Below, piece after piece: positions 1-64,000 of a stretch of 64,000 nucleotides of DNA. Origin of the DNA: Candidatus Latescibacterota bacterium (GTDB lineage: Bacteria > Latescibacterota > UBA2968 > UBA8231). The stretch is from positions 1,056,001 to 1,120,000 of the forward strand of contig CBDETK010000013.1 of the NCBI GenBank assembly GCA_965242865.1, read 5' to 3'. The notes beneath the pieces are model-generated. The model saw only the letters and a program-made list of their open reading frames with translations, was not told the origin of the DNA and did no database searches. The position numbers and the translations under genes were made by a program. Each line of letters starts with the position of its first letter. Positions within the stretch are counted from its first letter, which is position 1.

Positions 1-237
1 TTTACCCCTCGCCGATTCGAGCCATGCAGGGTCTTTTTTGAGCTGCTTGACCTTCTCAAATTCGTAATATCCCCCTGGATTGTCGGCGTCGGCCGCGCGA
101 ATGCCGTCTGTTAGGGGTGGCAATCCGCCCGCAGCCAACATCTTCATCAGCATTGAGGTTCCAGAACGGGGGAGACCAGACACAATGGTTATGTACTCGT
201 CCGGCCTAGGTGAAAGGAAAGCAGGATAGGAATGCAA
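1..237 (-). CDS. Sulfotransferase family protein, 5' part (runs off window start)
   Basis: Manual minus-strand translation gives ...[24 protein letters not shown]...[13 protein letters not shown], with the PAPS-binding PRSGTS loop. The TTG start at 237 is tentative. Confidence 0.75.
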
Positions 238-243
238 AGCAGA

Positions 244-289
244 GAAAACTGACACACGCTCCCAAAGCCTAGCTTCGGAAGCGTGTGTC
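244..289 (-). terminator. Rho-independent terminator after the autotransporter gene
   Basis: Minus strand reads GACACACGCTTCCGAAGC...GCTTTGGGAGCGTGTGTC followed by AGTTTTC, about 27 nt past the stop at 316. Confidence 0.7.
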
Positions 290-315
290 GTCTTGTGCTG
301 CATGTATGAACGAAC

Positions 316-3300
316 TTAAAAGACTAGACGCCCACGCAACAGGAGGCCATGCTCGGCAGCACCGGCCACGCGCTGCCAGCGCGTACTCTCAAGGCTCACC
401 GACATCGACGAATCCACCTCAAAGCGCGTACCTAGGCGCAATTGCATTCGCTCTGGTGCTTGGGTCATGCCGCTGTACACAGTGTACAATCCGCGACCAC
501 CGGGCGCAGCTAGACCATAGCCGACCTCGGCTCGGAGCTGGCCTTGCGTGTTCACAGTACCCCGCTCCGTCAACTCGGCTACGCTGCGCTCCCACAGCGT
601 CAGGCTATTGGCCTGCGTGCCGTAGGTCGGCATCAGCCGCATCGACAGCCCTCGGCCATCAGTGCCTGATGCGCGTTGGATTAGCAGATGCGCCCCCCAC
701 TCGTTGTAGTCCCCTGGAGGAGCAACCAGACTCCGCGCCATAGCTTCGAGTGTGAAGCCGCTTCCCTCAAAACGCAGGCCACCGCCAACTTCCACGCCGG
801 CCCCAGTCTCTCCATCGCCGCCATCTTGGCGCAGAGCGACCTCTAGCTGGGGTGTCACCTGCCCATCCATGCCCATCTCGTACGCATGCGAGCCTTTAAG
901 CGCCAGCCTCAAGCGGTTGGCATTCACTGTCTGCTCGGCAATCCGGCCATCGCCCTTGACGTCGACTTGTGCGACTGTAGCCGCGCCTTTGACCCGCAAC
1001 CGAGTCGGCCCGCTGTCGAGCAAATCACCGCTAGCCCCTACACTTGCGGTCCTCAGCGCCGTGTCGCTCGACTGCTGGCCTATGGTCCCTTGCTCGTCGT
1101 CAATCTCGAGGTCGCCTCGTCCCAAGCCCGCTGTCAACCATACCCCCAACCGCCCGGGCGAGAACCCGATGTAAGGATGTAGGCTCAACATGCGGGTCGT
1201 ATAAGTACCATCGACTCGCTCTTCACCGAGCAAGGGAGCGGTATAATCAAACGATCCTTGCGCCCACGATAGAGCCAAGCCGGTTAGCATCTCGGCACCA
1301 GGCCGGGCGTCCAAACCAATCTGAGCACGGGTTAGATTGCCGTCCCAATCCAGCGAACCGTCGTCGCTAGATAATTTGCCGTAGTCTCCTCGGCCCCAAA
1401 ATGCAGGGCTACCGGGACAGACAATGCAGCCTCTACCGAAACCAAACGGCACTGCAAAGGACGAGCCATTCATAACCTGTGATAGACTGACCGGGCTGTT
1501 TTCAAAGATCCGGCCGGATTGAATCATGTCGTGGAGGGTGGACTCGGCGGCAAAGCGAAAAGAACCGCTCCCATCGCCAACTCTACCTATCTGCTCAAGG
1601 CGATTTTCGATGGCGCGATTCGTTCCATCGGCAATGGCCAATGCGTACTTGGACAGGATCTGGTCGTTGAGCTCGGCAAAACGGTCCGTAGCCGATTCTT
1701 CCACTCGGACCTCGAAGCTGAGGATGGCTGCGTCCTCAGCGGTCGTATTGTCGTCGGCGTCGTGGGCCGTATAAGTCAACGTGTACGTTCCGACTTCCGT
1801 CGGTGTGCCCGAAAGCATCGGCGACATGGGGTTGGGGTCAAACGTCAGACCCGGCGGCACATTATCTAGGGTATAGGTCAACTCGCCGGACTCGCCGTTG
1901 CCGTCTGGACTTAGCGAGAGCAAGTTGCCGCCTGAAGCCAAGGGCAACACCAAGCCTTCAATCGCCTCGCCTTCTATGTACGTCTGGTTGGCCACGGTCC
2001 CGCTAAAGCTGGGCGCGCCATCTATCGTTAGGTGAAAGGTCAATTCAGCCGAATCGCCATCCACATCCGCCACCCGGTAAACCAAGCGGTACACCCCTGT
2101 GTCCGTCGGCGTACCCGAAAGCGTCCGCGACGCAGCGTCGAAGCTCAGACCCGGCACGTTTAGAGCTAAACTATATGTCAACTCGCCGTTGCCGCCCAAA
2201 GCCGCCGGCAATTCCCACGGATCCATCGCCTCATTTTGACGCAAGATTCGATCCTCGATGGTCGTATCAAAGGCCGGTGTACCGTCAACTTTCAGGGAGA
2301 AGGTCACCTCGACCGAATCGCCGTCGCTATCCTCCGCCCGGTAGGTCAACTCATAGGTCTCGGCTTTGGTCGGCGTACCCGAAAGCGTCCGCGACGAGGC
2401 ATCAAATGTCAGCCCCGGCACCTCCGGCGACAGGCTATACGTCAACTCGCCGTTGCCGCCCAAAGCCGCCGGCAACTCCAACGGGGCCATCTCCTCCCCT
2501 TCGGCAATGGTCTGATTCGTAATAGTCCCCGCAAAGCTGGGCATACCGTTCACCGCAATGGTAAAGCTCAACTCCGCTGAATCGCTATCGACATCCGCCA
2601 CCCGATATGTCAACGCATAGCCCTCGGCAGAATACAACACATTAGGCGGCGGCGTACCCGCAATCGTCTGAGCCGTGGGATCAAACACCAAGCCCGGAGG
2701 TAATTCCCCTGCCAAGCTATACGTCAACGCCACATTCCCACCCAAAGCCGCCGGCAGAGCTAAACTCACCTCGTCGCCAGCCGTGTACATCTGATCCTCC
2801 ACGACCTGAGCATCGAAGCTGGGCATACCTTTCACCGCAATGGTGAAGCTCAACTCCGTCGAATCGCCATCCACATCCACCACCCGATACGTCAACACAC
2901 ATCCTTCGACATACAACGCATCCTTCGGCAGCGTACCCGCAATCGTCTGAGCCGTGGGATCAAACGCCAAGCCCGGAGGTAATTCCCCTGCCAAGCTATA
3001 CGTCAACGCCACATTCCCACCCGAAGCCATCGGCAGGGCTAAGCTGACCTCGTCTCCAGCCGTGTACATCTGGTCTTCTACGACCTGAGCACCGAAGCTG
3101 GGCATGCCAGCCACCACAATGGTAAAACTCAACTCGGCTGAATCGCCATCCACATCCGCCACTCCATACGTCAACCCATACCCCTCGGCATACAAAAGAT
3201 CCGCCGACAGATCGCCCGAAAGCGTCCGAGACGAGGCATCAAACGCCAGCCCCGGAGGCAACTCCCCCGTCAAACTATACGTCAACGACCCGTTACCGCC

Positions 3301-6300
3301 CGAAGCCGAGGGCAGCACCCAATCCCCTATCGACGACCCGGCAGCGAAGGTAATTTGATCCGCCACAGTTTCGTCGAAGCTGGGCATGCCAGCGACTGCA
3401 ATGGTAAAGCTCAACTCGGCCGAATCGCCATCCACATCCGCCACCCCATACGTCAACCCATACCCCTCGGCATACAACGCATCCAACGGCAGCGCACCCG
3501 AAAGCATCTGAGACGAGGCATCAAACGTCAGACCCGGAGGTAACTCCCCTGCCAAGCTATACGTCAACGCCACATTCCCACCCGAAGCCACCGGCAGAGC
3601 TAAACTCACCTCGTCGCCAGCCGTGTACATCTGATCGTCCACGACTTGGTCGCCGAAGCTGGGCATGCCAGCGACCACAATGGTGAAGCTCAACTCGGCT
3701 GAATCGCCATCCACATCCGCCACCCCATACATCAAATCATACCCCTCGGCATACAAAAGATCCGACGGCAGCGCACCCGAAAGCATCTGAGCCGTGGGAT
3801 CAAACGTCAGACCCGCAGGCAACTCACCCGTCAAACTATACGCCAACGACCCGTTACCGCCGGCCGCCATCGGCAGGGCTAAACTCACCTCGTCGCCAGC
3901 CGTGTACATCTGATCCTCCACGACCTGAGCACCGAAGCTGGGCATGCCAGCGACCACAATGGTGAAGCTCAACTCGGCTGAATCGCCATCCACATCCGCC
4001 ACTCCATACGTCAACCCATACCCCTCGGCATACAAAAGATCCGCCGACAGATCGCCCGAAAGCGTCCGAGACGAGGCATCAAACGCCAGCCCCGGAGGCA
4101 ACTCCCCCGTCAAACTATACGTCAACGACCCGTTACCGCCCGAAGCCGAGGGCAGCACCCAATCCCCTATCGACGACCCGGCAGCGAAGGTAATTTGATC
4201 CGCCACAGTTTCGTCGAAGCTGGGCATGCCAGCGACTGCAATGGTAAAGCTCAACTCGGCCGAATCGCCATCCACATCCGCCACCCCATACGTCAACCCA
4301 TACCCCTCGGCATACAACGCATCCAACGGCAGCGCACCCGAAAGCATCTGAGACGAGGCATCAAACGTCAGACCCGGAGGTAACTCCCCTGCCAAGCTAT
4401 ACGTCAACGCCACATTCCCACCCGAAGCCGCCGGCAGAGCTAAGCTGACCTCGTCGCCAGCCATGTACATCTGATCGTCCACGACTTGAGCACCGAAGCT
4501 GGGCATGCCGTTCACCGCAATGGTGAAGCTCAACTCGGCTGAATCGCCATCCACATCCGCCACCCGATACGTCAACGCATACCCCTCGGCAGCATACAAC
4601 ACATCCGTCGGCAGACCGCCCGAAAGCGTCTGAGACTCCGCATCAAACGCCAGACCCGGAGGCAATGCCCCCGCCAAGCTATACGACAACGCCACATTCC
4701 CACCCAAAGCCGCCGGCAGAGCTAAGTCCACTCCATCACCCGCGGTGTACATCTGGTCTTCTACGACTTGATCGCCGAAGCTAGGCATACCATTCACTAC
4801 TATCGTGAAGTCCAAAGTAGCTTCATCCCCGTCCGCATCGTTCACCATCAACGTCAATGAATATTCGGCTTGGTATAACCTATAAAGTGACGGCGTACCC
4901 GATAGTGTTCGAGTCGCGGCATCAAACTTTAGAAAACTCAGCTCCGACATCTGGTTACCGCGCAAGCTATACGTCAACTCGACATTGCCGCCATCCGCAT
5001 CCGGCAAAGTCAAGCTCATCTCCGCGCCTGCCGGATACGATGGCTTAGCGTCCACGGTCTTGTCGTCGCCGAAGCTGGGCATGCCATCCACCACTATCGT
5101 GAAGGGTAACTCAGCCGAATCGCCATCACCATCCCACACCTCCAACGTCAACTCATATTTATCGTCGTACACCACATCAGCAGGCGGCGTACCCGAAATC
5201 GTCCGCTTAGCGGGATCGTCATCAAACTCCAGACCCGGCGGCAGTTCCCCTTTCAGGCGATACTCCCATATCACATTCCCACCTGTCGGCTCCGGCAAAG
5301 TCAAGCTCATTGCCACGTCCGTCTGATACGGATCCTGCAGTCCATCCACGGTCTTGCCATCGAAGCTGGGCATGCCATCCACCACTATCGCAAAGCTCAA
5401 CACCGCATCATCGCCATCGGAATCCACCACCCGATAGGTGAACGCATATGACTCAGCATACACCACATCAGCAGGCGGCGTACCCGAAATCGTCCGAGAC
5501 CCAGCATCAAATACCAGACCCTCAGGCAACTCCCCGTCCAAGCTATACGTCAACGCTACATTCCCACCGACCGCCGCCGGCAGATCCAATTTTATCTCAT
5601 TGCCCGCTGTATATAGCTGGTCTTCCACAACCTGATCGCCGAAGCTGGGCATAGCAACCACCACAATCGTGAAGGTCAACTCAGCCGAATCGCCATCGGA
5701 ATCCACCACCCGATAGGTAAACGCATATGACTCAGCATACACCACATCAGCAGGCGGCGTACCCGAAATCGTCCGAGACCCAGCATCAAACACCAGACCC
5801 TCAGGCAACTCCCCATCCAAGCTATACGTCAGAGCGTCGATAGACCGACCCTCAGGCAACTCCCAAGGCTGTTTTATCTCTTCGCCTGCAGTAAAGGTTG
5901 TTTGACGCGCAGCGACCGCCGCAAAGGTAAGCTCCACCGAGATCGTAAAAGTCAATTCCTCCGCGTCGCTCTCCTCCATATTGGTATCGGAATCTTCTAC
6001 CCGGTAGGTCATTTCATACGTCCCAGCTACGGTCGGCGTACCCGAAAGCGTCCGCGACCCAGCATCAAACGTCAGCCCTGGCACTTCCGGTGACAAGCTA
6101 TATCTCGGAGGTGCCTCATGCTCGCCCACCAAAGCCTGAGGTAACTCCAGAACTCCTATCTCCTCGCCTGTCCGGTACGACTGAGCAGCAACCGTTGCCC
6201 CCTCAAAGCTCGGCATCGTATCGACTTCTATCTCGAATGTCAACGTGGCCGTATCGCCATCGGCATCCGTCGCCTCGTAAGTCATCAGGGAAATAGCCAC

Positions 6301-6891
6301 TTCCGAAGGCGTACCTGAAAGCGTCCGCGACGCCGCGTCAAACGTCAGACCCGGCGGCACAGGCCTTAAATTATATGTCAAATCGCCGTTACCACTTGAA
6401 GCCGCAGGCAACGCCAGAGCCTCTATTGCTACCCCGGCCGAGAACATCTGATCGGCAACCGTCGTACCGTCAAAGCTCGGAGCTACATCCTCCTCCTCTA
6501 CTGAAACATTGAATGTCAACATGACCGTAGCACCGTCGGCATCCGTCACTTCGTAGGTCATCAAGTAAAAGACCTTTTCCGGGAAGACGACAACATCCGA
6601 AGGCGTACCCAAAAGCGTCCGAGACCCGGCATCAAATGTCAAACCCGGCACCTCTGGCGACAGGCTATACGTAAGCTCGCCATTGCCTCCCGAAGCCGCA
6701 GGTAACTCCAGAGCCTCTATCGCCACCCCAGCCTCGTACACCTGATTGGCAACCGTCGCACCGTCAAAGCTCGGCGTATCCTGGGCCTCAGCCACCGGGA
6801 CCAACACCAAGGTGGCCGCCAGAAAGAAGATACTCAGGCAGAACAGCGATCTATTCCAAACAAGTCTGTTACTAACTGCACACCCGCTCAT
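316..6891 (-). CDS. Giant surface protein: signal peptide, ~18 putative Ig (He_PIG-like) repeats, C-terminal autotransporter-type beta-barrel
   Basis: 2191-aa ORF with ~93-aa repeats (LP.ASGGNG.LTYSL...PGL.FD...RTLSGTP...Y.V.D.DGD), an alpha-helical linker and a barrel-like C-terminus ending in F. Confidence 0.85.
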   Translation of the reverse strand: MSGCAVSNRLVWNRSLFCLSIFFLAATLVLVPVAEAQDTPSFDGATVANQVYEAGVAIEALELPAASGGNGELTYSLSPEVPGLTFDAGSRTLLGTPSDVVVFPEKVFYLMTYEVTDADGATVMLTFNVSVEEEDVAPSFDGTTVADQMFSAGVAIEALALPAASSGNGDLTYNLRPVPPGLTFDAASRTLSGTPSEVAISLMTYEATDADGDTATLTFEIEVDTMPSFEGATVAAQSYRTGEEIGVLELPQALVGEHEAPPRYSLSPEVPGLTFDAGSRTLSGTPTVAGTYEMTYRVEDSDTNMEESDAEELTFTISVELTFAAVAARQTTFTAGEEIKQPWELPEGRSIDALTYSLDGELPEGLVFDAGSRTISGTPPADVVYAESYAFTYRVVDSDGDSAELTFTIVVVAMPSFGDQVVEDQLYTAGNEIKLDLPAAVGGNVALTYSLDGELPEGLVFDAGSRTISGTPPADVVYAESYAFTYRVVDSDGDDAVLSFAIVVDGMPSFDGKTVDGLQDPYQTDVAMSLTLPEPTGGNVIWEYRLKGELPPGLEFDDDPAKRTISGTPPADVVYDDKYELTLEVWDGDGDSAELPFTIVVDGMPSFGDDKTVDAKPSYPAGAEMSLTLPDADGGNVELTYSLRGNQMSELSFLKFDAATRTLSGTPSLYRLYQAEYSLTLMVNDADGDEATLDFTIVVNGMPSFGDQVVEDQMYTAGDGVDLALPAALGGNVALSYSLAGALPPGLAFDAESQTLSGGLPTDVLYAAEGYALTYRVADVDGDSAELSFTIAVNGMPSFGAQVVDDQMYMAGDEVSLALPAASGGNVALTYSLAGELPPGLTFDASSQMLSGALPLDALYAEGYGLTYGVADVDGDSAELSFTIAVAGMPSFDETVADQITFAAGSSIGDWVLPSASGGNGSLTYSLTGELPPGLAFDASSRTLSGDLSADLLYAEGYGLTYGVADVDGDSAELSFTIVVAGMPSFGAQVVEDQMYTAGDEVSLALPMAAGGNGSLAYSLTGELPAGLTFDPTAQMLSGALPSDLLYAEGYDLMYGVADVDGDSAELSFTIVVAGMPSFGDQVVDDQMYTAGDEVSLALPVASGGNVALTYSLAGELPPGLTFDASSQMLSGALPLDALYAEGYGLTYGVADVDGDSAELSFTIAVAGMPSFDETVADQITFAAGSSIGDWVLPSASGGNGSLTYSLTGELPPGLAFDASSRTLSGDLSADLLYAEGYGLTYGVADVDGDSAELSFTIVVAGMPSFGAQVVEDQMYTAGDEVSLALPMASGGNVALTYSLAGELPPGLAFDPTAQTIAGTLPKDALYVEGCVLTYRVVDVDGDSTELSFTIAVKGMPSFDAQVVEDQMYTAGDEVSLALPAALGGNVALTYSLAGELPPGLVFDPTAQTIAGTPPPNVLYSAEGYALTYRVADVDSDSAELSFTIAVNGMPSFAGTITNQTIAEGEEMAPLELPAALGGNGELTYSLSPEVPGLTFDASSRTLSGTPTKAETYELTYRAEDSDGDSVEVTFSLKVDGTPAFDTTIEDRILRQNEAMDPWELPAALGGNGELTYSLALNVPGLSFDAASRTLSGTPTDTGVYRLVYRVADVDGDSAELTFHLTIDGAPSFSGTVANQTYIEGEAIEGLVLPLASGGNLLSLSPDGNGESGELTYTLDNVPPGLTFDPNPMSPMLSGTPTEVGTYTLTYTAHDADDNTTAEDAAILSFEVRVEESATDRFAELNDQILSKYALAIADGTNRAIENRLEQIGRVGDGSGSFRFAAESTLHDMIQSGRIFENSPVSLSQVMNGSSFAVPFGFGRGCIVCPGSPAFWGRGDYGKLSSDDGSLDWDGNLTRAQIGLDARPGAEMLTGLALSWAQGSFDYTAPLLGEERVDGTYTTRMLSLHPYIGFSPGRLGVWLTAGLGRGDLEIDDEQGTIGQQSSDTALRTASVGASGDLLDSGPTRLRVKGAATVAQVDVKGDGRIAEQTVNANRLRLALKGSHAYEMGMDGQVTPQLEVALRQDGGDGETGAGVEVGGGLRFEGSGFTLEAMARSLVAPPGDYNEWGAHLLIQRASGTDGRGLSMRLMPTYGTQANSLTLWERSVAELTERGTVNTQGQLRAEVGYGLAAPGGRGLYTVYSGMTQAPERMQLRLGTRFEVDSSMSVSLESTRWQRVAGAAEHGLLLRGRLVF
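3030..4505. repeat. Near-identical intragenic duplication with 840-bp offset
   Basis: Shadow ORFs 3104-3358/3944-4198 and 3355-3543/4195-4383 translate identically. Boundaries are approximate. Confidence 0.85.
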
Positions 6892-7261
6892 AATTGACCC
6901 TCCATATAGAGATTTAAGATTTAAGTTTAGGCTAAAACCACTGTGCTAGACCACTGTGCTAGACCGCTGCCTCACCGAAATCTAGAGGAAAGGGAAAGGA
7001 CGCAAATCACCGCATTCTCGTCAACGCGGATAAATTCGTCCCTTAATACCATCACCCACCACCGCACTCGTGATATCCTTACTTCCCTAGCACCCCTTAA
7101 CAATAATAGCTTAATTGAAAAGCGTGTAAAGAAGCCTGAAATCATTTCGCGGTTCCATCCTACCATCCTAAAGTATTCAATACAAAATACGCATCTAATA
7201 CTCAGGATGCAAGAGATAGTTTCTAAACGCTATGGCCCATCAGCGCCTAGCCAGAGAACGG

Positions 7262-7735
7262 TTAAGACCTTGCGAAAAGAGGAAGACCATGACGTAACTC
7301 GGCTTCCAGCTTGGAGTGACAAGAGGGGCAAACCGAAATCAGATGTTCCAGCTTATTGGCCTCTACATTGGAAAAGAAACTGCGATAGGGGATCTTGTGA
7401 TGTACGTCGAGTTGACGCCCTAATTCCTCTTCGCTGACCCCGCATACCTGGCAGATAAAGCCATCGCGCGTCCGCGCCTTTAGCGCTTGGAGTGCCCAAT
7501 TGGCCCCTCGCTGTTTGGAGGGCTCCCCCAAGCAAACCTCGAGCGAAGGCATCTCCTCTGTCCAAGCCCGGCGACAGGACGCATTGCAAAAATGCAACTG
7601 CGCTTGGTCCGCATACCAAGCCGGGATCTCAAGCTCTAGCCGACAGTATGCACAGTGCGTGGCAATCTGCTCGTTGCCGCTAGCAGAGCATTGATCGCCA
7701 AAATCAAACCCCATCTGATCACTAGACGGAGACAT
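7262..7735 (-). CDS. HNH endonuclease with N-terminal Cys cluster
   Basis: RDGFICQVCG...LDVHHK...N...LISVCPSCH HNH motif; N-terminal CAYC...FCNASC. Confidence 0.8.
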   Translation of the reverse strand: MSPSSDQMGFDFGDQCSASGNEQIATHCAYCRLELEIPAWYADQAQLHFCNASCRRAWTEEMPSLEVCLGEPSKQRGANWALQALKARTRDGFICQVCGVSEEELGRQLDVHHKIPYRSFFSNVEANKLEHLISVCPSCHSKLEAELRHGLPLFARS

Positions 7736-7840
7736 GATAGACCGCAGGGCTAATTTTATAGGTGATTCCGGTCTGTTCTGGCCTCATCGCTCGCCTCTTC
7801 GCAATATGCACAAATGGAGTCTGGTTAAGGAGACCCCATC

Positions 7841-7869
7841 TTGCCCCCTCTCCTCGTTTCATATATATT
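7841..7869 (+). promoter_or_regulatory. Putative sigma70 promoter of rpsT
   Basis: TTGCCC-N17-TATATT. Confidence 0.5.
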
Positions 7870-7905
7870 CAATAACTTTGATTTTATTAAAAAGGAGCGC
7901 AAAAA

Positions 7906-8160
7906 TTGCCCAAACTCAAATCAGCCAAAAAGCACCAAGCCACTAGCCTCAAAGCCTACGAGCGCAACCGTGCGCTTCGCTCGCGGATGCGGACAGCTCT
8001 TAAAAAAGTCCGTCAGGCTCCAGACAAAGCCTCGGCCGAAACCGCTCTACAGGCGGCGATCTCGACTGTTGACAGGACTACCAGCAAAGGTATTATCCAC
8101 AAAAATGCCGCCGCACGCTGCAAGTCGCGGTTGAGCCGCCTCGTGCAGACGATGGCCTAG
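7906..8160 (+). CDS. rpsT: 30S ribosomal protein S20
   Basis: KSAKK...RN...RSRMRTALKK...KGIIHKNAAARCKSRL. Confidence 0.95.
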   Translation: MPKLKSAKKHQATSLKAYERNRALRSRMRTALKKVRQAPDKASAETALQAAISTVDRTTSKGIIHKNAAARCKSRLSRLVQTMA

Positions 8161-8169
8161 TATTTCTAC

Positions 8170-9087
8170 TCATTCAAAAGCACGAGTACTCAAGTAGCGC
8201 AACCCACTGTCGCAGAGGATCGTCGCGACTCGAGCCGTTGATCCAAGCTCGCGAGCGACTTGGGCGGCGATATAGGCGTTGGCTCCGGCTGAAATTCCCA
8301 CCAAAAGCCCCTCCTCTCGCGCCAAGCGGCGGGCCATTTCATAAGCGTCGTCGTCGGTAATGACCCGCACCTCGTCGACCACCTCGCGGTTGAGGACCGG
8401 CGGCACAAAACCCGCGCCGATGCCTTCTATATAACTGAAGCCAGCCTCTCCGCCTGAAAGCACCGGCGACCCAGCAGGCTCGACAGCTATGACTCGCACA
8501 GAGGCCAGAGCCTCCTTGAGCACCTCACCGACTCCAGTCAACGACCCCCCAGTACCCACACCCGCCACAAAGGCATCAATTCGGCCATCTAACTGTTCCA
8601 AAATCTCGCGGCCAGTCGTCCGACGGTGTATTTCAGGGTTCGCTGCGTTCATAAACTGCTGTGGCAAAAAGTAATCTGGATTCTCGCGCTTGAGTTCGAG
8701 TGCTTTGTCGATAGCCCCGCGCATGCCTTCGGCCGCTGGCGTCAACACAATCTCGGCGCCGTAAGCCTGCATCTGTAAGCGGCGCTCGCGGCTAGCCGTA
8801 TCGAACATGGTGACGATGAGCTTGTAGCCTTTGTAGGCAGCCACCATGGCCAAGCCAATGCCGGTATTGCCGCTGGTTGGCTCAATGATCGTGCCGCCCT
8901 CGGCCAACAGACCTTGCTCTTCAGCGGCTTCGATCATGGCCAGAGCAATGCGGTCCTTGACACTGCCCCCGGGATTGGTCGCCTCTAACTTGCCCCACAC
9001 CTCGGAGGCATCCTCCCCGACGACTCGGCTGAGGCGTACCATAGGCGTAGCCCCGATTAACTCCAGCACATTGTGGGCGCGTTTCAT
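8170..9087 (-). CDS. cysK: Cysteine synthase A (PLP-dependent)
   Basis: KLEATNPGGSVKDRIA, EPTSGNTGIG, GVGTGG motifs. Confidence 0.92.
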   Translation of the reverse strand: MKRAHNVLELIGATPMVRLSRVVGEDASEVWGKLEATNPGGSVKDRIALAMIEAAEEQGLLAEGGTIIEPTSGNTGIGLAMVAAYKGYKLIVTMFDTASRERRLQMQAYGAEIVLTPAAEGMRGAIDKALELKRENPDYFLPQQFMNAANPEIHRRTTGREILEQLDGRIDAFVAGVGTGGSLTGVGEVLKEALASVRVIAVEPAGSPVLSGGEAGFSYIEGIGAGFVPPVLNREVVDEVRVITDDDAYEMARRLAREEGLLVGISAGANAYIAAQVARELGSTARVATILCDSGLRYLSTRAFE

Positions 9088-9133
9088 CCTGTACCACCCC
9101 TAACGCTAACGCCAGCCGCCTATAAGGTAAGTT

Positions 9134-9412
9134 TCAACTCCCGCCGGCAATAGCCGGGACGATCGAGACGCTGTCGCCATCGTTGAGCAGTGTGTCCTTA
9201 CCGTCGAGGAAACGGATGTCTTCGTCGTTGACGAAGATATTGACGTATCGGCGGATCTCGCCCCCTTCGTCGAGCAATTTCTCGGCCAAACCCTCGTAAG
9301 TACCTTCGAGCTCATCTACCAACTGGCTAATAGTCGCCGCCGCCAGCGCGACCTCGGCCTGATTGTGGGTCAATTTTCGCAACGGCGTAGGAATGTGAAC
9401 GGTAACCGGCAT
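9134..9412 (-). CDS. MoaD/ThiS/CysO-family ubiquitin-like sulfur carrier
   Basis: VHIPTPLRKLT...VNIFVNDEDIRFL...IVPAIAGGS; GGAG RBS before ATG 9412. Confidence 0.9.
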   Translation of the reverse strand: MPVTVHIPTPLRKLTHNQAEVALAAATISQLVDELEGTYEGLAEKLLDEGGEIRRYVNIFVNDEDIRFLDGKDTLLNDGDSVSIVPAIAGGS

Positions 9413-9479
9413 CTCATCCTCCATTTGGTTAATTTTAGAATGCGGCTCTGCCGCCGCATCCTATGTTTAGGAGCGTTTA

Positions 9480-9974
9480 CTAAACTATTTTGACGCCCAC
9501 TTCGGCGTAGCGGCTACCGTACCAAGCAAAGCATTTGTAGCCTTGCACTTGCCGCTGGCTACCCGCCTCCTCGCCGCATACTGAGAGCACCAGATAAATC
9601 GCGTCCGGATCGTCCGGATCGTCGCCGGCCTCTCGGCTGTTGAATATCCAAGTGCGCCTTTCGTCTTCGCCCGAGAAGTAAGCTGCACAATCAATATGGG
9701 AGTGGTAGTAACCCGAGACCCGGCCACCGGCCTTTTCAGCCGCCTGCTCGATGCGTAACCGCTCACCAGCGTCGATCAGATAGGCCGAGCTCGCATCGCG
9801 AGGGTAGAGCTTGGGGTCTTCTTCGTGCCGCTGCTGCTGTACATTAGTACAAGCATGGGCAGCGGTCACCCCATCCGGCACTTTCTCGACCAATAGACCA
9901 CAACACTCGTGTGGGTACTCAGCCAAGGCTTGGGCGTAAATCCGTTCAACGTCTCTGCGGGCGATGCGCAGCAT
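9480..9974 (-). CDS. M67/JAB (Mec-like) metallopeptidase
   Basis: YPHECCGLL and YHSH...YFSGED JAMM motif. Confidence 0.9.
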   Translation of the reverse strand: MLRIARRDVERIYAQALAEYPHECCGLLVEKVPDGVTAAHACTNVQQQRHEEDPKLYPRDASSAYLIDAGERLRIEQAAEKAGGRVSGYYHSHIDCAAYFSGEDERRTWIFNSREAGDDPDDPDAIYLVLSVCGEEAGSQRQVQGYKCFAWYGSRYAEVGVKIV

Positions 9975-10907
9975 TCAGCCATCCTTCTGCGTAGTGATGC
10001 CATCGAGGGCCAGCCGCCACATAGGCGTACTCATGTACTTGTCTCCGCCATCGCAAAATATAGTCACCACCACCCCCATATCTAGCTGACGAGCCACTTC
10101 CAGCGCGGCCCAATAAGCCCCCCCCGCAGACTGCCCGACGAGAATCCCCTGCTCAACCGGTAGGCGCAGAGCAGTATCGTACGCATCGTCGGTATCTATC
10201 GGTATTTCGTAGTCGAGGAGGGCCTCGTCGTAGATACCGGGGACAATTGAACTCTCCATGTGCTTAAGCCCCTCAATGCCGTGAAACGGCTCGGCCGGCT
10301 GAGCGGCAATGATCTGGACCGCCGGGTTGAATTCCCTAAGACCTCGGCCTGCGCCCATCAGCGTACCGCTAGTGCCGATGGTGGCGACAAAATGCGTGAC
10401 GCGCCCTTGGGTCTGCTCCCAGATTTCGGGTGCAGTGGTGTCGCGATGGGCGTACCAATTCGCGGGATTATTGTATTGGTCGGGCTTGAAGTACCGGTCG
10501 GGATCGGCTTCGTAGATCCGCCGCGCTTCCCGTATGGCCCCGTCGGAAAGTTCCCCCGGGTCCGTGTACACCACTTCAGCACCATAGGCGGCGAGAATGG
10601 CCTTGCGCTCGCGGCTGACATTGGCCGGCATCGCCAATTTTACCCGATAGCCCTTAGCCGCACCGATCATCGCGTAGGCAATGCCGGTATTTCCAGAAGT
10701 GGAATCCAAAATGACCTTGCCCGGCCCCAGCGACCCGTCCTGCTCGCCATCCTCAATCATCCGCCGCGCTGGTCGGTCTTTGACCGACCCCCCGGGATTG
10801 AAAAACTCCAGCTTGGCATAAACTTCCACCCGCGGTGGAATCGCCGGATCCCTCAGCCGCAAAAGCGGCGTATTGCCAATCTGCTCAACGACCGATAGGC
10901 CTTTCAC
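9975..10907 (-). CDS. cysM: Cysteine synthase family protein (CysM-like)
   Basis: KLEFFNPGGSVKDRPA, TSGNTGIA, GTSGT, IEGLKHM; lies next to the Mec and sulfur-carrier genes. Confidence 0.85.
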   Translation of the reverse strand: MKGLSVVEQIGNTPLLRLRDPAIPPRVEVYAKLEFFNPGGSVKDRPARRMIEDGEQDGSLGPGKVILDSTSGNTGIAYAMIGAAKGYRVKLAMPANVSRERKAILAAYGAEVVYTDPGELSDGAIREARRIYEADPDRYFKPDQYNNPANWYAHRDTTAPEIWEQTQGRVTHFVATIGTSGTLMGAGRGLREFNPAVQIIAAQPAEPFHGIEGLKHMESSIVPGIYDEALLDYEIPIDTDDAYDTALRLPVEQGILVGQSAGGAYWAALEVARQLDMGVVVTIFCDGGDKYMSTPMWRLALDGITTQKDG

Positions 10908-10924
10908 AAAAATCTCCCCTCACG

Positions 10925-10998
10925 ATTAAAAGAACCAAAATCCACCATGTCAACCAACCCGGTCTTTTCTTGACACCCTCCAAGCCACCTTCTACCTT
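10925..10998. promoter_or_regulatory. Back-to-back divergent sigma70 promoters (cysM operon / aspS)
   Basis: Minus strand TTGACA-N17-TTTAAT (10953-10925); plus strand TTGACA-N17-TACCTT (10970-10998). Confidence 0.65.
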
Positions 10999-11035
10999 AC
11001 TTTTTCTACCTAAAATCCAATTTTATCACTGATAG

Positions 11036-12829
11036 GTGCAACTTATGGAAGAGCCGAGCGAAGGCTTGGGCGACTGGGAGCGCACACACGACTGCGGCAC
11101 TCTTACAGATAAAGACATCGGTCAGCGCGTCCTACTAATGGGCTGGGTCTGGCACCGCCGCGACCACGGCGGCGTTATTTTTATAGACCTCCGCGACCGC
11201 TATGGCATTACCCAAATCGTCTTCAACCCACAGCGCGACCCCACTGCCTACCAGCAGGCCGACCGCTTGCGCAGCGAGTACGTCATCGCCGTACAAGGCG
11301 AAGTCGAAGCCCGTCCCGAAGGCATGGTCAACCCTCAGTTGCCCACCGGGACCATCGAGGTCAACTGCGATCAGCTGCGCCTCCTCAACCTCTGTCGGAC
11401 CCCGCCTTTTCTCATCGAAGACCAAACCGACGCTGGAGAGGAAATTCGGCTCAAGTATCGCTACTTGGACCTTCGGCGGCCTCGGATACAAGGGAATTTG
11501 CTGCTCAGGCACCGCGGCTACCAGACCGTGCGGCGTCTGCTCGACGAGCGCGGCTTTATCGAAGTGGAAACGCCGTTTCTGACCAAGAGCACACCCGAAG
11601 GCGCCCGCGACTATCTCGTTCCCAGCCGAGTCCATCCTAGGCAGTTTTTCGCTCTGCCCCAATCGCCTCAGACCTACAAGCAGCTCTTGATGATCGCGGG
11701 CTGCGACCGCTACTTCCAGATCGTTAAGTGCTTCCGCGACGAGGATTTGCGCGCCGATCGCCAGCCCGAATTTACCCAAATCGACATCGAAATGGCCTTC
11801 GTGCGCGAAAATCACGTCCTAGCCGTGGCCGAGGAGCTGACCCGCGCCCTCTTTGCTCAGTTGCGCCAAATCGATTTACCCAATCCCTTTCCGCGACTCA
11901 CGTATCGCGAAGCCATGCAGCGCTTTGGCTCCGACAAACCCGACCTGCGCTTCGGCCTAGAACTCAAAGATGCCGCGGCCACGGCGCTCATTTCCCAATT
12001 CCAAGTCTTTCGCTCTGCTCTCGACGCGGGCGGCCAGGTCAAAGGCATAAACGCCAAGGGCTGTAGCGGATTCTCACGCGGACAAATCGACGATTTAATC
12101 GCCTTTGCCCAAGGGCTGGGGGCCAAGGGTCTCAGCTGGATCAAACACACCGACGCGGGCCTTGAATCCTCCATCGTCAAATTCTTCCCCCAAGCGGCTC
12201 AAACCCTATTGATCGAGGCCCTCGAATCCGCCCCTGGCGACCTGCTGCTTTTGGTCGCCGACCAGCCTAAGCAGGTTGCCCGAGTTCTCGGTGGCCTGCG
12301 CTTGGAACTAGCCCAGCGTCTCTCGCTAGTGCCCGATGATTCTTGGCAGCCCCTTTGGGTCTGCCAATTCCCCCTGCTAGAACGCGACGAAGAAGCCGGC
12401 CGCTTTACAGCCATGCACCATCCCTTCACCGCTCCCTTAGAAGAGGACCTCCCCCTGCTAGAGACCAATCCGGCCGCTGTGAGGGCACGGGCCTATGATT
12501 TGGTCCTCAACGGCAATGAAATCGCCGGAGGCAGTATGCGGATTTTCCAGCGTTCAGTACAAGCTCACCTCTTTCGGCTTTTAGAGATCAGTGCTGAAGA
12601 AGCCGCGGTCAAATTCGGTTTCCTGCTCGAAGCTCTCGACTACGGTGCCCCGCCACACGGTGGGATTGCCTTTGGCTTTGACCGGCTGATCGCCCTACTC
12701 GCCGGCGAAGATTCAATCCGCGACGTCATCGCCTTCCCCAAGACCAACAAGGCCGTGGGGCTGATGGAAAACGCCCCTTCTTCCGTCGATTTAGGCCAGT
12801 TGCGCGAATTGGGCATTCGGTCGGCCTGA
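11036..12829 (+). CDS. aspS: Aspartate--tRNA ligase
   Basis: RTHDCG, RRDHGGVIFIDLRD, STPEGARDYLVPSR, FRDEDLRADRQPEFTQID, PPHGGIAFGFDRL. Confidence 0.97.
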   Translation: MQLMEEPSEGLGDWERTHDCGTLTDKDIGQRVLLMGWVWHRRDHGGVIFIDLRDRYGITQIVFNPQRDPTAYQQADRLRSEYVIAVQGEVEARPEGMVNPQLPTGTIEVNCDQLRLLNLCRTPPFLIEDQTDAGEEIRLKYRYLDLRRPRIQGNLLLRHRGYQTVRRLLDERGFIEVETPFLTKSTPEGARDYLVPSRVHPRQFFALPQSPQTYKQLLMIAGCDRYFQIVKCFRDEDLRADRQPEFTQIDIEMAFVRENHVLAVAEELTRALFAQLRQIDLPNPFPRLTYREAMQRFGSDKPDLRFGLELKDAAATALISQFQVFRSALDAGGQVKGINAKGCSGFSRGQIDDLIAFAQGLGAKGLSWIKHTDAGLESSIVKFFPQAAQTLLIEALESAPGDLLLLVADQPKQVARVLGGLRLELAQRLSLVPDDSWQPLWVCQFPLLERDEEAGRFTAMHHPFTAPLEEDLPLLETNPAAVRARAYDLVLNGNEIAGGSMRIFQRSVQAHLFRLLEISAEEAAVKFGFLLEALDYGAPPHGGIAFGFDRLIALLAGEDSIRDVIAFPKTNKAVGLMENAPSSVDLGQLRELGIRSA

Positions 12830-12867
12830 AAACGCAGCCGGCAAGGGTAGATTTTCACTTGTTCTGC

Positions 12868-12895
12868 TTGACATCCACTCTAGGTCGCCTATATT
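12868..12895 (+). promoter_or_regulatory. Putative sigma70 promoter of the lipoprotein-LysM operon
   Basis: TTGACA-N16-TATATT. Confidence 0.6.
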
Positions 12896-12961
12896 TGTCC
12901 CAATATCCGCATTATTTAGATCACCGTTTTTTGACCCTTAATTTTAGGTGGAGGAACTACT

Positions 12962-13231
12962 TTGAGCCGTCTTTCCACTTTGTCTAGTTTGAGCTTGTCA
13001 GTAGTGGCTCTTTCTTTTGTCGCTGGCTGTTCACGTGCTCCGTCGCAGGAGGACATGGAATACTTGGAACAACGGCGTCAAGCCACTCTGGCCGCCGAAG
13101 TGAAAGTAACCGAGCTACAGGCCGAAAAAGCACAGCTCGAGCGCGAACTCGCCGAGCGGCAAGCCACCAAAAAAGCATTAGAAGCTAAACTAGCCGCTAC
13201 CAAGAACAACCTCGCCAACCAAGTTGATTAA
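12962..13231 (+). CDS. Small coiled-coil lipoprotein
   Basis: GGAGG RBS, lipobox VAGC, heptad-rich body. Confidence 0.75.
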   Translation: MSRLSTLSSLSLSVVALSFVAGCSRAPSQEDMEYLEQRRQATLAAEVKVTELQAEKAQLERELAERQATKKALEAKLAATKNNLANQVD

Positions 13232-13249
13232 ATGAGAAAGGGTTCGACC

Positions 13250-14077
13250 ATGAAGAAGTTGTCCGTTGGTGGGTTGGCTTTAGCATTGCTAGTCCTAGTT
13301 AAAAACACCTCTGCTCAAGAGCAGCAGATGACCTGCGAGGAATACATCGCTCTGGGGCACGAGATCGTCAACCGCGAAGCCGTGGCCAACACCGAAATCG
13401 AAGCACTTAATGCCCAGCTCGAAGTGCTTAAAATGCAGATCGCCCAGCTCGACCGGGCCAACGCCGAGCTCAATGCCCAGATTCTCGCCGCCGTGGGCCA
13501 ATCCGAATCCGAAATCGCGGCCTTTGGGCGCGAGCTCGACGCCATTATCGCCCAACTCGAAGGTCTGATGGCACTGGCTCCAGAAGTACTCATCATGCAG
13601 CGCGGTGAAGTCATGGCCATCGACTCCCGAGTCGCCGAGCTCAAGCAGAGCAACATGGCCGCCTTGCCCGAAATGCGGGACAAGCTATCTACCATCGACC
13701 AGCTACTCACCGAGCTCAAAGCGCGCATAGCTCAGCCCGTGGTCATCGACTACAAAGTCGTGCGGGGCGACAATCTGTGGAACATCTCCAAAAAAGAACA
13801 AATCTACGCCGATCCTTATATGTGGCCCCGCATATACCGGAACAACAAGGATCAAATCGAAGACCCGGATTTAATCTACCCCAAACAAGTCTTGGCCGTG
13901 CCGTTTGGAGTAGCCGAAAATCAGTATTTGGTCTCCCGAGGCGACTTCCTCTTCAAAATCGCCGCCGAGCTGTACAACAATGCCGGCAAATGGCATAAAA
14001 TCTACGAGGCCAACAAGCAGCAAATCATCGCGCCAGACTTGATTTTTCCTGCTCAAGTCCTCGACATCCCCCAGTAA
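13250..14077 (+). CDS. LysM peptidoglycan-binding protein (coiled coil + 2 LysM)
   Basis: YKVVRGDNLWNIS...IYPKQVL and YLVSRGDFLFKIA...IFPAQVLDIP. Confidence 0.9.
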   Translation: MKKLSVGGLALALLVLVKNTSAQEQQMTCEEYIALGHEIVNREAVANTEIEALNAQLEVLKMQIAQLDRANAELNAQILAAVGQSESEIAAFGRELDAIIAQLEGLMALAPEVLIMQRGEVMAIDSRVAELKQSNMAALPEMRDKLSTIDQLLTELKARIAQPVVIDYKVVRGDNLWNISKKEQIYADPYMWPRIYRNNKDQIEDPDLIYPKQVLAVPFGVAENQYLVSRGDFLFKIAAELYNNAGKWHKIYEANKQQIIAPDLIFPAQVLDIPQ

Positions 14078-14112
14078 TCAAAACTACTTGATTTAAACAA
14101 ATTTCAAGACTT

Positions 14113-14167
14113 AAAGGGGTTTGATCCTTCCGCTAGCTAGGCCCGGCAGGATTTCAAACCCCTTTTT
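14113..14167 (+). terminator. Intrinsic terminator
   Basis: AAAGGGGTTTGA...TCAAACCCCTTT followed by T-runs. Confidence 0.65.
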
Positions 14168-14190
14168 GTATTTTTGTATAGGTACAGGGC

Positions 14191-15141
14191 ATGAGGGACA
14201 TTTCCATCGCCGGCATAGATCGCCGCTCTCTCTTCGGGCGCAACGATCAGCACTTAGCACATATCGAAAAGAGATACGGCATCCGCCTAGTGGCCCGCGG
14301 CGACACGCTCACGCTTAAAGGGTCCGACGCCTCCGTGCGCGAGGCCGATGGCTTCCTCAGTCAGCTCATAAAACGCATGCGCCACGGCCCGCCTCTCGAA
14401 GTAGCCGAGTTAGAGGACTTGATCCACGCCAGTCCGTCCTCCTCCCCACCCAAAGGTACTCACAGCCCCGTAGCGCATACCTATAAGACAGCCATCTACG
14501 CCCGCACCGAGGGCCAAGCGAAATATCTCGCCGCGATCGACAACAACGACGTGGTCTTCAGCATCGGCCCAGCGGGCACCGGCAAGACGTACTTAGCGGT
14601 GGCCATGGCTGTTGCCGCGCTGCGGCAGAAGCAAATCTCGCGCATCCTGCTCGCCCGGCCCGCGGTAGAAGCCGGGGAGAAGCTCGGTTTTTTGCCCGGC
14701 TCTTTTGAGGACAAGGTCGACCCCTATTTGCGCCCGCTCTACGACGCGCTGCAAGATCTCATGGAACCTGAGCGGCTGCGGCGGATGCAGGATATGAAAA
14801 TCGTCGAAGTCGTGCCGCTGGCTTACATGCGTGGCCGCACCCTCAACGATTCGTTTATTATTCTCGACGAGGCCCAAAACACTACGCCCCAGCAGATGAA
14901 AATGTTTCTCACCCGGCTGGGCAGTCACTCAAAGGCCGTAGTTACTGGCGATATTACCCAGACCGACCTCAGCGAAGACCAGCCCTCGGGCTTAGTCGTC
15001 GCGCCCAAAATTCTGACCGGGATCGCCGGCTTGGCCTTTGTTCAGCTCAACGAGCGGGATGTGGTGCGCAACCCGCTCGTGCAGAAGATCATCAAAGCCT
15101 ACGACAGCTATGAGGAAAGCCACGCCTCGGCCGATCCATGA
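14191..15141 (+). CDS. phoH: PhoH-family ATPase (YbeZ-like)
   Basis: GPAGTGKTYLA, RPAVEAGEKLGFLPG, LAYMRGRTL, DEAQN. Confidence 0.95.
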   Translation: MRDISIAGIDRRSLFGRNDQHLAHIEKRYGIRLVARGDTLTLKGSDASVREADGFLSQLIKRMRHGPPLEVAELEDLIHASPSSSPPKGTHSPVAHTYKTAIYARTEGQAKYLAAIDNNDVVFSIGPAGTGKTYLAVAMAVAALRQKQISRILLARPAVEAGEKLGFLPGSFEDKVDPYLRPLYDALQDLMEPERLRRMQDMKIVEVVPLAYMRGRTLNDSFIILDEAQNTTPQQMKMFLTRLGSHSKAVVTGDITQTDLSEDQPSGLVVAPKILTGIAGLAFVQLNERDVVRNPLVQKIIKAYDSYEESHASADP

Positions 15142-17378
15142 ACGCGCTTAAATTCAAGTGGTTTGGCTCCAGACGCCGCAGCAATCAGCCCCCATCGCGT
15201 CCGCATAGCTTGCTCGTGTTCCGCATCGCTTTGGCAGGCCTAGTCATCGGCCTGCTCACGTACCTATCGCCCTACCAGCGTCCCTACAACGTCGCCCAGC
15301 TGCGAGTCGGCAGCGTCGCTCAAGAGCGCATCGAAGCCCCCTTTCTCTTTCACGTGCCCAAGAGCGACGCCGAGTTGGAACGCGAACGACGCGCAGCAAC
15401 CGCCGAGATACCCACTATTTTGCACCGCGATCCCCTCGTTCAAGCGCAGCAACTCGCTCAGCTCGACTCGGTCTTTGCAGTGATGATCCCAAACATCCGG
15501 GTTCAGATGGCCGATTCGCTCAAGCAACGCGCCCTCCAACGCACCCTCCCTCGCGTCGTTGGGTCGCTCTCGCTCGATGCCCTTTCGACCCTCATCGACG
15601 TTCTATCCACGGCCAGCGAACCTTATGTACAGGATTTCCGCGCCATCTGTCGGCAGATTCTGGCCAATTACTATACCGCGGGCATCATTGCCTCCAAACA
15701 ACCGATCCTCCTAAGTCCTTCGGCCCAAGTCCGCCTCGGCGAGCGGGAACAGCACATAGAAACCCTGTACAGCGAAGAAAAGCTCAAACAAGGCGAATTA
15801 ATCTCGCGCATCCAAACGTATCACACGATCGCCGACCGCGACGCGGTCCAAGCGGTACACGAGCTCCTAAGCCTGTTTGTGGTGCCTAATCTGGCCATTG
15901 ACGAGCCGCAGACGGCTCGCCTCAGAGACGCGGCCCGGCGCGGCGTGGCCAGCATCAAGCGGATCTATGCCCAAGACGACCTCATCGTCGATAAGGAGAC
16001 GACCGTCACTGAAGAGCACGTCAATGCCCTCGACGCACTGGCCGCACGCATCGCCCAAGAGCAATCCCAACACCCGATCCAGCGCCTGATCCAAGTGGCT
16101 GCGGCCGCGACTATATCCGGCTTCCTGATCCTCGGCTTCGGCTACTTCCTCGCTGCGCACGAACGCGCCGTTTTTGCCCGGCCCGGCCAGCTCGTCCTCT
16201 TGGCCATTCTGACCGTTGCCACGGCCGCGGCGGCCTCCTACATCAAAACGCACGACCTCTCTCCCTACTGGGTGCCGATCCCCTTGGCCGCTATGTTGAC
16301 GGCGATCCTATTGACGCCGCAAATTGGCTTGGTGCTCTCGTTTGTGCTCGCGCTCTTTGTCGGCAACCTCTTCGCCGACTTCTACGCGGCCATAACCGGC
16401 GCTCTAACAGCGGCCATAGCCATCTATTCGGTGCGGCACGTGCGCCATCGCAATCAATTCTTCCGCCCCATGCTCCTCCTGCCGCTCTCGTACGCATTGC
16501 TCATCGCGGCGACGGACCTGTTGCGCTTCTTCCCGCTCGAACAGATATACGAGCATATCGTACCCGGCATCGTCGTTGGCGTGACCGCCCCCATCCTCAC
16601 TATGGGCTTACTGCATATTTTTGAAAGCCGCCCCTTTCACATTACCACCGACATCACCCTGCTGGAGTTGTCGGATCCGAACCGGACCTTGCTCCGCCAA
16701 TTAGCCATCCGGGCGCCGGGGACCTACACCCACAGCCTGATTATGGCCAACCTCTCCGAGAGCGCGGCCGAGGCCATTGCCGCCAATCCGCTCTTGGCCC
16801 GCGTTGGCTGTTATTACCACGATATTGGCAAGATGAACTTACCAGAGTACTTCAGCGAAAATCAGGGCTTGCAAGGCGGGCGTAACCCCCACGATCAGCT
16901 CAAGCCCTCTCTGAGCGGGAGCATCATCGCCTCGCACATCCGCGATGGGCTTGAGCTGGCCGAGGACCACGGCCTCCCCCAATCCATCTGCGACTTGATT
17001 GCCCAGCACCACGGCACTACCGTCATCGAGTACTTTTACGAGCGCGCGGTAGAGTTGGGCGACCAGAGCGTGCGCGAGGAAGATTTCAAGTACGAGGGCC
17101 CTAAGCCCCAGACCAAAGAAGCCGGCATCTTGATGTTGGCCGACTCGGTCGAAGCGGCGACCCGCACCCTCGTTGAGCGCACCCCCAGCCGGACGCACCA
17201 ATTAGTGCATAAAATTATCCAGCAGAAATTCACCGCCGGCGAACTCGACGAATGCCCACTGACCATGCGGGATTTGAACAAAATAGAGGACAGCTTCATC
17301 CGCGTACTGACGGGCGTTCTACACAGCCGGACGGAATACCCTTGGCAGAAGGCCAATCGCAAATGGAGCGCTGTCTAG
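15138..17378 (+). CDS. 7TM-HD (HDIG) phosphohydrolase, PgpH-like
   Basis: Extracellular domain, TM bundle, APGTYTHS, YYHDIGK, HHGTT, MLADSVEAA. Confidence 0.92.
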   Translation: MNALKFKWFGSRRRSNQPPSRPHSLLVFRIALAGLVIGLLTYLSPYQRPYNVAQLRVGSVAQERIEAPFLFHVPKSDAELERERRAATAEIPTILHRDPLVQAQQLAQLDSVFAVMIPNIRVQMADSLKQRALQRTLPRVVGSLSLDALSTLIDVLSTASEPYVQDFRAICRQILANYYTAGIIASKQPILLSPSAQVRLGEREQHIETLYSEEKLKQGELISRIQTYHTIADRDAVQAVHELLSLFVVPNLAIDEPQTARLRDAARRGVASIKRIYAQDDLIVDKETTVTEEHVNALDALAARIAQEQSQHPIQRLIQVAAAATISGFLILGFGYFLAAHERAVFARPGQLVLLAILTVATAAAASYIKTHDLSPYWVPIPLAAMLTAILLTPQIGLVLSFVLALFVGNLFADFYAAITGALTAAIAIYSVRHVRHRNQFFRPMLLLPLSYALLIAATDLLRFFPLEQIYEHIVPGIVVGVTAPILTMGLLHIFESRPFHITTDITLLELSDPNRTLLRQLAIRAPGTYTHSLIMANLSESAAEAIAANPLLARVGCYYHDIGKMNLPEYFSENQGLQGGRNPHDQLKPSLSGSIIASHIRDGLELAEDHGLPQSICDLIAQHHGTTVIEYFYERAVELGDQSVREEDFKYEGPKPQTKEAGILMLADSVEAATRTLVERTPSRTHQLVHKIIQQKFTAGELDECPLTMRDLNKIEDSFIRVLTGVLHSRTEYPWQKANRKWSAV

Positions 17379-17821
17379 CGAAGCCCCTTCGCATCCTCCA
17401 CGCCGCGGGCCTCGCTCCCCTGCCGGCCGACGAGCTCGCAGCCCTGCACCGGGTCGCCGCGCAGGTCGCCGGCGTCCACGCGCTGCCGGCCGCCGTCCAG
17501 CTAGTCCTCATTGACGACTGCTACATGAACGAGCTCAACGCGACCTATCGCAGCAAGCAGGGCACGACCGACGTCTTGTCTTTCGACTTGGGCACCATCC
17601 CCGGTCAGGCCAGCCGGGGCGAAGTGTACATTTCCCTGCCCCAAGCCCAGCGGCAGGCCGCGGCCCTCAGCGTCGCGCCCTTAGCGGAACTAGCCCGCCT
17701 GTTGGTTCACGGCCTGCTGCACCTAGCCGGCTGGCTGCACGACACGCCCGAGCAACTAGCCGCTATGGAGCGCGAAACCGATCGCTTTCTCGCCACCGCT
17801 TCCCTCTCCCTCTCCCTCTAA
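17363..17821 (+). CDS. ybeY: rRNA maturation RNase YbeY
   Basis: TDVLSF and HGLLHLAGWLH zinc motif; conserved phoH-HD-ybeY-corC order. Start approximate. Confidence 0.9.
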   Translation: MERCLAKPLRILHAAGLAPLPADELAALHRVAAQVAGVHALPAAVQLVLIDDCYMNELNATYRSKQGTTDVLSFDLGTIPGQASRGEVYISLPQAQRQAAALSVAPLAELARLLVHGLLHLAGWLHDTPEQLAAMERETDRFLATASLSLSL

Positions 17822-17859
17822 GCAGCCTTGGCCGGCCGCTTTACCCGAAAGGAGCCTTT

Positions 17860-19203
17860 TTGGAACCCCCACAAGTTGACGTATCCTCGGTCGCGTACGC
17901 CGCGCTGGTCGGCGCGACCAGCCTCGTCTGGCTGTTCTTAGTAGCCAGCTATGAGGCGACCTTTGCCATTCTCTCCAAATCCGGGCTGGAAAAAATGGCC
18001 GAAAACGGCGTATCGCATGCGCGCACCATGCTTCGCATCTACGAGCCGCGCCTGCGCCTGCGCCTGATGACCCGCCTCGGCGAGACCATTGGCGTCACCG
18101 TCCTCGCCCTCGCCTTGTTCTTTCTCGTGAAGGCCCTCCTACAGCCATACGCCCCATCCGCCCTTTCGAGCTATCTCCCGGCGGCAGTGGCCTTAGTGGG
18201 AGCACTAGGGCTTTTCATGATCGTGGCGACGCCCCGCCGCATTCGCTTTGACGAAGAGGGCGACGAAGGGCGCATACCCGTCCTCGCCTTGGCCTACGCG
18301 CCGGTCCACCCCCTGCTCCTCCCCTTGACCAACCTCCTCGAACTCCTCAACAACCTCGATTACAGCGACGAGGACTTTCGCGCTGAAAAGGAGGAGGAGC
18401 TGCGGAGCATCGTCGAGTCAGAAGGCGAGTCTGGCGTTTTGGAAGAAGGCGAGCGCGAGATGATTGAGAGCGTCTTTGGCTTCCACGACCGCATCGTCCG
18501 CGAGGTCATGGTCCCGCGCGTCGACATGGTCGCCATCGAACAATCGGCCTCCCTGCAAAATTTGCTCGATCTCATTCGGGATAAGGGGCACTCGCGCCTG
18601 CCCATCTACCGGGAAAGCCTCGACCACATCCAAGGGCTGATTTACGCCAAAGACCTGCTGCATATCTTGGTGTCCCGGCCCGAAGTCGATCGGGCGACGC
18701 CCATAAACCAACTGCTGACCAGCCGGCAAGAGGGCGACCTGCGCTTTACCCACGAGCCTTATTACATCCCCGAGACCAAGAAAATCGACGTCCTGCTCAA
18801 CGACCTGCGAGCCAACAAAATTCGCCTCGCCATCGTCCTCGACGAATACGGCGGCACGGCGGGCTTGGTGACCACCGAGGACCTCGTCGAGGAAATCGTC
18901 GGGGAGCTGCAAGACGAGTACGACGAGGAAGAGGAGTTGCACCATTGGCAGGTCCCCGACGAGGTGCTCATCGCCAATGCCCGCATCGACATCGACGATC
19001 TCAACCAGTTGCTTTCCACGGACCTGCCCCGGGCCGGCTTTGAAACTCTCGGCGGATTTATCTATGACCACTTGGGGAGCATCCCCGCGGAGGGCTTAGT
19101 CTTTACGGTCGATCACCTCGATCTAGAGCTCGGCATCCTCAAGATCGAGGGCCAGCGCATCGCCCAAGTCAAACTCCGGCGCTTGGTCCCGGTCACCCAC
19201 TAA
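17860..19203 (+). CDS. Hemolysin-family/CorC-HlyC CBS-domain membrane protein
   Basis: VREVMVPRVDM, HSRLPIY, VLDEYGGTAGLVTTEDLVEEIVGE, ETLGG. Confidence 0.92.
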   Translation: MEPPQVDVSSVAYAALVGATSLVWLFLVASYEATFAILSKSGLEKMAENGVSHARTMLRIYEPRLRLRLMTRLGETIGVTVLALALFFLVKALLQPYAPSALSSYLPAAVALVGALGLFMIVATPRRIRFDEEGDEGRIPVLALAYAPVHPLLLPLTNLLELLNNLDYSDEDFRAEKEEELRSIVESEGESGVLEEGEREMIESVFGFHDRIVREVMVPRVDMVAIEQSASLQNLLDLIRDKGHSRLPIYRESLDHIQGLIYAKDLLHILVSRPEVDRATPINQLLTSRQEGDLRFTHEPYYIPETKKIDVLLNDLRANKIRLAIVLDEYGGTAGLVTTEDLVEEIVGELQDEYDEEEELHHWQVPDEVLIANARIDIDDLNQLLSTDLPRAGFETLGGFIYDHLGSIPAEGLVFTVDHLDLELGILKIEGQRIAQVKLRRLVPVTH

Positions 19204-19260
19204 GAGGGTTGCGCCCATCTGCCCCATCCTTTAGATTAGTAGTTATAATACATAGCTTGT

Positions 19261-19337
<77 letters not shown>

Positions 19338-19341
19338 CCTT

Positions 19342-19374
19342 TCAGGGAGCCGCCCGCGGCTCCCTGATTTCTTT
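19342..19374 (+). terminator. Intrinsic terminator after tRNA
   Basis: TCAGGGAGCCGC-CC-GCGGCTCCCTGA then TTTCTTT. Confidence 0.8.
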
Positions 19375-19376
19375 CT

Positions 19377-19703
19377 ATGCCTATCTACAACAAGGTTCCC
19401 GACCATCCCACCGACGCCCCGGCCGAGCGCATCCGCCTCGACGAGCGCTTCGTATCCTTGCTCGTCGCCGAAGACGCCCAAGCCCGCCTCGAAGCCCAAG
19501 AGCTGCGCCAGCTCGTCCATCGCGCCCTCCAATCCCTTTCCGACGACGAGATGCGCGTCATTCAGCTCCGCTATCAGCACAAGAAATCGCTCGGCCAAGT
19601 CGCGGCACGCCTCGGCCTTGGCCGCGATGCAATCGCCGCGCTCGAACAGAGCGGGTTAGAAAAATTGCGCCAAGGGCTCGAGGATTGGCACCGAGGCGTC
19701 TGA
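19377..19703 (+). CDS. Small sigma-70 region 4 HTH protein
   Basis: ALQSLSDDEMRVIQLRY...SLGQVAARLGL...LEKLR. Confidence 0.75.
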   Translation: MPIYNKVPDHPTDAPAERIRLDERFVSLLVAEDAQARLEAQELRQLVHRALQSLSDDEMRVIQLRYQHKKSLGQVAARLGLGRDAIAALEQSGLEKLRQGLEDWHRGV

Positions 19704-19704
19704 A

Positions 19705-21276
19705 TTGCAGCAGCGGCTTTTTCCCCTGCTGGCCTCGGCCCTCCTGTCGGGCCTGCTCTTCGTAGTTAGCATCCCCAAATTCGATCAGTACTACCTCGCT
19801 TGGATTTGCCTGCTGCCGCTCTTTTTGGCTCGGCACTGGCTGCCCGCCCCAAGCCACTTTGCCCTCGGGCTGGTCGCGGGCCTCGTCTGGGCGACCGGGC
19901 GCACGTACTGGATCACCGAGACCCTGCAATTGTACGGCTCGCTGTCCTCGGCGGCCGCCGGGGCGACTAATGCGCTGCTCATCTCGTACATGGCCTTGTA
20001 TCTGGCCTGCTTTGTCGCGGTGTGCCGCCGCCTAAACTTTTCCTCCCCGCTCTTTGCGTGGTCGGCCGCCGGCGTCTGGGTCCTTTTAGAGTGGGTGCAA
20101 AACTGGATGTTGAGCGGCTTTCCTTGGCAGCTTTTGGGCTACTCCCAGTACCTCAACCTGCCCCTCCTCCAATGGGCGGCCATAACCGGGGTCTATGGCC
20201 TCAGTTTCCTCATCGTCCTATTCAACGCCGCACTGGCCCAAGCCCTCTCGCACCGCGCCTTCCTCCCCTATCTGGGCCTGCCCCTCGTCCTGCTGGTCGC
20301 CGTTTATCTATGGGGCCTTTATCGGCTGCACGACGAGCCGGACCGGCCGCCAGCGACCCTGAAGGTCGGCGTCGTCCAAGGCAATATCCCCCAAGGCCGC
20401 AAGTGGCAGGAGGATCGGCTGGCTTGGACCACTCGGCACTACGCCGCGCTCACCCGGGACTTGGCCGCGGCCGAAAAACCAGCGCTGATCATCTATCCCG
20501 AGACGGCCCTGCCGCTCTATTTTGGCGACCCTTTGTACGCGGCCTATGTCGATTCGATAACCGCCCTAGCGCCCGCACTAGATACGCCCATGTTGGTCGG
20601 CAGCCTCAAGGGGGATTCGCAAAACCGCACGGCGCCGATCTACAACCGGGCCTTCCTGCTCAATGCTCAAGGGGAAGTCGTGGATTACGCCGACAAGGTC
20701 CACTTGGTGCCTTTTGGCGAGTTTCTACCCTTTCCATCCATCTTTCACTATTTGGGCGGGCTTACGGCAGAAAGCGGCATCTTCGCCCCCGGAGCAAGGC
20801 ACAAAGCCCTGCGGCTTCCGCGCAGCGACACTTCATTCGGGGTCTTTATTTGCTACGAGTCCATCTTCCCGGAAATCACCCGCGCCCTGATGGCCCAAGA
20901 GCCTGACTTTCTGGTCAACACCACCAACGACGCTTGGTTTGGCACCACCGCGGCCCCGCATCAGCACTTTGCCCAAGCGGTCCTGCGGGCCGTAGAAAGC
21001 GGGCGGGCCGTAGTCCGCGCCGCCAATACCGGCATTTCCGGCTTAATCGAACCGAGCGGGCGCATTGCCCATCGCACGCCGCTTTTTGCCACTGTGGGCT
21101 TTGCCCTAGACGTGCCCCTGCACCAAGGCCAGACGATCTACACGCGCTGCGGGGACTGGCCGCTCATGCTCTGCGCCCTCGCGCTAACGCTGGCCGTGGC
21201 CCTTAGATCTGGGTACGTTCGACATTGGCGCCGTGTCCTCGCATGGTGGGGACTAGGTTATGTGACGTTTGGCTGA
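19705..21276 (+). CDS. lnt: Apolipoprotein N-acyltransferase
   Basis: GFPWQLLGYSQ, VQGNIPQ, PETA, KVHLVPFGEF, ICYESIFP, TNDAWFG, RAANTGIS. Confidence 0.95.
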   Translation: MQQRLFPLLASALLSGLLFVVSIPKFDQYYLAWICLLPLFLARHWLPAPSHFALGLVAGLVWATGRTYWITETLQLYGSLSSAAAGATNALLISYMALYLACFVAVCRRLNFSSPLFAWSAAGVWVLLEWVQNWMLSGFPWQLLGYSQYLNLPLLQWAAITGVYGLSFLIVLFNAALAQALSHRAFLPYLGLPLVLLVAVYLWGLYRLHDEPDRPPATLKVGVVQGNIPQGRKWQEDRLAWTTRHYAALTRDLAAAEKPALIIYPETALPLYFGDPLYAAYVDSITALAPALDTPMLVGSLKGDSQNRTAPIYNRAFLLNAQGEVVDYADKVHLVPFGEFLPFPSIFHYLGGLTAESGIFAPGARHKALRLPRSDTSFGVFICYESIFPEITRALMAQEPDFLVNTTNDAWFGTTAAPHQHFAQAVLRAVESGRAVVRAANTGISGLIEPSGRIAHRTPLFATVGFALDVPLHQGQTIYTRCGDWPLMLCALALTLAVALRSGYVRHWRRVLAWWGLGYVTFG

Positions 21277-22795
21277 GGGGATTGAATGTCAGATCTATCG
21301 ATACGAGCGCGCCTTGAGCCTGAGCTATGGGGAGCAACGGACTTATATCCACAATCCGGTTGGTGGTTAGCGACAGATTAGTCAAGCTGGTTAGGCTGCC
21401 CAACGCACTCACATTCACAATCCGGTTGGTGTGTAGATTCAGGGTTGTCAGATTGGTTAGGTTGCCCAACGCACTCACATTCACAATCCGGTTGTTGCGT
21501 AGGCTCAGGTATGTCAGATTAGTTAGGCTGCCCAACGCACTCACATTCACAATCTGGTTGTCGCGTAGGCTCAGGTATGTCAGATTAGTTAGGCTGCCCA
21601 ACGCACTCACATTCACAATCTGGTTGTCGCGTAGGCTCAGGTATGTCAGATTAGTTAGGTTGCCCAACGCACTCACACTCGTAATCGAGTTGCCCCTCAG
21701 CTCCAGCCTTGTCAGACTGGTTAGGTTAGCCAGCGGCCTCAAGTCCGTAATCGAGTTGTTCCACCCTAGCTCCAGCGTCTCCAGTGCTGTCGCGTGTTCG
21801 AGGCCGGTCAAGTCCGCAATGCTTCGACTGTTCGCTCGGAGTAAGGTCAGAGAAGCCAGATCCGCCGGGGTAATATCCCTAGGCGGGCAACCATCCGTGG
21901 GGCAAACTGTCCACCGCACCGCAAGCTCCAGATTGGCGTCGGGGATGAGTTTTTGTTCCGGTTCTTCTGGATAGACTTGGGCGGTTTCGACGCGGGGGTA
22001 TTTTTCTAGTACCGCTACGACGCGGAGGCCGCTTGTTATCGCGGCGGCGAGTTGTTGGTTGGCCGCGTGCTGGCTAAGGGCGTTTTCCATCACGCCCAGC
22101 CATTGCAGGTTCGTCAGGCTGGCCAAGGGACTGACATCCGCAATGTCGTTGTCTCCTAGCTGGATCCATTGCAGGTTCGTTAGGCGAGCTAACGGACTCA
22201 CGTCGGTAATCGCGTTGCCCCACATATCCAGCGTGCGCAAGCGGATCAGGCTGGCCAGCGGACTCGCATCCGCCACCTTGTTCCCCCACAGCGACAACGT
22301 TTGAAGGTTGGTCAAGCGGGCCAACGGCTGCACATCGGTAATCGCGTTGCCCCGCAGATACAGCGTGTGCAGGGCCGTTGCGTGTTCAAGGCCGGCCACG
22401 CTCTCAATGTTTTTATAGCTCGCGTCGAGTTCGGTTAGGGCCGCCAAATCTGCCGGGGTCAGCGGCCCTGACGGGCGGTCCAACGCCTCCCGCACCGCTC
22501 GCTCCAAATTGGCGTCGGCGAACTCCACGGTCGCCGATTGAGTGCTATCGGCGTCAGCGTCGGTCTGGGTGCTATCGGCTTCGGCGTCGGTCTGGGTGGT
22601 GTCGGGGCTTTCGGGGGCGGGCAGCCCGTCGGTAGCGGTGTAGGTATCGTCGCCCAAGAATTCGCACAAGGAACAGGTGGCTTTGCCCGCCGGCCGAGAG
22701 GCGACCGGCGCGGAGTCTGAGCAGCCGATCCAAGTGCTGACGATGCCCAAAAGGACGAACCCAAGCAGGGTTTTTATCGATTTCAACGAAAGCAT
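21203..22795 (-). CDS. Internalin-like leucine-rich-repeat lipoprotein (paralog A: LRR + LRR)
   Basis: AAGGAG RBS, lipobox WIGC, FADANLE cap, 22-aa LxxLTNLxxLxLxxNxI repeats in two blocks. Confidence 0.88.
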   Translation of the reverse strand: MLSLKSIKTLLGFVLLGIVSTWIGCSDSAPVASRPAGKATCSLCEFLGDDTYTATDGLPAPESPDTTQTDAEADSTQTDADADSTQSATVEFADANLERAVREALDRPSGPLTPADLAALTELDASYKNIESVAGLEHATALHTLYLRGNAITDVQPLARLTNLQTLSLWGNKVADASPLASLIRLRTLDMWGNAITDVSPLARLTNLQWIQLGDNDIADVSPLASLTNLQWLGVMENALSQHAANQQLAAAITSGLRVVAVLEKYPRVETAQVYPEEPEQKLIPDANLELAVRWTVCPTDGCPPRDITPADLASLTLLRANSRSIADLTGLEHATALETLELGWNNSITDLRPLANLTSLTRLELRGNSITSVSALGNLTNLTYLSLRDNQIVNVSALGSLTNLTYLSLRDNQIVNVSALGSLTNLTYLSLRNNRIVNVSALGNLTNLTTLNLHTNRIVNVSALGSLTSLTNLSLTTNRIVDISPLLPIAQAQGALVSIDLTFNPLSQTSHNLVPTMRGHGANVERTQI

Positions 22796-23132
22796 TTTTT
22801 GCTCCTTTGTATGGATATGGTGTGGAAACAGGAAGAGAGGCATGACGCACCCAAAGAGGCAGAGCTAGCCCTAGGGCTGTGCTTGGAGCACTCAGAACGC
22901 GCCTCTTGCTGTGGGTGCGCCTTTGCTGGTGTTCTGGCGGCGTCCGGGGCGAGGAGATTCCGCCCTCGGTTTTTGGCAGACAGCTTGCGGGGGTGGTGCC
23001 GTAAACGGGGACCAGCATAAAGGCCGCACGGCAGCGTGCGCTTGGGGCCACGCGGCCAGATCGACGCGCCGCCCAATGGCCGCGCACGAGCCGTCGGCCG
23101 ATGCTGAGAAGTAGAGAGTGTAGTGCTTGGTG

Positions 23133-23246
23133 CTAGCGGAGAATTTTCGGGGGGGTGGGGGTGGGGGTTAAGTCGTTGTTTTTCAAGTACTTACGACACA
23201 TTAAATTTGACGATGAATCCAAGCACTCAACAGGGTTTTGCCCCAT
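23133..23246 (-). CDS. Putative upstream leader ORF crossing the interrupted poly-C tract (copy A)
   Basis: MGQNPV...RKYLKNNDLTPTPTPPKILR*, same frame and length as copy B; AGGGG lies 7 nt before the ATG. Alternative starts extend to 23315. Confidence 0.45.
   Translation of the reverse strand: MGQNPVECLDSSSNLMCRKYLKNNDLTPTPTPPKILR
23149..23168. repeat. Interrupted homopolymer tract G7TG5TG5T
   Basis: Read directly; same position and length as G20 at 54887-54906. Confidence 0.9.
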
Positions 23247-23326
23247 AGCAAGGCCCCTGCCTGATGTGAAATGCTTAACCATCGTCTCGTTCATTACGTC
23301 AACCGATCGTGCCAAATTTGCCGCTG

Positions 23327-23432
23327 TAACGGGCAGGCACGGGGGCCTGCCCCAACGCCTATAATTCTAACGGGCAGGCACGGGGGCCTGCCCCAACGAA
23401 ATTCTAACGGGCAGGCACGGGGGGCCGCCCCT
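23327..23432. repeat. Three tandem REP-like hairpins
   Basis: TAACGGGCAGGCACGGGGGCCTGCCCCAACG twice plus one degenerate copy; stem GGGCAGGC/GCCTGCCC. Confidence 0.85.
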
Positions 23433-23534
23433 GATTTAGGTTCTTTGCCGTCGTTAAATAAAAGCCTAAACACAGAAGCCGCAACCTTGCTTACTTCTAA
23501 GGCCCCAAGGTGGGTTTGCGGAGTAGACCGCTTC

Positions 23535-24320
23535 TTAGGCATTGCGACTGAACACCACCGGGCAATGCGTCGGGTCGTCGATAAAGGCCGTTAGGCCCTC
23601 CCGCTTGTCACCCACCGGGCGCGACCGCTCGGTGCGCAGGTGAACGGCCAAGCTGCGCCGCGGTCTCGTCGAGGAATTGGGGCCGCTGCCGTGTAGCGTC
23701 AGGCAGTGGTGAAAGCTCACGCCCCCTTTGGGCAGGGTCGCGGCTACTTCCACCCATTCGCCGTTAGCCTGCGCGACCAACTCGCGCTTCTGTTGGGCTA
23801 GGTCTTGGCCGAAGAAATCGCTGCCCGGCAGCAATCCCCACTGATGCGAGCCGCGCACAAAGCGCATCGGCCCGTCCGCAGAGCCGACCTCGCTCAAGGC
23901 GATCCACGCCGTAAACAACTCGCTGCCCTCTTCCCAAGCTCCCCAGTAGTTGCGGTCCTGATGCCATCCCACGTTGGCGTCTCCGCTCCCCGGCGGCTTG
24001 TACAGCAACTGCACCCACCAGACTTGGACCCACTCGGCCCCACAGACTTGAGCGGCCAACGCCCCAAGGGCCGGATGCTTGATCAGGTCCATAATCGCCC
24101 GATTGGCGATTTGGGGCTTTTCAATTTTGCACAATCGCGTCGGGTCGTCGCCCGGCTGCCACGCCGAGGGACGGGGCGGCACCCCGGTATCGTACTCGCC
24201 CCGCCGCACCGCATCCATGCCGGCCACCGCACGATCGACCGCGTCTAAGGGCCACAAGGCGGCCGCGTGGATGTAAAACCCATCCCGCCGATACGCTGCT
24301 TCGGAAGTTGCGCTCATCAT
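23535..24320 (-). CDS. Phytanoyl-CoA dioxygenase (PhyH) family protein
   Basis: WHQD..YW, TAWIAL, GPMRFVRGSH, FHHCLTLHGSGPN...RRSL. Confidence 0.9.
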   Translation of the reverse strand: MMSATSEAAYRRDGFYIHAAALWPLDAVDRAVAGMDAVRRGEYDTGVPPRPSAWQPGDDPTRLCKIEKPQIANRAIMDLIKHPALGALAAQVCGAEWVQVWWVQLLYKPPGSGDANVGWHQDRNYWGAWEEGSELFTAWIALSEVGSADGPMRFVRGSHQWGLLPGSDFFGQDLAQQKRELVAQANGEWVEVAATLPKGGVSFHHCLTLHGSGPNSSTRPRRSLAVHLRTERSRPVGDKREGLTAFIDDPTHCPVVFSRNA

Positions 24321-24331
24321 GGCCGGCCCTC

Positions 24332-25438
24332 CTAAGCCGGACAAGCGGGAATATCGACCCACCGCCGCTCGGCCGCGGCTTGGAGAATGGCGTCGGCCAC
24401 GGCCTGCGCCCGCATCCCGTGATAAAACGAGGGCACGCAATCGCGCCCTTCGCGGATGGCACTGACAAATTCCCACGCTTGGTCGTAGCGAAAGGTCTGC
24501 ACAGGATCGCCGACCGCGGGATCGCGCGGCGCATTGGGCCGCTTGAGAAATTCTGCCGGCACGGGTCGGTGCTGATAGGGTTCGTCGCGGGGCGCGAACA
24601 GCACCTCGTGCGGCGCGTGCAAGCGATAGACGACCGAGGCGTCTTCCCCGTTGAGTTCGGCCAAGTCGTGGTCGCCCGTTGGGCCGTAGCCCTTGCTCAG
24701 CTTGCCCATCTCAAAGACGCCCGTGGCCCCGCTTTTGAACTCGGCGATCCACGCGATCCAATCCTCCACATCCTGCGGTGGGCACGGCTGGCCAGCGCGG
24801 GTCTGATCCCGCGGCACCACCTGCTTGGCCGCGCTGCACACCGCCGCTATCGGCCCCAGCAAATCCTCGGCAAAATCAATGCGGTGAATGCCCATATCGC
24901 CCAGCTCGCCCGACCCGGCGTAGCGCTGGTATTGCCGCCAGCCAATGGCCCGCTCTCCCCAGTCTTGCAGGCGCTGGAAACGGGCGTGGCGGATCGGCCC
25001 GAGCACCCCGGTCTGCACCAAGTGGCGGATGTAGTTCATGGCGGGCACAAAGCGATAGGTAAAAGCCGTCATGTGGCGTCGCCCCGACGCCTTGCCCCGC
25101 TCGTAGATCGCCCGAGTTTGGGCCAAATCCATGCCTAGCGGCTTCTCGCATAGCACGTGGCAGCCCGCGTCTAAGGCTTGGACGATCAGCTCGCAGTGAT
25201 AGACGTTGGGCACGGCGATGCAGACCGCATCCGGGGCGACCGCCTCTAAGAGCGCGTCCAGCCGGTCAAAGGCAGCGGCAATGCCCCACTCCGCTTGCCG
25301 CTTGTGCCGCAACGTCTCGTTAGGCTCGCAGATGCCAGCCATTTCGACCCCGGGGATCAGCCGCAGCCCGGGGTAGTGGACCCCCGCACAGACGCCGCCA
25401 GTGCCCACCAACCCCACGCGCAGTGCCTCTTGGTTCAT
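24332..25438 (-). CDS. Gfo/Idh/MocA oxidoreductase
   Basis: VGLVGTG, HVLCEKP, GELGDMGIHRID. Confidence 0.9.
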   Translation of the reverse strand: MNQEALRVGLVGTGGVCAGVHYPGLRLIPGVEMAGICEPNETLRHKRQAEWGIAAAFDRLDALLEAVAPDAVCIAVPNVYHCELIVQALDAGCHVLCEKPLGMDLAQTRAIYERGKASGRRHMTAFTYRFVPAMNYIRHLVQTGVLGPIRHARFQRLQDWGERAIGWRQYQRYAGSGELGDMGIHRIDFAEDLLGPIAAVCSAAKQVVPRDQTRAGQPCPPQDVEDWIAWIAEFKSGATGVFEMGKLSKGYGPTGDHDLAELNGEDASVVYRLHAPHEVLFAPRDEPYQHRPVPAEFLKRPNAPRDPAVGDPVQTFRYDQAWEFVSAIREGRDCVPSFYHGMRAQAVADAILQAAAERRWVDIPACPA

Positions 25439-26361
25439 ACGACGCCCTCTCTCCCCTGCACTTGCCGCTCGGCCTCGGCCAGCGCATCGACGAGCACGTG
25501 CAACCGCGGCAAGTCCTCGTCCGCCACCTCCTCGGCAAAAGGGATCACCGGCCCGCCCGCCAGCCCGACCCGATCCATCGCTGCGTGCAGCGCCGAGCCG
25601 CTATACCGCGCCAGCCGCTCCCCGCGCAGATCCTCAAAGGGCACCATCTGCCGCTGAATCTCCTCCGCGCCCGCACGGTCGCCCGCCGCAAAATGCGCTA
25701 GCAGCGCCCGGCTCATACCGGGGACGAAGTTGGCCATCCCCGAGCTAAACCCCACCGCGCCAGCCGCCATATAGTCGATACAAGGCTCTTCGGCCATGCC
25801 GCAGACCATGGCTGCGTCCGCCCCAGCGCCCGCGACGATCTGCCGGAATGCCGCTAGGTCATCTACGGCGTATTTAAGCCCCACCACTTCGTCGAGCCGA
25901 CACAGGGCCACGGTTTGCTCGACCGGCATAATGTCCAGCCGGCGCTGGTACAGTATCGTGGGCAACTGAGTTTTCTCGGCCAACTCGCGCAGGCCCACGG
26001 CCACACCGCCGGCCGAGGCTGGCCCGACGATGGGCATGATCATCACCCCGGCCACGCCTACGGAGCGGGCGATCCGCCCCATTTCCAGCGCCCGGCCATA
26101 GCCCGGGCCGATCCCCGGCACCACCAACGCCTCCCCGGCCGCCGCTTCCACAAAGGCCCCAACAACGGCCTCGTACTCGTCTAAGGCCATGTCGTACACC
26201 AGCCCCGTGCCGCACGCCGGCATGATAAAGTCAACGCCCCGTTCACAGAGAAAGCGCACATTGCGGCCAATCCCCGCCCGGTCGATGCCCCGTTGGCGGT
26301 CGCGGGGCGTGATCGCGACGACCAACACATTGTGGCAATGTTCTTTTTTTAATGTTCTCAT
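25435..26361 (-). CDS. DapA/DHDPS-family aldolase or dehydratase (KDG dehydratase-like)
   Basis: ITP, ACGTG, ILYQR, VVGLKY. Confidence 0.85.
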   Translation of the reverse strand: MRTLKKEHCHNVLVVAITPRDRQRGIDRAGIGRNVRFLCERGVDFIMPACGTGLVYDMALDEYEAVVGAFVEAAAGEALVVPGIGPGYGRALEMGRIARSVGVAGVMIMPIVGPASAGGVAVGLRELAEKTQLPTILYQRRLDIMPVEQTVALCRLDEVVGLKYAVDDLAAFRQIVAGAGADAAMVCGMAEEPCIDYMAAGAVGFSSGMANFVPGMSRALLAHFAAGDRAGAEEIQRQMVPFEDLRGERLARYSGSALHAAMDRVGLAGGPVIPFAEEVADEDLPRLHVLVDALAEAERQVQGREGVV

Positions 26362-26370
26362 ATCGCGCTC

Positions 26371-26742
26371 CTAAGCCCAGACGGTTTTGGTCGAGGTGGT
26401 GGCGTGTTGGTTGTAGTGTTCCCGATAGTCCTCGCGCGGCGGGCTGAAGATGTCGAGGATTTTGGCCGGCCCTTGTTCAACTTTTCCCCAGTGGACCACG
26501 TTGGGCGGAATCAAAAAGGCGTCGCCCGGGCCGGTGACCCGCTCCTCGGCCCCAATGCGAAAGCGGAACCGCCCGGCCAGCACCAAGCCCGCTTGCTCGT
26601 GCGGGTGGCTGTGTTCGGGCACTTCGCAGCCTTCGGCCATATCCAAAAACGAGAGCATCAGCCGCTCGCCCGCCACCAAGCCGCTCTTGATTTGGGGAAA
26701 AAGCTCCACAACCGCAAGTTCTGCGGGATCGATAAAGGGCAT
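26371..26742 (-). CDS. Cupin domain protein
   Basis: PEHSHPHEQAG...IPPNVVH...DIFSPPREDY. Confidence 0.9.
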   Translation of the reverse strand: MPFIDPAELAVVELFPQIKSGLVAGERLMLSFLDMAEGCEVPEHSHPHEQAGLVLAGRFRFRIGAEERVTGPGDAFLIPPNVVHWGKVEQGPAKILDIFSPPREDYREHYNQHATTSTKTVWA

Positions 26743-26759
26743 CGTCTCCTCCTATTCTC

Positions 26760-28091
26760 TTATTCGACAAAGCTCCGCAACCAAGCATCGCCGCGATAGC
26801 GCGGCCACAGCGTGATAAAGCGACCGACCATGAGGCCGCTGTAGGCCATCCAAGCACCGGCCAATTCCCAATCCAACCAGTATATAAAAACCAACGCCGC
26901 CGGCACAAACACCCCCAAGGTCGCCAGCGCCATCGCCTTGAACAGATACCCCATATCGCTCGCGCCGATAAAAATTCCGTCAAACACAAAGACTACCGCG
27001 TTCAACGGCTGGATCAGCCCGATGAGCACGTAGAGCGCGCCGACCTGTTCGACCACGTCCCGATGCGGGGTAAACAGCGCGGCAATCGGCTCCAATGCCG
27101 CCAAGTAAGCCAAGCCAAACCCCGCCCCGAGCCCCAAGCCCCAGCCTAGGATCCGCCGCGCAAACTCCCGGGCCTCGGCAAAAAGGCGGCCCCCGACACA
27201 GCGGCCAACCAGCGTCTCGGCCGCGTGGGCAAACCCGTCCACGGCAAAACTGGTCAGCCCCCAGATCTGCAAAATCACCGCGTTGGCGGCCAGCGGCGCT
27301 TCGCCCATCCGCGAGACCATGCCGAGCGTAACAAAACCGGCAAATTGCAGGCAGAGGGTGCGGCCAAAGAGGAAAGCATTGGTCTGCAACAAGCGCTTCA
27401 TCGCAGCCAAGTCCCAAAGCCTCGTCGGCCACGCCCGCAGATAGACTCGGTAGCGGCGGACCAACAAAAACCCCCCGGTGGCCAGCGCGGCCCCATTGCC
27501 CAGCACCGAAGCCCAAGCCGCCCCTTCGACGCCCAGCTCGGGCGCACCCCACTTGCCGTAGATAAGCGCGTAGTCCGCGCCGATATTGACCGCGTTGGCC
27601 ACGGTCGTAACCCACAGGGGCGCGATGGCGTTGGCGGTGCCGAGGAAAAAGCCGTTGAGCGTCATAACGCTCAGCGCGAGGGGGGCTTCCCACACCCGGA
27701 TGGCAAAGTAGCGCATTCCCCAGTGCTGGACTTGGGGCGACCCACCGGCCAACTCAAACCCAATCCGGCTGATCCAGCCGCCCGCCGCGGCGATTGCGAG
27801 GCCGAGGCCGACGGCCACGATGAGCGAGCGGTAGAGCACCTCCGCGCCCCGGCGTCGATCGCCGGCCCCGCTGTATTGGGCCACCAAGGCCGTGGTCCCC
27901 ATCCGCAGAAAGGCCAAGCACCAGAATAGGGCGTTGAAGATCAAGCTCGCCGTAGAGACCGCGCCCATAAAGGCCACTTCCGGCAAATGGCCGATCAGCG
28001 CGGTGTCGGCAATGCCGATCAGGGGCGTGGATAGGGCCGCGAGGATATTGGGGATGGCGAGGCGGAGGATCCGGCGGTCGAGAGCCTTCAA
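26760..28091 (-). CDS. MATE efflux transporter (DinF-like)
   Basis: ILRLAIPNIL...PLIGIADTALIGHL, FLRMGTT, DGFAHAAE, FVFDGIFIG. Confidence 0.92.
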   Translation of the reverse strand: MKALDRRILRLAIPNILAALSTPLIGIADTALIGHLPEVAFMGAVSTASLIFNALFWCLAFLRMGTTALVAQYSGAGDRRRGAEVLYRSLIVAVGLGLAIAAAGGWISRIGFELAGGSPQVQHWGMRYFAIRVWEAPLALSVMTLNGFFLGTANAIAPLWVTTVANAVNIGADYALIYGKWGAPELGVEGAAWASVLGNGAALATGGFLLVRRYRVYLRAWPTRLWDLAAMKRLLQTNAFLFGRTLCLQFAGFVTLGMVSRMGEAPLAANAVILQIWGLTSFAVDGFAHAAETLVGRCVGGRLFAEAREFARRILGWGLGLGAGFGLAYLAALEPIAALFTPHRDVVEQVGALYVLIGLIQPLNAVVFVFDGIFIGASDMGYLFKAMALATLGVFVPAALVFIYWLDWELAGAWMAYSGLMVGRFITLWPRYRGDAWLRSFVE

Positions 28092-28426
28092 TCCTCGGCC
28101 TCGGGACGCCAGCCAAATCGGTTCAGGTCAATGCGGTGCGCCGTAAAGACCACGCCCTCGCCGGCCAAGAGCGCGTATTGCAGCAGATGATTGTGGCCGC
28201 TGCGCGGCGAGACCTTGCCTTGGGCGTTGATGATGCGGTGCCAAGGCAGGTCCCAGTCCTCGGGCATCCCGGAGAGCGCGAAACCGACTTGCCGCGCCCG
28301 CCCCGGATAACCGGCTAGAGCCGCGACCTGCCCGTAGGTGGCCACCTTGCCGTAGGGTACGCAGGCAATGGTCTCGTAAAACGCCCGGCGCATCAGGCTC
28401 TCAGCCGTTGGACGCTGCGGCCTCAT
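28088..28426 (-). CDS. MGMT/alkyltransferase-like (Atl/YbaZ) protein
   Basis: VPYGKVATYGQVA...ARQVG...LPWHRIIN; PWHR marks the non-catalytic ATL type. Confidence 0.9.
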   Translation of the reverse strand: MRPQRPTAESLMRRAFYETIACVPYGKVATYGQVAALAGYPGRARQVGFALSGMPEDWDLPWHRIINAQGKVSPRSGHNHLLQYALLAGEGVVFTAHRIDLNRFGWRPEAED

Positions 28427-28625
28427 CGCGCCCTTCCAAAAAGTCGAGGGCCTTCACGTAGCTGCGCTTGGCCAAGAAGTGGCGCACCTCCGCCGGGATT
28501 TCTTGGCCCAGTGCTTGGCCGAGCTCGTCGAGCCGCTGCAGGTGCGCGGCAATCGCTGCGCCCTCGCGGTTGTCAATGGCCGCGAGCAGCGCGTGCAGGG
28601 TGGCGTGCAACTGGTCCAGTGCCAT
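28401..28625 (-). CDS. Hypothetical small protein
   Basis: 74-aa ORF in operon context ending HFLAKRSYVKALDFL. Confidence 0.65.
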   Translation of the reverse strand: MALDQLHATLHALLAAIDNREGAAIAAHLQRLDELGQALGQEIPAEVRHFLAKRSYVKALDFLEGRDEAAASNG

Positions 28626-28630
28626 AGCTC

Positions 28631-31600
28631 AAGCCGCCATGATTAGGGTTGTCAGGGGCAAATTGCCCTCGTAGAAATTGAGTTGTTCGGAGGTGAGACC
28701 GCGCATGAGAATCCTTTTGCTAGGGATGATTGGGACTTGCCTAATGTACGATTTTGTAGATGGGGGCAACAAGTTCGGGCCTGCCTTGATAGACTTCGAT
28801 GATTCTACCTATTTTTGCGTTTACATTACCGAGACGAGGCTCAGGCGAGTTGATAGATTGCCTGTTGGCCGCTAAACTAAGCACCGCTGGAGTAAGCTAG
28901 CGACGCTGCATCTCTCTAATCACAAGGAAACGTAACACCGCCCAACGCAAAAGGGACAACCGTGAAATTCACTGACGAGCAACGCGATCACATTGCAAAG
29001 ATCGGAGCCTTTCTTCTTAAAGCCTTACACGAGATCGCCCAATGGGCCGATGGCCAGTTAAAACGCGAACAACGAGTGGACAGATCGTCGAACGAAACTA
29101 CCCAGTTATCTATCTGGGCAACCTCGGCCGAGGTCCGCCGAGGAGAAGAATTGCTTCGTCGAGAACCAGCAATCGCGCGGGTCGTGGTTCAGTGGGATCA
29201 ACCAAACCAGAACAAAGAAACGTTTCTCTTTTGCCGAGGAGTATCCGCGGGAGCACCAAAGGTCGATGGGGTCTTTTTAGTATCCGCCAGAGCACCCTTC
29301 GGGCGGCTCGCCGCACACGAGCCCGGCGATATGGTCACAGTACAAATTCACGGCAAGGAACGTACGGGCAAGATCATAGATCGGCAAAAATGGTTTCCGA
29401 TCCACCTCGATGACTGGGATGCAAAGGACTGCGAGTATGAGGTAGAAGCATGGCAAGAGATAGTCACCTCGGTCCGGGACTTTGTCGAGGTCAAGAATGT
29501 GCAGCAACCTACTAGAGAGAGACCGCTGGACACCATCTATGTTTTAGCAGAGGAACAAGAGAAAGTACATAGAGAGAGACTCCGAAGGGCGATTAGCCGG
29601 ATCGAGCTACGGGACCAGCCTATTCTAGACAAGCATCAGGACGAGATATTCCGAATGCCCTTGAATCACCGTATCCTGCTGCTCGGGCCTCCCGGGACCG
29701 GCAAGACCACCACACTCATCAAGCGTATAGCACAGAAGCAAACCCTATCAGAGCTCCCCGAAGACGAGGCCCACCTTGTGCAATCAGCAAATCTCGACGA
29801 GAAGTGGGCCATGTGGGCCATGTATTCGCCTACCGAACTGCTCACGCTTTATCTAAGGGAGGCCTTCAACCGAGAAGACGTACCAGTCACGGGTCAGCTC
29901 AAAACATGGCAACGTGAGCGTCGAGATCTTGCCAGAAACGTAATACCGATACTGAAGAAGGAATCGGGGAGCCGGGGGGGTCGTTTCCGCGAGGACGAAG
30001 ACGCCACAAGACCGATACTTCAAAGCCTGACGAGTCCATCAATTTCGACTCTGCACGACAAATTCGCAGAGTTCCACTTAGCACGGGAAATCAATCGTTG
30101 CAGAGACGCCATTCGCATCATCAGGCTATCGGAGGAGACGGAGAGTCAGAAGCTATCAGATTTCCTACAAAATCACCTACGCATCGAAGAAATCCCCTTG
30201 TATGTCGTCTTCCAACGACTGTGTCCGTCGCCAGATCTACTGAGGACAGTTGAACAGCGAATCCGAGCAGAAGTAAAGGAGTGGACCGATCGAGAGGTGA
30301 ACCGAATCCTACAGGTCAATCAAGAGGAGCTGTTGGAGCAACTGCGTCGTTTTATCGTTATCGCCGAGGGCGACCCATTAGAGGAAGACTCTGACGACGA
30401 TGACGATACCGATGACGAATTGCAGGTGTCCCCATCTTCTCCAGCCGAACCGCCGGCTATACTCAACATGCGTGCTGTCAATCTCCTTATTAGTACGCTG
30501 AGGACTTACGCCGTAAGTGTAGCCCGCAGTGAGCCACTACGAAAACGTGCCCGAGAGATCACGGCAATCATAGAGGAACTGTTACCCCCATCGGACACTG
30601 CATCCAAGATAGGTCGGCGGATTCTGCTACAGCGTGCGCTCAGGGTACTCATTAATGCCCCCCAGCGCTGGGTGCGCGACGTGGCTGCATCCTACTCGCA
30701 ATTTCGCAGGAAGCACCCAGAGCTGTACTTAACTGATACTGCGGATCGTGGCGATTCGATCTCGGGCGATGAGTTGGACATGCTGATTCTCCTCTCCCTG
30801 CGCAACGCGAGGATAATCCAGATGGGCCTAAGAGGTAGTCAACAACTTGGTTGGTTGTCGAGAATCACGGAGTCCTATGTCCCTCAAGTCTATGTAGATG
30901 AGGCGACAGACTTCTCGGCAGTGCAGTTGGCAGTCCTAATGGAACTCTCTCACCCTAGCCTACGATCTTGGTTCGCATGTGGAGACTTCCGGCAGCGCAT
31001 TACACTCACTGGTATCCAGTCGGAGTCCGAGCTTCGCTGGATCGAGAAGACCTGTGGACTCGAATCCAAAATAGAACTCAAGCATATAGAAATTCCTTAT
31101 CGGCAAAGCAAGCGCATGCAAGAATTCTCAGAGGCGATCAATCCAGATCTCCCCATCCTACAGGATGGGACGCAATCGGCCCATCAAGATGATCCCCCAC
31201 CACTTCTCTTGGAAAGCACCGATCGAGCTATGACGGCCTCTTGGCTTGCACAGCGAGTTGCCGAGATTGAAAAGGCACTTAGAAGCCTGCCTTCTATCGC
31301 CGTGTTAGTCAACGGAGACGATAAGATCAAACCTACGGTTGAAGCAGCAACAGAGCCGTTCCGAGACTATAATATAAAGATCGTTGGATGCCCTGAAGGA
31401 CGGATCGTCGGTTCCGGTCAGGAGATCCGGGTGTTTGACGTAAAGTACATCAAGGGGCTAGAGTTTGAGGCTGTATTTTTTATTGACCTAGACGAATTCG
31501 CCAATGTTGAGCCCGCCTTGTTCCACAGGTTCTTCTACGTCGGTGCCACAAGGGCCGCGACATATTTAGGTATCACCTGCCAAAACAAGCTACCGGACCG

Positions 31601-31969
31601 GCTCGCACCCGCGAGGTCCCTATTCTCTGAAGGTGGCTGGTCTTAGCGGTGCATCATGTCGATGGAACTTGCAAGCGCGGCCCGTGCTTGACGGAGCCGG
31701 GCACTAAAAAGAGCCGCTGAACTATTGAGAAGTATCTTCCGTTCGCCGCTCTCAGCAGGGGCGCGGTGCATCCCCCGTGAACATATCTGGGTTCTGCCAA
31801 AGCTCGCTTGACGAGCGCGGAGGCCCCCGTGGTTAGATCGGGGAATGTGGATTCAATCAGCACCGCCCCACACCCGCCGGGCCGATGCCCCGCCCCTGCC
31901 TCTCATGGCGATATGCGAGGGCCATCCCCTAACCCACCTCTCTCTACTGATTAAGCCGCCATGATCAGG
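28631..31969. mobile_element. 3.3-kb genomic islet bounded by 17-bp direct repeats
   Basis: AAGCCGCCATGATTAGG (28631-28647) and AAGCCGCCATGATCAGG (31953-31969); interior visibly lower in GC and on the opposite strand to the operon. Confidence 0.7.
28962..31646 (+). CDS. Superfamily-1 (UvrD/HelD-like) helicase/ATPase
   Basis: GPPGTGKTT, VDEATDFS, GDFRQ, YRQS, IKGLEFEAV, FYVGATRA. Confidence 0.88.
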   Translation: MKFTDEQRDHIAKIGAFLLKALHEIAQWADGQLKREQRVDRSSNETTQLSIWATSAEVRRGEELLRREPAIARVVVQWDQPNQNKETFLFCRGVSAGAPKVDGVFLVSARAPFGRLAAHEPGDMVTVQIHGKERTGKIIDRQKWFPIHLDDWDAKDCEYEVEAWQEIVTSVRDFVEVKNVQQPTRERPLDTIYVLAEEQEKVHRERLRRAISRIELRDQPILDKHQDEIFRMPLNHRILLLGPPGTGKTTTLIKRIAQKQTLSELPEDEAHLVQSANLDEKWAMWAMYSPTELLTLYLREAFNREDVPVTGQLKTWQRERRDLARNVIPILKKESGSRGGRFREDEDATRPILQSLTSPSISTLHDKFAEFHLAREINRCRDAIRIIRLSEETESQKLSDFLQNHLRIEEIPLYVVFQRLCPSPDLLRTVEQRIRAEVKEWTDREVNRILQVNQEELLEQLRRFIVIAEGDPLEEDSDDDDDTDDELQVSPSSPAEPPAILNMRAVNLLISTLRTYAVSVARSEPLRKRAREITAIIEELLPPSDTASKIGRRILLQRALRVLINAPQRWVRDVAASYSQFRRKHPELYLTDTADRGDSISGDELDMLILLSLRNARIIQMGLRGSQQLGWLSRITESYVPQVYVDEATDFSAVQLAVLMELSHPSLRSWFACGDFRQRITLTGIQSESELRWIEKTCGLESKIELKHIEIPYRQSKRMQEFSEAINPDLPILQDGTQSAHQDDPPPLLLESTDRAMTASWLAQRVAEIEKALRSLPSIAVLVNGDDKIKPTVEAATEPFRDYNIKIVGCPEGRIVGSGQEIRVFDVKYIKGLEFEAVFFIDLDEFANVEPALFHRFFYVGATRAATYLGITCQNKLPDRLAPARSLFSEGGWS

Positions 31970-32673
31970 TAGGAAAGCCACTCGGCGTGTGGGTTGCGAA
32001 TCGCGTAGCGCGTACCCGGGGGCAGGTGGATCATATCGCCTTCCCGAATCGCCCGCTCGTCGCCGTCGGCTGCCAAGACGCCGCTGTTTTCCAGCACGTA
32101 ATAGACCTGCTCCAGCTCGGAGCAGCAGCGCTCGACCGCCCGTCCGCGGGGCTGGACGGCCTCGCGGTCAATGCAGCGCAGCCCCTGCGTAAAGCCCACG
32201 CCCTCCTCGCCAACCGGCCCGAGTTGATGCCAGCGCACGGCCCCCGCGCCGTCGCTTATCGCCGGCACATCGCGCCAGTTGCGGATGGCAAACTCCCCGC
32301 TGTTGGCCGCGATCCGTTGGCTGATCACGTGGTGTTCGAGCCAGTCCTCGCTGGTGTCGTTGAACATCTGGTGATGGACGCCCGACGGCAGGTACACTGC
32401 GTCGCCCTCTTGCACGGGGAAGCGCTCTTTGTCAAAGAGCACGTGGCCCCGGCCCGACAGCACGTAGTACACCTGTTCGAGGTTTTCGTGCTTGTGGTAA
32501 TCCGAATTCTTGCGGCCCTGCAGCGCGTGGCGGGCAAAGCCCTGCAGCCGCGCTAGGCAATGGCGCGGCTCCGGGTCGTTGTCGCCGTCGGGGTCGCGCA
32601 ACCCGCCCCAATGCACCGCGCTCAGATGGGCTATGTTGGGTTGGACATCGCGCCAGTTGATGATGTATGTCAC
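31951..32673 (-). CDS. Bicupin domain protein
   Basis: Two LEQVYYVL..G...EGD...LP.G repeats. Confidence 0.88.
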   Translation of the reverse strand: MTYIINWRDVQPNIAHLSAVHWGGLRDPDGDNDPEPRHCLARLQGFARHALQGRKNSDYHKHENLEQVYYVLSGRGHVLFDKERFPVQEGDAVYLPSGVHHQMFNDTSEDWLEHHVISQRIAANSGEFAIRNWRDVPAISDGAGAVRWHQLGPVGEEGVGFTQGLRCIDREAVQPRGRAVERCCSELEQVYYVLENSGVLAADGDERAIREGDMIHLPPGTRYAIRNPHAEWLSYLIMAA

Positions 32674-32699
32674 GTCTCATTCCTCCTGTGTAAGTGCGT

Positions 32700-33491
32700 T
32701 TACAAAGCGGCGATTTGGCGCATGCGCCGGCCGAGATCGATGAGTTCTTCGCGGCTGCCGCCCACCTCGTGAATCAGGGTGGAATCGTAGCCCACCGCTC
32801 GCAGGGCGGCCATGACCGCCGGCCAGTCCGTATCCCCATCGAGCAGGTTGACAAAGCGGTGCTCGCCGCGGCGGAAATCCTTGAAGTGGACCTTCTTGAT
32901 GCGCGGCCCCAGCTCGCGGATCCAGTGTTCTGGGTAGCCGTAGGCCATCATGTTGGCCGTGTCGAGGTAAATCCCCACCCAGTCGCTGCCGACTTCATCG
33001 ACGAAAACCCGAGCTTCGCGCGGACTGAGCAGGAACTTGTTCCAGACGTTTTCCAAGCCAATGGCCGCCCCCATCTGCTCGGCCAAGGGGGCGGTGTCAA
33101 TCAGCGCGTCCCGCAACCCATCCCAAGCCTGCTGATAGGTCCCTTCGACCGCGAGTTGGCCCGGGTGCAACAACACCCCATTGACCGACAGCGCGCCGGC
33201 GATCTCGAGCGAGCGTCGCAAGCACTGGAGGCACCGCTCCCGCTCGCTGGCATCGCGGCTGAGCAGGTTGCCGCGCTCAGGATACCAGACGATGACGCTG
33301 CCGATGGCAACGCCCGCGTCCGCGCACTGCCGCCCGACCAGCGCGAGCTCGTCGGCGCTCATGCTCGGGTCGAGGTCCTTGCCCTCGGCAAAGACCAATT
33401 CCACGGCTTGGTAGCCCGCGTCCGCGCACAACCGCAGCGTGTCCGCCAGCGACATGCTGCCCAAGACGATTTGGGTAATCCCTATTTTCAT
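32700..33491 (-). CDS. Sugar phosphate isomerase/epimerase (xylose-isomerase-like TIM barrel)
   Basis: IGLENVWNKFLLSP, YLDTANM, VHFKDF. Confidence 0.9.
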   Translation of the reverse strand: MKIGITQIVLGSMSLADTLRLCADAGYQAVELVFAEGKDLDPSMSADELALVGRQCADAGVAIGSVIVWYPERGNLLSRDASERERCLQCLRRSLEIAGALSVNGVLLHPGQLAVEGTYQQAWDGLRDALIDTAPLAEQMGAAIGLENVWNKFLLSPREARVFVDEVGSDWVGIYLDTANMMAYGYPEHWIRELGPRIKKVHFKDFRRGEHRFVNLLDGDTDWPAVMAALRAVGYDSTLIHEVGGSREELIDLGRRMRQIAAL

Positions 33492-33597
33492 CAGTATAGC
33501 TCCCTCCTTTTAGACAGAAACGCCCGGCCTAGCCCGTTTGAAGCCCAGGTGCAAAATCGCTACGTTTGTCCCCCTAACTTCAACAAAGGAGGCCATC

Positions 33598-34488
33598 ATG
33601 GCAGAAACAATCGGCTTTGTCGGCGTCGGGCGCATGGGGGCCAACATGGCCCGCAACCTCGCGGACAAAGGCTTCAACCTCTCGGCGGTATTCGACGCCC
33701 ATGCGGCCACGGCCCAAGCACTAGCCCAAGAGCTGGGCTGCGCCGCTCCCCCAACCCTCGCCGAGGTCACGGCCCAATCGGACGTGGTCATCACCGTGGT
33801 GACGGACGACGCAGCCATGCGCTCCATTTTCGCCCCTTCCGGCGACTCCCTGCTCGCCGCGGCCGCGGGCACGACCTTTATCAACTGCGCCACCATTTCG
33901 CCGGCCATCCACGTAGAGGTCGAAGCGCGCGCCGCGGCCGTCGGGGCCTCCTCGCTCGAAGGCTGCATGGCCTCTAGTATCACCCAAGCCCGCGAGGGCA
34001 CCCTGTACCTAATGTGCGGCGGCCAGCGCAGCGTCTTTGACCAAGTGCGGTCCATCCTCGACGCCCTGAGCGTTGACTTGCTGTACATCGGCCCGGCCGG
34101 CCAAGCGGCCCAAGTCAAGGCCCTCGTCAACATGGTCATGAACATCAACACGGCCGGGCTAGCCGAAGGGCTGGGACTAGGGCAAGCCCTCGGACTGGAC
34201 CTAGCCGTGCTGATGAAGGTCTTTTCCCAGACCGGCGCGAACTCGCGGGTGCTGGAAACCGACGGCGAGGACATGACCATCCGCGACCACGAGTGCTATT
34301 TCTCCGCCGACCACGCGGCCAAAGACTCCGGCATCGCCCTCGAACTGGCGCGCCAAGCCGGCCTCAGCCTGCCGCTGGCGCGAGCGACCAAGGATCAGTA
34401 CGAAAAAATGAAAACGCTGGGCTTGGGCGACCTCGACAAATCGGGCGTGGCCGAGCTGACCTTTCCCGGTCGCAAGGGCACCACCTAG
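33598..34488 (+). CDS. NAD(P)-dependent beta-hydroxyacid dehydrogenase (MmsB-like)
   Basis: IGFVGVGRMGANMARNL; AGGAGG RBS. Confidence 0.9.
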   Translation: MAETIGFVGVGRMGANMARNLADKGFNLSAVFDAHAATAQALAQELGCAAPPTLAEVTAQSDVVITVVTDDAAMRSIFAPSGDSLLAAAAGTTFINCATISPAIHVEVEARAAAVGASSLEGCMASSITQAREGTLYLMCGGQRSVFDQVRSILDALSVDLLYIGPAGQAAQVKALVNMVMNINTAGLAEGLGLGQALGLDLAVLMKVFSQTGANSRVLETDGEDMTIRDHECYFSADHAAKDSGIALELARQAGLSLPLARATKDQYEKMKTLGLGDLDKSGVAELTFPGRKGTT

Positions 34489-34501
34489 TAGCTGATTTGC
34501 G

Positions 34502-34532
34502 AGGGGCAGGTCGCCATCGCCGGCCTGCCCCT
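34502..34532. terminator. Hairpin between convergent genes
   Basis: AGGGGCAGG...CCTGCCCCT. Confidence 0.5.
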
Positions 34533-34538
34533 TCCGCG

Positions 34539-35546
34539 CTAGATTCGCCCGTGTCGGATGTCCACCATCCGCTGGGTCAGTTCAAACCGCAGCGCTTCTC
34601 CGCTAAAAAATCGCACGAATTCATCGACCATCACCGAGAAATAGCGGCCAAACGTCTCGGGCGCGTACCACGCGATATGGGGGCTGACAAAGACATTGGG
34701 CAGGCCGCGCAGGAGGCTGTCTTTAGGCAGCGGCTCCGGGTCAAAGACATCGAGTCCGGCGATGAGCTCGCCCCGCGCGAGCCGCTGCGTCAGTTCGTCG
34801 TAATCCACGACCGGCCCGCGACAGCAATTGATCAGGATGCGGCCCCGGCCCAACAAATCGAGCGCCCGCGCATCGATCATCTTTTCGGTCTTGGGCGTGT
34901 GCGGCACTTGAACGACGAGGATGTCGGCGTGTTGCAACACCTCGTCGAGCGAGCCGCGCACCAAGCCCAACTCAGCAGCCACATCCTCGGGCAAATACGG
35001 GTCGGCAACCCGCAGGTCCACCCGAAAGGGGCCGAGCAATGCGACCAACCGCTGGCCCACGTGCCCGCAGCCGACCAACCCGACCTTCTTGCCGGTCAAT
35101 TCGCCGTGGACAAAATCGTCGTTGCCCGCCTGCGCCCACTGCTCCTCACCCGCCATCATCTGCCGATAGACCGCGGCCCCATTGCGTAGGCACAAAAGCA
35201 TCAGGGCCAAGTCCCACTCAGCCACTGGCGCGGCCGAGGCAATGTTATCGGTATCCACGGCGAGCACCCCGCACTCCCGCGCGGCCGCCAAGTCAAGGCC
35301 CGTGCCAAAGCGATCGCCGCTGACGCCGACGATCCGCAAGTCCGGGGCTGCTGCAAACACCGCCCGCGTCAGCTCGGGCAGCCGCCCCCCGAGGCGAATC
35401 ACACCTTCACAACCAGCCAACGCCTCAATCAGAGCCTGCTCGGACAAGGCTTCCGCCGGCTCGACAACCTCAACCACTTCCCCTAGACGCACCAAATCCT
35501 CTCGCCGCGCATACCCATGCGGATCCACCAACACCTTAGGCTTCAT
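34539..35546 (-). CDS. D-2-hydroxyacid dehydrogenase family protein
   Basis: KKVGLVGCGHVG, LINCCRG, GLDVFDPEPL, SPHIAW. Confidence 0.9.
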   Translation of the reverse strand: MKPKVLVDPHGYARREDLVRLGEVVEVVEPAEALSEQALIEALAGCEGVIRLGGRLPELTRAVFAAAPDLRIVGVSGDRFGTGLDLAAARECGVLAVDTDNIASAAPVAEWDLALMLLCLRNGAAVYRQMMAGEEQWAQAGNDDFVHGELTGKKVGLVGCGHVGQRLVALLGPFRVDLRVADPYLPEDVAAELGLVRGSLDEVLQHADILVVQVPHTPKTEKMIDARALDLLGRGRILINCCRGPVVDYDELTQRLARGELIAGLDVFDPEPLPKDSLLRGLPNVFVSPHIAWYAPETFGRYFSVMVDEFVRFFSGEALRFELTQRMVDIRHGRI

Positions 35547-36595
35547 CTTGTGCCTTCTGTGCCTTCTGTGCCTCTTGTGGCATCCCCCCGCCCACCGAGC
35601 CATTCCACCGCCGCCTGCCGCCGCGCCTCCGCCGTCTTTGCGCTAGCCGGCAAGCGGTGCAATTCCCAAGCGATCTCGTGCGTCAAGGTCTCGCCCACCT
35701 GCAAATAGACCCAAGGACTCAACAGCTCTAGTTCGGTGTAATCCGGGCAGGTATAGACCTCGGCACTCAACCCCCCGTCTGGGTAGTGCTGGGTCCCATC
35801 GCGGCGAAAGAACTCGGCCATGACCACGTCGCCGACAATCCCGGCCAGCCAGCGGTCCGAATCGGCCCCGGTCTTCTGCGCCTCCACCGGGTCGGGCACA
35901 AAAATGCCGAGGTCGCCCTCAACGGTGAAGTTGCGCTGGGCCGCGCCCTCGGCAAAACCAAAGGGATGATAGCGCAACTCAAAGTGACTGTGCGGATTGA
36001 GCGGATACAGGGTCTGTTCGGGCTGCTGGATCTGGGTGACGTTCCAAATTGTGTAGCGCAACGGCTCGACTTGGGCGGCGGCCCGCTTTTCGAGCCGCTG
36101 GTGAATTTCCACTCGCGTCCCCCGCTCGGCCAAGCGAATCGCCCGCACGCTACGCGCCCCGTTGTACTCGCTCACCGGGCTGGTGATCACCACCCCCTCG
36201 GGCCGCAACTCAACCTCGTGGGCCGCGCCGTCGAACGCGTGGTCCGGCGGCCAAGCGTGCCCGTTGATTTTGACAAACTCGCTCTGCTGGTTGGGCCAGA
36301 CCTTGTCGCCGCCGAAATTGGTCCACGTGAACTGGCCTTCCTCATCGACGTTGGGGCGACCGTCGGGCAGCACTTGGCCGTAGAGCGCGGGATTGGTCCA
36401 GAGGATGTTTTCGCCTCCGACGAATCCGTAGTACATGATGCGACCAATGGCTGGCACCACGACGACGCGCACATCGGGATTGGCAATTTCAATTGAGTTG
36501 GGCCAGCCTTCGTATTCGATTTCCTCGACCGTGACTTGGGCCAGTGCCGGCACGGCCAGCACCGTCAACACACTGCACAGGTTCATTCGCTTCAT
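35543..36595 (-). CDS. Exported DUF4380-like (aldose epimerase-fold) protein
   Basis: Signal peptide, VVVPAIGRIM, NFGGDKVWP, YTELELLSP. Confidence 0.7.
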   Translation of the reverse strand: MKRMNLCSVLTVLAVPALAQVTVEEIEYEGWPNSIEIANPDVRVVVVPAIGRIMYYGFVGGENILWTNPALYGQVLPDGRPNVDEEGQFTWTNFGGDKVWPNQQSEFVKINGHAWPPDHAFDGAAHEVELRPEGVVITSPVSEYNGARSVRAIRLAERGTRVEIHQRLEKRAAAQVEPLRYTIWNVTQIQQPEQTLYPLNPHSHFELRYHPFGFAEGAAQRNFTVEGDLGIFVPDPVEAQKTGADSDRWLAGIVGDVVMAEFFRRDGTQHYPDGGLSAEVYTCPDYTELELLSPWVYLQVGETLTHEIAWELHRLPASAKTAEARRQAAVEWLGGRGDATRGTEGTEGTR

Positions 36596-36605
36596 CTTAG
36601 CCTCC

Positions 36606-37736
36606 TCATCTGAGCGCTGAAACGCCGCCGCCGCGGACCGCACGCGCCACTTCTTTTTCCACGTCGTCTCGCGTGACCATGGTGGTATCGCCGATGCACT
36701 CCTGCACCAAGATGCCGTGCGCCGCACCCCACTGCACGGCATCGGCCGCCCCTCGGCCATCGAGCAGCGCGGCGATCACGCCCGAGGCAAAGGAATCGCC
36801 GCCGCCGGTGCGATCGGCGATTTCGATGTTTTCGCGCACGGCCGCTTCGTAGATTTTGCCCTCCTCCACGTCAAAGAGCACCGCGCCCCAGTTAATGCGG
36901 TCGGCCGTCAGTGCCCCGCGCAACTGGGTGCCGATGTACTTGAGGTTTGGATAGTCGTTGGCGACTTGGTGCAGCATCTTGGTGTAAATCGCCAACCACT
37001 GCTCAAAGCCGGCGTCCTTGGCCACCTTTTCGGTTTCGTAGCCCAGCGCGTCGTCAAAGTCGTCTTGGTTGCCGACGAGGAACTCGACGTGCGGCACAAT
37101 AGCGCGATTGATCTGGCGGGCGCGCTCCTTGTTCGGCTCCACCTTGGAGCGGTAGTTGAGGTCAAAGGAGCGACCGGCACCGTGCTCGCCGGCTTTCTGC
37201 ATGGCCTCTTGCGCCAGCGCGGCCGTCTTCTCCGACAGCAAGGTGTAAATCCCGCCGGTGCTAAACCAGCGCGTTCCCAACGCGCCGAAAAGATGATCCC
37301 AGTCCACGTCGCCCGGCCCGATCGCGCGCACCGGCGTATGGGCGCGATAGTATTCGGTCACCGACGGCAAGACGCCCTTGCCGGCCCAAGTGAAGTTGAT
37401 CCCGTTGTGCAAGGTTCCCTTGGCGTCGGTGCTGAATTGGCCCTTGCCGCCATTGTCAAACCAGATGATATGCTTGGTGTCGAGCCCGGCTTCGCGCAGT
37501 TGATTTTCAATGTTGCGGCCGACCCCGTCGTCCACAAGGGCCGTAATGACGGCCGCACGCAAGCCAAAGCAATAGCTCAAGCCCTCGGCGACATTGGTCT
37601 CGCCGCCTCCGTGCCAAATCCGGGCGGTGCGCGCCCGAGCCGTGGGCACAGAGCCGGGATCGACGCGCATGAGAACTTCGCCTAAGGCGATGGCGTCGTA
37701 ATGGGTTTGATCGGCTGATTTGAGTTGAATGGTCAT
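36606..37736 (-). CDS. PfkB-family sugar kinase (KdgK-like)
   Basis: LGEVLMR, GGGETNVA, SFDLNYR, DRTGGGDSFASG. Confidence 0.9.
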   Translation of the reverse strand: MTIQLKSADQTHYDAIALGEVLMRVDPGSVPTARARTARIWHGGGETNVAEGLSYCFGLRAAVITALVDDGVGRNIENQLREAGLDTKHIIWFDNGGKGQFSTDAKGTLHNGINFTWAGKGVLPSVTEYYRAHTPVRAIGPGDVDWDHLFGALGTRWFSTGGIYTLLSEKTAALAQEAMQKAGEHGAGRSFDLNYRSKVEPNKERARQINRAIVPHVEFLVGNQDDFDDALGYETEKVAKDAGFEQWLAIYTKMLHQVANDYPNLKYIGTQLRGALTADRINWGAVLFDVEEGKIYEAAVRENIEIADRTGGGDSFASGVIAALLDGRGAADAVQWGAAHGILVQECIGDTTMVTRDDVEKEVARAVRGGGVSALR

Positions 37737-37771
37737 GTACCTTTTTCCTCCTTGTGTAATTGTAATTGGCG

Positions 37772-38365
37772 TTATGGTAGGTTGCCCAATGCACAGAGCC
37801 GTTCGACAAAGTAATCGGCACTAGGGCACTGGGCGTGTTGGGCGGCTCGTCTGACATCAAACCTGTGGTCGCGAATGAATTTTCTGGTAAAAACGAATCG
37901 GTCTTTCCCCGGCCCTCTGCCTTTTGCGTCGCGAAGTTCCTTCAGCCGATCCCAAGGCATTCCCGCCAGCGTTTCCGGGGCGGCCTCCCAGAAGGTGTCG
38001 TCGCCCAACCATCGACGCATGGCCTCTGTATCGGCGAGAAACCAAGATTCTATCGCCTTTCTCGCAATTGCGACTAAATCAATGTCTTGGGAACCAATAA
38101 TGTCCTTGCGCGCTTGCACGCACGGCGCACAGGTATCGGGATCGAGGTCGGCCAGTACAACCACCTTGTCGGGGTTTGCCTCCGCCCTAAGATTCCCGAC
38201 GAGGACTCCGATATTACGGCTGCACATATTACCGCTCCCAGCCGCATCAATCACCGGATCAACCACTTCCAAGTTGCAATCTTCGCGTAGCCATTGCCGA
38301 AACACTGCGCTTTGGACTAGCCGCTTTTCTGAGTCCCCTTCCACCACGAATCCCACAGTCACCAT
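37772..38365 (-). CDS. DUF4276/RloB-like TOPRIM-type partner protein
   Basis: VGFVVEGDSE, LADLD, AIESWFLAD; directly downstream of the AAA ATPase. Confidence 0.7.
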   Translation of the reverse strand: MVTVGFVVEGDSEKRLVQSAVFRQWLREDCNLEVVDPVIDAAGSGNMCSRNIGVLVGNLRAEANPDKVVVLADLDPDTCAPCVQARKDIIGSQDIDLVAIARKAIESWFLADTEAMRRWLGDDTFWEAAPETLAGMPWDRLKELRDAKGRGPGKDRFVFTRKFIRDHRFDVRRAAQHAQCPSADYFVERLCALGNLP

Positions 38366-39516
38366 GGCAATCCCCCGGCCAGCAGGTTCGACTGCCACAC
38401 TTCGTCAAGGCCCAACGGGGCTAGACTCTTTTGGGAGATGTTCCCGGCATCGGCTGACTTCATGGTAGTACGACCACCAATTTTATCCACGAGAACGAGT
38501 TCGCTGAGCTTGAGTGCTCGAACAACCGACTCGCTATGAGTGGTCAGCCAGATAGGATTTTCCGGCGACGCCTGCTGCCGCATCAAATCTATCAACTTGC
38601 GGATGGCCATGGGATGCAGCCCTCGCTCCGGCTCCTCAATCAACGTCATTCCGCCACCTGAAGGCGCGTCGAGCGCGGCAACCAGCAAACAGAGCGCGTA
38701 CATCGTTCCGTCTGAAACTAGATGGGCGGGAAACGCTTGCTCAAACCCTTCCTCCTTGAACAGCAGGGCGGTCCTGCCATCCAATCTCTGCTGTTCCGTC
38801 TGGATGTCCTCGATCCCTGGGACAATCATTTCCATCCAGTCGAGAATTTCTTCGCAGATCTCCTGATCGCCCTCTAAACGATGCAAGACACTCGCCAGAT
38901 TGTGCCCCTTGTGAGCTAACTGCGTTGGATCAAGGTCGGATTTATCTGGTGCCTTTGCGCCTATAGGGTCAATCCTATACACGTGCAAATTTTTAAGGAG
39001 CTTAGTCAACGGATCCTCCCTAAAAAGCGAGAGTTCCTCCTCAAAAAGCGAGAGTACCGAGTAGATAGTCTGGCCCCCTCCAAGTTTAACCTTTTCCAAG
39101 ACTATCGACTTTTCGCCCCTTTTTCGCGTAATGCGTTGTTTCCCGTTGACTCTCAAGCATTCTTCAATCTTAGGTTCCCTATCAAGATCGTGAATACGTA
39201 GCGAGTAATGAAAAGAGGATGGCTCTTCTTTTTGCTCTTGCAAAAGATCGCATTCGATCTCAAAGCTAAACGTTTTGGCATCGGCCCCCTCGCGTTTCTT
39301 TGAATGGATATTTGCAAAGCCCCCATGCGCTCGCAACGCGATTTCAATTCCGCCGCGCACGAAGAGACTGACAAAGCCCAGCGCGTCAAAAAAATTGCTC
39401 TTGCCCGAGCCATTCGCTCCCGCAAACACCGAAAAGGGCGCAAGCCCCTCCACTTCCAACGAGTCAATGCTCTTGAAGTTTTCGATCTTCAATCTGCGAA
39501 TGGTCTTCGCGGTCAT
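38359..39516 (-). CDS. ABC/AAA_21-type ATPase (AbiEii/OLD-like)
   Basis: IENFKSI, GANGSGKSN, VSDGT, LIEEPERGLHP, TTHS. Confidence 0.9.
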   Translation of the reverse strand: MTAKTIRRLKIENFKSIDSLEVEGLAPFSVFAGANGSGKSNFFDALGFVSLFVRGGIEIALRAHGGFANIHSKKREGADAKTFSFEIECDLLQEQKEEPSSFHYSLRIHDLDREPKIEECLRVNGKQRITRKRGEKSIVLEKVKLGGGQTIYSVLSLFEEELSLFREDPLTKLLKNLHVYRIDPIGAKAPDKSDLDPTQLAHKGHNLASVLHRLEGDQEICEEILDWMEMIVPGIEDIQTEQQRLDGRTALLFKEEGFEQAFPAHLVSDGTMYALCLLVAALDAPSGGGMTLIEEPERGLHPMAIRKLIDLMRQQASPENPIWLTTHSESVVRALKLSELVLVDKIGGRTTMKSADAGNISQKSLAPLGLDEVWQSNLLAGGLPW

Positions 39517-40394
39517 AGCGACACCCGCACTCGGCTCTTTTTTGCCAAGGATTTCTCCAGCGCCTCCAGCACCACCACCGGCCCCAACATGGTCTGGGCG
39601 GTCTCGTTGGTTTTGCCGGTGCGGAACATGGCGCAAAAATCGCGAATGCCGCTCAAGTATTGGCTCTCGTCAAAGGTGATGGGCGCGTCAATGCGGCCCT
39701 GCTCGCCGATGGCGCTCAGATGGAAACCGGGCGCAGCCCCGCCCACCAAATTCAGGGTGGCCACGCAGCCGTTGCGGTACGCGAGGGTCGCTGTGTGGTT
39801 GGCCCCGGCCCCGCGATGGACCTCGGCCCAGCGCACATCCGCGCCGAGCAGGCGCAGCACCATATCCACTTGGTGAATGCCGTAAAAAAAGACCCCGCCC
39901 CACTTCGACTTGATGTCGCAGGGGCCGGTGGCAACTACGGCCTGAATGGGGCCGAGCCGGCGCATCTTTTGGGCAAAATCCTGGTACGCGGCCTGTTTGG
40001 GCAACGTCGAAAAAGAGCAGACTGGCACGCCCAACGCTTCAGCCCGCGCCAAAAAACGCTGCCCCTCGGCCCGGCGGTAGCAGAACGGCTTGTCGATAAA
40101 AAGCGGGATTTTGGCTTCGAGCAGGGGGCGGGCTGCCGGCAGGTGCTCCTTGCCGTGGCGCTGATCGACCACCGCCGCATCGACTTGGCCGATCAGTGCT
40201 TCGGGCGTGCGGACAATGTGCGGGATTTGACCGGCGGCCGCCGCGGCCTGCGCGTATTGGGCGGTCTCGCCCCACACGTGGGTCACCCGCACACCGCGCA
40301 CCCTTTTTTCGACGTTGAGCACCTTGGCGATGGCGGCCGTGTGGCTGTTTTCCGCCCCGACGATGCCGATGGTCAGCACCTTATGCCTCGCCAA
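39513..40394 (-). CDS. Gfo/Idh/MocA oxidoreductase
   Basis: IGIVGAENSH, LFIDKPF, FYGIHQVD. Confidence 0.88.
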   Translation of the reverse strand: MARHKVLTIGIVGAENSHTAAIAKVLNVEKRVRGVRVTHVWGETAQYAQAAAAAGQIPHIVRTPEALIGQVDAAVVDQRHGKEHLPAARPLLEAKIPLFIDKPFCYRRAEGQRFLARAEALGVPVCSFSTLPKQAAYQDFAQKMRRLGPIQAVVATGPCDIKSKWGGVFFYGIHQVDMVLRLLGADVRWAEVHRGAGANHTATLAYRNGCVATLNLVGGAAPGFHLSAIGEQGRIDAPITFDESQYLSGIRDFCAMFRTGKTNETAQTMLGPVVVLEALEKSLAKKSRVRVSL

Positions 40395-41205
40395 ACGGCC
40401 ACAGCTTCAACGCGGTCTTGCCCAGCACCCACTCCAGATCTTCCGGCGCGATGAACTTCATCTCGTCGCGCACCACCGTCAGGGGCTGGGCGTATTCGGC
40501 CCTCGACAAGCACACCGGCCAGTCCGTGCCCCACATAATGCGCTGCGGCCCAAAGGTCTGATAGACCTCTTCGACCATCTCGTGCGTATCGGCCCAAGGA
40601 TAGCTCTGCTTGGACAGGGACCAAGTGTGGCTAATTTTGACATACACCCGGGGATACCGGGCCATGTCCATCAGCAATCGCCGCTCCTGCGGGTTGTCCG
40701 GGTGGGCGCTGGCCATGTGGTCGATACAGCAATCCACCTGTGGGTAGCGGTCGAGAATCCGCGCCAAATCCGGCAACCGGCTCGGCCCGGTCAGAAGCAA
40801 CATTGGGATCCCCAACGCCTCGGCGCGGGCGAAAATCGGGTCCATTTCCGGCCCCTTGAACCAATCGCCCCGCTCGTCCTGGGACGGCGACAGCCGCATC
40901 CCGTGCAGGCCGCGTTCTTCGGTCCACATCGAGATGTGCTCGGGAGCGGCCGGGTCTTCGGGATTGATGCGTCCCACGGCCATGAAGCGGTCGGGATATT
41001 GCTCGATGACGTGGGCGACATAGCTGTTGTCCCAGCGGTAGTGGATGACCTGCACCAGCACGGTCTTTTCCACGCCGTTGGCGTCCATCAGCGCCAGTAG
41101 GTCTTCGGCGGTGTGGTTTTCGGCCGGTGGATTGGGGTTTTCGGCCGGCCAAGGAAAGGCCGGATCGTTGATCCATACGTGAACATGCGGGTCGATAACG
41201 CGCAT
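40381..41205 (-). CDS. Amidohydrolase_2 family (L-fuconolactonase-like)
   Basis: IDPHVHVW, IDHMA, VYVKIS, RIMWGTDWP. Confidence 0.9.
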   Translation of the reverse strand: MRVIDPHVHVWINDPAFPWPAENPNPPAENHTAEDLLALMDANGVEKTVLVQVIHYRWDNSYVAHVIEQYPDRFMAVGRINPEDPAAPEHISMWTEERGLHGMRLSPSQDERGDWFKGPEMDPIFARAEALGIPMLLLTGPSRLPDLARILDRYPQVDCCIDHMASAHPDNPQERRLLMDMARYPRVYVKISHTWSLSKQSYPWADTHEMVEEVYQTFGPQRIMWGTDWPVCLSRAEYAQPLTVVRDEMKFIAPEDLEWVLGKTALKLWPFGEA

Positions 41206-41348
41206 TGGACATCCTTTCTGCGAAGGGTTGGCGATAACATGCGAAAAACCGGGCGGCTCGTCCAGCGACGCGCCGCTTGCGAGCCAGCGGCCGGCCGCCT
41301 AGATTGACCAACCCCTTTCTTCGCCCTACGGCCCACAGGAGCTTTGCT

Positions 41349-42917
41349 TTGTTCGACTTGACCATCCGCAACGGCACCCTCATCGACGGCACCCGCGCCG
41401 ACCGCTACCCCGCGGACATCGGCCTGCGCGCCGACCGCATCGCCGCCATCGGCAACCTCAGCCACGCCGCATCCGAGCACAGCATTGACGCGCGCGGCAA
41501 AATCGTGGCCCCGGGCTTTGTCGATGTTCACACCCACTCCGACGGCTGGCTCTTGCAGCAGCCCAATTTCCTCCCCAAGACCCTCCAGGGCTTTACCACC
41601 GAAGTCCTCATGGCCGACGGCATTTCCTACGCCCCGCTCGACCCGGGCACCCGCGCCCACTGGCTCTACTACATGCGCGCCCTCAACGGCCTGCTGCAAC
41701 GCCACTACACCGGCTGGGAGAGCCTCGCCGACTACATGCAGCAACTCGACGGCCGCACCGCGCAAAACACCATCACCCACCTCCCGTACGCCCACCTGCG
41801 GGCCTCGGCCTGCGGCTGGAGCCGCTGCGTCCCCGACGACGTGCAGATGGAAGAGATTCTCGCCGGGGTCGAGCGCGGCATGGCCGAAGGCGCGGTCGGC
41901 CTTTCGACCGGCCTCGACTACATCGCCGAGTGCTTTGCCACCACGGACGAACTCGTCGAAGCCTGCGCTGCCATGGCCGCGCAACAGGGCCTTTACGCCA
42001 CCCATGTTCGCTACAAAAAGGGCACCCTCGCCGGGGTGCAGGAGGCCGTGGAAATCGGCCGGCGCGCCCAAGTCCCGGTCCACATTTCCCACTTCAAGGG
42101 CACCTCGCCCCAGCAAATCGACGCCCTGCTGTCGTACGTCGATCAAGTCGCGGTCCACGAGGTGGATTTCAGCTTTGACGTGTACCCGTACCTGCCCGGT
42201 TCGACCATGCTCAACTTCATGTTGCCGTACGAGGTGTGGGAGGACGGCCCGCTGGGGGTCTTGCCCAAGCTCAACGAGCCCGCGCTCCGCCGCCGCTTTG
42301 CCCGCGTCCTCAGCCGCTACGCCAACCCCCTCGACCAGATGACCATTGCTTGGCTGCCCGGGCGCGACAACGCCCGCTTTATCGGCCGCACCCTAGGCGA
42401 ATACGTCCAACAGGCCGACGCCCCCCCGGCCGACGCGCTGTGCGACCTGCTCATTGAGGAAAACTTGGCGGTCCTCCTCGTCTTTCACCACGGCGACGAC
42501 GCCTTGGTCCATCCCTTTCTGGCGCACGAAAAGTACATGATGGGCAGCGATGGGATTTACTTCCCGGACGGGGCGGTCCACCCCCGGGTGTACGGCTCGG
42601 CCGCCCGCCTGCTCGGGCCTTGCGTCCGCGACCACCAGCTGTTCTCGCTCGAAGACGCGGTCCACAAGCTGAGCGCGTATCCCGCGGCGCGCTTCGGCCT
42701 AGCGCAACGGGGGCAAATCGCCGAAGGCTTCTACGCGGACTTAGTCGTCTTTGACGCGGCGACCATTGCGGACCGCGCCACCTACCAAGACCCCCATCAA
42801 CACTCGGTCGGCGTCGAGCACGTCCTCGTCAACGGGGTGCCCATCGTCCGCAACGGCTGCGCGGTCGAGAGCTTGGGCCCGCGCTGGCCGGGCCGCTATC
42901 TCAAGTTCAGGGCCTGA
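41349..42917 (+). CDS. N-acyl-D-amino-acid deacylase
   Basis: IRNGTLIDGT, PGFVDVHTHSD, GLSTGLDY, HPRVYG, ADLVVFD. Confidence 0.9.
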   Translation: MFDLTIRNGTLIDGTRADRYPADIGLRADRIAAIGNLSHAASEHSIDARGKIVAPGFVDVHTHSDGWLLQQPNFLPKTLQGFTTEVLMADGISYAPLDPGTRAHWLYYMRALNGLLQRHYTGWESLADYMQQLDGRTAQNTITHLPYAHLRASACGWSRCVPDDVQMEEILAGVERGMAEGAVGLSTGLDYIAECFATTDELVEACAAMAAQQGLYATHVRYKKGTLAGVQEAVEIGRRAQVPVHISHFKGTSPQQIDALLSYVDQVAVHEVDFSFDVYPYLPGSTMLNFMLPYEVWEDGPLGVLPKLNEPALRRRFARVLSRYANPLDQMTIAWLPGRDNARFIGRTLGEYVQQADAPPADALCDLLIEENLAVLLVFHHGDDALVHPFLAHEKYMMGSDGIYFPDGAVHPRVYGSAARLLGPCVRDHQLFSLEDAVHKLSAYPAARFGLAQRGQIAEGFYADLVVFDAATIADRATYQDPHQHSVGVEHVLVNGVPIVRNGCAVESLGPRWPGRYLKFRA

Positions 42918-42950
42918 TCGGATCGGCCCGCCGGGTTGACGAGCGCGGCA

Positions 42951-45101
42951 TCACGGCTGCAAGAACCAATAGTGAAACGAAACAACCGGCCGCAACGCGC
43001 CGCCCACGTGCTGCGGCTGGGTCTCAATCTCGACGCGGCCGCTCACCTCCGCGGCCGCGAGTTGGCCGATGGCCCGCTCAATCCACTGGCGGCCCGGCCC
43101 ACCCGGCAGCTCCACCGTGGCAATTTTCTTGCCATTGGCCAGCACGGCAAAGCGCTGGGCAATGCCCGTAACCGTGCGCATGACGATAACCGCCGGTTGG
43201 CCGGCATTCAGCACCACCTCCATGCGCTCGCCTCCTGTTACCGTCCGGCCCCCGTCCAGGTATATCGCTTGGGGATCGTCGGCCGCGCTCAGCGCCAGCA
43301 GCAAATTCGCCTCCCCGCTGCCGGGAACCCGCACCGTGGACTGGTATCCGTGCCGACGCTCGCTTGCCAGATCGGCCACATCCACTGCATCGACCACCTG
43401 CCAGCCCTCGGCTAAGAGCGTCCGGTTGCGGATGGCTTGGCCGCTGAGCTCGGCGTCCCAACGCGCCTGATACAACACCTTCTCCGCGTCGATGATCGAC
43501 GGCTCAAAGACGCGAATGCGGTGCAGCGGCTGCAAAAACAGGCCCTCGGGAAAGTTGAACCAGTTGGGGAAAATGGCGAAGTACTGGGGGCGCTGGTCCG
43601 GCGGCATGGCTTCGAGCCGCTCAAATAGCGACCCGCTCCCGTGCCGCCACGACGCGCTGATCCCGGCCGTAGTCAGCCCGACTAAATCGACGGTTGAGCG
43701 GCGGCCGAAGTAGCGCAGGGCCCCGGCGTCGTTGACGGCGATGCGGGCGGCGGGCGGCAACTCGGCGTCGATAAAGCGCGCCAGCTCGACCTGCTGGTTG
43801 CGTATATCGCTGCAATTCTCCCCGTACGCAACGGCGAAAAACCCCACCGACAGCAACCCCCAGAAACCGAAAAAGCACGCCAAGCCCCGCGCCAGCTTGC
43901 CGCTCCATGCTTCCAAGCGGCCCAAGCCCAAGGCGACAAAGAGCAGGTAGAGTGGCAAGAAGGGCTGTTGGTAGCGGTTGAAGTGGGCGTCGTATTCGAC
44001 GAGGGTGCAGGTAAGTAGGACGCCGCCGACCAACCACGCGCCGCCCAGTGCCGCCACCCCGAGCTGCCGCTCGGACAGTTCGCCCCAGAGCCGATAGCTC
44101 AACTCGGCCACAAAAACGAGCGCGACAAACGGGGCAAACACCATGCGGCGATAATTGCCGTCGTACGCGTATAGATTGGCGCTCGTCTGGTGCCCCAGCG
44201 ACCCGGCGAGAATGCCCTTGACAAATTCGGCAAAGTCAAAAAAAACCGCGCGGATTTGCTCGGGCAGCGAGCCATGCGGCTCGGCAAAGCGCCACTTGGC
44301 CTCGATCCCAGACGCCCCGGCCTGTCCCGTCCACCAAGCTAGCAGCAGCACTTGGAGCGCGTACGCCGCCAACGGCACCCCCCACTGCCAGTTCAGGCCC
44401 CGGCGATAGGCGACCAGCGCCAGCAGCAGCAAGACCAAGGCGATCCCCTCGGGCCGCGCCAACGCCAGCAAGGCCGCGGCCAGCGGCGCACGTGGGTCGT
44501 CCGCTAGGTATAGATACAGGGTCAGCAAGATCGCGAAGGCCAAGAGGCCGATGGCCATGCCGCTGTAGTAGCCCCACAGCAGCGGGCCGCACGACAAAAA
44601 CAGGAGCGAGGCCACCCAGCCGCTGAACGGCCCACTCAATCGGCGGCCCAGCAACAGGAGCAGCCGGGCACTCCACCCGAGCCACACCCCCCCTAACGCC
44701 CACGCGTACAGGGCCATTTCCATCCCGTCCAGCCCCAGCCAAAAGCCCGGCACCAGCAGCAGGGTGTACAGCAGGCTCGTCGCGCCGGACGTTGGCTCCG
44801 CGCCGGTATTGTATTCGAGGAAGTGCCCTTGGGCCGCTTGCCGCGCGTATTGGAAATAGATGAAGGAATCGTCTAGCGGCAGGGCCAAACGACCGCCCGT
44901 GTGGTAGAGCATGGAGGCCGCAAACACCACGAGCCACAACAGGGCCAAGCCCCAAAGGATGGCCCCCTCTCGTCGAATTTCAGCCTCAGCGCAAAGTCGG
45001 TCGGCAAAGCGGTGTGCCCTCTGAGCGACTTTGCAGAGACCGCGCCAAATAACCGGCCGCATCCGTCGTCGTGCCGGCCGACAGGCGCACTTACCCCTCA
45101 A
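42951..45101 (-). CDS. Polytopic membrane protein, GT-C glycosyltransferase-like (start uncertain)
   Basis: LPLDDSFIYFQYAR, GATSLLY, LARPEG, RYQQP, DAGALRY, VDLVGL. Confidence 0.75.
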   Translation of the reverse strand: MRGKCACRPARRRMRPVIWRGLCKVAQRAHRFADRLCAEAEIRREGAILWGLALLWLVVFAASMLYHTGGRLALPLDDSFIYFQYARQAAQGHFLEYNTGAEPTSGATSLLYTLLLVPGFWLGLDGMEMALYAWALGGVWLGWSARLLLLLGRRLSGPFSGWVASLLFLSCGPLLWGYYSGMAIGLLAFAILLTLYLYLADDPRAPLAAALLALARPEGIALVLLLLALVAYRRGLNWQWGVPLAAYALQVLLLAWWTGQAGASGIEAKWRFAEPHGSLPEQIRAVFFDFAEFVKGILAGSLGHQTSANLYAYDGNYRRMVFAPFVALVFVAELSYRLWGELSERQLGVAALGGAWLVGGVLLTCTLVEYDAHFNRYQQPFLPLYLLFVALGLGRLEAWSGKLARGLACFFGFWGLLSVGFFAVAYGENCSDIRNQQVELARFIDAELPPAARIAVNDAGALRYFGRRSTVDLVGLTTAGISASWRHGSGSLFERLEAMPPDQRPQYFAIFPNWFNFPEGLFLQPLHRIRVFEPSIIDAEKVLYQARWDAELSGQAIRNRTLLAEGWQVVDAVDVADLASERRHGYQSTVRVPGSGEANLLLALSAADDPQAIYLDGGRTVTGGERMEVVLNAGQPAVIVMRTVTGIAQRFAVLANGKKIATVELPGGPGRQWIERAIGQLAAAEVSGRVEIETQPQHVGGALRPVVSFHYWFLQP

Positions 45102-45202
45102 GCCGCCGCGCCGACGTGAACGCGCAACAACAGATCGATGAAACCGCCGATAAACACCGTCATAAGGTCCGTTCCTTCATATACCTGAAATTACGCGGTG
45201 CC

Positions 45203-46162
45203 CTACTCGGCTTGGTCTAACAGATGCCTAAAGGCGTCGAGGCTGGGCACCTGTATGGCCGCCCGAAACAATCGCTTGAGGTGCTGCACATCGCCGATGC
45301 CCCCAATGCGAGCGGCCAACGGATCGGACGCCGCTAGCCCGAAGCGAATCGCTAGCACCTCGAGCAGATCTTCAACGGCGCGTTCTCGGCCGCCTCGCTC
45401 AATGCCCTGCTCAATGCCCTGCTCGATGCCCTGCTCGATGCCCTGCTCAATGCCTTGCTCAATGCCCTGCTTGATACCCTGCTCAATGCCCTTTTCCGTG
45501 AAATACTGCACTACCGACGACTCGTACATGGTCTCCTCCGCGATGATGGTCGTAATCGTGTCTAAGTTATACACCAACCCGCTCAATATCGCAAGATTGG
45601 CCAAGTAATTGGCCTGGCGGGATTCGGCCAGCGGCACCTGCTGTGCCCGGTTGACACACTGGCGCAACCACCCCTCGGCATCCAGTCCGGCGGGCGGCTG
45701 CATCAATGGCGCAAATGGCAGCAAGCCCGAAGGCCCCTTCTCAAGCATGCGTTGGCCATCGAGCTCAATCAGCCGACTCACCTTGTATTGCACCAACACG
45801 CGGTAGCCGGACCGCTCTTGGAGATAATACCCCGGATCGCTCCGACCCGCGTCCGGGCGCAAGTAGATGACGTTAGAGTAGATCGGGCACTTGTGCTGCT
45901 CAATGCCGCGCCCGATATAGCCGACCATGCGGAGGGGCATGGGTGGTTTGCTGTCGGTGGTTTGAAACTCGTGATGGACCAACGCGTCCACGCCATTGAC
46001 GTGGACGCGAATGAGGCTATCGGTGCGATGGGTTTCGATGGTGGTTTGCTCGGTCTCGACGACGCCGAGGACTTGGATGTCGTCTTGTTGGAGGGCGAAT
46101 CGGGCGAAGTCCGTTGGGTACGTGTGGATGAGGTGTTTGGCGATGGTATCGAATTCGGCCAT
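45203..46162 (-). CDS. Rpn/YhgA-like PD-(D/E)XK family protein
   Basis: FDTIAKHL, RTDSLI, HHEFQT, MPLRM, LLPFAPL; C-terminal (EQGI)n 12-bp tandem repeats. Confidence 0.85.
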   Translation of the reverse strand: MAEFDTIAKHLIHTYPTDFARFALQQDDIQVLGVVETEQTTIETHRTDSLIRVHVNGVDALVHHEFQTTDSKPPMPLRMVGYIGRGIEQHKCPIYSNVIYLRPDAGRSDPGYYLQERSGYRVLVQYKVSRLIELDGQRMLEKGPSGLLPFAPLMQPPAGLDAEGWLRQCVNRAQQVPLAESRQANYLANLAILSGLVYNLDTITTIIAEETMYESSVVQYFTEKGIEQGIKQGIEQGIEQGIEQGIEQGIEQGIERGGRERAVEDLLEVLAIRFGLAASDPLAARIGGIGDVQHLKRLFRAAIQVPSLDAFRHLLDQAE

Positions 46163-46210
46163 GAGCCATGCCTTGGTTGCGAGTGGACCAGATAAGGACC
46201 CTAATACACC

Positions 46211-47947
46211 CTAGTACGTCCTGTACACCACCCTAGTACCACTTGCTCGAATGGCGGGGATGTGAGTGGTGATTGATGCTCTGCTGAGGGGATTGTCCAC
46301 CAGATACAGGACGCCTAGGTTGGTTAGGCCGGCCAACGGACTCACGTCCTCAATCTCATTCTCGTCCAGACTCAACGATTTTAGGTTGGTCAGGCTCGCC
46401 AGCGAACCCACATCCGAAATCTCGTTATTATCCAGGGTCAACCATTTTAGGTTGGTCAGGCTCGCCAACGAACCCACGCCCGAAATCTCGTTACCGCCCA
46501 GACGCAACCATTCTAGGTTGGTCAGGCTGGCCAACGGACTTATATCCGAAATCTCGTTACTGGCCAGATAAAGATGATCTTTTAGGTTGGTCAGGCTCGC
46601 CAGCGAACCCACGTCCGAAATCTCGTTATTATCCAGCTTCAGCCCTTTTAGGTTGGTCAGGCTCGCCAACGAACCCACGTCCGAAATCTCGTTGTTCGAC
46701 AGGTCCAGCGTTCGCAGGTTGGTCAGGCTCGCCAACGAACCCACGTCCGAAATCTCGTTGTTCGACAGGTCCAGCGTTCGCAGGTTGGTCAGGCCGGCCA
46801 ACGGACGCAAATCCGTAATTTCGTTGCGCGACAGATATAGCTCTTGCAGTGCCGTCGCGTGTTCGAGGCCGGCCAAGCTCCGAATGTTGGTACCATTCGC
46901 TGAGAGCACGGTCAAGTGAGCCAGATCCGCCGGGTAAAGGGGCTGCCCGTGCGGGAGACGCGGGAAAGCCAGCACCGCCCGCACCTCCTCCTCCAGATTG
47001 GGGTCGGCGAACTCAACGGCTACCGCGCCCAGGTCCGCTTCCCTTTCTATCACAACGGCTACCGCGCCCAGGTCCGCTTCCGGTTCTATGGACTCGCTGA
47101 TGAGGTCGTTCGTGCCCAGCCATTGCAGGTTAGTCAGGCTCGCTAACGGACTCGTGTCCGCAATCTCGTTCTTCTCTAGCTGCAGCCATCGCAGGTTAGT
47201 TAGGCTGGCTAACGGACGCACGTCCGTAATTTGGTTCCCCCACAGCGACAGCACTCGCAGGTTGGTCAGGCTCGCCAACGGACGCACGTCCGTAATCTTG
47301 TTCCCCCACAGCGACAGCTTCCAAAGGTTGGTCAGGCTCGCCAGCGGACGCACGTCCGTAATTTGGTTGCGCCGCAGATATAGCTCTTGCAGTGCCGTCG
47401 CGTGTTCGAGGCCGGCCAAGCTCTGAATGTTTCTATCGCTCGCGTCGAGATAGGTCAGGGACGCCAGACCGGCCGCGGTAAGAGGCTGCCCGTGCGGGAG
47501 TTCCAATGCCTCCCGCACCGCCGCCGCCAGATTGGCGTCGGCGAACACAATGGCGTCGGCGGTTTCGGCTGGAGTGCTATCGGTTTCGTCGTCGGTCTCG
47601 CCATCGGTTTCGTCGTCGGTCTCGCCATCGGTCTCGCCATCGGTCTGGGTGCTATCGGGGCTTTCTACCGGCCCCTGCCCGCCCGCCTCGGTGCTATCGG
47701 CGGCGGTCTCGGTCTGGGTACTATCGGGCTCGGCGGTCTGGGTGCTATCGGGGCTTTCTATCGGCTCCTGCCCGTCAGCCGCGATGTAGGTCTCGTCGTC
47801 CAAGAAATCGCACAAGGCACAGGTGGCTTTGCCCGCCGGACGAGAGGCCACCGGCGCGGAGGTCCGTTCCGAGCAGCCCATCCAAGCCCCGACGAGGCCC
47901 AAAAGGACGAACCCAAGCAGGGTTTTTATCGATTTCAACAGTGGCAT
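46211..47947 (-). CDS. Internalin-like LRR lipoprotein (paralog C)
   Basis: AAGGAG RBS, lipobox WMGC, RPAGKATCALC, acidic linker, two cap+LRR blocks. Confidence 0.88.
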   Translation of the reverse strand: MPLLKSIKTLLGFVLLGLVGAWMGCSERTSAPVASRPAGKATCALCDFLDDETYIAADGQEPIESPDSTQTAEPDSTQTETAADSTEAGGQGPVESPDSTQTDGETDGETDDETDGETDDETDSTPAETADAIVFADANLAAAVREALELPHGQPLTAAGLASLTYLDASDRNIQSLAGLEHATALQELYLRRNQITDVRPLASLTNLWKLSLWGNKITDVRPLASLTNLRVLSLWGNQITDVRPLASLTNLRWLQLEKNEIADTSPLASLTNLQWLGTNDLISESIEPEADLGAVAVVIEREADLGAVAVEFADPNLEEEVRAVLAFPRLPHGQPLYPADLAHLTVLSANGTNIRSLAGLEHATALQELYLSRNEITDLRPLAGLTNLRTLDLSNNEISDVGSLASLTNLRTLDLSNNEISDVGSLASLTNLKGLKLDNNEISDVGSLASLTNLKDHLYLASNEISDISPLASLTNLEWLRLGGNEISGVGSLASLTNLKWLTLDNNEISDVGSLASLTNLKSLSLDENEIEDVSPLAGLTNLGVLYLVDNPLSRASITTHIPAIRASGTRVVYRTY

Positions 47948-48097
47948 TTTATGCTCCTTATGGAGGGTAGATACCAATCGCTTTTTGCAGTTCAGAAAAA
48001 CCATCATCAAGTTGCTTTTCAAGCCGATCCAAGCGAGGCAGAAGCTAATCTACGATCCCTTCCGGCCGCCCCACGCGCCTGCTAAAGAACAAAAAGT

Positions 48098-48574
48098 TCA
48101 GCCGCCTCTCAAGAGGATGGTTACAAGCAAGCCGACAACGCCAAACTGAATGCTAATCACCCAGTACAGTAGCCGGTCAAAGCGGCGGTTGCTTTCCTCA
48201 AAGCGGCGATTGCTTTCGGCATTGATCGCGTCAAAGCGGCGATTGCTCTCCTCGTGGCGGCGATTGCTCTCCTCGTGGCGGCGATTGCTCTCCTCGTTGA
48301 TCGCGTCAAAGCGGCGGCGGCTTTCCTCAAAGCGGCGGTTGCTTTCCTCGTTGATCGCGTCAAAGCGGCGATTGCTCTCCTCGTGGCGGCGGTTGCTCTC
48401 CTCAATCGCTTGCCGCAGTTCTTCTCGAGTTGCAGTAATCATTTGCCGCAGTTCTTCAAGGCTGCGATCCACGGCATCAAAACGCTTATCCAACTGTACG
48501 ACGACCTCTTCCAGCCGCCCCACGCGCCGCTCCAAATCGCGGTCTTGATCTTGATCCAGCGTAGGAACACTCAT
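48098..48574 (-). CDS. Membrane-anchored coiled-coil protein (DUF1640/CCDC90-like)
   Basis: EESNRRH / EESNRRFDAIN repeats, C-terminal TM helix, AGGAG RBS. Confidence 0.75.
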   Translation of the reverse strand: MSVPTLDQDQDRDLERRVGRLEEVVVQLDKRFDAVDRSLEELRQMITATREELRQAIEESNRRHEESNRRFDAINEESNRRFEESRRRFDAINEESNRRHEESNRRHEESNRRFDAINAESNRRFEESNRRFDRLLYWVISIQFGVVGLLVTILLRGG

Positions 48575-48695
48575 TGCCCAAACTCCTTTCTTGAGGTGGG
48601 ATATGGGGTAACGTCAATGATAGTGTAATATTATAGTATAATACATAGATCGCCCTAATAGCGTCGGCATCCTCCTCCTAACCCACGGAAAAACC

Positions 48696-49499
48696 ATGCG
48701 CCCACTCTATTTTTTGCTCTTATGGCTGCTCCTCAGCGCGGCCGCTCCCTTTGACCACGGCCCTTTTGACCAAGTGCTGCAAGAATACGTCGACGACCAA
48801 GGCTTCGTCCGCTACGCCGCCTTAGCCAAAGACCGCGCCCAACTCGACGCTTACCTCGATAGCCTCGGCCGCTACAGCCCCCCCAGCCATCCCGACCGCT
48901 TCCCGACCCGCGAGCACGAACTGGCCTACTGGATCAATGCGTACAATGCCTTCGTCTTGCAAGGCGTCATCGACTCCTATCCCATCGCCAGCGTCAAAGA
49001 CGCCTTTGTATTCAGCGGCTTTTTTAACCGCCAGACCTTTGTCGCCGGGGGGCGCGAGATGACGCTCGACCACGTCGAAAACAAAATCATCCGACCTACC
49101 TACCAAGAGCCGCGCATTCACTTTGCGGTCAACTGCGCGGCCCTTAGCTGCCCGCAGCTCGAAAACCGCGCCTTTACCGGCCCCGACCTCGACGCCCGCT
49201 TGGAACGAGCACTAACGCGCTTTGCCCAAGACCCCAACCACGTGCGCTTGCAGGGAAAGCGGCTCTACCTATCCAAAATTCTCGACTGGTACGGAGAAGA
49301 CTTCTCGGCATGGTTCCCGACCGACCGACCCAATCCCGAAGACGTGCCCACCATCGTCAACTACCTGCGCCCGTATCTCCCCCCGGACGTAGCCGCTGGG
49401 CTGAGCGCGGACCTCGCCATCGAATACAACGACTACGACTGGACGCTCAACGAGGACAAAAAAACGGGGAGCCCCCGCCCAGCGGCAGACTCCCCGTAA
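48696..49499 (+). CDS. DUF547 domain protein
   Basis: LAYWINAYNA, EPRIHFAVNCAALSCP, LSKILDWYGEDF, YDWTLN. Confidence 0.92.
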   Translation: MRPLYFLLLWLLLSAAAPFDHGPFDQVLQEYVDDQGFVRYAALAKDRAQLDAYLDSLGRYSPPSHPDRFPTREHELAYWINAYNAFVLQGVIDSYPIASVKDAFVFSGFFNRQTFVAGGREMTLDHVENKIIRPTYQEPRIHFAVNCAALSCPQLENRAFTGPDLDARLERALTRFAQDPNHVRLQGKRLYLSKILDWYGEDFSAWFPTDRPNPEDVPTIVNYLRPYLPPDVAAGLSADLAIEYNDYDWTLNEDKKTGSPRPAADSP

Positions 49500-49516
49500 G
49501 CGTTTGGACGGTTGGT

Positions 49517-50359
49517 TTACCAAAAGAACGGATTGTGCTCCCGTTCCTCGCCGACCGTAGTAGCCGGCCCATGGCCGGGAAAAAGCGCGACCTTTGCGTC
49601 CAAGCCGAGGAGCTTGTCGGCCACGGCTCGGTGCTGCATCCGGTAGTTGGCCCCGTTGCGCGTCCCCCCGAGCGACCCCGCGAACAGCGCGTCCCCGACA
49701 AAGGCCAGGTCCTCGTGGACTAAGCTGATGCCACCCGCCGTATGCCCGGGCGTAGAGCGCACCTCAAAGCGCAAGGTGCCGATGGCTACGACTTCGCCTT
49801 CGGCTAGCTCGCCCGCGATGGAGGGAGCCAAGCCGCCGATGAGGGCCAAGTCGCCGCGGTGGATCCACGCTGGCGCGGCCGTGGCGCGCGCCACCTCGGC
49901 GAGGGCGCCGACGTGGTCGTGGTGCCCGTGCGTCAGCACGATCTGCTCCACCGTTAGCCCGGAAGCGGCCACGCGCTGGAGAATTTTATCCGCGTCAAAC
50001 CCCGGGTCGATGATCGCGGCTTGGCCCGTTGTTGCACAGCCGACGATGTAGCCGTTCATCAGAAAGCCGTGCCCGAGGACCATCATCTCCACCTGCGCCC
50101 CGGCAAGCGGGCGGCCCGCCGGATTGCGCGGAAAGAAGGCCCGCGCGGCACTCGCCTGCAATTTGCCCGGGTGCAACCCCAGAGCGCGGGCCAGCCGCTC
50201 AATGCCAGCGGTGCCCGGGATCAGTTCGTAGGCTTCGATCTGTGCGATGTCCCCGGTCGGCATCCCCACCTGCTCGGCCAGTGCGGCGACCGCCAGCTCC
50301 TGCCCGCGCCGGGCCTTGGCGATCACGTCGCCGAACTCGTCTTCTAATTGCTCGTACAT
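49517..50359 (-). CDS. MBL-fold metallo-hydrolase with N-terminal XRE-like HTH
   Basis: THGHHDH, TPGHT, GDALFAGS, PGHGP; N-terminal DVIAKARRG...LARALGL. Confidence 0.88.
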   Translation of the reverse strand: MYEQLEDEFGDVIAKARRGQELAVAALAEQVGMPTGDIAQIEAYELIPGTAGIERLARALGLHPGKLQASAARAFFPRNPAGRPLAGAQVEMMVLGHGFLMNGYIVGCATTGQAAIIDPGFDADKILQRVAASGLTVEQIVLTHGHHDHVGALAEVARATAAPAWIHRGDLALIGGLAPSIAGELAEGEVVAIGTLRFEVRSTPGHTAGGISLVHEDLAFVGDALFAGSLGGTRNGANYRMQHRAVADKLLGLDAKVALFPGHGPATTVGEEREHNPFFW

Positions 50360-50371
50360 GGTCCCTCCCCT

Positions 50372-51019
50372 TCAAAGCTCGACCGAGTCGGCTCGCAAAC
50401 TGTCCAAGAACTCGTCAAAGCTAACGGCCCACTGCTCAACGGTCTGCGCCGGTCCCGTCATCTTGAAAAACACCGCGCCCGAGCGGTGAACCGCTATGGC
50501 CCCGAGCATCCGGTAACCGGCTTGGGGCGTCGCCTCGCCCATGCCCATGCCCCCGGAAAAGGTGCCGCTTATATCGACGCCGGTTATCGCTATATCTTCC
50601 ACTTGCCGCGTCCAACGCCGCCCGGCCGGCTGGCCGTCCTCCTGCTTGAACTGGCCGTACCAGCGCTCGATGTTGGCCTCGACGCCCCCGCCTTGCCCCG
50701 GGCCAAAGAAAAATATGCCCAGCGTCGCCTCGCCGGCCGGGCCGGGGAGGCCGTATTGGGCCACGCGCATAGAACTGGACGGCGGCTGCGCCACCCAGCC
50801 AGCAGGGGCCACCGCGCTGAGCGGCCCCAGCGTCTGGCGTCCACTCGCCTGCGCGGGCGTCGCCGGGGGTGGTGTGGTGGATTGAGCGGTGAATCCCCGC
50901 TCCGCCATGGCCGCGGCCGGCTCTTGGTCACTGAAATTTTGGCTGCACCCGAAAGCTCCGAGGATTCCAGCGCATATCCACACCAATCGGCTTCGAGGTC
51001 GAAGATCGTCTTTTAGCAT
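50372..51019 (-). CDS. Hypothetical lipoprotein
   Basis: Lipobox-like AFGC; SSMRVAQY, GGGVEANIERWYGQF, FFKMTGP. Confidence 0.75.
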   Translation of the reverse strand: MLKDDLRPRSRLVWICAGILGAFGCSQNFSDQEPAAAMAERGFTAQSTTPPPATPAQASGRQTLGPLSAVAPAGWVAQPPSSSMRVAQYGLPGPAGEATLGIFFFGPGQGGGVEANIERWYGQFKQEDGQPAGRRWTRQVEDIAITGVDISGTFSGGMGMGEATPQAGYRMLGAIAVHRSGAVFFKMTGPAQTVEQWAVSFDEFLDSLRADSVEL

Positions 51020-51401
51020 CACAGGCTTCTCCAAGCGGTAAGGGCGGCGAGGGCCGCTGTCTTGTAGGCGAGGGCGCGCAAATAAGGCCGTTCCCATCCG
51101 GGCTGTCAACTTTTGTGCGGCGCACTTGGGCATCAGGAAGCCCCAAAATACCGCTTGTAGCAGGCATCCTCCTGGGTCTTACTTGAGCTTGACGCTGTTT
51201 TATTCACTTCGTTCCATCAGTGCCGAAATCTCGATGGCGCATTCAAAGTCGTCGGCAGAGTTTCGGCTTCGCCTGTCTTACTCGTTGACGATGTAGTTGA
51301 CTCGCGCTGGACGATGACTGTTCTGGCAGCCCTCCTGCGGCAAGCCGGAAGCGGCTTGGTTTATCCGGTAGGGCTGGCGTCCGCTAGCACAGGAGGTTGA
51401 T

Positions 51402-52733
51402 ATGGCTACATCTGACACCAGCGATGCGGTGCTGCTCCTAACGGCGCACCTTTCCCGCTCTGAGGACAGCGAAGCAAAGCCCTTAACGACGGAGGAATGG
51501 GGAGCGTTTGCGAGTTGGCTCAAGAAACAGAATGCAGCCCCAGAGCACCTCTTAGCGCACGCGGAGGACGTCTTGAGAGGCTGGTTCAACCCTAAGATAA
51601 CTACCGAGCGGATCAAGAGGCTGCTAGGCCGCGGCAGTGCCTTGGGGCTTGCCAAGGATAGGTGGGCGCAAGCTGGCTTGTGGTGGTTGACGAGGGCCGA
51701 CGAGGATTATCCAGCCCGCCTAAAGAAGCGGCTCGGCCAAGCATCCCCTGCGGTGCTGTATGGCTGTGGTCGCCGAACGCTGCTGGGAGCTGGAGGAATC
51801 GCGGTCGTCGGCTCTCGAGCGGCCTCGGAGAACGATCTTGCTTGGACCGCGGCGTTCGGCGGAGCCGTGGCTGATGCCGGTTGCTCCGTCGTATCGGGCG
51901 GAGCGAGGGGGGTTGACCGAGCCGCGATGTTTGGGGCATTGGATAAGGGAGGCACGGTTGTCGGCATTCTTGCGGACAGCCTGCTACGCGCGTCGTCGAG
52001 CAAGATGTACCGGCCCCATCTTCGGTCTCAGGATCTGGTGCTCGTCTCGCCATTCCACCCCGAGGCAGGCTTCACCGTCGGCAGGGCTATGCAGAGGAAT
52101 CGGTACATCTACTGCCTGTCTGACAAAGCGTTGGTGGTTCATTCCGGCATAAAAGGCGGCACTTGGGAAGGTGCTATCGAAAACATCAAGAGACAATGGG
52201 TGCCGCTCTGGGTCCGCCAAGACAGCGATGGTTCCCTTGGCAATGCGGCTCTTTTAAGCGTCCATCACGCACAAGGTCCCCCGCAGGAGGTAATCGAGCG
52301 GCTTGGTGCCTCGGATCAACCATCGGAGTCCAGTACAGTGCCTATCCAGCACCGGACCGCGGATCAATCAGCCACCTCATCAGGGCAGCGAGAGGACGGC
52401 TCCTTGGCCCCGGACACCGCACGGACCGCAATAGAGACCGCTCCTTCCGGTCCCGGCAACGGCTCGGAACAGTCCGATCCCCTTAGCCCACAGGCACCGT
52501 CTGGCACACCTGACCTATACGGGTACTTCATTCAGACACTTCAAGAACGGCTTGCAACCGGAAACGGGTCGGTCGAAAAATCAGAATTGGAACGCCACTA
52601 TGGCCTTGTAAAGGGTCAGGTCCACATTTGGATGAAGAGGGCGGTCGCGGAAGGAGTGGTCGTCGTGAAGTCTCGGCCAGTGCGTTTTGAGCTGCCCGAG
52701 CAAAAGGAGGAACAGCTATCCTTTTCGATTTAA
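51402..52733 (+). CDS. DprA/Smf-domain protein with variant N-terminus and C-terminal winged-helix-like region
   Basis: YPARLK, IAVVGSR, VVSGGARGVD, AMQRNRYIY, GGTWEGA; AGGAGG RBS. Confidence 0.88.
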   Translation: MATSDTSDAVLLLTAHLSRSEDSEAKPLTTEEWGAFASWLKKQNAAPEHLLAHAEDVLRGWFNPKITTERIKRLLGRGSALGLAKDRWAQAGLWWLTRADEDYPARLKKRLGQASPAVLYGCGRRTLLGAGGIAVVGSRAASENDLAWTAAFGGAVADAGCSVVSGGARGVDRAAMFGALDKGGTVVGILADSLLRASSSKMYRPHLRSQDLVLVSPFHPEAGFTVGRAMQRNRYIYCLSDKALVVHSGIKGGTWEGAIENIKRQWVPLWVRQDSDGSLGNAALLSVHHAQGPPQEVIERLGASDQPSESSTVPIQHRTADQSATSSGQREDGSLAPDTARTAIETAPSGPGNGSEQSDPLSPQAPSGTPDLYGYFIQTLQERLATGNGSVEKSELERHYGLVKGQVHIWMKRAVAEGVVVVKSRPVRFELPEQKEEQLSFSI

Positions 52734-52874
52734 GAAGCGGTCTGCTCCGCAAATCCTACCTTGGGTCGTTTTGAACAAGCCGTAGAGGCGGTCGCCGTCC
52801 TTCCCACTCGGCCTTAGCCCGTTCTGCCGCGTCGCCTCAAGGCCATGCCAGCCGAGCAGGTGAACCTTCCATGC

Positions 52875-54524
52875 CTACCAAATACCCAGCGCGAGGCGAT
52901 ATGGATACTCCAACCCCGTGGCGATGAAGTCTTCGACCATTATTGTGCCATCCAAGTTGGCCCGCTGAATTTTACCCGAGCCCCAGTCCGCCCAGTATAT
53001 CTTTCCACGCGCCGCATCCACTGCGAGGCCCCATGGCGTCGTCACCCCCGTGGCGATGAAGTCTTCGACCATTATTGTGCCATCCAAGTTGGCCCGCTGA
53101 ATTTTACCCGGGCCCGGATGCACCCAGGTCACCCAGTATATCTTTCTGTTCACCAAATCCAGCGCGAGGCCCGATGCATTATTCAATCCCGTGATGAGGT
53201 CTTGGTCCTCTGAGCCATCCAACTTGGCATACCGAATCTTATTCAAGCTCCAGTCCGTCCAGTATATCTTTCCGCCCACCACATCCAGCGCGATGCTCTG
53301 TGGCGTACCCAATCCCATGGTGACGATGTTTTGGCGTTCTGAGCCATCCAAGTTGGCACGCCCAATATGATCCGGGCTGCCCCCGTCCGTCCAGTATATC
53401 TTTCTGTTCACCGAATCCACCGCGATGCCATTTGGACTATCCAATCCCATGGTGATGATGTCTCGGCGGTCTGAGCCATCCAAGTTGGCACGCCCAATCG
53501 TACCCGGGTCGCCGTTCGTCCAGTATATCTTTCCGCGCACCACATCCAGCGCGATGTCATTTGGAACACCCAATCCCGTAAGGAAGTCTTGGCGGCCTGA
53601 GTCATCCAAGTTGACACGCCCAATCTTACCCGTGCCCAGGCCAAGGTTAAGGTCCGTCCAGTATAGGGCGGGCACTGGTTCCGGTTCCGGCGGCTCTGGA
53701 TAGACTTGGACGGTTTCGACGCGGGGGTATTTTTCTAGTACCGCTTCGACGCGGAGGCCGCTTGTTATCGCGGCGGCGAGTTGTTGGTTGGCCGCGTGCT
53801 GGCTAAGGGCGTTTTCCATCACGCCCAGCCATTGCAGGTTGGTCAGGCTGGCCAAGGGACTCACGTCCGCAATGTCGTTGTCACCTAGATTGAGAAATTG
53901 CAGCTTGATTAGGCCCGCTAACGGCTGCACATCCGTAATTTCATTGCCCCACATATCCAACGTGCGCAAGCGGATCAGGCTGGCCAGCGGACTCGCATCC
54001 GCCACCTTGTTGCCCCACAGCGACAACGTTTGCAGGTTGGTCAAGCGGGCCAACGGCTGCACGTCGGTAATCGCGTTGCCTCGCAGATACAACGTTGTCA
54101 GGGCCGTTGCGTGTTCAAGGCCGGCCACGCTCTCAATGTTTTTATAACTCGCGTCAAGTTCGGTTAGGGTCGCCAAGTCCGCCGGGGTAATCGGCCCTTG
54201 TGGGCGGTCCAACGCTTCCCGTACCGCTCGCTCCAGATTGGCGTCGGCAAACTCCACGGCAGCCGATTGGGTGCTATCGGCGTCGGCGTCGGTCTGGGTG
54301 CTATCGGCGTCGGCGTCGGTCTGAGTGGTGTCAGGGCTTTCAGGGGCGGGCAGCCCGTCGGTAGCAGTGTAGGCGTCGTCGCCCAAGAACTCGCACAAGG
54401 AACAGGTGGCTTTGCCCGCCGGCCGAGAGGCCACCGGCGCGGAGTCTGAGCAGCCCGTCCAAGCCCCGACGATGCCCAAAAGGACGAACGCAAACAGGGT
54501 TTTGAGAGATTTCAACGAAAGCAT
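52875..54524 (-). CDS. Lipoprotein with LRR block + six-bladed YWTD (LDL-receptor class B) beta-propeller (paralog B)
   Basis: N-half nearly identical to paralog A, then LYWTD/IYWTN/IYWTD/IYWTD/IYWVT/IYWAD with RANLDG repeats. Confidence 0.88.
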   Translation of the reverse strand: MLSLKSLKTLFAFVLLGIVGAWTGCSDSAPVASRPAGKATCSLCEFLGDDAYTATDGLPAPESPDTTQTDADADSTQTDADADSTQSAAVEFADANLERAVREALDRPQGPITPADLATLTELDASYKNIESVAGLEHATALTTLYLRGNAITDVQPLARLTNLQTLSLWGNKVADASPLASLIRLRTLDMWGNEITDVQPLAGLIKLQFLNLGDNDIADVSPLASLTNLQWLGVMENALSQHAANQQLAAAITSGLRVEAVLEKYPRVETVQVYPEPPEPEPVPALYWTDLNLGLGTGKIGRVNLDDSGRQDFLTGLGVPNDIALDVVRGKIYWTNGDPGTIGRANLDGSDRRDIITMGLDSPNGIAVDSVNRKIYWTDGGSPDHIGRANLDGSERQNIVTMGLGTPQSIALDVVGGKIYWTDWSLNKIRYAKLDGSEDQDLITGLNNASGLALDLVNRKIYWVTWVHPGPGKIQRANLDGTIMVEDFIATGVTTPWGLAVDAARGKIYWADWGSGKIQRANLDGTIMVEDFIATGLEYPYRLALGIW

Positions 54525-54870
54525 TTTTTGCTCCTTTGTATGGTTGGGGAAGAAATGGTATGGAGGTGTGGAAGAGGGGCAGGACGCCCCGAAAGAGGCA
54601 GAGTTAGCCCTAGGGCTAACTTGGAGTGCTCAGGACGCGCCCCTTGCTGTGGGTACGCCTTTGCTAGTGTTCTCGCGGTGTCTGGAGCGAAGAGATTCCG
54701 CCCTCGGTCCTTGGCAGACAGCTTGCGGGGGTGGTGCAGTAAACGGGGATCAGCATAAAGGCCGCACGGTAGCGTGCGCTTGGGGTCGTGCGGCCAGACC
54801 GACGCGCCGCCCAACAGCCGCACACGAGCCGTCGGCCTATGCTGAGAAGTGGAGCGTTTAGTGCTTGGTG

Positions 54871-54984
54871 CTAGCGGATAATTTTCGGGGGGGGGGGGGG
54901 GGGGGGTAAGTCGTTGTTTTTCAAGGACTTACGACACATTAAATTTGACGACGATTCCAAGCACCCAACAGGGTTTTGCCCCAT
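54871..54984 (-). CDS. Putative upstream leader ORF crossing the C20 tract (copy B)
   Basis: MGQNPV...RKSLKNNDLPPPPPPPKIIR*. Confidence 0.45.
   Translation of the reverse strand: MGQNPVGCLESSSNLMCRKSLKNNDLPPPPPPPKIIR
54887..54906. repeat. G20 homopolymer (C20 on the coding strand)
   Basis: Read directly; the length may be affected by assembly error. Confidence 0.9.
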
Positions 54985-55064
54985 AGCAAGGCCCCTGCCT
55001 GATGTGAAATGCTTAACCATCGTCTCGTTCATTACGTCAACCGATCGTGCCAAATTTGCCGCTG

Positions 55065-55166
55065 TAACGGGCAGGCACGGGGGCCTGCCCCAACGGGATT
55101 CTAACGGGCAGGCACGGGGGCCTGCCCCAACGGGATTCTAACGGGCAGGCACGGGGGGCCGCCCCT
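55065..55166. repeat. Three tandem REP-like hairpins
   Basis: Same units as 23327-23432, with GGATTC spacers. Confidence 0.85.
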
Positions 55167-55323
55167 GATTTCGGTTATTTGCCGTCGGGCCATAATTAAA
55201 AGCCTAAACACAGAAGCCGCAATCTGCTTACTTCTAAGAAGCATATAGTTTTCAGACAACTTCTAACGATACACGCCTGAGATACTCGGCCTCCTGTTTT
55301 TCGTATGTGAAGCAACGTTCGCG

Positions 55324-56547
55324 CTACCGTCTTGGGCTCCGCCAATAGGTTAGTTCCCGCCAACTCCATTCCAACGGGCCGTACCGGAAACGCCTCAGTA
55401 CCAGCGGCGACCACCAGAGCTGGATGCCCCACACAGCGAAGACAACAATGGCCTGTTGCCAGCGGTCAACGCGCCCGAATAACCCAAATCCATGCCCATA
55501 AAAAATAGTCGTGCAGATCAGGGTTTGCGCGATGTAATTGGTAAACGCCATCCGACCCGTAGCGGCCAAGCGCATCTGTAACGCCGAGAACCATCGGCGT
55601 CGAACCGCCAGCATCGCGAGGCCAACGTATCCAAACGCCATAGCGAGGCTGCCCCAATAGCTGAACTGCGACCCCAGAAACATTGAACGCTCCCAACTCC
55701 ACCCGACCGCAAAATTCCACCATGCACCCGCAGCAACGACCGGTACACTAACACCGAACCCGATGAGCGCGAGCCTGCGATAGAATACAGCGCTTCGGGC
55801 CGCGCTCAGGATTTGCCAGCGGTAGAGGGCCATGCCCAGCAGCATGAGGCCCGCGGACTGCCAGAGAAGCCTGATTGGCAGGGCCATCGTGTGCATGGCC
55901 AGCGTATCCGTGCTCCGCTGCGCCTGCTGGGTGAACCATCCGCCGCGGTACGCGAGCAACTCCGCATCAATTTTGGCCGCGTCCGGCGCCCAAAACGCTA
56001 TGATTTCCGCGGCGTCCTTATCGGAGATAAACTCCGTTGTCATGCCTGTTGCGGTGTAGAGAATGCTCGCCACTGAAAAGACCGCGAGGCCGCTGACCAC
56101 CAAGGTGCGCGGCGAGCGGTTGCGCAACAAAAAGAGGACGGAGCCGCAAAGCGCGTACGTGACTAATATATCGCCCGACCACAGGAAATAGGCATGTACC
56201 AGGCCGAAGAGGAGCAGACAGAACATGCGCCGGTAGTGCAAGCCGGCCGAGCGACCGCTGCGAGCCTCTACGCGATCGGCAAACAAGCAGATGCCCGCCC
56301 CAAAAAGAAGCGAGAACATCGACAAAAACTTCTGATCGACGAACAGGTAGCTAACCAGCCAGACAAAAAAGTTGATACCGCTGAGATCGCCATATACCGT
56401 GGGGTTAAAATACGCGGCCAAAGGCATTGCAAACGCCTGGATGTTCATAACCAGTATGCCAAGCACGGCGAAGCCGCGGAGCACATCCAAGCTCGCGATG
56501 CGATCCGAGGCCGCAACTGGACTGTTTAGCTCGCGTTTGTGGTACAT
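55324..56547 (-). CDS. DUF418 (YeiB-like) membrane protein
   Basis: RIASLDVLRGFAVLGILVMNI, KF..MFSLLFGAG, GRMAFTNYIAQ, GPLEW.WR.LTY. Confidence 0.92.
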   Translation of the reverse strand: MYHKRELNSPVAASDRIASLDVLRGFAVLGILVMNIQAFAMPLAAYFNPTVYGDLSGINFFVWLVSYLFVDQKFLSMFSLLFGAGICLFADRVEARSGRSAGLHYRRMFCLLLFGLVHAYFLWSGDILVTYALCGSVLFLLRNRSPRTLVVSGLAVFSVASILYTATGMTTEFISDKDAAEIIAFWAPDAAKIDAELLAYRGGWFTQQAQRSTDTLAMHTMALPIRLLWQSAGLMLLGMALYRWQILSAARSAVFYRRLALIGFGVSVPVVAAGAWWNFAVGWSWERSMFLGSQFSYWGSLAMAFGYVGLAMLAVRRRWFSALQMRLAATGRMAFTNYIAQTLICTTIFYGHGFGLFGRVDRWQQAIVVFAVWGIQLWWSPLVLRRFRYGPLEWSWRELTYWRSPRR

Positions 56548-56585
56548 ACATCCTCTTTGAAGCGGGTAAAAATACCTTAGGACGG

Positions 56586-57782
56586 CTATATCACGCCCTC
56601 AGCCCGCAACCCCTCCAACTCCCCGACCGTCAGCCCCAAGACGCCGCTCAAGACCTCCTCGGTGTGCTGCCCCAGCAAGGGGGCTGGCCCGCGCAACTGG
56701 ACCGGCGTCGCGGAAAACCGCAGCGGCGAATTGGCCACCACCTGCCGGCCGGCGACCGGATGCTCCAGCTCGACGATCATCTCCCGCGCCGCTACCTGCT
56801 CGTCGCCAAAGACCTGTTCCACATCGCACAACGGCCCGCTCGGGACGCCCGCCGCCGCGAGGAGGGCGCACCATTCATCCACCGTCTTCTCGGCCAGCAC
56901 CTCTTCCAACACCGGCTCCAAGGCCGCGTGGTTTTCGGTGCGAAGCGCGTTGTTGGCAAAGCGCGGGTCGTCGGCCAACGCGCCCAAGCCCAAGGCGTCG
57001 CAGAGCCGACGCCAGAGCCGGTCGTTGCCCGCGGCCACGACGATGTACCCATCGCGGGCGGCAAAGAACTGGAACGGGGTAATGGCCGGATGCCGCGACC
57101 CGAGCGGCTGGGGCACTTCGCCGGATACGGCGTAGCGGGCGAGGGCGTTTTCCAACAGGGCCACCTGACAGTCGAGCATGGAAATATCGACCTGCTGCCC
57201 CTCGCCCGTGCGCCGCGCCCGCTCTAAGGCCGCGAGAATGCCAATGGCCCCAAAGAGCGCCGCGCTCAAATCGGCAATCGACGAGCCGACCCGCACCGGC
57301 GGCCCAGCGGGCTGCCCGGTGATGCTGGCCAGCCCCCCCATCGCCTGAATGAGCACATCGTATGCGGGCCGCTGGGCGTACGGGCCGGTCTGACCAAACC
57401 CGGAAATCGACGCATGCACCAAGCGCGGATACAGCGCGTGGAGGGCGGCGTACCCCAACCCAAAGCGCTCCATGCTGCCGGGGCGAAAGTTCTCGATCAA
57501 CACGTCGCACTCGCCGGCCAAACGCCGCGCCAAATCCTGACCCCGCGCCTGTCGCAGATCGATCGTCGCGCTCTTCTTGCCGCGATTGACGCTGGCAAAG
57601 TACGCGCTCTCGCCGTTTTGGAACGGCCCGAACCCCCGCGCCTCGTCGCCGGCGCCCGGCAGCTCGATCTTGATCACTTCTGCGCCCAAATCGGCCAACA
57701 CCATAGACGCGTACGGCCCGGCCAACACCCGCGTCAAGTCGAGCACCCGCACGCCGGCCAGCAAAGATTCCAGCTCAATCAT
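56586..57782 (-). CDS. CaiB/BaiF family III CoA-transferase
   Basis: VLDLTRVLAGPY...LADLGAEVIKIE, NRGKKS, IENFRPG, SGFGQTGP, APLLGQHT. Confidence 0.93.
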   Translation of the reverse strand: MIELESLLAGVRVLDLTRVLAGPYASMVLADLGAEVIKIELPGAGDEARGFGPFQNGESAYFASVNRGKKSATIDLRQARGQDLARRLAGECDVLIENFRPGSMERFGLGYAALHALYPRLVHASISGFGQTGPYAQRPAYDVLIQAMGGLASITGQPAGPPVRVGSSIADLSAALFGAIGILAALERARRTGEGQQVDISMLDCQVALLENALARYAVSGEVPQPLGSRHPAITPFQFFAARDGYIVVAAGNDRLWRRLCDALGLGALADDPRFANNALRTENHAALEPVLEEVLAEKTVDEWCALLAAAGVPSGPLCDVEQVFGDEQVAAREMIVELEHPVAGRQVVANSPLRFSATPVQLRGPAPLLGQHTEEVLSGVLGLTVGELEGLRAEGVI

Positions 57783-57783
57783 C

Positions 57784-59478
57784 TCAACCTCCTCGCGGGG
57801 CGGCGAGCAAACCGGCCCCTTCCCCGGGCACGGCCGCCGCCAGCGCCGGCTCATACCCCAGCTCCGCCCGCAGCAGGTCGGCAAATGCGGCCCGGCGGTC
57901 CCCATCAATGAACGCCCGGTGGACCAACCCGCCGATATTGCCGCCCCAGCCAGCCCCCAGCCGCTGCACCGCCCCGGCCGTGGGGCCTTCGGCCGCGAAA
58001 AACCGATTGACGGCCCGCACCCTGCGGTCGTAGGCCGGCGTCATCCGGCCGTAGCCGCCCGGCAAAAAGCGCAGCTCGGCCCGCGCTTGCCCGCGCTCGG
58101 CCTGCTCGGCGCGCCGCGCCAACACCTCGTCTTCGACTTCTCGGTCCAAATCGCCCGCGTGCGAAATGCGGATCAGCTCCAAGGCCCGGGCCATGTCGCC
58201 CGCGGCGAGGGATGCCAGCATCCCGGCCACCCGGTCCTGCTCGGCCAAGCCATACACGCAGCGCCGCCGCAGAAACAAGGGCGTGTCCGCGGCGAGGTGC
58301 TGGAACTTGCCGGCGATCTCGCGCTGGCACATGGCGTCAAAACACGCCCCAACGCCAGCGGCCCGCGCTTCGGCCGCCAACTGCGCCAGACTGGTCTGCC
58401 GCGGGAGTTGGCCCAAAACCCGGTACAACTCGGCCAGCGACAGGCCCAGCCGCTCGGGGGTGAGGTCCCGGATATAGCGCACGGCGCGGCTTTGGCCCAG
58501 CCGCGGCAAAATCAGCGCCCGGGCGACAAACGCGCCGAGCGGATAGGCAATGACCGTCTCTTCCTTGACGGCTTCGTCGTATTCGCGGGCAACCCCGCTG
58601 TCGAGCACGATGGCGGCGTATTCATCGGGCAAGGCGGCCTCCCCTTGCGCCCGGGCCGGAAAGACCCCGACGCCGACTAGCTTGCCCGCTCGGCCCAAGA
58701 TCATCCCGCCGTGGTCGGCCGTGCCGCCGCGCGTGCCGCGCATCCACTCGGAGGTGCCCAGCCCATCGATCCAGTCCGCTTCGGGCAGGTCGCGGCGCGG
58801 CGTCAAGCCGTGAACCCCCAACGCCGCCAGCGCCGTCGCCACGACCAAGGCCGAGGACGAGCTCATGCCTCCGCTGGGCGACACATTGCTCCACACCAGC
58901 CCGTCGAAGCCGCCCCAAGCCACGCGACCGCGGAAATAACTCTCCAAATACACGAGCTGCCCCTCAACGAGCACCGACCAGTTGCCGGCCAAGGCGCGCC
59001 CCGTGTGTTCTAGCCGCTGGCGGCACACTTGACCGGCGTAGGCCATCAGCGCCGGCCGCTCGGCCACGCGGGCCTTGGGCAAAATCGTCCCCAAATCGAG
59101 CTCCAGCGGCGCGAAGCGATCCACCGGCTCGCCCGGACAGCGCAGGAAGCTGGCGAGCCGCACCCGCCGGTTAGGGGCCGCCCGCGCCACCACCAACGTA
59201 TCCGCGCCGCGCACGGCCATCCGCACCGAGGGCATGCCGCCGTAGTCAATGTGCATACCCATGACGTTGATCTGCCCGGGGCAGCGCACCACGACCAAGC
59301 CCCCTCCTCGGCCGTACCGAGCGGCAAAGTGCCGCAGGGCCTCCAAGTAATTGGCTCGCCAAGCCGCCACCTGCTCCCGGCCGTAGAGCCGTGCGAACTC
59401 GCGGTCGAAGCGGCCCTGCTCAAGGGCGGCCTGCCACTGGCCTAGACTCGCTGTATAGGGATTGTTAGAGCGCACCAT
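57784..59478 (-). CDS. GHMP kinase, galactokinase-like
   Basis: PGQINVMGMHIDY, PSGGMSSSSAL, GGTADH, GAGWGG. Confidence 0.8.
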   Translation of the reverse strand: MVRSNNPYTASLGQWQAALEQGRFDREFARLYGREQVAAWRANYLEALRHFAARYGRGGGLVVVRCPGQINVMGMHIDYGGMPSVRMAVRGADTLVVARAAPNRRVRLASFLRCPGEPVDRFAPLELDLGTILPKARVAERPALMAYAGQVCRQRLEHTGRALAGNWSVLVEGQLVYLESYFRGRVAWGGFDGLVWSNVSPSGGMSSSSALVVATALAALGVHGLTPRRDLPEADWIDGLGTSEWMRGTRGGTADHGGMILGRAGKLVGVGVFPARAQGEAALPDEYAAIVLDSGVAREYDEAVKEETVIAYPLGAFVARALILPRLGQSRAVRYIRDLTPERLGLSLAELYRVLGQLPRQTSLAQLAAEARAAGVGACFDAMCQREIAGKFQHLAADTPLFLRRRCVYGLAEQDRVAGMLASLAAGDMARALELIRISHAGDLDREVEDEVLARRAEQAERGQARAELRFLPGGYGRMTPAYDRRVRAVNRFFAAEGPTAGAVQRLGAGWGGNIGGLVHRAFIDGDRRAAFADLLRAELGYEPALAAAVPGEGAGLLAAPRGG

Positions 59479-61717
59479 CCACGCTCAGCGAGATCCGCCG
59501 CAAGGGGCGTAGCTTGCGCTCGATCGTCGCGTGATAGTATTGCAGGGCATTATCGACGCGCAGGTTGAGCCGCACCGGGCCTAGCTGGCGGCTCAACTGC
59601 ACGTCGAGCAAGTAAATGGGCACGTAGTCGCGCCCGCACTCGGCAAAGAGACCGGACACCCGTTCAAACCGGCTGAGGTACTGGAAATTTACCCGCCCAC
59701 TCGTGGGGCCGCGCTCCCCCAACAGGCCCAGATTGAGGACGTGGCGCGCCCGATAGGGCAGCGGCGCCCGCTCCCGGTAGTCGCCGTGGCAGTACGGCGG
59801 CAGCGCTTGGGCTGCATCAAGGAACTCCACGCCATCCACCAAGGTATAAGCCGCCCTAGCCCCTAGGCCGTGCGGCAAGGCGACCAAAAGCTCGCTTTCA
59901 ACCCCGGCGACCCGCGCCCGCGCCAAATTCAGGAAGCGCGCCACGGGCACCGCCCCGCCGGCAAAGGGGTCGGGACGCGCCTCGATCAGCCCGCGGTATT
60001 CGTTCCAAAACAGGGCCAGGTCCAAGGCCAACCACGTGGCCAGCCCCTGTTTGACCCCGACCTCGCCGGACCAAGCCCGCTCGGGATTTAGGGCGGGATT
60101 GGGACAGACGCGGATTCCCGAGGCCTCGGCCTGCGAAAAGACCTCCAGCACCGACGGCACCCGAAAGCCCCGGCCGAGCGAAGCCCGCAATGCGGTCGCC
60201 TCGGACAGCCGATAGGAAAAGCCGACTTGGGGGCTAAACTCCCCGGTGGTTTTGCTCTCGACCGGCGGCGCCCCGCACGGCCCCTCGGCCAGCCGAGAAG
60301 CCGCAGAGAGCCGGCTCCAGTCGTAGCGCAACCCAACCGTCCCCTCGGCCAGCGGGCTGATTTCATACACGCCTTGGGCGTAGCCGGAGACGGTCAGCAG
60401 GGAGCGCGTCCCGAGAAAATCGCCGGGCGAGCGCACCAAGTCGGCCACGGACGAAAGCCCCAGCGTCCAATTCCAGCCGCGCAACCCGGTGTAGTCGAAC
60501 TGACCTTCGCCCGAAATTTTGTGCCCTTCCGAGGCCAAGCCCCCAGCGGCCGCATTGTTGGTAAAATCCGTGCGGTAATACCCCCCCTTGAGCCGATAGC
60601 CCAAGTCGCTGTGGACCAAGTGGTAGTACTCGGAATTGAGGTGCAGTTTCCACGAGGTGGAATGGGCGGAAGCGTCGCTTGCGGGCACGGCCAGCGGCTG
60701 GCTGCGGTCGCGCCACTGAACGAAAACCCCAAAATCGTCGAGTGCCCAGTGGCCCATCACGCGCCAATAGCTCGTCGGGGAGAAGCGATGCACGGCCTTG
60801 GCGTAGAGGTGGTAGCGGCGGCCATCGCCGTTTTGGTGGTAGCCCGTGCCCCGGTTGTGCCCCCCGCTCAAGGCCAAGCCGGTCCGGCCCAACACCCGGT
60901 TGTGGCTTGCGTCAAAGCCGACAAAGTGCATCGGGGAATCGGTCCAGCGCCATGGGCGGTAGGTCGGCGGGCTGTACAAGCCGCTGAGCAGGCGGAAGCG
61001 GGTGCCGGGTGCCCGCGCCGGATCGCGGGTAAGCACGTTGATTACCCCACCCAGAGCCCCCGTGCCGTACAGGGCCGAGCCGGCCCCTTTGACCACCTCC
61101 ACGCGCTCGACTTGCTGCAGGGGCACGGCATCCCACTTGATGTCGCCCAAGTCTGACGACAGCAGGGGGAAGCCATCTACCAGCATGAGCAGCCGACTGC
61201 CCGTACCGCGGCTGAACCCGCTCGACCCGCGGATGACCGGCTCGCTGCCTACTTGGCTGACGCCCGAGACATAGCGCAGGGGGCCGGTCAGGGAGAACGC
61301 GTTGTGGTCGGCGATGCGCTCGGCATCGGCGACTGAAATGCTAATGGGAGCTTGGGCAAAGGTCTGGGAGCGGCGGGCCGCCGAGACGACCAGCTCGGGC
61401 ACTTCGACGGCCGTAGGTTCGAGGGCGACGACGCGCTCGTCCGCTCCGGGGGCTACCTCGCGCAGGGTGTGCGAGCGGTAGCCAATGTGCGAACAGAGCA
61501 GATCGTAGCGGCCGGGGGGCAAGCCCTCGATTCGGCAGTAGCCCTCTTCGTTGGCGTACCCCCCGAACTCCGTGCCCAGCACCGCCAACGTCGCCCCGGG
61601 CAGCGGGGTTTGGTCGCTGGCGTCGCGGACGCGGACGACGATGTCAGCGGCCGAGCTCGGCCAGCAGGTCAGCAGGCAAAGCGCGCTCGCACAGAGCAAT
61701 GCTCGGGTCGGTTTCAT
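59465..61717 (-). CDS. TonB-dependent receptor
   Basis: Carboxypeptidase-regulatory-like N domain, plug IRG...VERVEVVKGAGSALYG..ALGGVIN, NPALNPE. Confidence 0.92.
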   Translation of the reverse strand: MKPTRALLCASALCLLTCWPSSAADIVVRVRDASDQTPLPGATLAVLGTEFGGYANEEGYCRIEGLPPGRYDLLCSHIGYRSHTLREVAPGADERVVALEPTAVEVPELVVSAARRSQTFAQAPISISVADAERIADHNAFSLTGPLRYVSGVSQVGSEPVIRGSSGFSRGTGSRLLMLVDGFPLLSSDLGDIKWDAVPLQQVERVEVVKGAGSALYGTGALGGVINVLTRDPARAPGTRFRLLSGLYSPPTYRPWRWTDSPMHFVGFDASHNRVLGRTGLALSGGHNRGTGYHQNGDGRRYHLYAKAVHRFSPTSYWRVMGHWALDDFGVFVQWRDRSQPLAVPASDASAHSTSWKLHLNSEYYHLVHSDLGYRLKGGYYRTDFTNNAAAGGLASEGHKISGEGQFDYTGLRGWNWTLGLSSVADLVRSPGDFLGTRSLLTVSGYAQGVYEISPLAEGTVGLRYDWSRLSAASRLAEGPCGAPPVESKTTGEFSPQVGFSYRLSEATALRASLGRGFRVPSVLEVFSQAEASGIRVCPNPALNPERAWSGEVGVKQGLATWLALDLALFWNEYRGLIEARPDPFAGGAVPVARFLNLARARVAGVESELLVALPHGLGARAAYTLVDGVEFLDAAQALPPYCHGDYRERAPLPYRARHVLNLGLLGERGPTSGRVNFQYLSRFERVSGLFAECGRDYVPIYLLDVQLSRQLGPVRLNLRVDNALQYYHATIERKLRPLRRISLSVDGAL

Positions 61718-62135
61718 CGTCCAACACCGCGAAATTGACCTCAATGTCGATATCAGGGGTGATCTGGCCGGGTTCTACTTCCACCGGCGTCGGATAGCAG
61801 CCCAGCAGCGAGGTAAGGTTCCAAACTTGGCCCTCCGCACGCCAAGCCACGATAATCCATTGATAGACGCCTTCCCCGTCTAAGGGAACGAAGTAGTTGT
61901 AGGATTCAACGCCGAGCTCGACGGCCGTATCCCAGCCGTTGATGTTAAAAAAATCGGCCAACGCAGCCGGTGGCTCGCGATAGACAGCCACGGCCACCTC
62001 CCCCACATCGGCCGGCCACGCGCCGACAAAACTCAGCCGGCCGGCAATCCCGGGCTGCACGGGGGCCTCGGCATTGAGCCCGCGGTCGCAGCCCCAGCAC
62101 AAAGCCAAGGCCGCGACCCAACGCCAAACCGGCAC
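61644..62135 (-). CDS. Hypothetical lipoprotein
   Basis: Lipobox-like CWGC; operon context. Confidence 0.65.
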   Translation of the reverse strand: MPVWRWVAALALCWGCDRGLNAEAPVQPGIAGRLSFVGAWPADVGEVAVAVYREPPAALADFFNINGWDTAVELGVESYNYFVPLDGEGVYQWIIVAWRAEGQVWNLTSLLGCYPTPVEVEPGQITPDIDIEVNFAVLDDETDPSIALCERALPADLLAELGR

Positions 62136-62137
62136 TA

Positions 62138-62656
62138 CTATCCAGCCGCCTCGGCGGCCGCTGCTGCTGCCGCTGCTGCCGAGAGCTCGGCGACGTCAAA
62201 CTCGGCGTCGTTGATGGTGATCGTCCCGGTCGCCGAAAGGCCGTCGGTCCCAACCGAAATCTCCATATTGAGCACGAGTTCGGCGTCCTGTGATCCAGAC
62301 AGAGTAATCTCCCCGGTCAACGGAATGGGCGTCTCGGTCACGCCGACGTTCAAGGTGCCGTTGATGATCAACGTGCCATCGGGCGAGAAATCCTGCAACG
62401 TCCATTGGTTGCCCTCGACTGCCACCGAGCCGCCGCCCTCCCCGTCCACCGACGTCTGACCGACTGCCACTGCGAAAAAGACATTTGTAAAACTGGAAAC
62501 CAGCGTGCCGTATAAGCCGACGATTTCAGGCGTTATCTCGGCCACCGGGGCCGGCTCGGGCTCCACCGGCGTGGGTTCGTCGTCGTCGCCACAAGCGGCC
62601 AACGCGAGAACACTACACAGGACTAGGGCCGTGGTTTTATCCAGCCATTTGCGCAT
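62138..62656 (-). CDS. Hypothetical lipoprotein
   Basis: Lipobox LAAC-GDDD; GAGGAGG RBS. Confidence 0.8.
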   Translation of the reverse strand: MRKWLDKTTALVLCSVLALAACGDDDEPTPVEPEPAPVAEITPEIVGLYGTLVSSFTNVFFAVAVGQTSVDGEGGGSVAVEGNQWTLQDFSPDGTLIINGTLNVGVTETPIPLTGEITLSGSQDAELVLNMEISVGTDGLSATGTITINDAEFDVAELSAAAAAAAAAEAAG

Positions 62657-62708
62657 GATATTATCCTCCTCAAAAGATTAAATGAGCTGAGCCGTTAGGA
62701 CGCCCCGC

Positions 62709-63815
62709 TCAAGAGACGGTTTCGCTTCCCCGAACATAGCGCACCAGTGCTTCTTCGTCCAGCACACAACCCAACCCCGGCTGCATGGGCGTGGGCACGT
62801 ACCCATCGACAAACGGAATCGGCTCCACGATCAGGTCGTCCTCGCGGGTCCAGCTCCCCACAAAATCCGAGGCCATCGTGCAGTTGGGCGCGGCCGCGGC
62901 CGCGTGGATGTACGCGGTATCGACGATGCCCAAGTCGTTGCCCGAGCCGTGCCAGCAGCGCAAGCCGGCCGCGGCCGCTACGGCCGCATACTTCTGAAAG
63001 CCCACGAGGCTGCCGCCCAAGTTCAGGCAATCGACCACCTCGGCCTTGATGGCGCGGACGATGGCCGGCCCGCTCCCCAAGTGCATGGCCACCGGCAGGT
63101 CAATCGCCTCGTGGATTTGAACATACCCGGCCAAGTCGGACTTGGGGATGGGATCTTCAAAGACTTCGACATTGCCCACCTCCGCGAGCTGCTCGGCGAG
63201 CGCAATGGTCTGCTCGGCCGTGTGGAAGCGCTCGTTGGGATCCACCGTCACCTTAAAATCCACGCCGCCCACCGCGCGCATAGCCTCCAGCCGCTCGACC
63301 ATCGGCTCTTCGATTTTGCACTTGATCTTGACGCCTTTGAACCCGTGCGCGAGCGCCCGCTCAACCGCCCGCTGGCCATCTTCCGGCGTCTGATGCCCCA
63401 TCCAATAATCGGCCCGCACCCGGTCGCGCACCGCGCCGCCCAGCAGCGCGTGTACGGGCACGCCACGCGCCTTGCCCACCAAGTCGAAGACCGCCATCTC
63501 AAAGGCGTCGTACGCCGGGCCAGCCCCCACGGTTGGCAACTCCTCGGTGCCGTCGTGGCGGGCGGCGAAAATGTCCTGCAAGGTCAGGTGCTCCGGGTCT
63601 TGGCCCAGCAACCGGGCCGCTCCTTCCCGAACTTGCGCGACCGGCACGCCGCGCCCGGTCTCGCCCAAGCCGCCCCACTCGGTATCCGTATTCAGACGCA
63701 CGATGTGCTTGGGCACTTGGTCCCATCCGGTCTCGGGCACCCACTCCGGGCTGTGTACCCGCCCGGGAATGGTCGGCACCACTACGGTCCAAACATCGAC
63801 AGACGTTATCTTCAT
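62709..63815 (-). CDS. Mandelate racemase/muconate lactonizing enzyme family
   Basis: GLGE, EMAVFDLVGK..GVPV..LLGG, KIK, VDPNE, FEDP, PGLG. Confidence 0.92.
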   Translation of the reverse strand: MKITSVDVWTVVVPTIPGRVHSPEWVPETGWDQVPKHIVRLNTDTEWGGLGETGRGVPVAQVREGAARLLGQDPEHLTLQDIFAARHDGTEELPTVGAGPAYDAFEMAVFDLVGKARGVPVHALLGGAVRDRVRADYWMGHQTPEDGQRAVERALAHGFKGVKIKCKIEEPMVERLEAMRAVGGVDFKVTVDPNERFHTAEQTIALAEQLAEVGNVEVFEDPIPKSDLAGYVQIHEAIDLPVAMHLGSGPAIVRAIKAEVVDCLNLGGSLVGFQKYAAVAAAAGLRCWHGSGNDLGIVDTAYIHAAAAAPNCTMASDFVGSWTREDDLIVEPIPFVDGYVPTPMQPGLGCVLDEEALVRYVRGSETVS

Positions 63816-63846
63816 AATCCAATCCCCTCGCGTGAACGCCGGTGGG

Positions 63847-63999
63847 CTATTTGCTGAAAATCTGAAAGAGAACCCCCACCACAGAAACCAACGCCGCGGC
63901 CACCGCCACAAACAGCACTTGGCGCAACTCGCGGATATCTTGGCGCAACTCGCGAATATCGCCCTTCAAGTCTTGATGGCTTTCCGAGATGCGACGCTC
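63847..63999 (-). CDS. C-terminus of a small membrane-anchored coiled-coil protein (runs off window end)
   Basis: Manual translation ERRISESHQDLKGDIRELRQDIRELRQVLFVAVAAALVSVVGVLFQIFSK*; 21-bp tandem repeat. Confidence 0.7.
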   Translation of the reverse strand, partial: ERRISESHQDLKGDIRELRQDIRELRQVLFVAVAAALVSVVGVLFQIFSK

Positions 64000-64000
64000 T

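Follow-up and report, generated by a model that had tools for sequence, protein, structure and literature searches.

A lineage-specific family of predicted lipoproteins in a Latescibacterota genome, with a 5' block probably homogenised by gene conversion

Genes A and B, two paralogs in the 64-kb stretch of Latescibacterota DNA analysed here (the window), belong to a lineage-specific multigene family of predicted lipoproteins, and the 5' block of this family is probably homogenised by gene conversion. For the source genome, the evidence for conversion consists of protein trees and the single A-B pair, complemented by the related Latescibacterota genome L002 (OZ242005.1). Under this mechanism, homologous recombination between copies would hold the 5' block (the front half, together with some 0.7 kb of upstream DNA in A and B) near-identical, and the back halves would be old and divergent. 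Because homology ends at the linker between the two halves, conversion tracts and chimeric junctions would accumulate there. The pattern of a constant module joined to a swapped domain could in this way arise without a dedicated recombinase.

Paralogs in the window

In a blastn search of the window against itself, the minus-strand blocks 21955-23501 and 53684-55238 matched with 90.3% identity over 1561 columns (E = 0). Each block covers about 0.7 kb of non-coding leader and extends 280 codons into a lipoprotein gene. An earlier, sequence-only reading of this DNA had placed the homology at 21966-23501 and 53695-55238; the match is real, its outer limits (23501 and 55238) are exact, and the inner limits were 11 nt short. 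Since A and B are both on the minus strand, the "far upstream edge" of that reading is the high-coordinate end. No homology between A and B was found downstream of the genes in the same search.

Paralog A (21203-22795, minus strand) is an open reading frame of 530 aa, counted from the start codon common to A and B, which has AAGGAG 7 nt upstream. It is identical to database protein P0003, located on a 5,613,566-bp contig. Across 21203..22795 (minus strand) the domain order is lipoprotein signal peptide, CxxC, acidic Thr/Gln/Asp-rich stretch, LRR, Pro/Glu linker, and second cap plus LRR; Pfam LRR families match along the whole protein (LRR_4, E 1.8e-57, 10 stretches). The constant front half (21955..22795, minus strand) comprises the 280 codons homologous to B, with dS 0.231, dN 0.056, and 18, 12, and 46 differences at the three codon positions. 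The back half (21203..21954, minus strand) contains the second LRR cap and an array of 66-nt (22-aa) repeat units, with internal repeats at 21335-21776 that are 84% identical at an offset of 66 nt. It is 42-53% identical to other LRR+LRR back halves and unrelated to that of B. At about 10% divergence, A and B show no very recent conversion between each other.

Paralog B (52875..54524, minus strand, 549 aa) has an A-type front half followed by a six-bladed YWTD propeller; Pfam finds LRR and Ldl_recept_b (PF00058, E 1.9e-42, 5 stretches). Paralog C (46211..47947, minus strand, 578 aa) follows the same design with LRR + LRR. Its identity to A (76-82% in DNA) is confined to the 5' coding part, and its upstream region can be aligned with A and B from the ribosome-binding site onward only. 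C had already been noticed as a third paralog with a common N-terminal design and a different leader, and this description holds: an nhmmer profile of the leader, run over the whole window, matched at two of the three genes and not at C. Each of the three is a complete gene with its own start and ribosome-binding site, and they are spaced 23-31 kb apart among housekeeping genes.

Domain architecture and structure

Judged from their sequences, the family members are predicted lipoproteins of five parts: a signal peptide with a lipobox Cys, CxxC with an acidic stretch, an LRR domain, a linker, and a back domain. The signal reads MLSLKSLKTLFAFVLLGIVGAW-TGC|SDS in A and B. All 20 sequences of one set have Cys25, and in a comparison of 39 it is nearly invariant. 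The charged n-region, hydrophobic core, and lipobox Cys at +1 agree, as judged by eye against the lipobox consensus, with the signal of bacterial lipoproteins (Lgt/LspA substrates). An lnt gene adjoins A, and the organism therefore probably triacylates its lipoproteins. The family proteins may be displayed at the surface.

In the AlphaFold2 model of B, pLDDT is above 90 for most of residues 90-210, drops to about 50 by 250, and is above 80 for 282-549. Values below 50 occur at 1-13 and 15-85, and again at 256-259 and 261-281, between the two confident domains. The acidic stretch after CxxC is probably disordered, and the Pro/Glu linker between the LRR and back domains is disordered. Residues 122-234 form alternating short strand/helix units (pLDDT mostly above 90), and residues 286-547 form 24 strands arranged as six four-stranded blades. 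In a Foldseek search, the best PDB matches of the propeller were the YWTD propellers of LRP6, LRP4, ApoER2, nidogen, and LDLR (for LRP6 8dvm_A: E 7e-24, 31% identity, rmsd 1.9); the probability of 1.00 to LRP6, LRP4, and LDLR places it in the YWTD / LDL-receptor class B type. B and these animal propellers share six four-stranded blades at 25-32% identity and rmsd 1.7-2.7 over about 265-280 columns. However, unlike the animal proteins, B has no flanking EGF or LDL-A modules and joins its propeller to an LRR domain preceded by a bacterial lipoprotein signal; a Pfam scan of B found no flanking EGF-like module, and the last blade is the end of the protein.

Family size and back domains

A match to B residues 1-125 was found in 37 database proteins, 13 of them on the 5,613,566-bp contig that carries A. 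B and C are absent from those 13, so the genome holds at least 15 family genes; the family is thus not limited to the two copies first compared. PF00058 was present in 12 of the 13. The sequence-only reading had proposed a constant front half joined to different back domains, and the family does combine its front half with unrelated back domains. These are mostly YWTD beta-propellers, in some members a second LRR block, and in few a He_PIG Ig-like domain; a distant member has a PD40 propeller. By motif count, the number of blades per member ranges from 1 to about 6-7.

Repeat families are a common source of chimeric assembly joins, and collapsed or mis-joined repeats in the metagenome-assembled chromosome could in principle produce such architectures. 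We consider an artefact of this kind exceedingly improbable: the differences between A and B, at about 10% of positions, are spread over the whole block, both reading frames are intact, and independent contigs as well as a second chromosome-level assembly contain like architectures.

The junction at the Pro/Glu linker

The homology between A and B stops after the codons for ...EKYPRVET(A/V)QVYPE. Abrupt divergence after KYPRVET.QVYPE had been claimed, and this was borne out: beyond this point A has a second LRR domain and B the six-bladed YWTD propeller. Across the family, the divergence point lies a few residues past VETVQVYPE, in the Pro/Glu linker; the linker motif was found in 25 of the 42 sequences examined, at residues 263-273 in 21 of those 25. 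Breakpoints therefore cluster at a single junction site instead of being scattered. Under gene conversion, this pile-up is explained by the end of homology at the linker.

A sharp common junction would also be expected from dedicated cassette swapping, be it site-specific inversion or a shufflon, a diversity-generating retroelement, or displacement by orphan C-terminal cassettes as in polymorphic toxins. It might also be favored by a short repeat that borders both leaders on their upstream side and has MITE-like ends: the copy directly upstream of the A leader (23504..23537, minus strand) is similar to the left end of a MITE-like element in L002, and related copies lie at 52731-52765 (plus strand) and at the upstream edge of the B leader. 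Nevertheless, such swapping is very unlikely. No recombinase, integrase, transposase, or reverse transcriptase was found among the 43 other window ORFs scanned, in agreement with the earlier statement that no recombinase is visible there, and the ORF beside C had no family match. All three copies are complete, neither promoterless or partial cassettes nor silent copies of a front or back half were found in the window, and the genes are dispersed among housekeeping genes. A diversity-generating retroelement was rejected specifically, as there is no reverse transcriptase among these 43 ORFs and the only gene repeats are the paralogs themselves.

Histories of the front and back halves

In L002, two tandem paralogs show no difference between +101 and +820 (100% identity, 12 windows of 60/60). 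Outside this 720-nt tract they are 90% identical before it and 60-83% after it, and the tract ends near the junction. Together with the lack of downstream homology between A and B and the absence of silent cassettes, this conversion tract indicates that the mobile part is the 5' block. The "swappable C-terminus" of the sequence-only reading thus probably has its direction reversed, with the shared 5' block moving by ordinary homologous recombination.

Pairwise identity among the 13 members from the same genome (78 pairs) is 82-96% in the front half, with a median of 91, and 24-86% in the back half, with a median of 50. Members with the same back type from different front clades are 81-84% identical in the front and 63-67% in the back, whereas members of the same front clade with different back types are 91-95% identical in the front and 40-49% in the back. 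The front half of A is closest to that of the YWTD-type protein P0016 (95-96% protein identity), a placement with 93% support in the tree, where branches were starred at a threshold of 95%. In the front-half tree (35 rows), back-domain type requires 6 changes, and the starred branches force at least 3. The clade of P0020, P0023, P0024, and P0026 has 100% support in the front halves and is divided by the deepest split of the back-half tree. AU tests rejected the clade of each half on the alignment of the other half (p 3e-7 and 9e-5), for groups that were picked after viewing the trees. These comparisons show that front and back halves have different histories.

The clustering of front halves by genome covers the 5.61-Mb contig only: 12 of its 14 rows fall into one 16-row clade with 94% support (A and B from the window and 10 database proteins). 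P0015, from the same contig, lies outside this clade, and three of the clade rows are from other contigs.

Plain duplication followed by selection would have the front half and leader constrained, the back halves evolving fast under diversifying selection, and A resulting from one non-homologous fusion, with no ongoing recombination. The front-half dN/dS of 0.24 reflects purifying selection, leader blocks are conserved across species, and the junction is a natural domain boundary, all of which would fit. We nevertheless regard this alternative as quite unlikely. The front-half dS between A and B (0.23) is below that to homologs in other species (0.45-0.61), and protein-level selection alone is inadequate to account for it. 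Duplication and selection also leave unexplained that the non-coding leader has about one third of the synonymous divergence (JC 0.086 against dS 0.231), that the front and back trees conflict strongly, and that L002 has a perfect tract of 720 nt.

The leader

The leader of A (22796..23501, minus strand) is 706 nt long and that of B (54525..55238, minus strand) 714 nt; they differ by 57 mismatches in 700 aligned positions and by 20 gap columns. Every reading frame has 7-11 synonymous against 22-25 non-synonymous differences, and since none shows a synonymous excess, the leader is considered non-coding. No match was found to Rfam, nor, in the leader of A, to a sigma-70-like promoter. A constant leader of about 700 nt had been claimed; however, it is not constant in the family, being present at two of the three window genes and, at homologs in other species, in part, as about 300 nt at one homolog in another species (L001) and as a conserved 63-nt piece of the leader profile at another (L002). 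K for the leader core across species is 0.32-0.33, compared to a dS of 0.45-0.61, so the core evolves only moderately slower than synonymous sites and its constraint is modest. A regulatory role of the leader is plausible.

Three tandem G+C-rich hairpin units are located at the 5' end of the A leader (23323..23431, minus strand; fold -56.4 kcal/mol, z -1.9). The unit has 6 matches in the window, 3 per leader, and none in shuffles. A 100-nt block (23256..23355, minus strand) is free of substitutions between A and B, and much of it (23324 and below) is within the leader core conserved in L001. At 23149..23193 (minus strand) a short inverted repeat precedes a C-tract that reads C5-A-C5-A-C7 in A; this block is also found in B, L001, and L050. 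In the B leader the C-tract is an uninterrupted 20 nt (54887..54906, minus strand; a G run on the plus strand).

Through this long C-tract, the expression of single copies could be switchable. If the tract changed length by slipped-strand mispairing, paralogs would be turned on and off and a stochastic repertoire like that of the mycoplasma variable lipoproteins would result, a phase-variable expression that is compatible with gene conversion and that we consider possible but rather unlikely. The tract itself may belong to a promoter, to a 5' UTR, or to neither. The tract spans 20 nt in B, 19 positions with two A in A, 16 nt in L001, and 12 nt in L050; the B, L001, and L050 tracts are uninterrupted and exceed the length of about 9 nt or more, in a promoter or 5' region, that was taken as capable of slippage. 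In three genomes the tracts lie within one conserved block upstream of LRR genes, and their length is different at each locus while the flanks are conserved. Homopolymers of at least 9 nt are otherwise rare: the B tract is the sole one in the 64-kb window, and two of the 6 in 716 kb of loci are these tracts. On the other hand, C and both L002 genes have no tract. According to the available part of PMC2268961, promoter homopolymer tracts control the expression of mycoplasma vlp, maa2, and vmm, but a similar T-tract in M. agalactiae had no role. A further, doubtful extension is that the leader is a portable switch, made of a hypermutable C-tract and a conserved palindrome and carried by each paralog, that randomly toggles receptor-mimicking lipoproteins (LRR-YWTD, LRR-LRR) in an uncultivated, host-associated bacterium and is spread or reset when leader and front half undergo conversion. 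To our knowledge, no contingency-locus repertoire of eukaryote-like proteins has been described in this symbiont phylum.

The leader might instead be a transcribed regulatory 5' UTR, either a Rho-dependent attenuator in which Rho loads at the C-tract (Rho prefers poly-C) or an upstream ORF in which the tract encodes poly-proline. The fully conserved leader block is about 460 nt from the start codon, compared to about 30 nt for the first conserved block in L002, which suggests that the rest of the leader is an inserted untranslated region; furthermore, A and B have an ORF with the start MVKHFTS in which the tract would be translated as prolines. However, this ORF stops ahead of the tract in L001, and neither the leader frames, with no synonymous excess, nor Rfam, with no matching family, favor a 5' UTR of this kind. 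A three-sequence alifold gave compensatory pairs at 3 of 69 (covariation term -0.96), and the hairpin beside the C-tract is weak, at -4 to -9 kcal/mol, and in L050 it is outscored by another fold. We therefore view the 5' UTR reading with considerable doubt.

Comparison with known systems

Members of the mycoplasma lipoprotein families Vsp of M. bovis, Vpma of M. agalactiae, and Vlp of M. hyorhinis agree in their 5' untranslated region and at the N-terminal end of the coding sequence and are unrelated over the rest, as described in the available part of PMC2268961. The family of A and B shares with them the multigene lipoproteins with a conserved upstream and N-terminal coding region and a divergent remainder, the leader here being limited to A, B, and partly L001; in the mycoplasmas a homopolymer tract lies near the promoter. 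The conserved coding part is the signal peptide only in mycoplasmas, whereas here it spans about 280 residues including a whole folded LRR domain. Vpma and Vsp genes are clustered beside a tyrosine recombinase and use one promoter via inversion, in contrast to the dispersed genes here (23-31 kb apart, no recombinase among the 43 ORFs). The variable parts are short repeats in mycoplasmas and globular eukaryote-like domains here, and switching is a candidate property here.

Poribacteria are reported to be enriched in LRR and PF00058 proteins that carry a signal peptide or a membrane anchor (PMC3909097, in part), and LRR and other eukaryote-like domains were reported in sponge Latescibacterota MAGs (PMC12993501, in part). 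Like these sponge-symbiont proteins, including the LDL-receptor class B repeats of Poribacteria, the present family combines LRR or PF00058 with a signal peptide or anchor. The available portions of these papers count domains; an LRR-YWTD fusion family, a common front half and leader, concerted evolution, and the C-tract are not described in them, and "YWTD" and "low-density lipoprotein" have 0 occurrences in the available text of PMC12993501. Single eukaryote-like proteins changed uptake by sponge cells (PMC13747020, in part). As eukaryote-like proteins, the family members may bind host ligands, the host probably being a sponge.

So far, the eukaryote-like proteins of sponge bacteria have mostly been known as domain counts, and the present family as a whole can be viewed as a system: one conserved scaffold for export, anchoring, and LRR, old and divergent LRP/LDL-receptor-like propellers, and recombination that would keep the scaffold uniform. 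The front half and leader core provide a sequence handle to find the family in other metagenomes. The questions raised are which host ligands the different propellers have and whether copies are expressed singly. If the C-tract is variable, an uncultivated symbiont phylum would join the pathogens in which phase variation occurs.

Polymorphic toxin, Rhs, and CDI proteins have a conserved N-terminal part, a sharp junction, and swapped C-terminal domains, along with a toxin, an immunity gene, and orphan cassettes. The sequence-only reading had likened the logic of this family to such C-terminal swapping. The conserved N-terminal part, sharp junction, and unrelated C-terminal domains are indeed common to both, but with no toxin domain, immunity gene, or orphan cassette in the window the likeness is only formal, and assignment to these systems was rejected.

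The LRR domains are internalin-like, with tandem 22-residue LxxLxLxxN units and an N-terminal cap (Pfam LRR_4, LRR_8). Listeria internalins have the same units and cap and were the best NCBIfam matches; the cut-off for class 1 internalins was missed, with a best score of 211.9 bits against 1600. In contrast to the Listeria proteins, the family lacks both an inter-repeat Ig domain and any LPXTG or GW anchor, and the anchor here is the predicted lipobox.

Paralogs sharing upstream DNA and a front half

For this region, comparison of the window with itself gave a sole long off-diagonal match, between 21955-23501 and 53684-55238 (90.3% identity over 1561 columns). The sequence-only reading had held the genes of copy A (21203-22795, minus strand, 530 aa) and copy B (52875-54524, minus strand, 549 aa), both predicted lipoproteins, to be homologous together with their leader, and this match bears that out. 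The shared block comprises upstream DNA (706 nt in A, 714 nt in B) and 843 nt of coding sequence (280 codons); AAGGAG precedes the start ATG in both genes, and the identity ends a few codons past ...EKYPRVET(A/V)QVYPE. Pfam searches placed LRR families along the entire length of A, and LRRs followed by Ldl_recept_b (PF00058, the YWTD propeller; E 1.9e-42) in B. These assignments, and the six blades in the model of B, agree with the domain description in that reading, as does the third paralog that it had proposed, with the same front and a different leader: C (46211-47947, minus strand, LRR + LRR) matches A at 76-82%, confined to the 5' part of the coding sequence, and upstream of C the ribosome-binding site is the only part in common with A and B.

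Housekeeping genes surround the copies: lnt and PhyH flank A, DprA and DUF418 flank B, and oxidoreductases and a CoA-transferase are also present. The apolipoprotein N-acyltransferase gene lnt (19705-21276, plus strand) is convergent with gene A, and their 3' ends overlap by 74 nt (21203-21276).

Protein architecture

The signal peptide ends in W-(T/I/M)-G-C, which we take to fit the lipobox pattern; the cysteine is invariant in a 20-sequence alignment. Next come a conserved K-A-T-C-x-L-C-x-F-L motif and an acidic stretch that is rich in Thr, Gln, and Asp and varies in length, and then an LRR cap with five repeats of 22 residues. The nearest NCBIfam models are internalins, with scores far below their cut-offs. 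An AlphaFold2 model of B, built from an alignment of 19 relatives, had a mean pLDDT of 78.4. Residues 1-13 and 15-85 are of low confidence, and the LRR solenoid starts at about residue 90, with pLDDT >90 up to about residue 210 and falling to about 50 by residue 250. The linker (256-259 and 261-281) has pLDDT <50, and residues 286-547 form 24 strands, that is, six blades. Foldseek matched this propeller to LRP6, LRP4, ApoER2, nidogen, and LDLR (25-32% identity, rmsd 1.7-2.7).

Family size and back domains

With residues 1-125 of B as query, 37 proteins were matched, 13 of which, A among them, are encoded on the 5,613,566-bp contig that carries A; PF00058 was found in 12 of these 13. Because B and C are absent from the 13, the chromosome has at least 15 family members. 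Of all 37, PF00058 was found in 21, He_PIG (PF05345) in four, and LRR families only in 12; in two of these 12 (P0009 and P0014; P-numbers denote database family proteins), motif matching shows one YWTD-like blade. When 1.84 billion representatives were searched exhaustively with HMMER, 262 proteins matched with E up to 0.001. Of the 150 matches listed, about 40 align from their own N-terminus; among the matches listed, long proteins align via the LRR cap only, at internal positions. A Pfam scan covered 28 of the 40 N-terminally matching proteins and found LRRs in 20 (one with an additional He_PIG, one with a PD40 propeller), He_PIG alone in one, and no family in seven.

Seven members (P0009, P0014, P0006, P0035, P0005, P0010, and P0012) have only one, two, or about four YWTD blades and retain the usual C-terminal ending ..IALG(T/V)(R/W), which suggests blade loss through within-gene recombination. 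The window also contains a 2191-aa ORF (316-6891, minus strand) in which numerous He_PIG Ig-like repeats (E 4.5e-131) are combined with an autotransporter beta-domain at the C-terminus. At the DNA level, the ORF repeats itself at offsets of about 270 and about 840 nt (70-79% identity), and the He_PIG back domain of P0030 matches this gene by tblastn.

Position of the junction

Of the 42 sequences examined, 25 have the motif (E/D)(K/R)(Y/F)(P/R)xVE, which in 21 of these 25 lies at residues 263-273. Divergence begins in the Pro/Glu-rich stretch just past the motif, which is the low-confidence linker of the B model. The breakpoints are thus not scattered, in line with the sequence-only reading; their clustering is as expected from a domain boundary that ends a block of homology.

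Histories of front and back halves

For the 78 pairs among the 13 members of the 5.61-Mb contig, identity is 82-96% in the front half (median 91) and 24-86% in the back half (median 50). The front-half phylogeny was calculated from 35 sequences, without P0022, which is almost a copy of the L001 protein (L001, L002, and L050 are loci with LRR genes from other Latescibacterota chromosomes), and six sequences that lack the anchor motif, C included. Mapped onto the tree, back-domain type requires six changes, and at least three changes for YWTD are forced by branches with at least 95% support. The LRR-type P0019 groups with the YWTD-type P0027 and P0028 (98%), the YWTD-type P0014 with the He_PIG-type P0030 (96%), and A (P0003) with the YWTD-type P0012 and P0016 (93%).

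The back-half phylogeny contained the 20 YWTD members of at least 200 residues. Its end branches are about eightfold longer than those of the front-half tree (median 0.29 versus 0.035). P0026 is separated from P0020, P0023, and P0024 in the back-half tree, whereas the same four form a clade with 100% support by front halves. In AU tests, for which the groups were chosen after the trees had been inspected, the clade of each half was rejected on the alignment of the other (p 3.2e-7 and 9.3e-5).

Sequences with the same back type from different front clades are 81-84% identical in the front half and 63-67% in the back half; for sequences of the same front clade with different back types, the values are 91-95% and 40-49%, respectively. 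The front half of A is 95-96% identical to that of the YWTD-type P0016; in the back half, A shares 42-53% identity with the LRR back halves of C, L002, P0011, and P0019.

The 5' block as the probable unit of copying

Of the 77 loci from the genome scan, which used generic LRR patterns, 75 proved to be unrelated LRR genes; Poribacteria were the source of many of the weaker LRR matches. The informative loci were L001, L002, and L050. The closest homologs found lie in OZ242005.1, a Candidatus Latescibacterota MAG (L001, 71%; L002, 68%); coding and non-coding DNA are conserved at 72-75% between the window and OZ242005.1, pointing to a related Latescibacterota bacterium as the source of the window.

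The two tandem paralogs of L002 are about 90% identical over the signal peptide, 100% identical from +101 to +820 (12 successive windows of 60/60), and 60-83% identical thereafter. The identical stretch is a gene-conversion tract over the front half that ends near the junction. The front halves of A and B have a dS of 0.231 and a dN of 0.056 (18, 12, and 46 differences at codon positions 1, 2, and 3), a dS below the values for the homologs from the other species (0.45-0.61). In the leader, 57 of 700 aligned positions differ between A and B (JC 0.086), about one third of the neighbouring synonymous divergence. Selection at the protein level cannot account for such low synonymous and non-coding divergence. 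Between the back halves of the paralogs, divergence is far greater than between back halves of one type from other contigs.

The sequence-only reading had proposed a constant front to which a swappable C-terminal domain is fused. The window self-comparison found no homology between A and B downstream of the stop codons. A tblastn search of the window with all front and back halves found no silent or partial cassettes and matched only A, B, and C, except that He_PIG-type halves additionally matched the large He_PIG gene at 1756-6738. Since neither downstream homology nor partial cassettes were found, the unit copied between loci is probably the 5' block and not the back domain. The reading's remark that no recombinase is visible was upheld: among the 43 other window ORFs scanned, there was no recombinase, transposase, or reverse transcriptase.

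A 319-aa ORF directly downstream of C (45203-46162, minus strand), which has a (GIEQ)n repeat, was considered as a candidate YhgA/Rpn recombination-promoting nuclease; Pfam and NCBIfam scans returned no family and only a low-complexity repeat, and the candidate was dropped. Directly upstream of C lies a 158-aa coiled-coil ORF (48098-48574, minus strand) with EESNRRF-type repeats, a C-terminal hydrophobic segment, and internal 99-nt repeats of 93% identity (48176-48274 and 48305-48403). A 425-aa AAA_21 (AbiEii-like) ATPase ORF, possibly a defence-type ATPase, is located among sugar-metabolism genes (38359-39636, minus strand).

Known systems and habitat

The family is, by predicted location, a variable surface-protein family that is probably homogenised at its 5' end. 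In PMC2268961, mycoplasma lipoprotein families are described with a conserved 5' UTR and N-terminus, unrelated remainders, and homopolymer tracts near promoters. LRR proteins and LDL-receptor class B proteins of sponge symbionts have been published (Kamke et al.; PMC3909097), and ELP expression affects uptake by sponge cells, according to PMC13747020. A further paper, PMC4772301, is not relevant, as YWTD there refers to sponge host proteins only. Full-text searches that covered few subscription journals found neither an LRR-YWTD lipoprotein family with a common front half and leader nor any account of concerted evolution or C-tracts in LRR-YWTD genes. Latescibacterota and Poribacteria are known from sponges (PMC12993501 and PMC3909097); the bacterium of the window may be associated with sponges.

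The leader

From its 5' end, the leader (22796-23501 in A) consists of a short repeat similar to the end of a MITE-like element, three tandem G+C hairpins, a fully conserved block (23256-23355, 100 nt without any change between A and B), a short inverted repeat followed by a C-tract, and about 340 nt of G+C-rich sequence before the ribosome-binding site. Coding sequence, including a 60-aa ORF at 23133-23315 (minus strand), was rejected: all six frames have stops and no synonymous excess, with 7-11 synonymous versus 22-25 non-synonymous differences in each frame of a 478-nt gap-free block. The leader is non-coding.

A leader segment of about 300 nt (23324-23020) recurs upstream of the L001 gene at 72% identity in a different genomic context, and the first L002 gene has a 63-nt piece upstream of it. 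In L050, a locus of a third Latescibacterota chromosome, the inverted repeat and C-tract precede a 972-aa LRR protein by about 220 nt. Across species, the leader core has a K of 0.32-0.33 versus a dS of 0.45-0.61, so its constraint is moderate and concentrated in blocks. In L050, the inverted repeat and C12 block occupy 3834-3912, one arm pair of the repeat being changed on both sides from G-C to A-T; the 972-aa ORF (4095-7013) encodes an acidic linker, two LRR domains, and a C-terminal HExxH region.

The C-tract measures 20 in B, C5-A-C5-A-C7 in A, 16 in L001, and 12 in L050. Other homopolymers of at least 9 nt number zero in the window and only four in 716 kb of loci. The window shows strand asymmetry, with 33.1% C and 27.5% G on the plus strand, and the minus strand carries most of the long ORFs. 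Rfam gave one tRNA only for the whole window at gathering score, and no match in 22700-23600 at E up to 1. Alifold on only three sequences (A, B, and L001) yielded 69 pairs, only three of them with compensatory change, and no convincing covariation. There was no match to a sigma-70-like promoter in 22700-23650, and sigma-54-like TGGCAC..TTGA and Bacteroidetes-type motifs, sought by eye, were dismissed on spacing. The leader is likely a shared regulatory region and may possibly act as a phase-variable switch; a Rho- or upstream-ORF-based attenuator would be less likely.

A complete MITE-like element (137 nt with 17-nt inverted ends) is located at L002 2892-3028. Relatives of its left end lie at the upstream edges of both leaders (23470-23537 and 55200-55265, minus strand), and another lies just downstream of the gene B region (52728-52830, plus strand). 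The 3' part of the L001 leader contains a G+C-rich palindromic repeat (..GATCGAGGGC....GCCCTCGATC..; L001 4876-4934), which is also present, inverted, downstream of the L001 gene (6300-6454) and at L002 10478-10552; given these copies elsewhere, dispersed repeats also contribute to the 3' part of the leader.

Follow-up and report, generated by a model that had tools for sequence, protein, structure and literature searches.

To our knowledge, phase variation by repeat tracts is known almost only from vertebrate pathogens and commensals. In Neisseria pilC and opa, homopolymer or repeat tracts lie in the 5' coding region or the signal peptide of surface-protein genes, and in Neisseria hpuAB, hpuB is silenced together with the lipoprotein gene upstream of it, hpuA, by a poly-G tract in the latter. 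The homopolymer switches of Bordetella fim, which is a poly-C, and of Neisseria opc and porA lie in promoters, act on promoter spacing and carry no frame information; in the Mycoplasma vlp and vsp lipoprotein families, the homopolymer is a poly-A in the promoter. The Campylobacter poly-G genes have homopolymer tracts in the 5' coding region of surface-protein genes. In Helicobacter, the small RNA RepG regulates tlpB via a variable homopolymer in the mRNA leader, according to PMC8295292. Finally, passages of PMC12360218 describe uORF-dependent Rho attenuation in tnaC-tnaAB as well as Rho-dependent phase variation by invertible DNA at E. coli fimS and C. difficile flgB. In the passages on phase variation and uORFs, including those of PMC12360218, we found no case of a repeat tract inside a uORF, and among the matches listed, no paper combined Latescibacter and phase variation.

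Here, we describe a locus in a 64,000-nt stretch of DNA, the window, from a sponge-associated Latescibacterota, in which a leader ORF with a poly-C tract precedes the gene for a putative lipoprotein. As in pilC, opa and the Campylobacter poly-G genes, a G/C run shifts the frame near the N terminus at many loci for surface or secreted proteins, and those members in which the tract-bearing cassette is fused in frame would work exactly like these genes. Unlike in these genes, the tract in the window belongs to a leader ORF of its own, ~360 nt upstream of the gene, and therefore the lipoprotein sequence would never be altered; moreover, a conserved, portable flanking cassette is common to unrelated genes here. 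The control that we propose, i.e. a frame switch in an upstream ORF that acts on a downstream cistron of the same transcript, resembles hpuAB; however, while hpuA encodes a functional protein, the leader ORF is without amino-acid constraint beyond the cassette and is apparently a ribosome track only. Similar to fim, opc and porA, poly-C runs of ~12-15 nt lie upstream of surface-protein genes at several paralogous loci; unlike in those systems, frames are conserved and no such promoter was detected around the tract. With vlp and vsp, the system shares many paralogous lipoprotein genes in which a homopolymer accompanies a highly conserved 5' region and signal peptide, bodies that are variable and repetitive, and the presence of only some copies that are ON; it differs in that the poly-C lies in a leader that would be translated and in that Latescibacterota associated with sponges are of another phylum and lifestyle. 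Finally, as with tnaC, fimS and flgB, leader translation or a heritable DNA switch would decide Rho termination, and a C-rich leader and rho are present here; whereas a metabolite or inversion by a recombinase gives the signal in those cases, it would here be replication slippage in a uORF.

The only homopolymer longer than 8 nt in the window is a C20 tract on the minus strand (54887..54906; G20 on the plus strand), which encodes proline in all frames and is the candidate variable element. Its 5' side adjoins a 25-mer, TAAGTCCTTGAAAAACAACGACTTA (54907..54931, minus strand), which encodes (R)KSLKNNDL and is the core of the cassette. The part of the leader ORF upstream of the tract (54907..55053, minus strand) has the start candidates TTG 55053 and ATG 55032, 55020 and 54939, and its codon boundary falls at the first C of the tract. 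The initial annotation had placed the start at TTG 55053, which is probably wrong; the start codon is probably one of two in-frame ATGs, i.e. ATG 55020, which gives MVKHFTSGRGL... and is conserved in relatives, or ATG 54939, which gives MCRKSLKNNDL. By eye, no strong Shine-Dalgarno (SD) sequence precedes the ATG candidates of this LRR leader. Three tandem G+C-rich hairpin units of ~37 nt each (family D17; 55061..55187, minus strand) lie between the leader and the DUF418 gene upstream of it, and their number differs from leader copy to leader copy.

The three frames end 375, 16 and 29 nt after the tract, and a change in tract length therefore shifts the reading frame. If the length is a multiple of 3, the ORF enters the spacer frame f0 (54512..54886, minus strand), which has 124 codons and a TGA in 375 nt. 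This TGA (54514-54512) shares bases with codons 4 and 5 of the lipoprotein gene and thus ends 13 nt inside the gene, which starts at ATG 54524-54522. Because 20 is 2 mod 3, the window copy enters a short frame and is OFF by frame: the minus-strand ORF 55053..54871 reads ...MCRKSLKNNDL-PPPPPPP-KIIR*, with KIIR and the TAG at 54873-54871 forming its tail (54871..54886). The second OFF frame, entered with C19 or C22, is closed early by the TAA at 54858..54860 (minus strand). The tract, the open 375-nt frame and the early stops are all as in the initial annotation. In the public run X1, which is possibly from the source sample, one 95-nt contig crosses the tract with exactly 20 bases and zero differences; among the contigs listed from four runs, there was no length variant of this locus.

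The downstream gene (52875..54524, minus strand), preceded by the SD sequence AAGGAG (54531..54536, minus strand) that is conserved in 27/27 copies, encodes 549 aa with a signal peptide ending ...GAWTGC, LRR repeats and five YWTD repeats (Pfam LRR_4, 5e-24; Ldl_recept_b, LDL-receptor class B, YWTD, 1.9e-42). Judged by eye from the end of the signal peptide, the product is lipoprotein-like; the label adhesin is a guess based on no more than its LRR and YWTD repeats. A second copy in the window, copy A, has the 25-mer at 23193-23169 and the tract at 23168-23149 (together 23149..23193, minus strand). Its tract, ACCCCCACCCCCACCCCCCC, is 20 nt long and interrupted, with C7 as the longest pure run, and is probably less mutable; this copy, too, is OFF by frame. 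As the initial annotation had it, both copies are thus in the short frame at present, and the spacer frame of copy A (22783..23148, minus strand) is open for 366 nt and ends in ...IQRSKKCFR* like that of the window copy. Its TGA ends 13 nt inside an all-LRR lipoprotein gene (ATG 22795; Pfam LRR_4, 1.8e-57), and the indels between the two leaders net 9 nt, as had been claimed.

With only two copies at hand, the initial annotation could not exclude that the frame was retained by chance, and it had proposed to compare the tract-to-gene frame with the other frames in all copies. The genome contains 29 leader copies, the tracts of which have lengths of 8-25 between near-identical flanks, as read from contigs, in which homopolymer lengths may be wrong. 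As a yardstick, G/C homopolymers of about 8 nt or more can slip. We counted frames in the 27 copies in which the lipoprotein start is retained. The frame directly after the tract was stop-free up to the SD sequence in 24/27 copies, and each of the other five frames in 0-2/27. Moreover, the frame ended ≤25 nt from the ATG in 22/27 copies compared to 2.9 expected from dinucleotide shuffles; the f0 stops of these 22 leaders lie at ATG+13, in an ATGA or, as a TAA, 11 nt ahead of the ATG. Thus, the comparison was clearly positive and the frame is retained more often than by chance. The distance from tract to ATG was 2 mod 3 in 21/27 copies, and these 21 in-phase leaders span 11 distinct lengths (263-476), while the other two classes together have 5 distinct lengths. 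Upstream of the tract, the frame was open for at least 126 nt in 26/27 copies; downstream, a stop ended 16 nt past the tract in 27/27 copies and another ended 29 nt past it in 21/27.

The indels follow the same pattern. In type I leaders, six indel events of at least 3 nt were all multiples of 3 (123, 3, 3, 33, 9 and 15), and indels of 1-2 nt compensate each other, with four different combinations bringing the frame back. In type II leaders, which have an unrelated middle segment of ~200 nt, f0 was open in 6/8 copies. The leader substitutions were distributed over the three codon positions as 41, 63 and 45, i.e. without bias, compared to 22, 13 and 53 in the lipoprotein coding sequence, and no Pfam family matched the 124-aa leader peptide. 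Retention of the frame despite a drifting peptide, as claimed in the initial annotation, is therefore supported by unbiased codon positions on the one hand and frame-preserving indels on the other. Substitutions that create stops in f0 were no rarer than in other frames (3 observed, 3.4 expected), a comparison of low power. Among the 27 leaders, three do not match the gene start in phase and another two carry a stop 48 nt ahead of the ATG; the genes behind all five are still intact. An antisense ORF (54406-54861) considered as the source of the frame constraint was rejected, because copy A and the majority of copies disrupt it.

In the genome, 29/36 G/C runs of at least 11 nt lie inside the cassette. 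Among 57 pairs of copies whose flanks agree at 114/120 bases or more, the tract length was the same in 8 and different in 49, and orthologous loci in two species pairs also differed in tract length (12/14 and 15/12). Tract length may also change within the population. A search for a near-identical strain in metagenome contigs by way of the neighbouring DUF418 protein gave only distant relatives, i.e. 38 loci with ≤53% identity among full-length matches. Contig C7 was considered as an allele of C13:4675719 and rejected, as the two are 97% identical over 1.3 kb but 87% at the cassette. By frame, 5/27 copies in the genome and 10/51 in relatives are ON, both below one third, with 891384, 1175281 and 5088927 in contig C13 being ON loci; 22/27 copies in the genome are OFF, while 24/27 of the downstream paralogues are intact (474-596 aa). 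Tract lengths cluster at 13-14 in the genome as well as in relatives. Together with the low share of ON copies, this clustering could mean that there is a length optimum unrelated to frame.

A search of the genome with the 25-mer, allowing up to 5 mismatches, gave 41 matches, 40 of which were followed by a C run. The cassette heads some 29 leaders of LRR lipoproteins and some 11 further genes, and the presence of the same cassette on about forty genes makes it look like a built-in random on/off switch. Its core, (R/H)KSLKNNxL followed by poly-C, also opens long ORFs for secreted proteins directly in frame; in three paralogous genes, ORFs of 756, 534 and 501 aa span the tract without interruption. 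For two of these families, a complete signal peptide is obtained from a single in-frame start, which is located upstream of the tract and preceded by GGAG. The cassette is thus the in-frame N terminus of paralogous genes, which lends indirect support to translation across the tract. Indirect support also comes from the common variants of ...KSLKNNxL, which are synonymous and lie at the third positions of TCN, TTR and AAY codons.

The cassette recurs in 14/31 genomes of the genus, and the relatives carry a homologous ATGG(T/G)... start region. In relatives, 32/45 loci have a frame that is open from the tract and ends no more than 25 nt from a gene start with a preceding SD sequence, compared to 6.1 expected; paralogues are not independent, and by our own grouping about 10-12 of ~20 uORF-type families in relatives fit. 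Typically, these frames end at TAAaggag (-12/-13), TGAnnnATG (-3), ATGA (+4) or +13. Moreover, leaders of 190-390 nt that precede other genes in other species and lack homology to those described here likewise end at the start codon, and both other frames stop within 60 nt at 34/51 loci compared to 22% of random positions. The frame comparison is thus also positive in other species, with different leaders and different downstream genes, and the same two uses of the cassette, i.e. as a leader and as an in-frame fusion, appear in other species of this sponge-associated Latescibacterota genus. A tentative generalisation, which is possible rather than probable, is that a portable cassette consisting of an ORF start, (R/H)KSLKNNxL, poly-C and stops in both wrong frames would have spread to at least 10 unrelated gene families in at least 14 species of the genus, in one of two modes: fusion to a signal peptide, or a "ribosome track" uORF that would be translated across a Rho-sensitive leader in one of three phases and would serve solely to bring ribosomes to the next start codon.

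The lack of amino-acid constraint on the leader raises the question of whether the cassette and leader are a relic. They could have been moved by recombination from genes in which they form a true N terminus, in which case the open frame would be inherited and the lipoprotein made from its own SD sequence at any tract length. The substitution pattern over codon positions as well as the undepleted stop-creating substitutions fit such a history, as does the loss of the exact geometry in 5/27 leaders with intact genes. Also, masking of the SD sequence was not predicted (unpaired probability 0.38 for the SD sequence and 0.56 for the ribosome-binding window, compared to 0.47 for the whole leader), and in the predicted minimum-energy fold the SD region is mostly open; given this strong SD sequence without predicted sequestration, the lipoprotein could be translated without the uORF. 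Against a relic, the frame-preserving and compensating indels point to continuing selection, the unrelated middle segment of type II leaders is likewise stop-free, and the non-homologous leaders in other species end at the start codon, too. Moreover, the C runs remain long and mostly pure, and they account for most of the longest G/C runs in the genome. Altogether, we regard the relic as unlikely.

We found no sigma-70-like site in 54450-55350; this is a weak test, since promoters of the phylum are uncharacterised. For the LRR leaders, transcription could accordingly start downstream of the tract; the frame switch that we favour assumes that the transcript starts upstream of it. The promoter search also bears on a transcriptional explanation, i.e. 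that the tract lies in or beside a promoter or forms G4 or i-motif DNA and that its absolute length sets transcription, similar to homopolymer switches in promoter spacers, with frames being irrelevant. The clustering of lengths at 13-14 would suit this explanation, and GAAAAT lies after the tract; however, TTGAAA and GAAAAT on either side of it are separated by 12+n nt, i.e. at least 20 nt, and a sigma-70-like promoter was not detected in that region. Being an imperfect palindrome, the 25-mer next to the tract could be a binding site, but a hairpin in it was rejected for lack of covariation (7.48 paired positions compared to 7.40 with shuffled partners; 40 instances, nearly all from this genome). 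Importantly, a length switch leaves unexplained the open frames from tract to gene here and in relatives, the frame-keeping indels and the prompt stops in both other frames, and in the paralogous genes the cassette encodes residues ahead of the signal peptide. We therefore consider a transcriptional length switch quite improbable.

A third explanation acts at the level of RNA: polymerase slippage on the tract would mix frames, or a G-rich small RNA or a protein would bind the poly-C depending on its length, and expression would be graded. Tract lengths of 13-25 nt suffice for slippage in known systems. On the other hand, slippage would blur the frame switch and not replace it, and the frame architecture is explained only if frame matters. 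There was also no sign of a partner RNA, and a search of the window against Rfam gave only a tRNA at 19261-19334. Although regulation of tlpB by RepG (PMC8295292) provides a precedent, such graded control is very unlikely here.

The composition of the leader and the presence of a rho gene bear on how leader translation might be linked to the downstream gene. The leader in the window has 130 C and 86 G in 362 nt, with 26 C and 5 G in the last 62 nt, and the C/G ratio over all leaders is 1.46. The last 56 nt of the leader have a predicted unpaired probability of 0.62 compared to 0.47 for the whole leader. The genome encodes Rho, as a 468-aa frame matches Rho_RNA_bind with 119 bits.

In total, these observations support the reading of the initial annotation, in which tract length would gate the gene via read-through of the leader, and we consider it probable that slipped-strand changes in the tract switch the frame of a translated leader ORF and thereby gate the downstream gene, through either translational coupling or Rho polarity. 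Ribosomes would initiate at one of the in-frame ATGs that precede the tract, translate ...(R)KSLKNNDL and then decode the tract itself as polyproline. If the tract length is a multiple of 3, e.g. C18 or C21, translation would continue for 124 more codons through the otherwise untranslated 362-nt leader and end at the TGA that spans parts of codons 4 and 5 in the LRR/YWTD lipoprotein gene; at all other lengths, it would stop 4-9 codons past the tract. Translation of the whole leader would be needed for expression of the lipoprotein, either because ribosomes would shield the C-rich, G-poor and weakly structured leader from Rho, or because termination at the overlapping stop codon would allow reinitiation at the start codon. 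The leader peptide itself would have no function, and leader translation as such would gate the downstream gene.

Eukaryote-like proteins of the LRR/YWTD type are thought to mediate symbiont-host recognition in sponges. Our analysis suggests that an uncultured, sponge-associated Latescibacterota lineage runs some forty to fifty homopolymer switches, most of which appear to sit on genes for secreted proteins or lipoproteins with eukaryote-like LRR and YWTD repeats. If so, stochastic surface variation would be part of mutualistic or commensal life in an early-branching animal. It would also represent a new wiring of such a switch, i.e. a non-coding "ribosome track" uORF ending at the start codon, through which the product would be switched but never altered. 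Moreover, a recognisable cassette would flag phase-variable genes in metagenome-assembled genomes, in which such loci are now annotated as pseudogenes or spurious small ORFs. Finally, if the tentative generalisation to a portable cassette also holds, the lineage would present a combinatorial, heritable and reversible repertoire of LRR/YWTD surface lipoproteins to its animal host.

The only homopolymer longer than 8 nt in the 64-kb window is a run of 20 C on the minus strand (54887-54906), where the sequence reads ...ATGTGTCGTAAGTCCTTGAAAAACAACGACTTA-C20-GAAAATTATCCGCTAGCACC...; one 95-nt contig spanning the tract (contig-level data) confirmed its length. The tract lies within a leader ORF (uORF; 55053..54871, minus strand; ...RKSLKNNDL-P7-KIIR*) upstream of an LRR/YWTD lipoprotein gene (ATG at 54524, preceded by AAGGAG at 54536-54531). 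The frame starting right after the tract, here f0, is open for 375 nt and ends with a TGA (54514-54512) within ATGCTTTCGTTGA of the lipoprotein gene, and the third frame stops at a TAA (54860-54858). Each element of this arrangement described in the initial annotation was confirmed on the sequence, as were the tract (23168-23149) and the frame (23148-22783) of the second minus-strand leader in the window, copy A, in which the run is interrupted (C5-A-C5-A-C7). Between the preceding gene and the leader, tandem G+C-rich hairpin units of ~37 nt (GGGGCAGGCCCCCGTGCCTGCCC..) are present at 55061-55187 and 23364-23453; their number varies by leader copy, and some copies have unrelated sequence at that place.

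When the organism's own genome (6.0 Mb, 13 contigs) was searched by BLAST with the 900-nt region, 46 hit clusters were obtained; in 29 of these, a C run of 8-25 nt is bordered by the conserved sequences TTGAAAAACAACGACTTA / GAAAATTCTCCGCTAGCACC. The lipoprotein start is kept in 27 of these 29 clusters, and the downstream gene is intact in 24/27 (474-596 aa), with LRR motifs and often YWTD motifs as well. The leaders are of two types, distinguished by an unrelated middle segment of ~200 nt. Truncated lipoprotein genes lie behind leaders at 1453047, 1729062 and 2595559 of contig C13 (236, 228 and 90 aa), one having a frameshifted leader as well, and are probably decaying copies. About eight LRR paralogues in the genome-wide BLAST lack the cassette, i.e. 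the (R/H)KSLKNNxL-coding 25-mer with its poly-C tract. A third LRR-lipoprotein paralogue in the window (~46300-47960, minus strand) has the SD and signal peptide in common with the others (88-89% identity over 92 nt), with neither leader nor cassette; immediately upstream of it, at 48176-48403, is a short array of tandem repeats whose periodicity is 21/33/54 nt (GTCAAAGCGGCGATTGCT...). Elsewhere in the window (2000-6800), a long array of direct repeats of ~264-294 nt (families D2-D4 and D6-D8) is presumably a giant repeat protein gene.

To determine whether the tract-to-gene frame is preferentially open over all copies, the question that the initial annotation had raised, stops were counted in each frame of 27 copies from the tract end to 12 nt upstream of the ATG. 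The answer is positive: f0 was stop-free in 24/27 copies, compared with 0 and 1 copies for the other two sense frames and 2, 0 and 1 for the three antisense frames; a copy had on average 0.22 stops in f0 versus 2.2-4.0 in the other frames. Moreover, a frame ended at most 25 nt from the ATG in 22/27 copies versus 2.9 expected from a dinucleotide-preserving shuffle of each leader. In 21/27 copies the distance from tract to ATG equals 2 mod 3, with 11 distinct lengths (263-476 nt); the other two mod-3 classes together hold six copies of five lengths. Six indel events in the 19 type I leaders are at least 3 nt long (123, 3, 3, 33, 9 and 15 nt), and indels of 1-2 nt at four sites form four different combinations, each frame-restoring; three type I copies carry uncompensated combinations. 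In copy 1729062, a 1-nt deletion 24 nt past the tract shifts the open path to another frame and also deletes the TAA that otherwise closes that frame. The leader at C13:5563796 carries a 123-nt (3 x 41) tandem duplication of its first part that also doubles the post-tract sequence, and its frame stays open.

Distinct substitutions at the three f0 codon positions numbered 41, 63 and 45; the corresponding counts were 22, 13 and 53 in the first 210 nt of the lipoprotein gene and 25, 27 and 31 in the 126 nt before the tract. Stop-creating substitutions in f0 amounted to 3 versus 3.4 expected, although these numbers are small, and the sole premature f0 stop that a substitution made in the copies, present in three of them, is a TAA 11 nt upstream of the ATG. 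No Pfam family was found for the 124-aa f0 product. With no codon-position bias, stop-creating substitutions as expected and no Pfam family, we conclude that the f0 frame is kept and the peptide is not, bearing out the claim of the initial annotation that the frame persists while the peptide drifts.

The cassette is not confined to LRR leaders. The 25-mer TAAGTC(C/G)TTGAAAAACAAC(G/A)ACTTA has 41 genome matches at up to 5 mismatches, 40 of which are followed by a C run, and about 11 are found outside these leaders. At those sites, the cassette encodes M-x4-(K/R/N)SLKNNxL-(Pro)n from an ATG that has GGAG 5-8 nt ahead of it, and is directly followed, in one of three frames, by a long ORF with an N-terminal signal peptide. 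Three of these ORFs are uninterrupted across the tract (756 aa, with fn3, GSDH and cytochrome c domains; 534 aa, arylsulfotransferase-like; and 501 aa, without a Pfam family), and others are out of frame by one or two bases. In the 756-aa and 534-aa families there is no usable start between the tract and the hydrophobic core and, therefore, translation must start upstream of the tract; in the 501-aa family an internal ATG is also a possible start. In the nine pre-tract codons, first and second positions hardly vary, the eighth codon is unconstrained, and the frequent variants are at third positions, i.e. TCN (G32/A11/C7/T6), TTR (A36/G18) and AAY (T32/C18), a reading that applies to positions outside the search motif. 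The 25-mer forms an imperfect palindrome, in which no covariation was seen. We regard the third-position variants and the palindrome without covariation as evidence for ribosomes translating the cassette in the frame entering the tract.

A search pattern of AAAAACAANNNNTTA plus a following run of at least 8 C matched in 14/31 genomes of the genus, including this organism's (28 sites here; 21, 10, 9, 4, 4 and fewer in the others), while a reversed control pattern had no match in any of the 31. Of 56 sites from 12 genomes, we kept the 45 in which a downstream ORF of at least 100 aa, preceded by an SD-like site, starts at least 150 nt past the tract, leaving out 11 (10 without such a candidate ORF and one with a start at +96). 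One frame, open from the tract on, ended no more than 25 nt from the gene start in 32/45 loci versus 6.1 expected, and reached at least that far in 37/45 versus 11.2 expected, counts over loci that are not independent because they belong to paralogous families; grouped by downstream protein, there are about 20 uORF-type families, about 10-12 of which have this geometry. The frame ends are stereotyped, i.e. TAA in cTAAaggag (-12/-13), TGAnnnATG (-3), ATGA (+4) and +22, plus +13 in another species' LRR orthologue, and the uORF-type leaders vary in sequence and length (190-390 nt). Both other frames were closed within 60 nt in 34/51 loci versus 22% at random positions of the same loci. At five more sites the cassette is fused in frame to a long ORF.

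In a species-representative collection, 54 of 64 pattern matches were in records of Candidatus Latescibacterota or Latescibacteria, and the window sequence is present in sponge metagenomes. Genome records L217, L201 and L163/L194 (labelled Alphaproteobacteria, Binatia and Pseudomonadales) lack the TAAGTC cassette and have C11-C17 after ...AAAAACAA....TTA, followed by frames of 421-1143 nt; they could be switches of an analogous kind in other bacteria.

In the genome, 29 of the 36 G/C runs of at least 11 nt are in the cassette, and only one A/T run exceeds 9 nt. Five further G/C runs fall into a second class, with poly-G immediately after the ATGA(A/G).. start codons of signal peptides. Outside the window, this class occurs on C13 at 286111, 1268321, 1273848, 1277969, 1847247, 2462705, 3492055, 3870535, 3875003 and 4639354, with signal-peptide-like sequence after the 8-19 G that adjoin the start codon (..TAAATTTATGAAGTT-Gn or ATGAGAAT-Gn); these loci are probably another set of frame switches.

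Tract length was equal in only 8/57 leader pairs with at least 114/120 identical flanking bases, and two orthologous pairs between species (94.7% and 96.8% identical over 1.9-2.0 kb) have tracts of 12 versus 14 and 15 versus 12. No close strain of the window locus was found among the metagenome contigs searched. By tract length, the leader ORF enters the frame running to the gene start (ON) in 5/27 LRR leaders; one of these has a 1-nt cassette insertion shifting the entry frame and another a leader out of phase with the gene, leaving three canonical ON copies. The window copy and copy A are both OFF by frame, and 10/51 loci in relatives are ON. Over all cassette loci, 15/78 are ON by frame, fewer than the one third expected from random lengths, and tract lengths concentrate at 13-14.

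The leader strand is C-rich (130 C and 86 G in 362 nt of the window copy, 26 and 5 in the last 62 nt; C/G ratio over all copies, 1.46), the predicted unpaired probability is 0.62 in the last 56 nt versus 0.47 for the rest, and the genome contains rho, mutS and mutL. The C-rich leader, its less-paired 3' end and the rho gene fit a mechanism in which Rho would load on the untranslated leader in the OFF phases. The stop-on-start geometry fits termination-reinitiation coupling, which would operate at the overlap in the ON phase. Structure prediction did not indicate masking of the lipoprotein gene SD, and a promoter scan around the leader (54450-55350) found no sigma-70-like promoter. These sequence data cannot separate Rho loading from coupling; both require a uORF that reaches the start region, and exactly this reach is the conserved feature.

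Altogether, the finding is real, and the frame switch proposed in the initial annotation is its best-supported reading. In the literature accessible outside subscription journals, we found no switch based on a repeat tract in a uORF and nothing on phase variation in Latescibacterota. The poly-C leader switch wires a known principle in a new way, and the cassette of which it is one case is lineage-wide.
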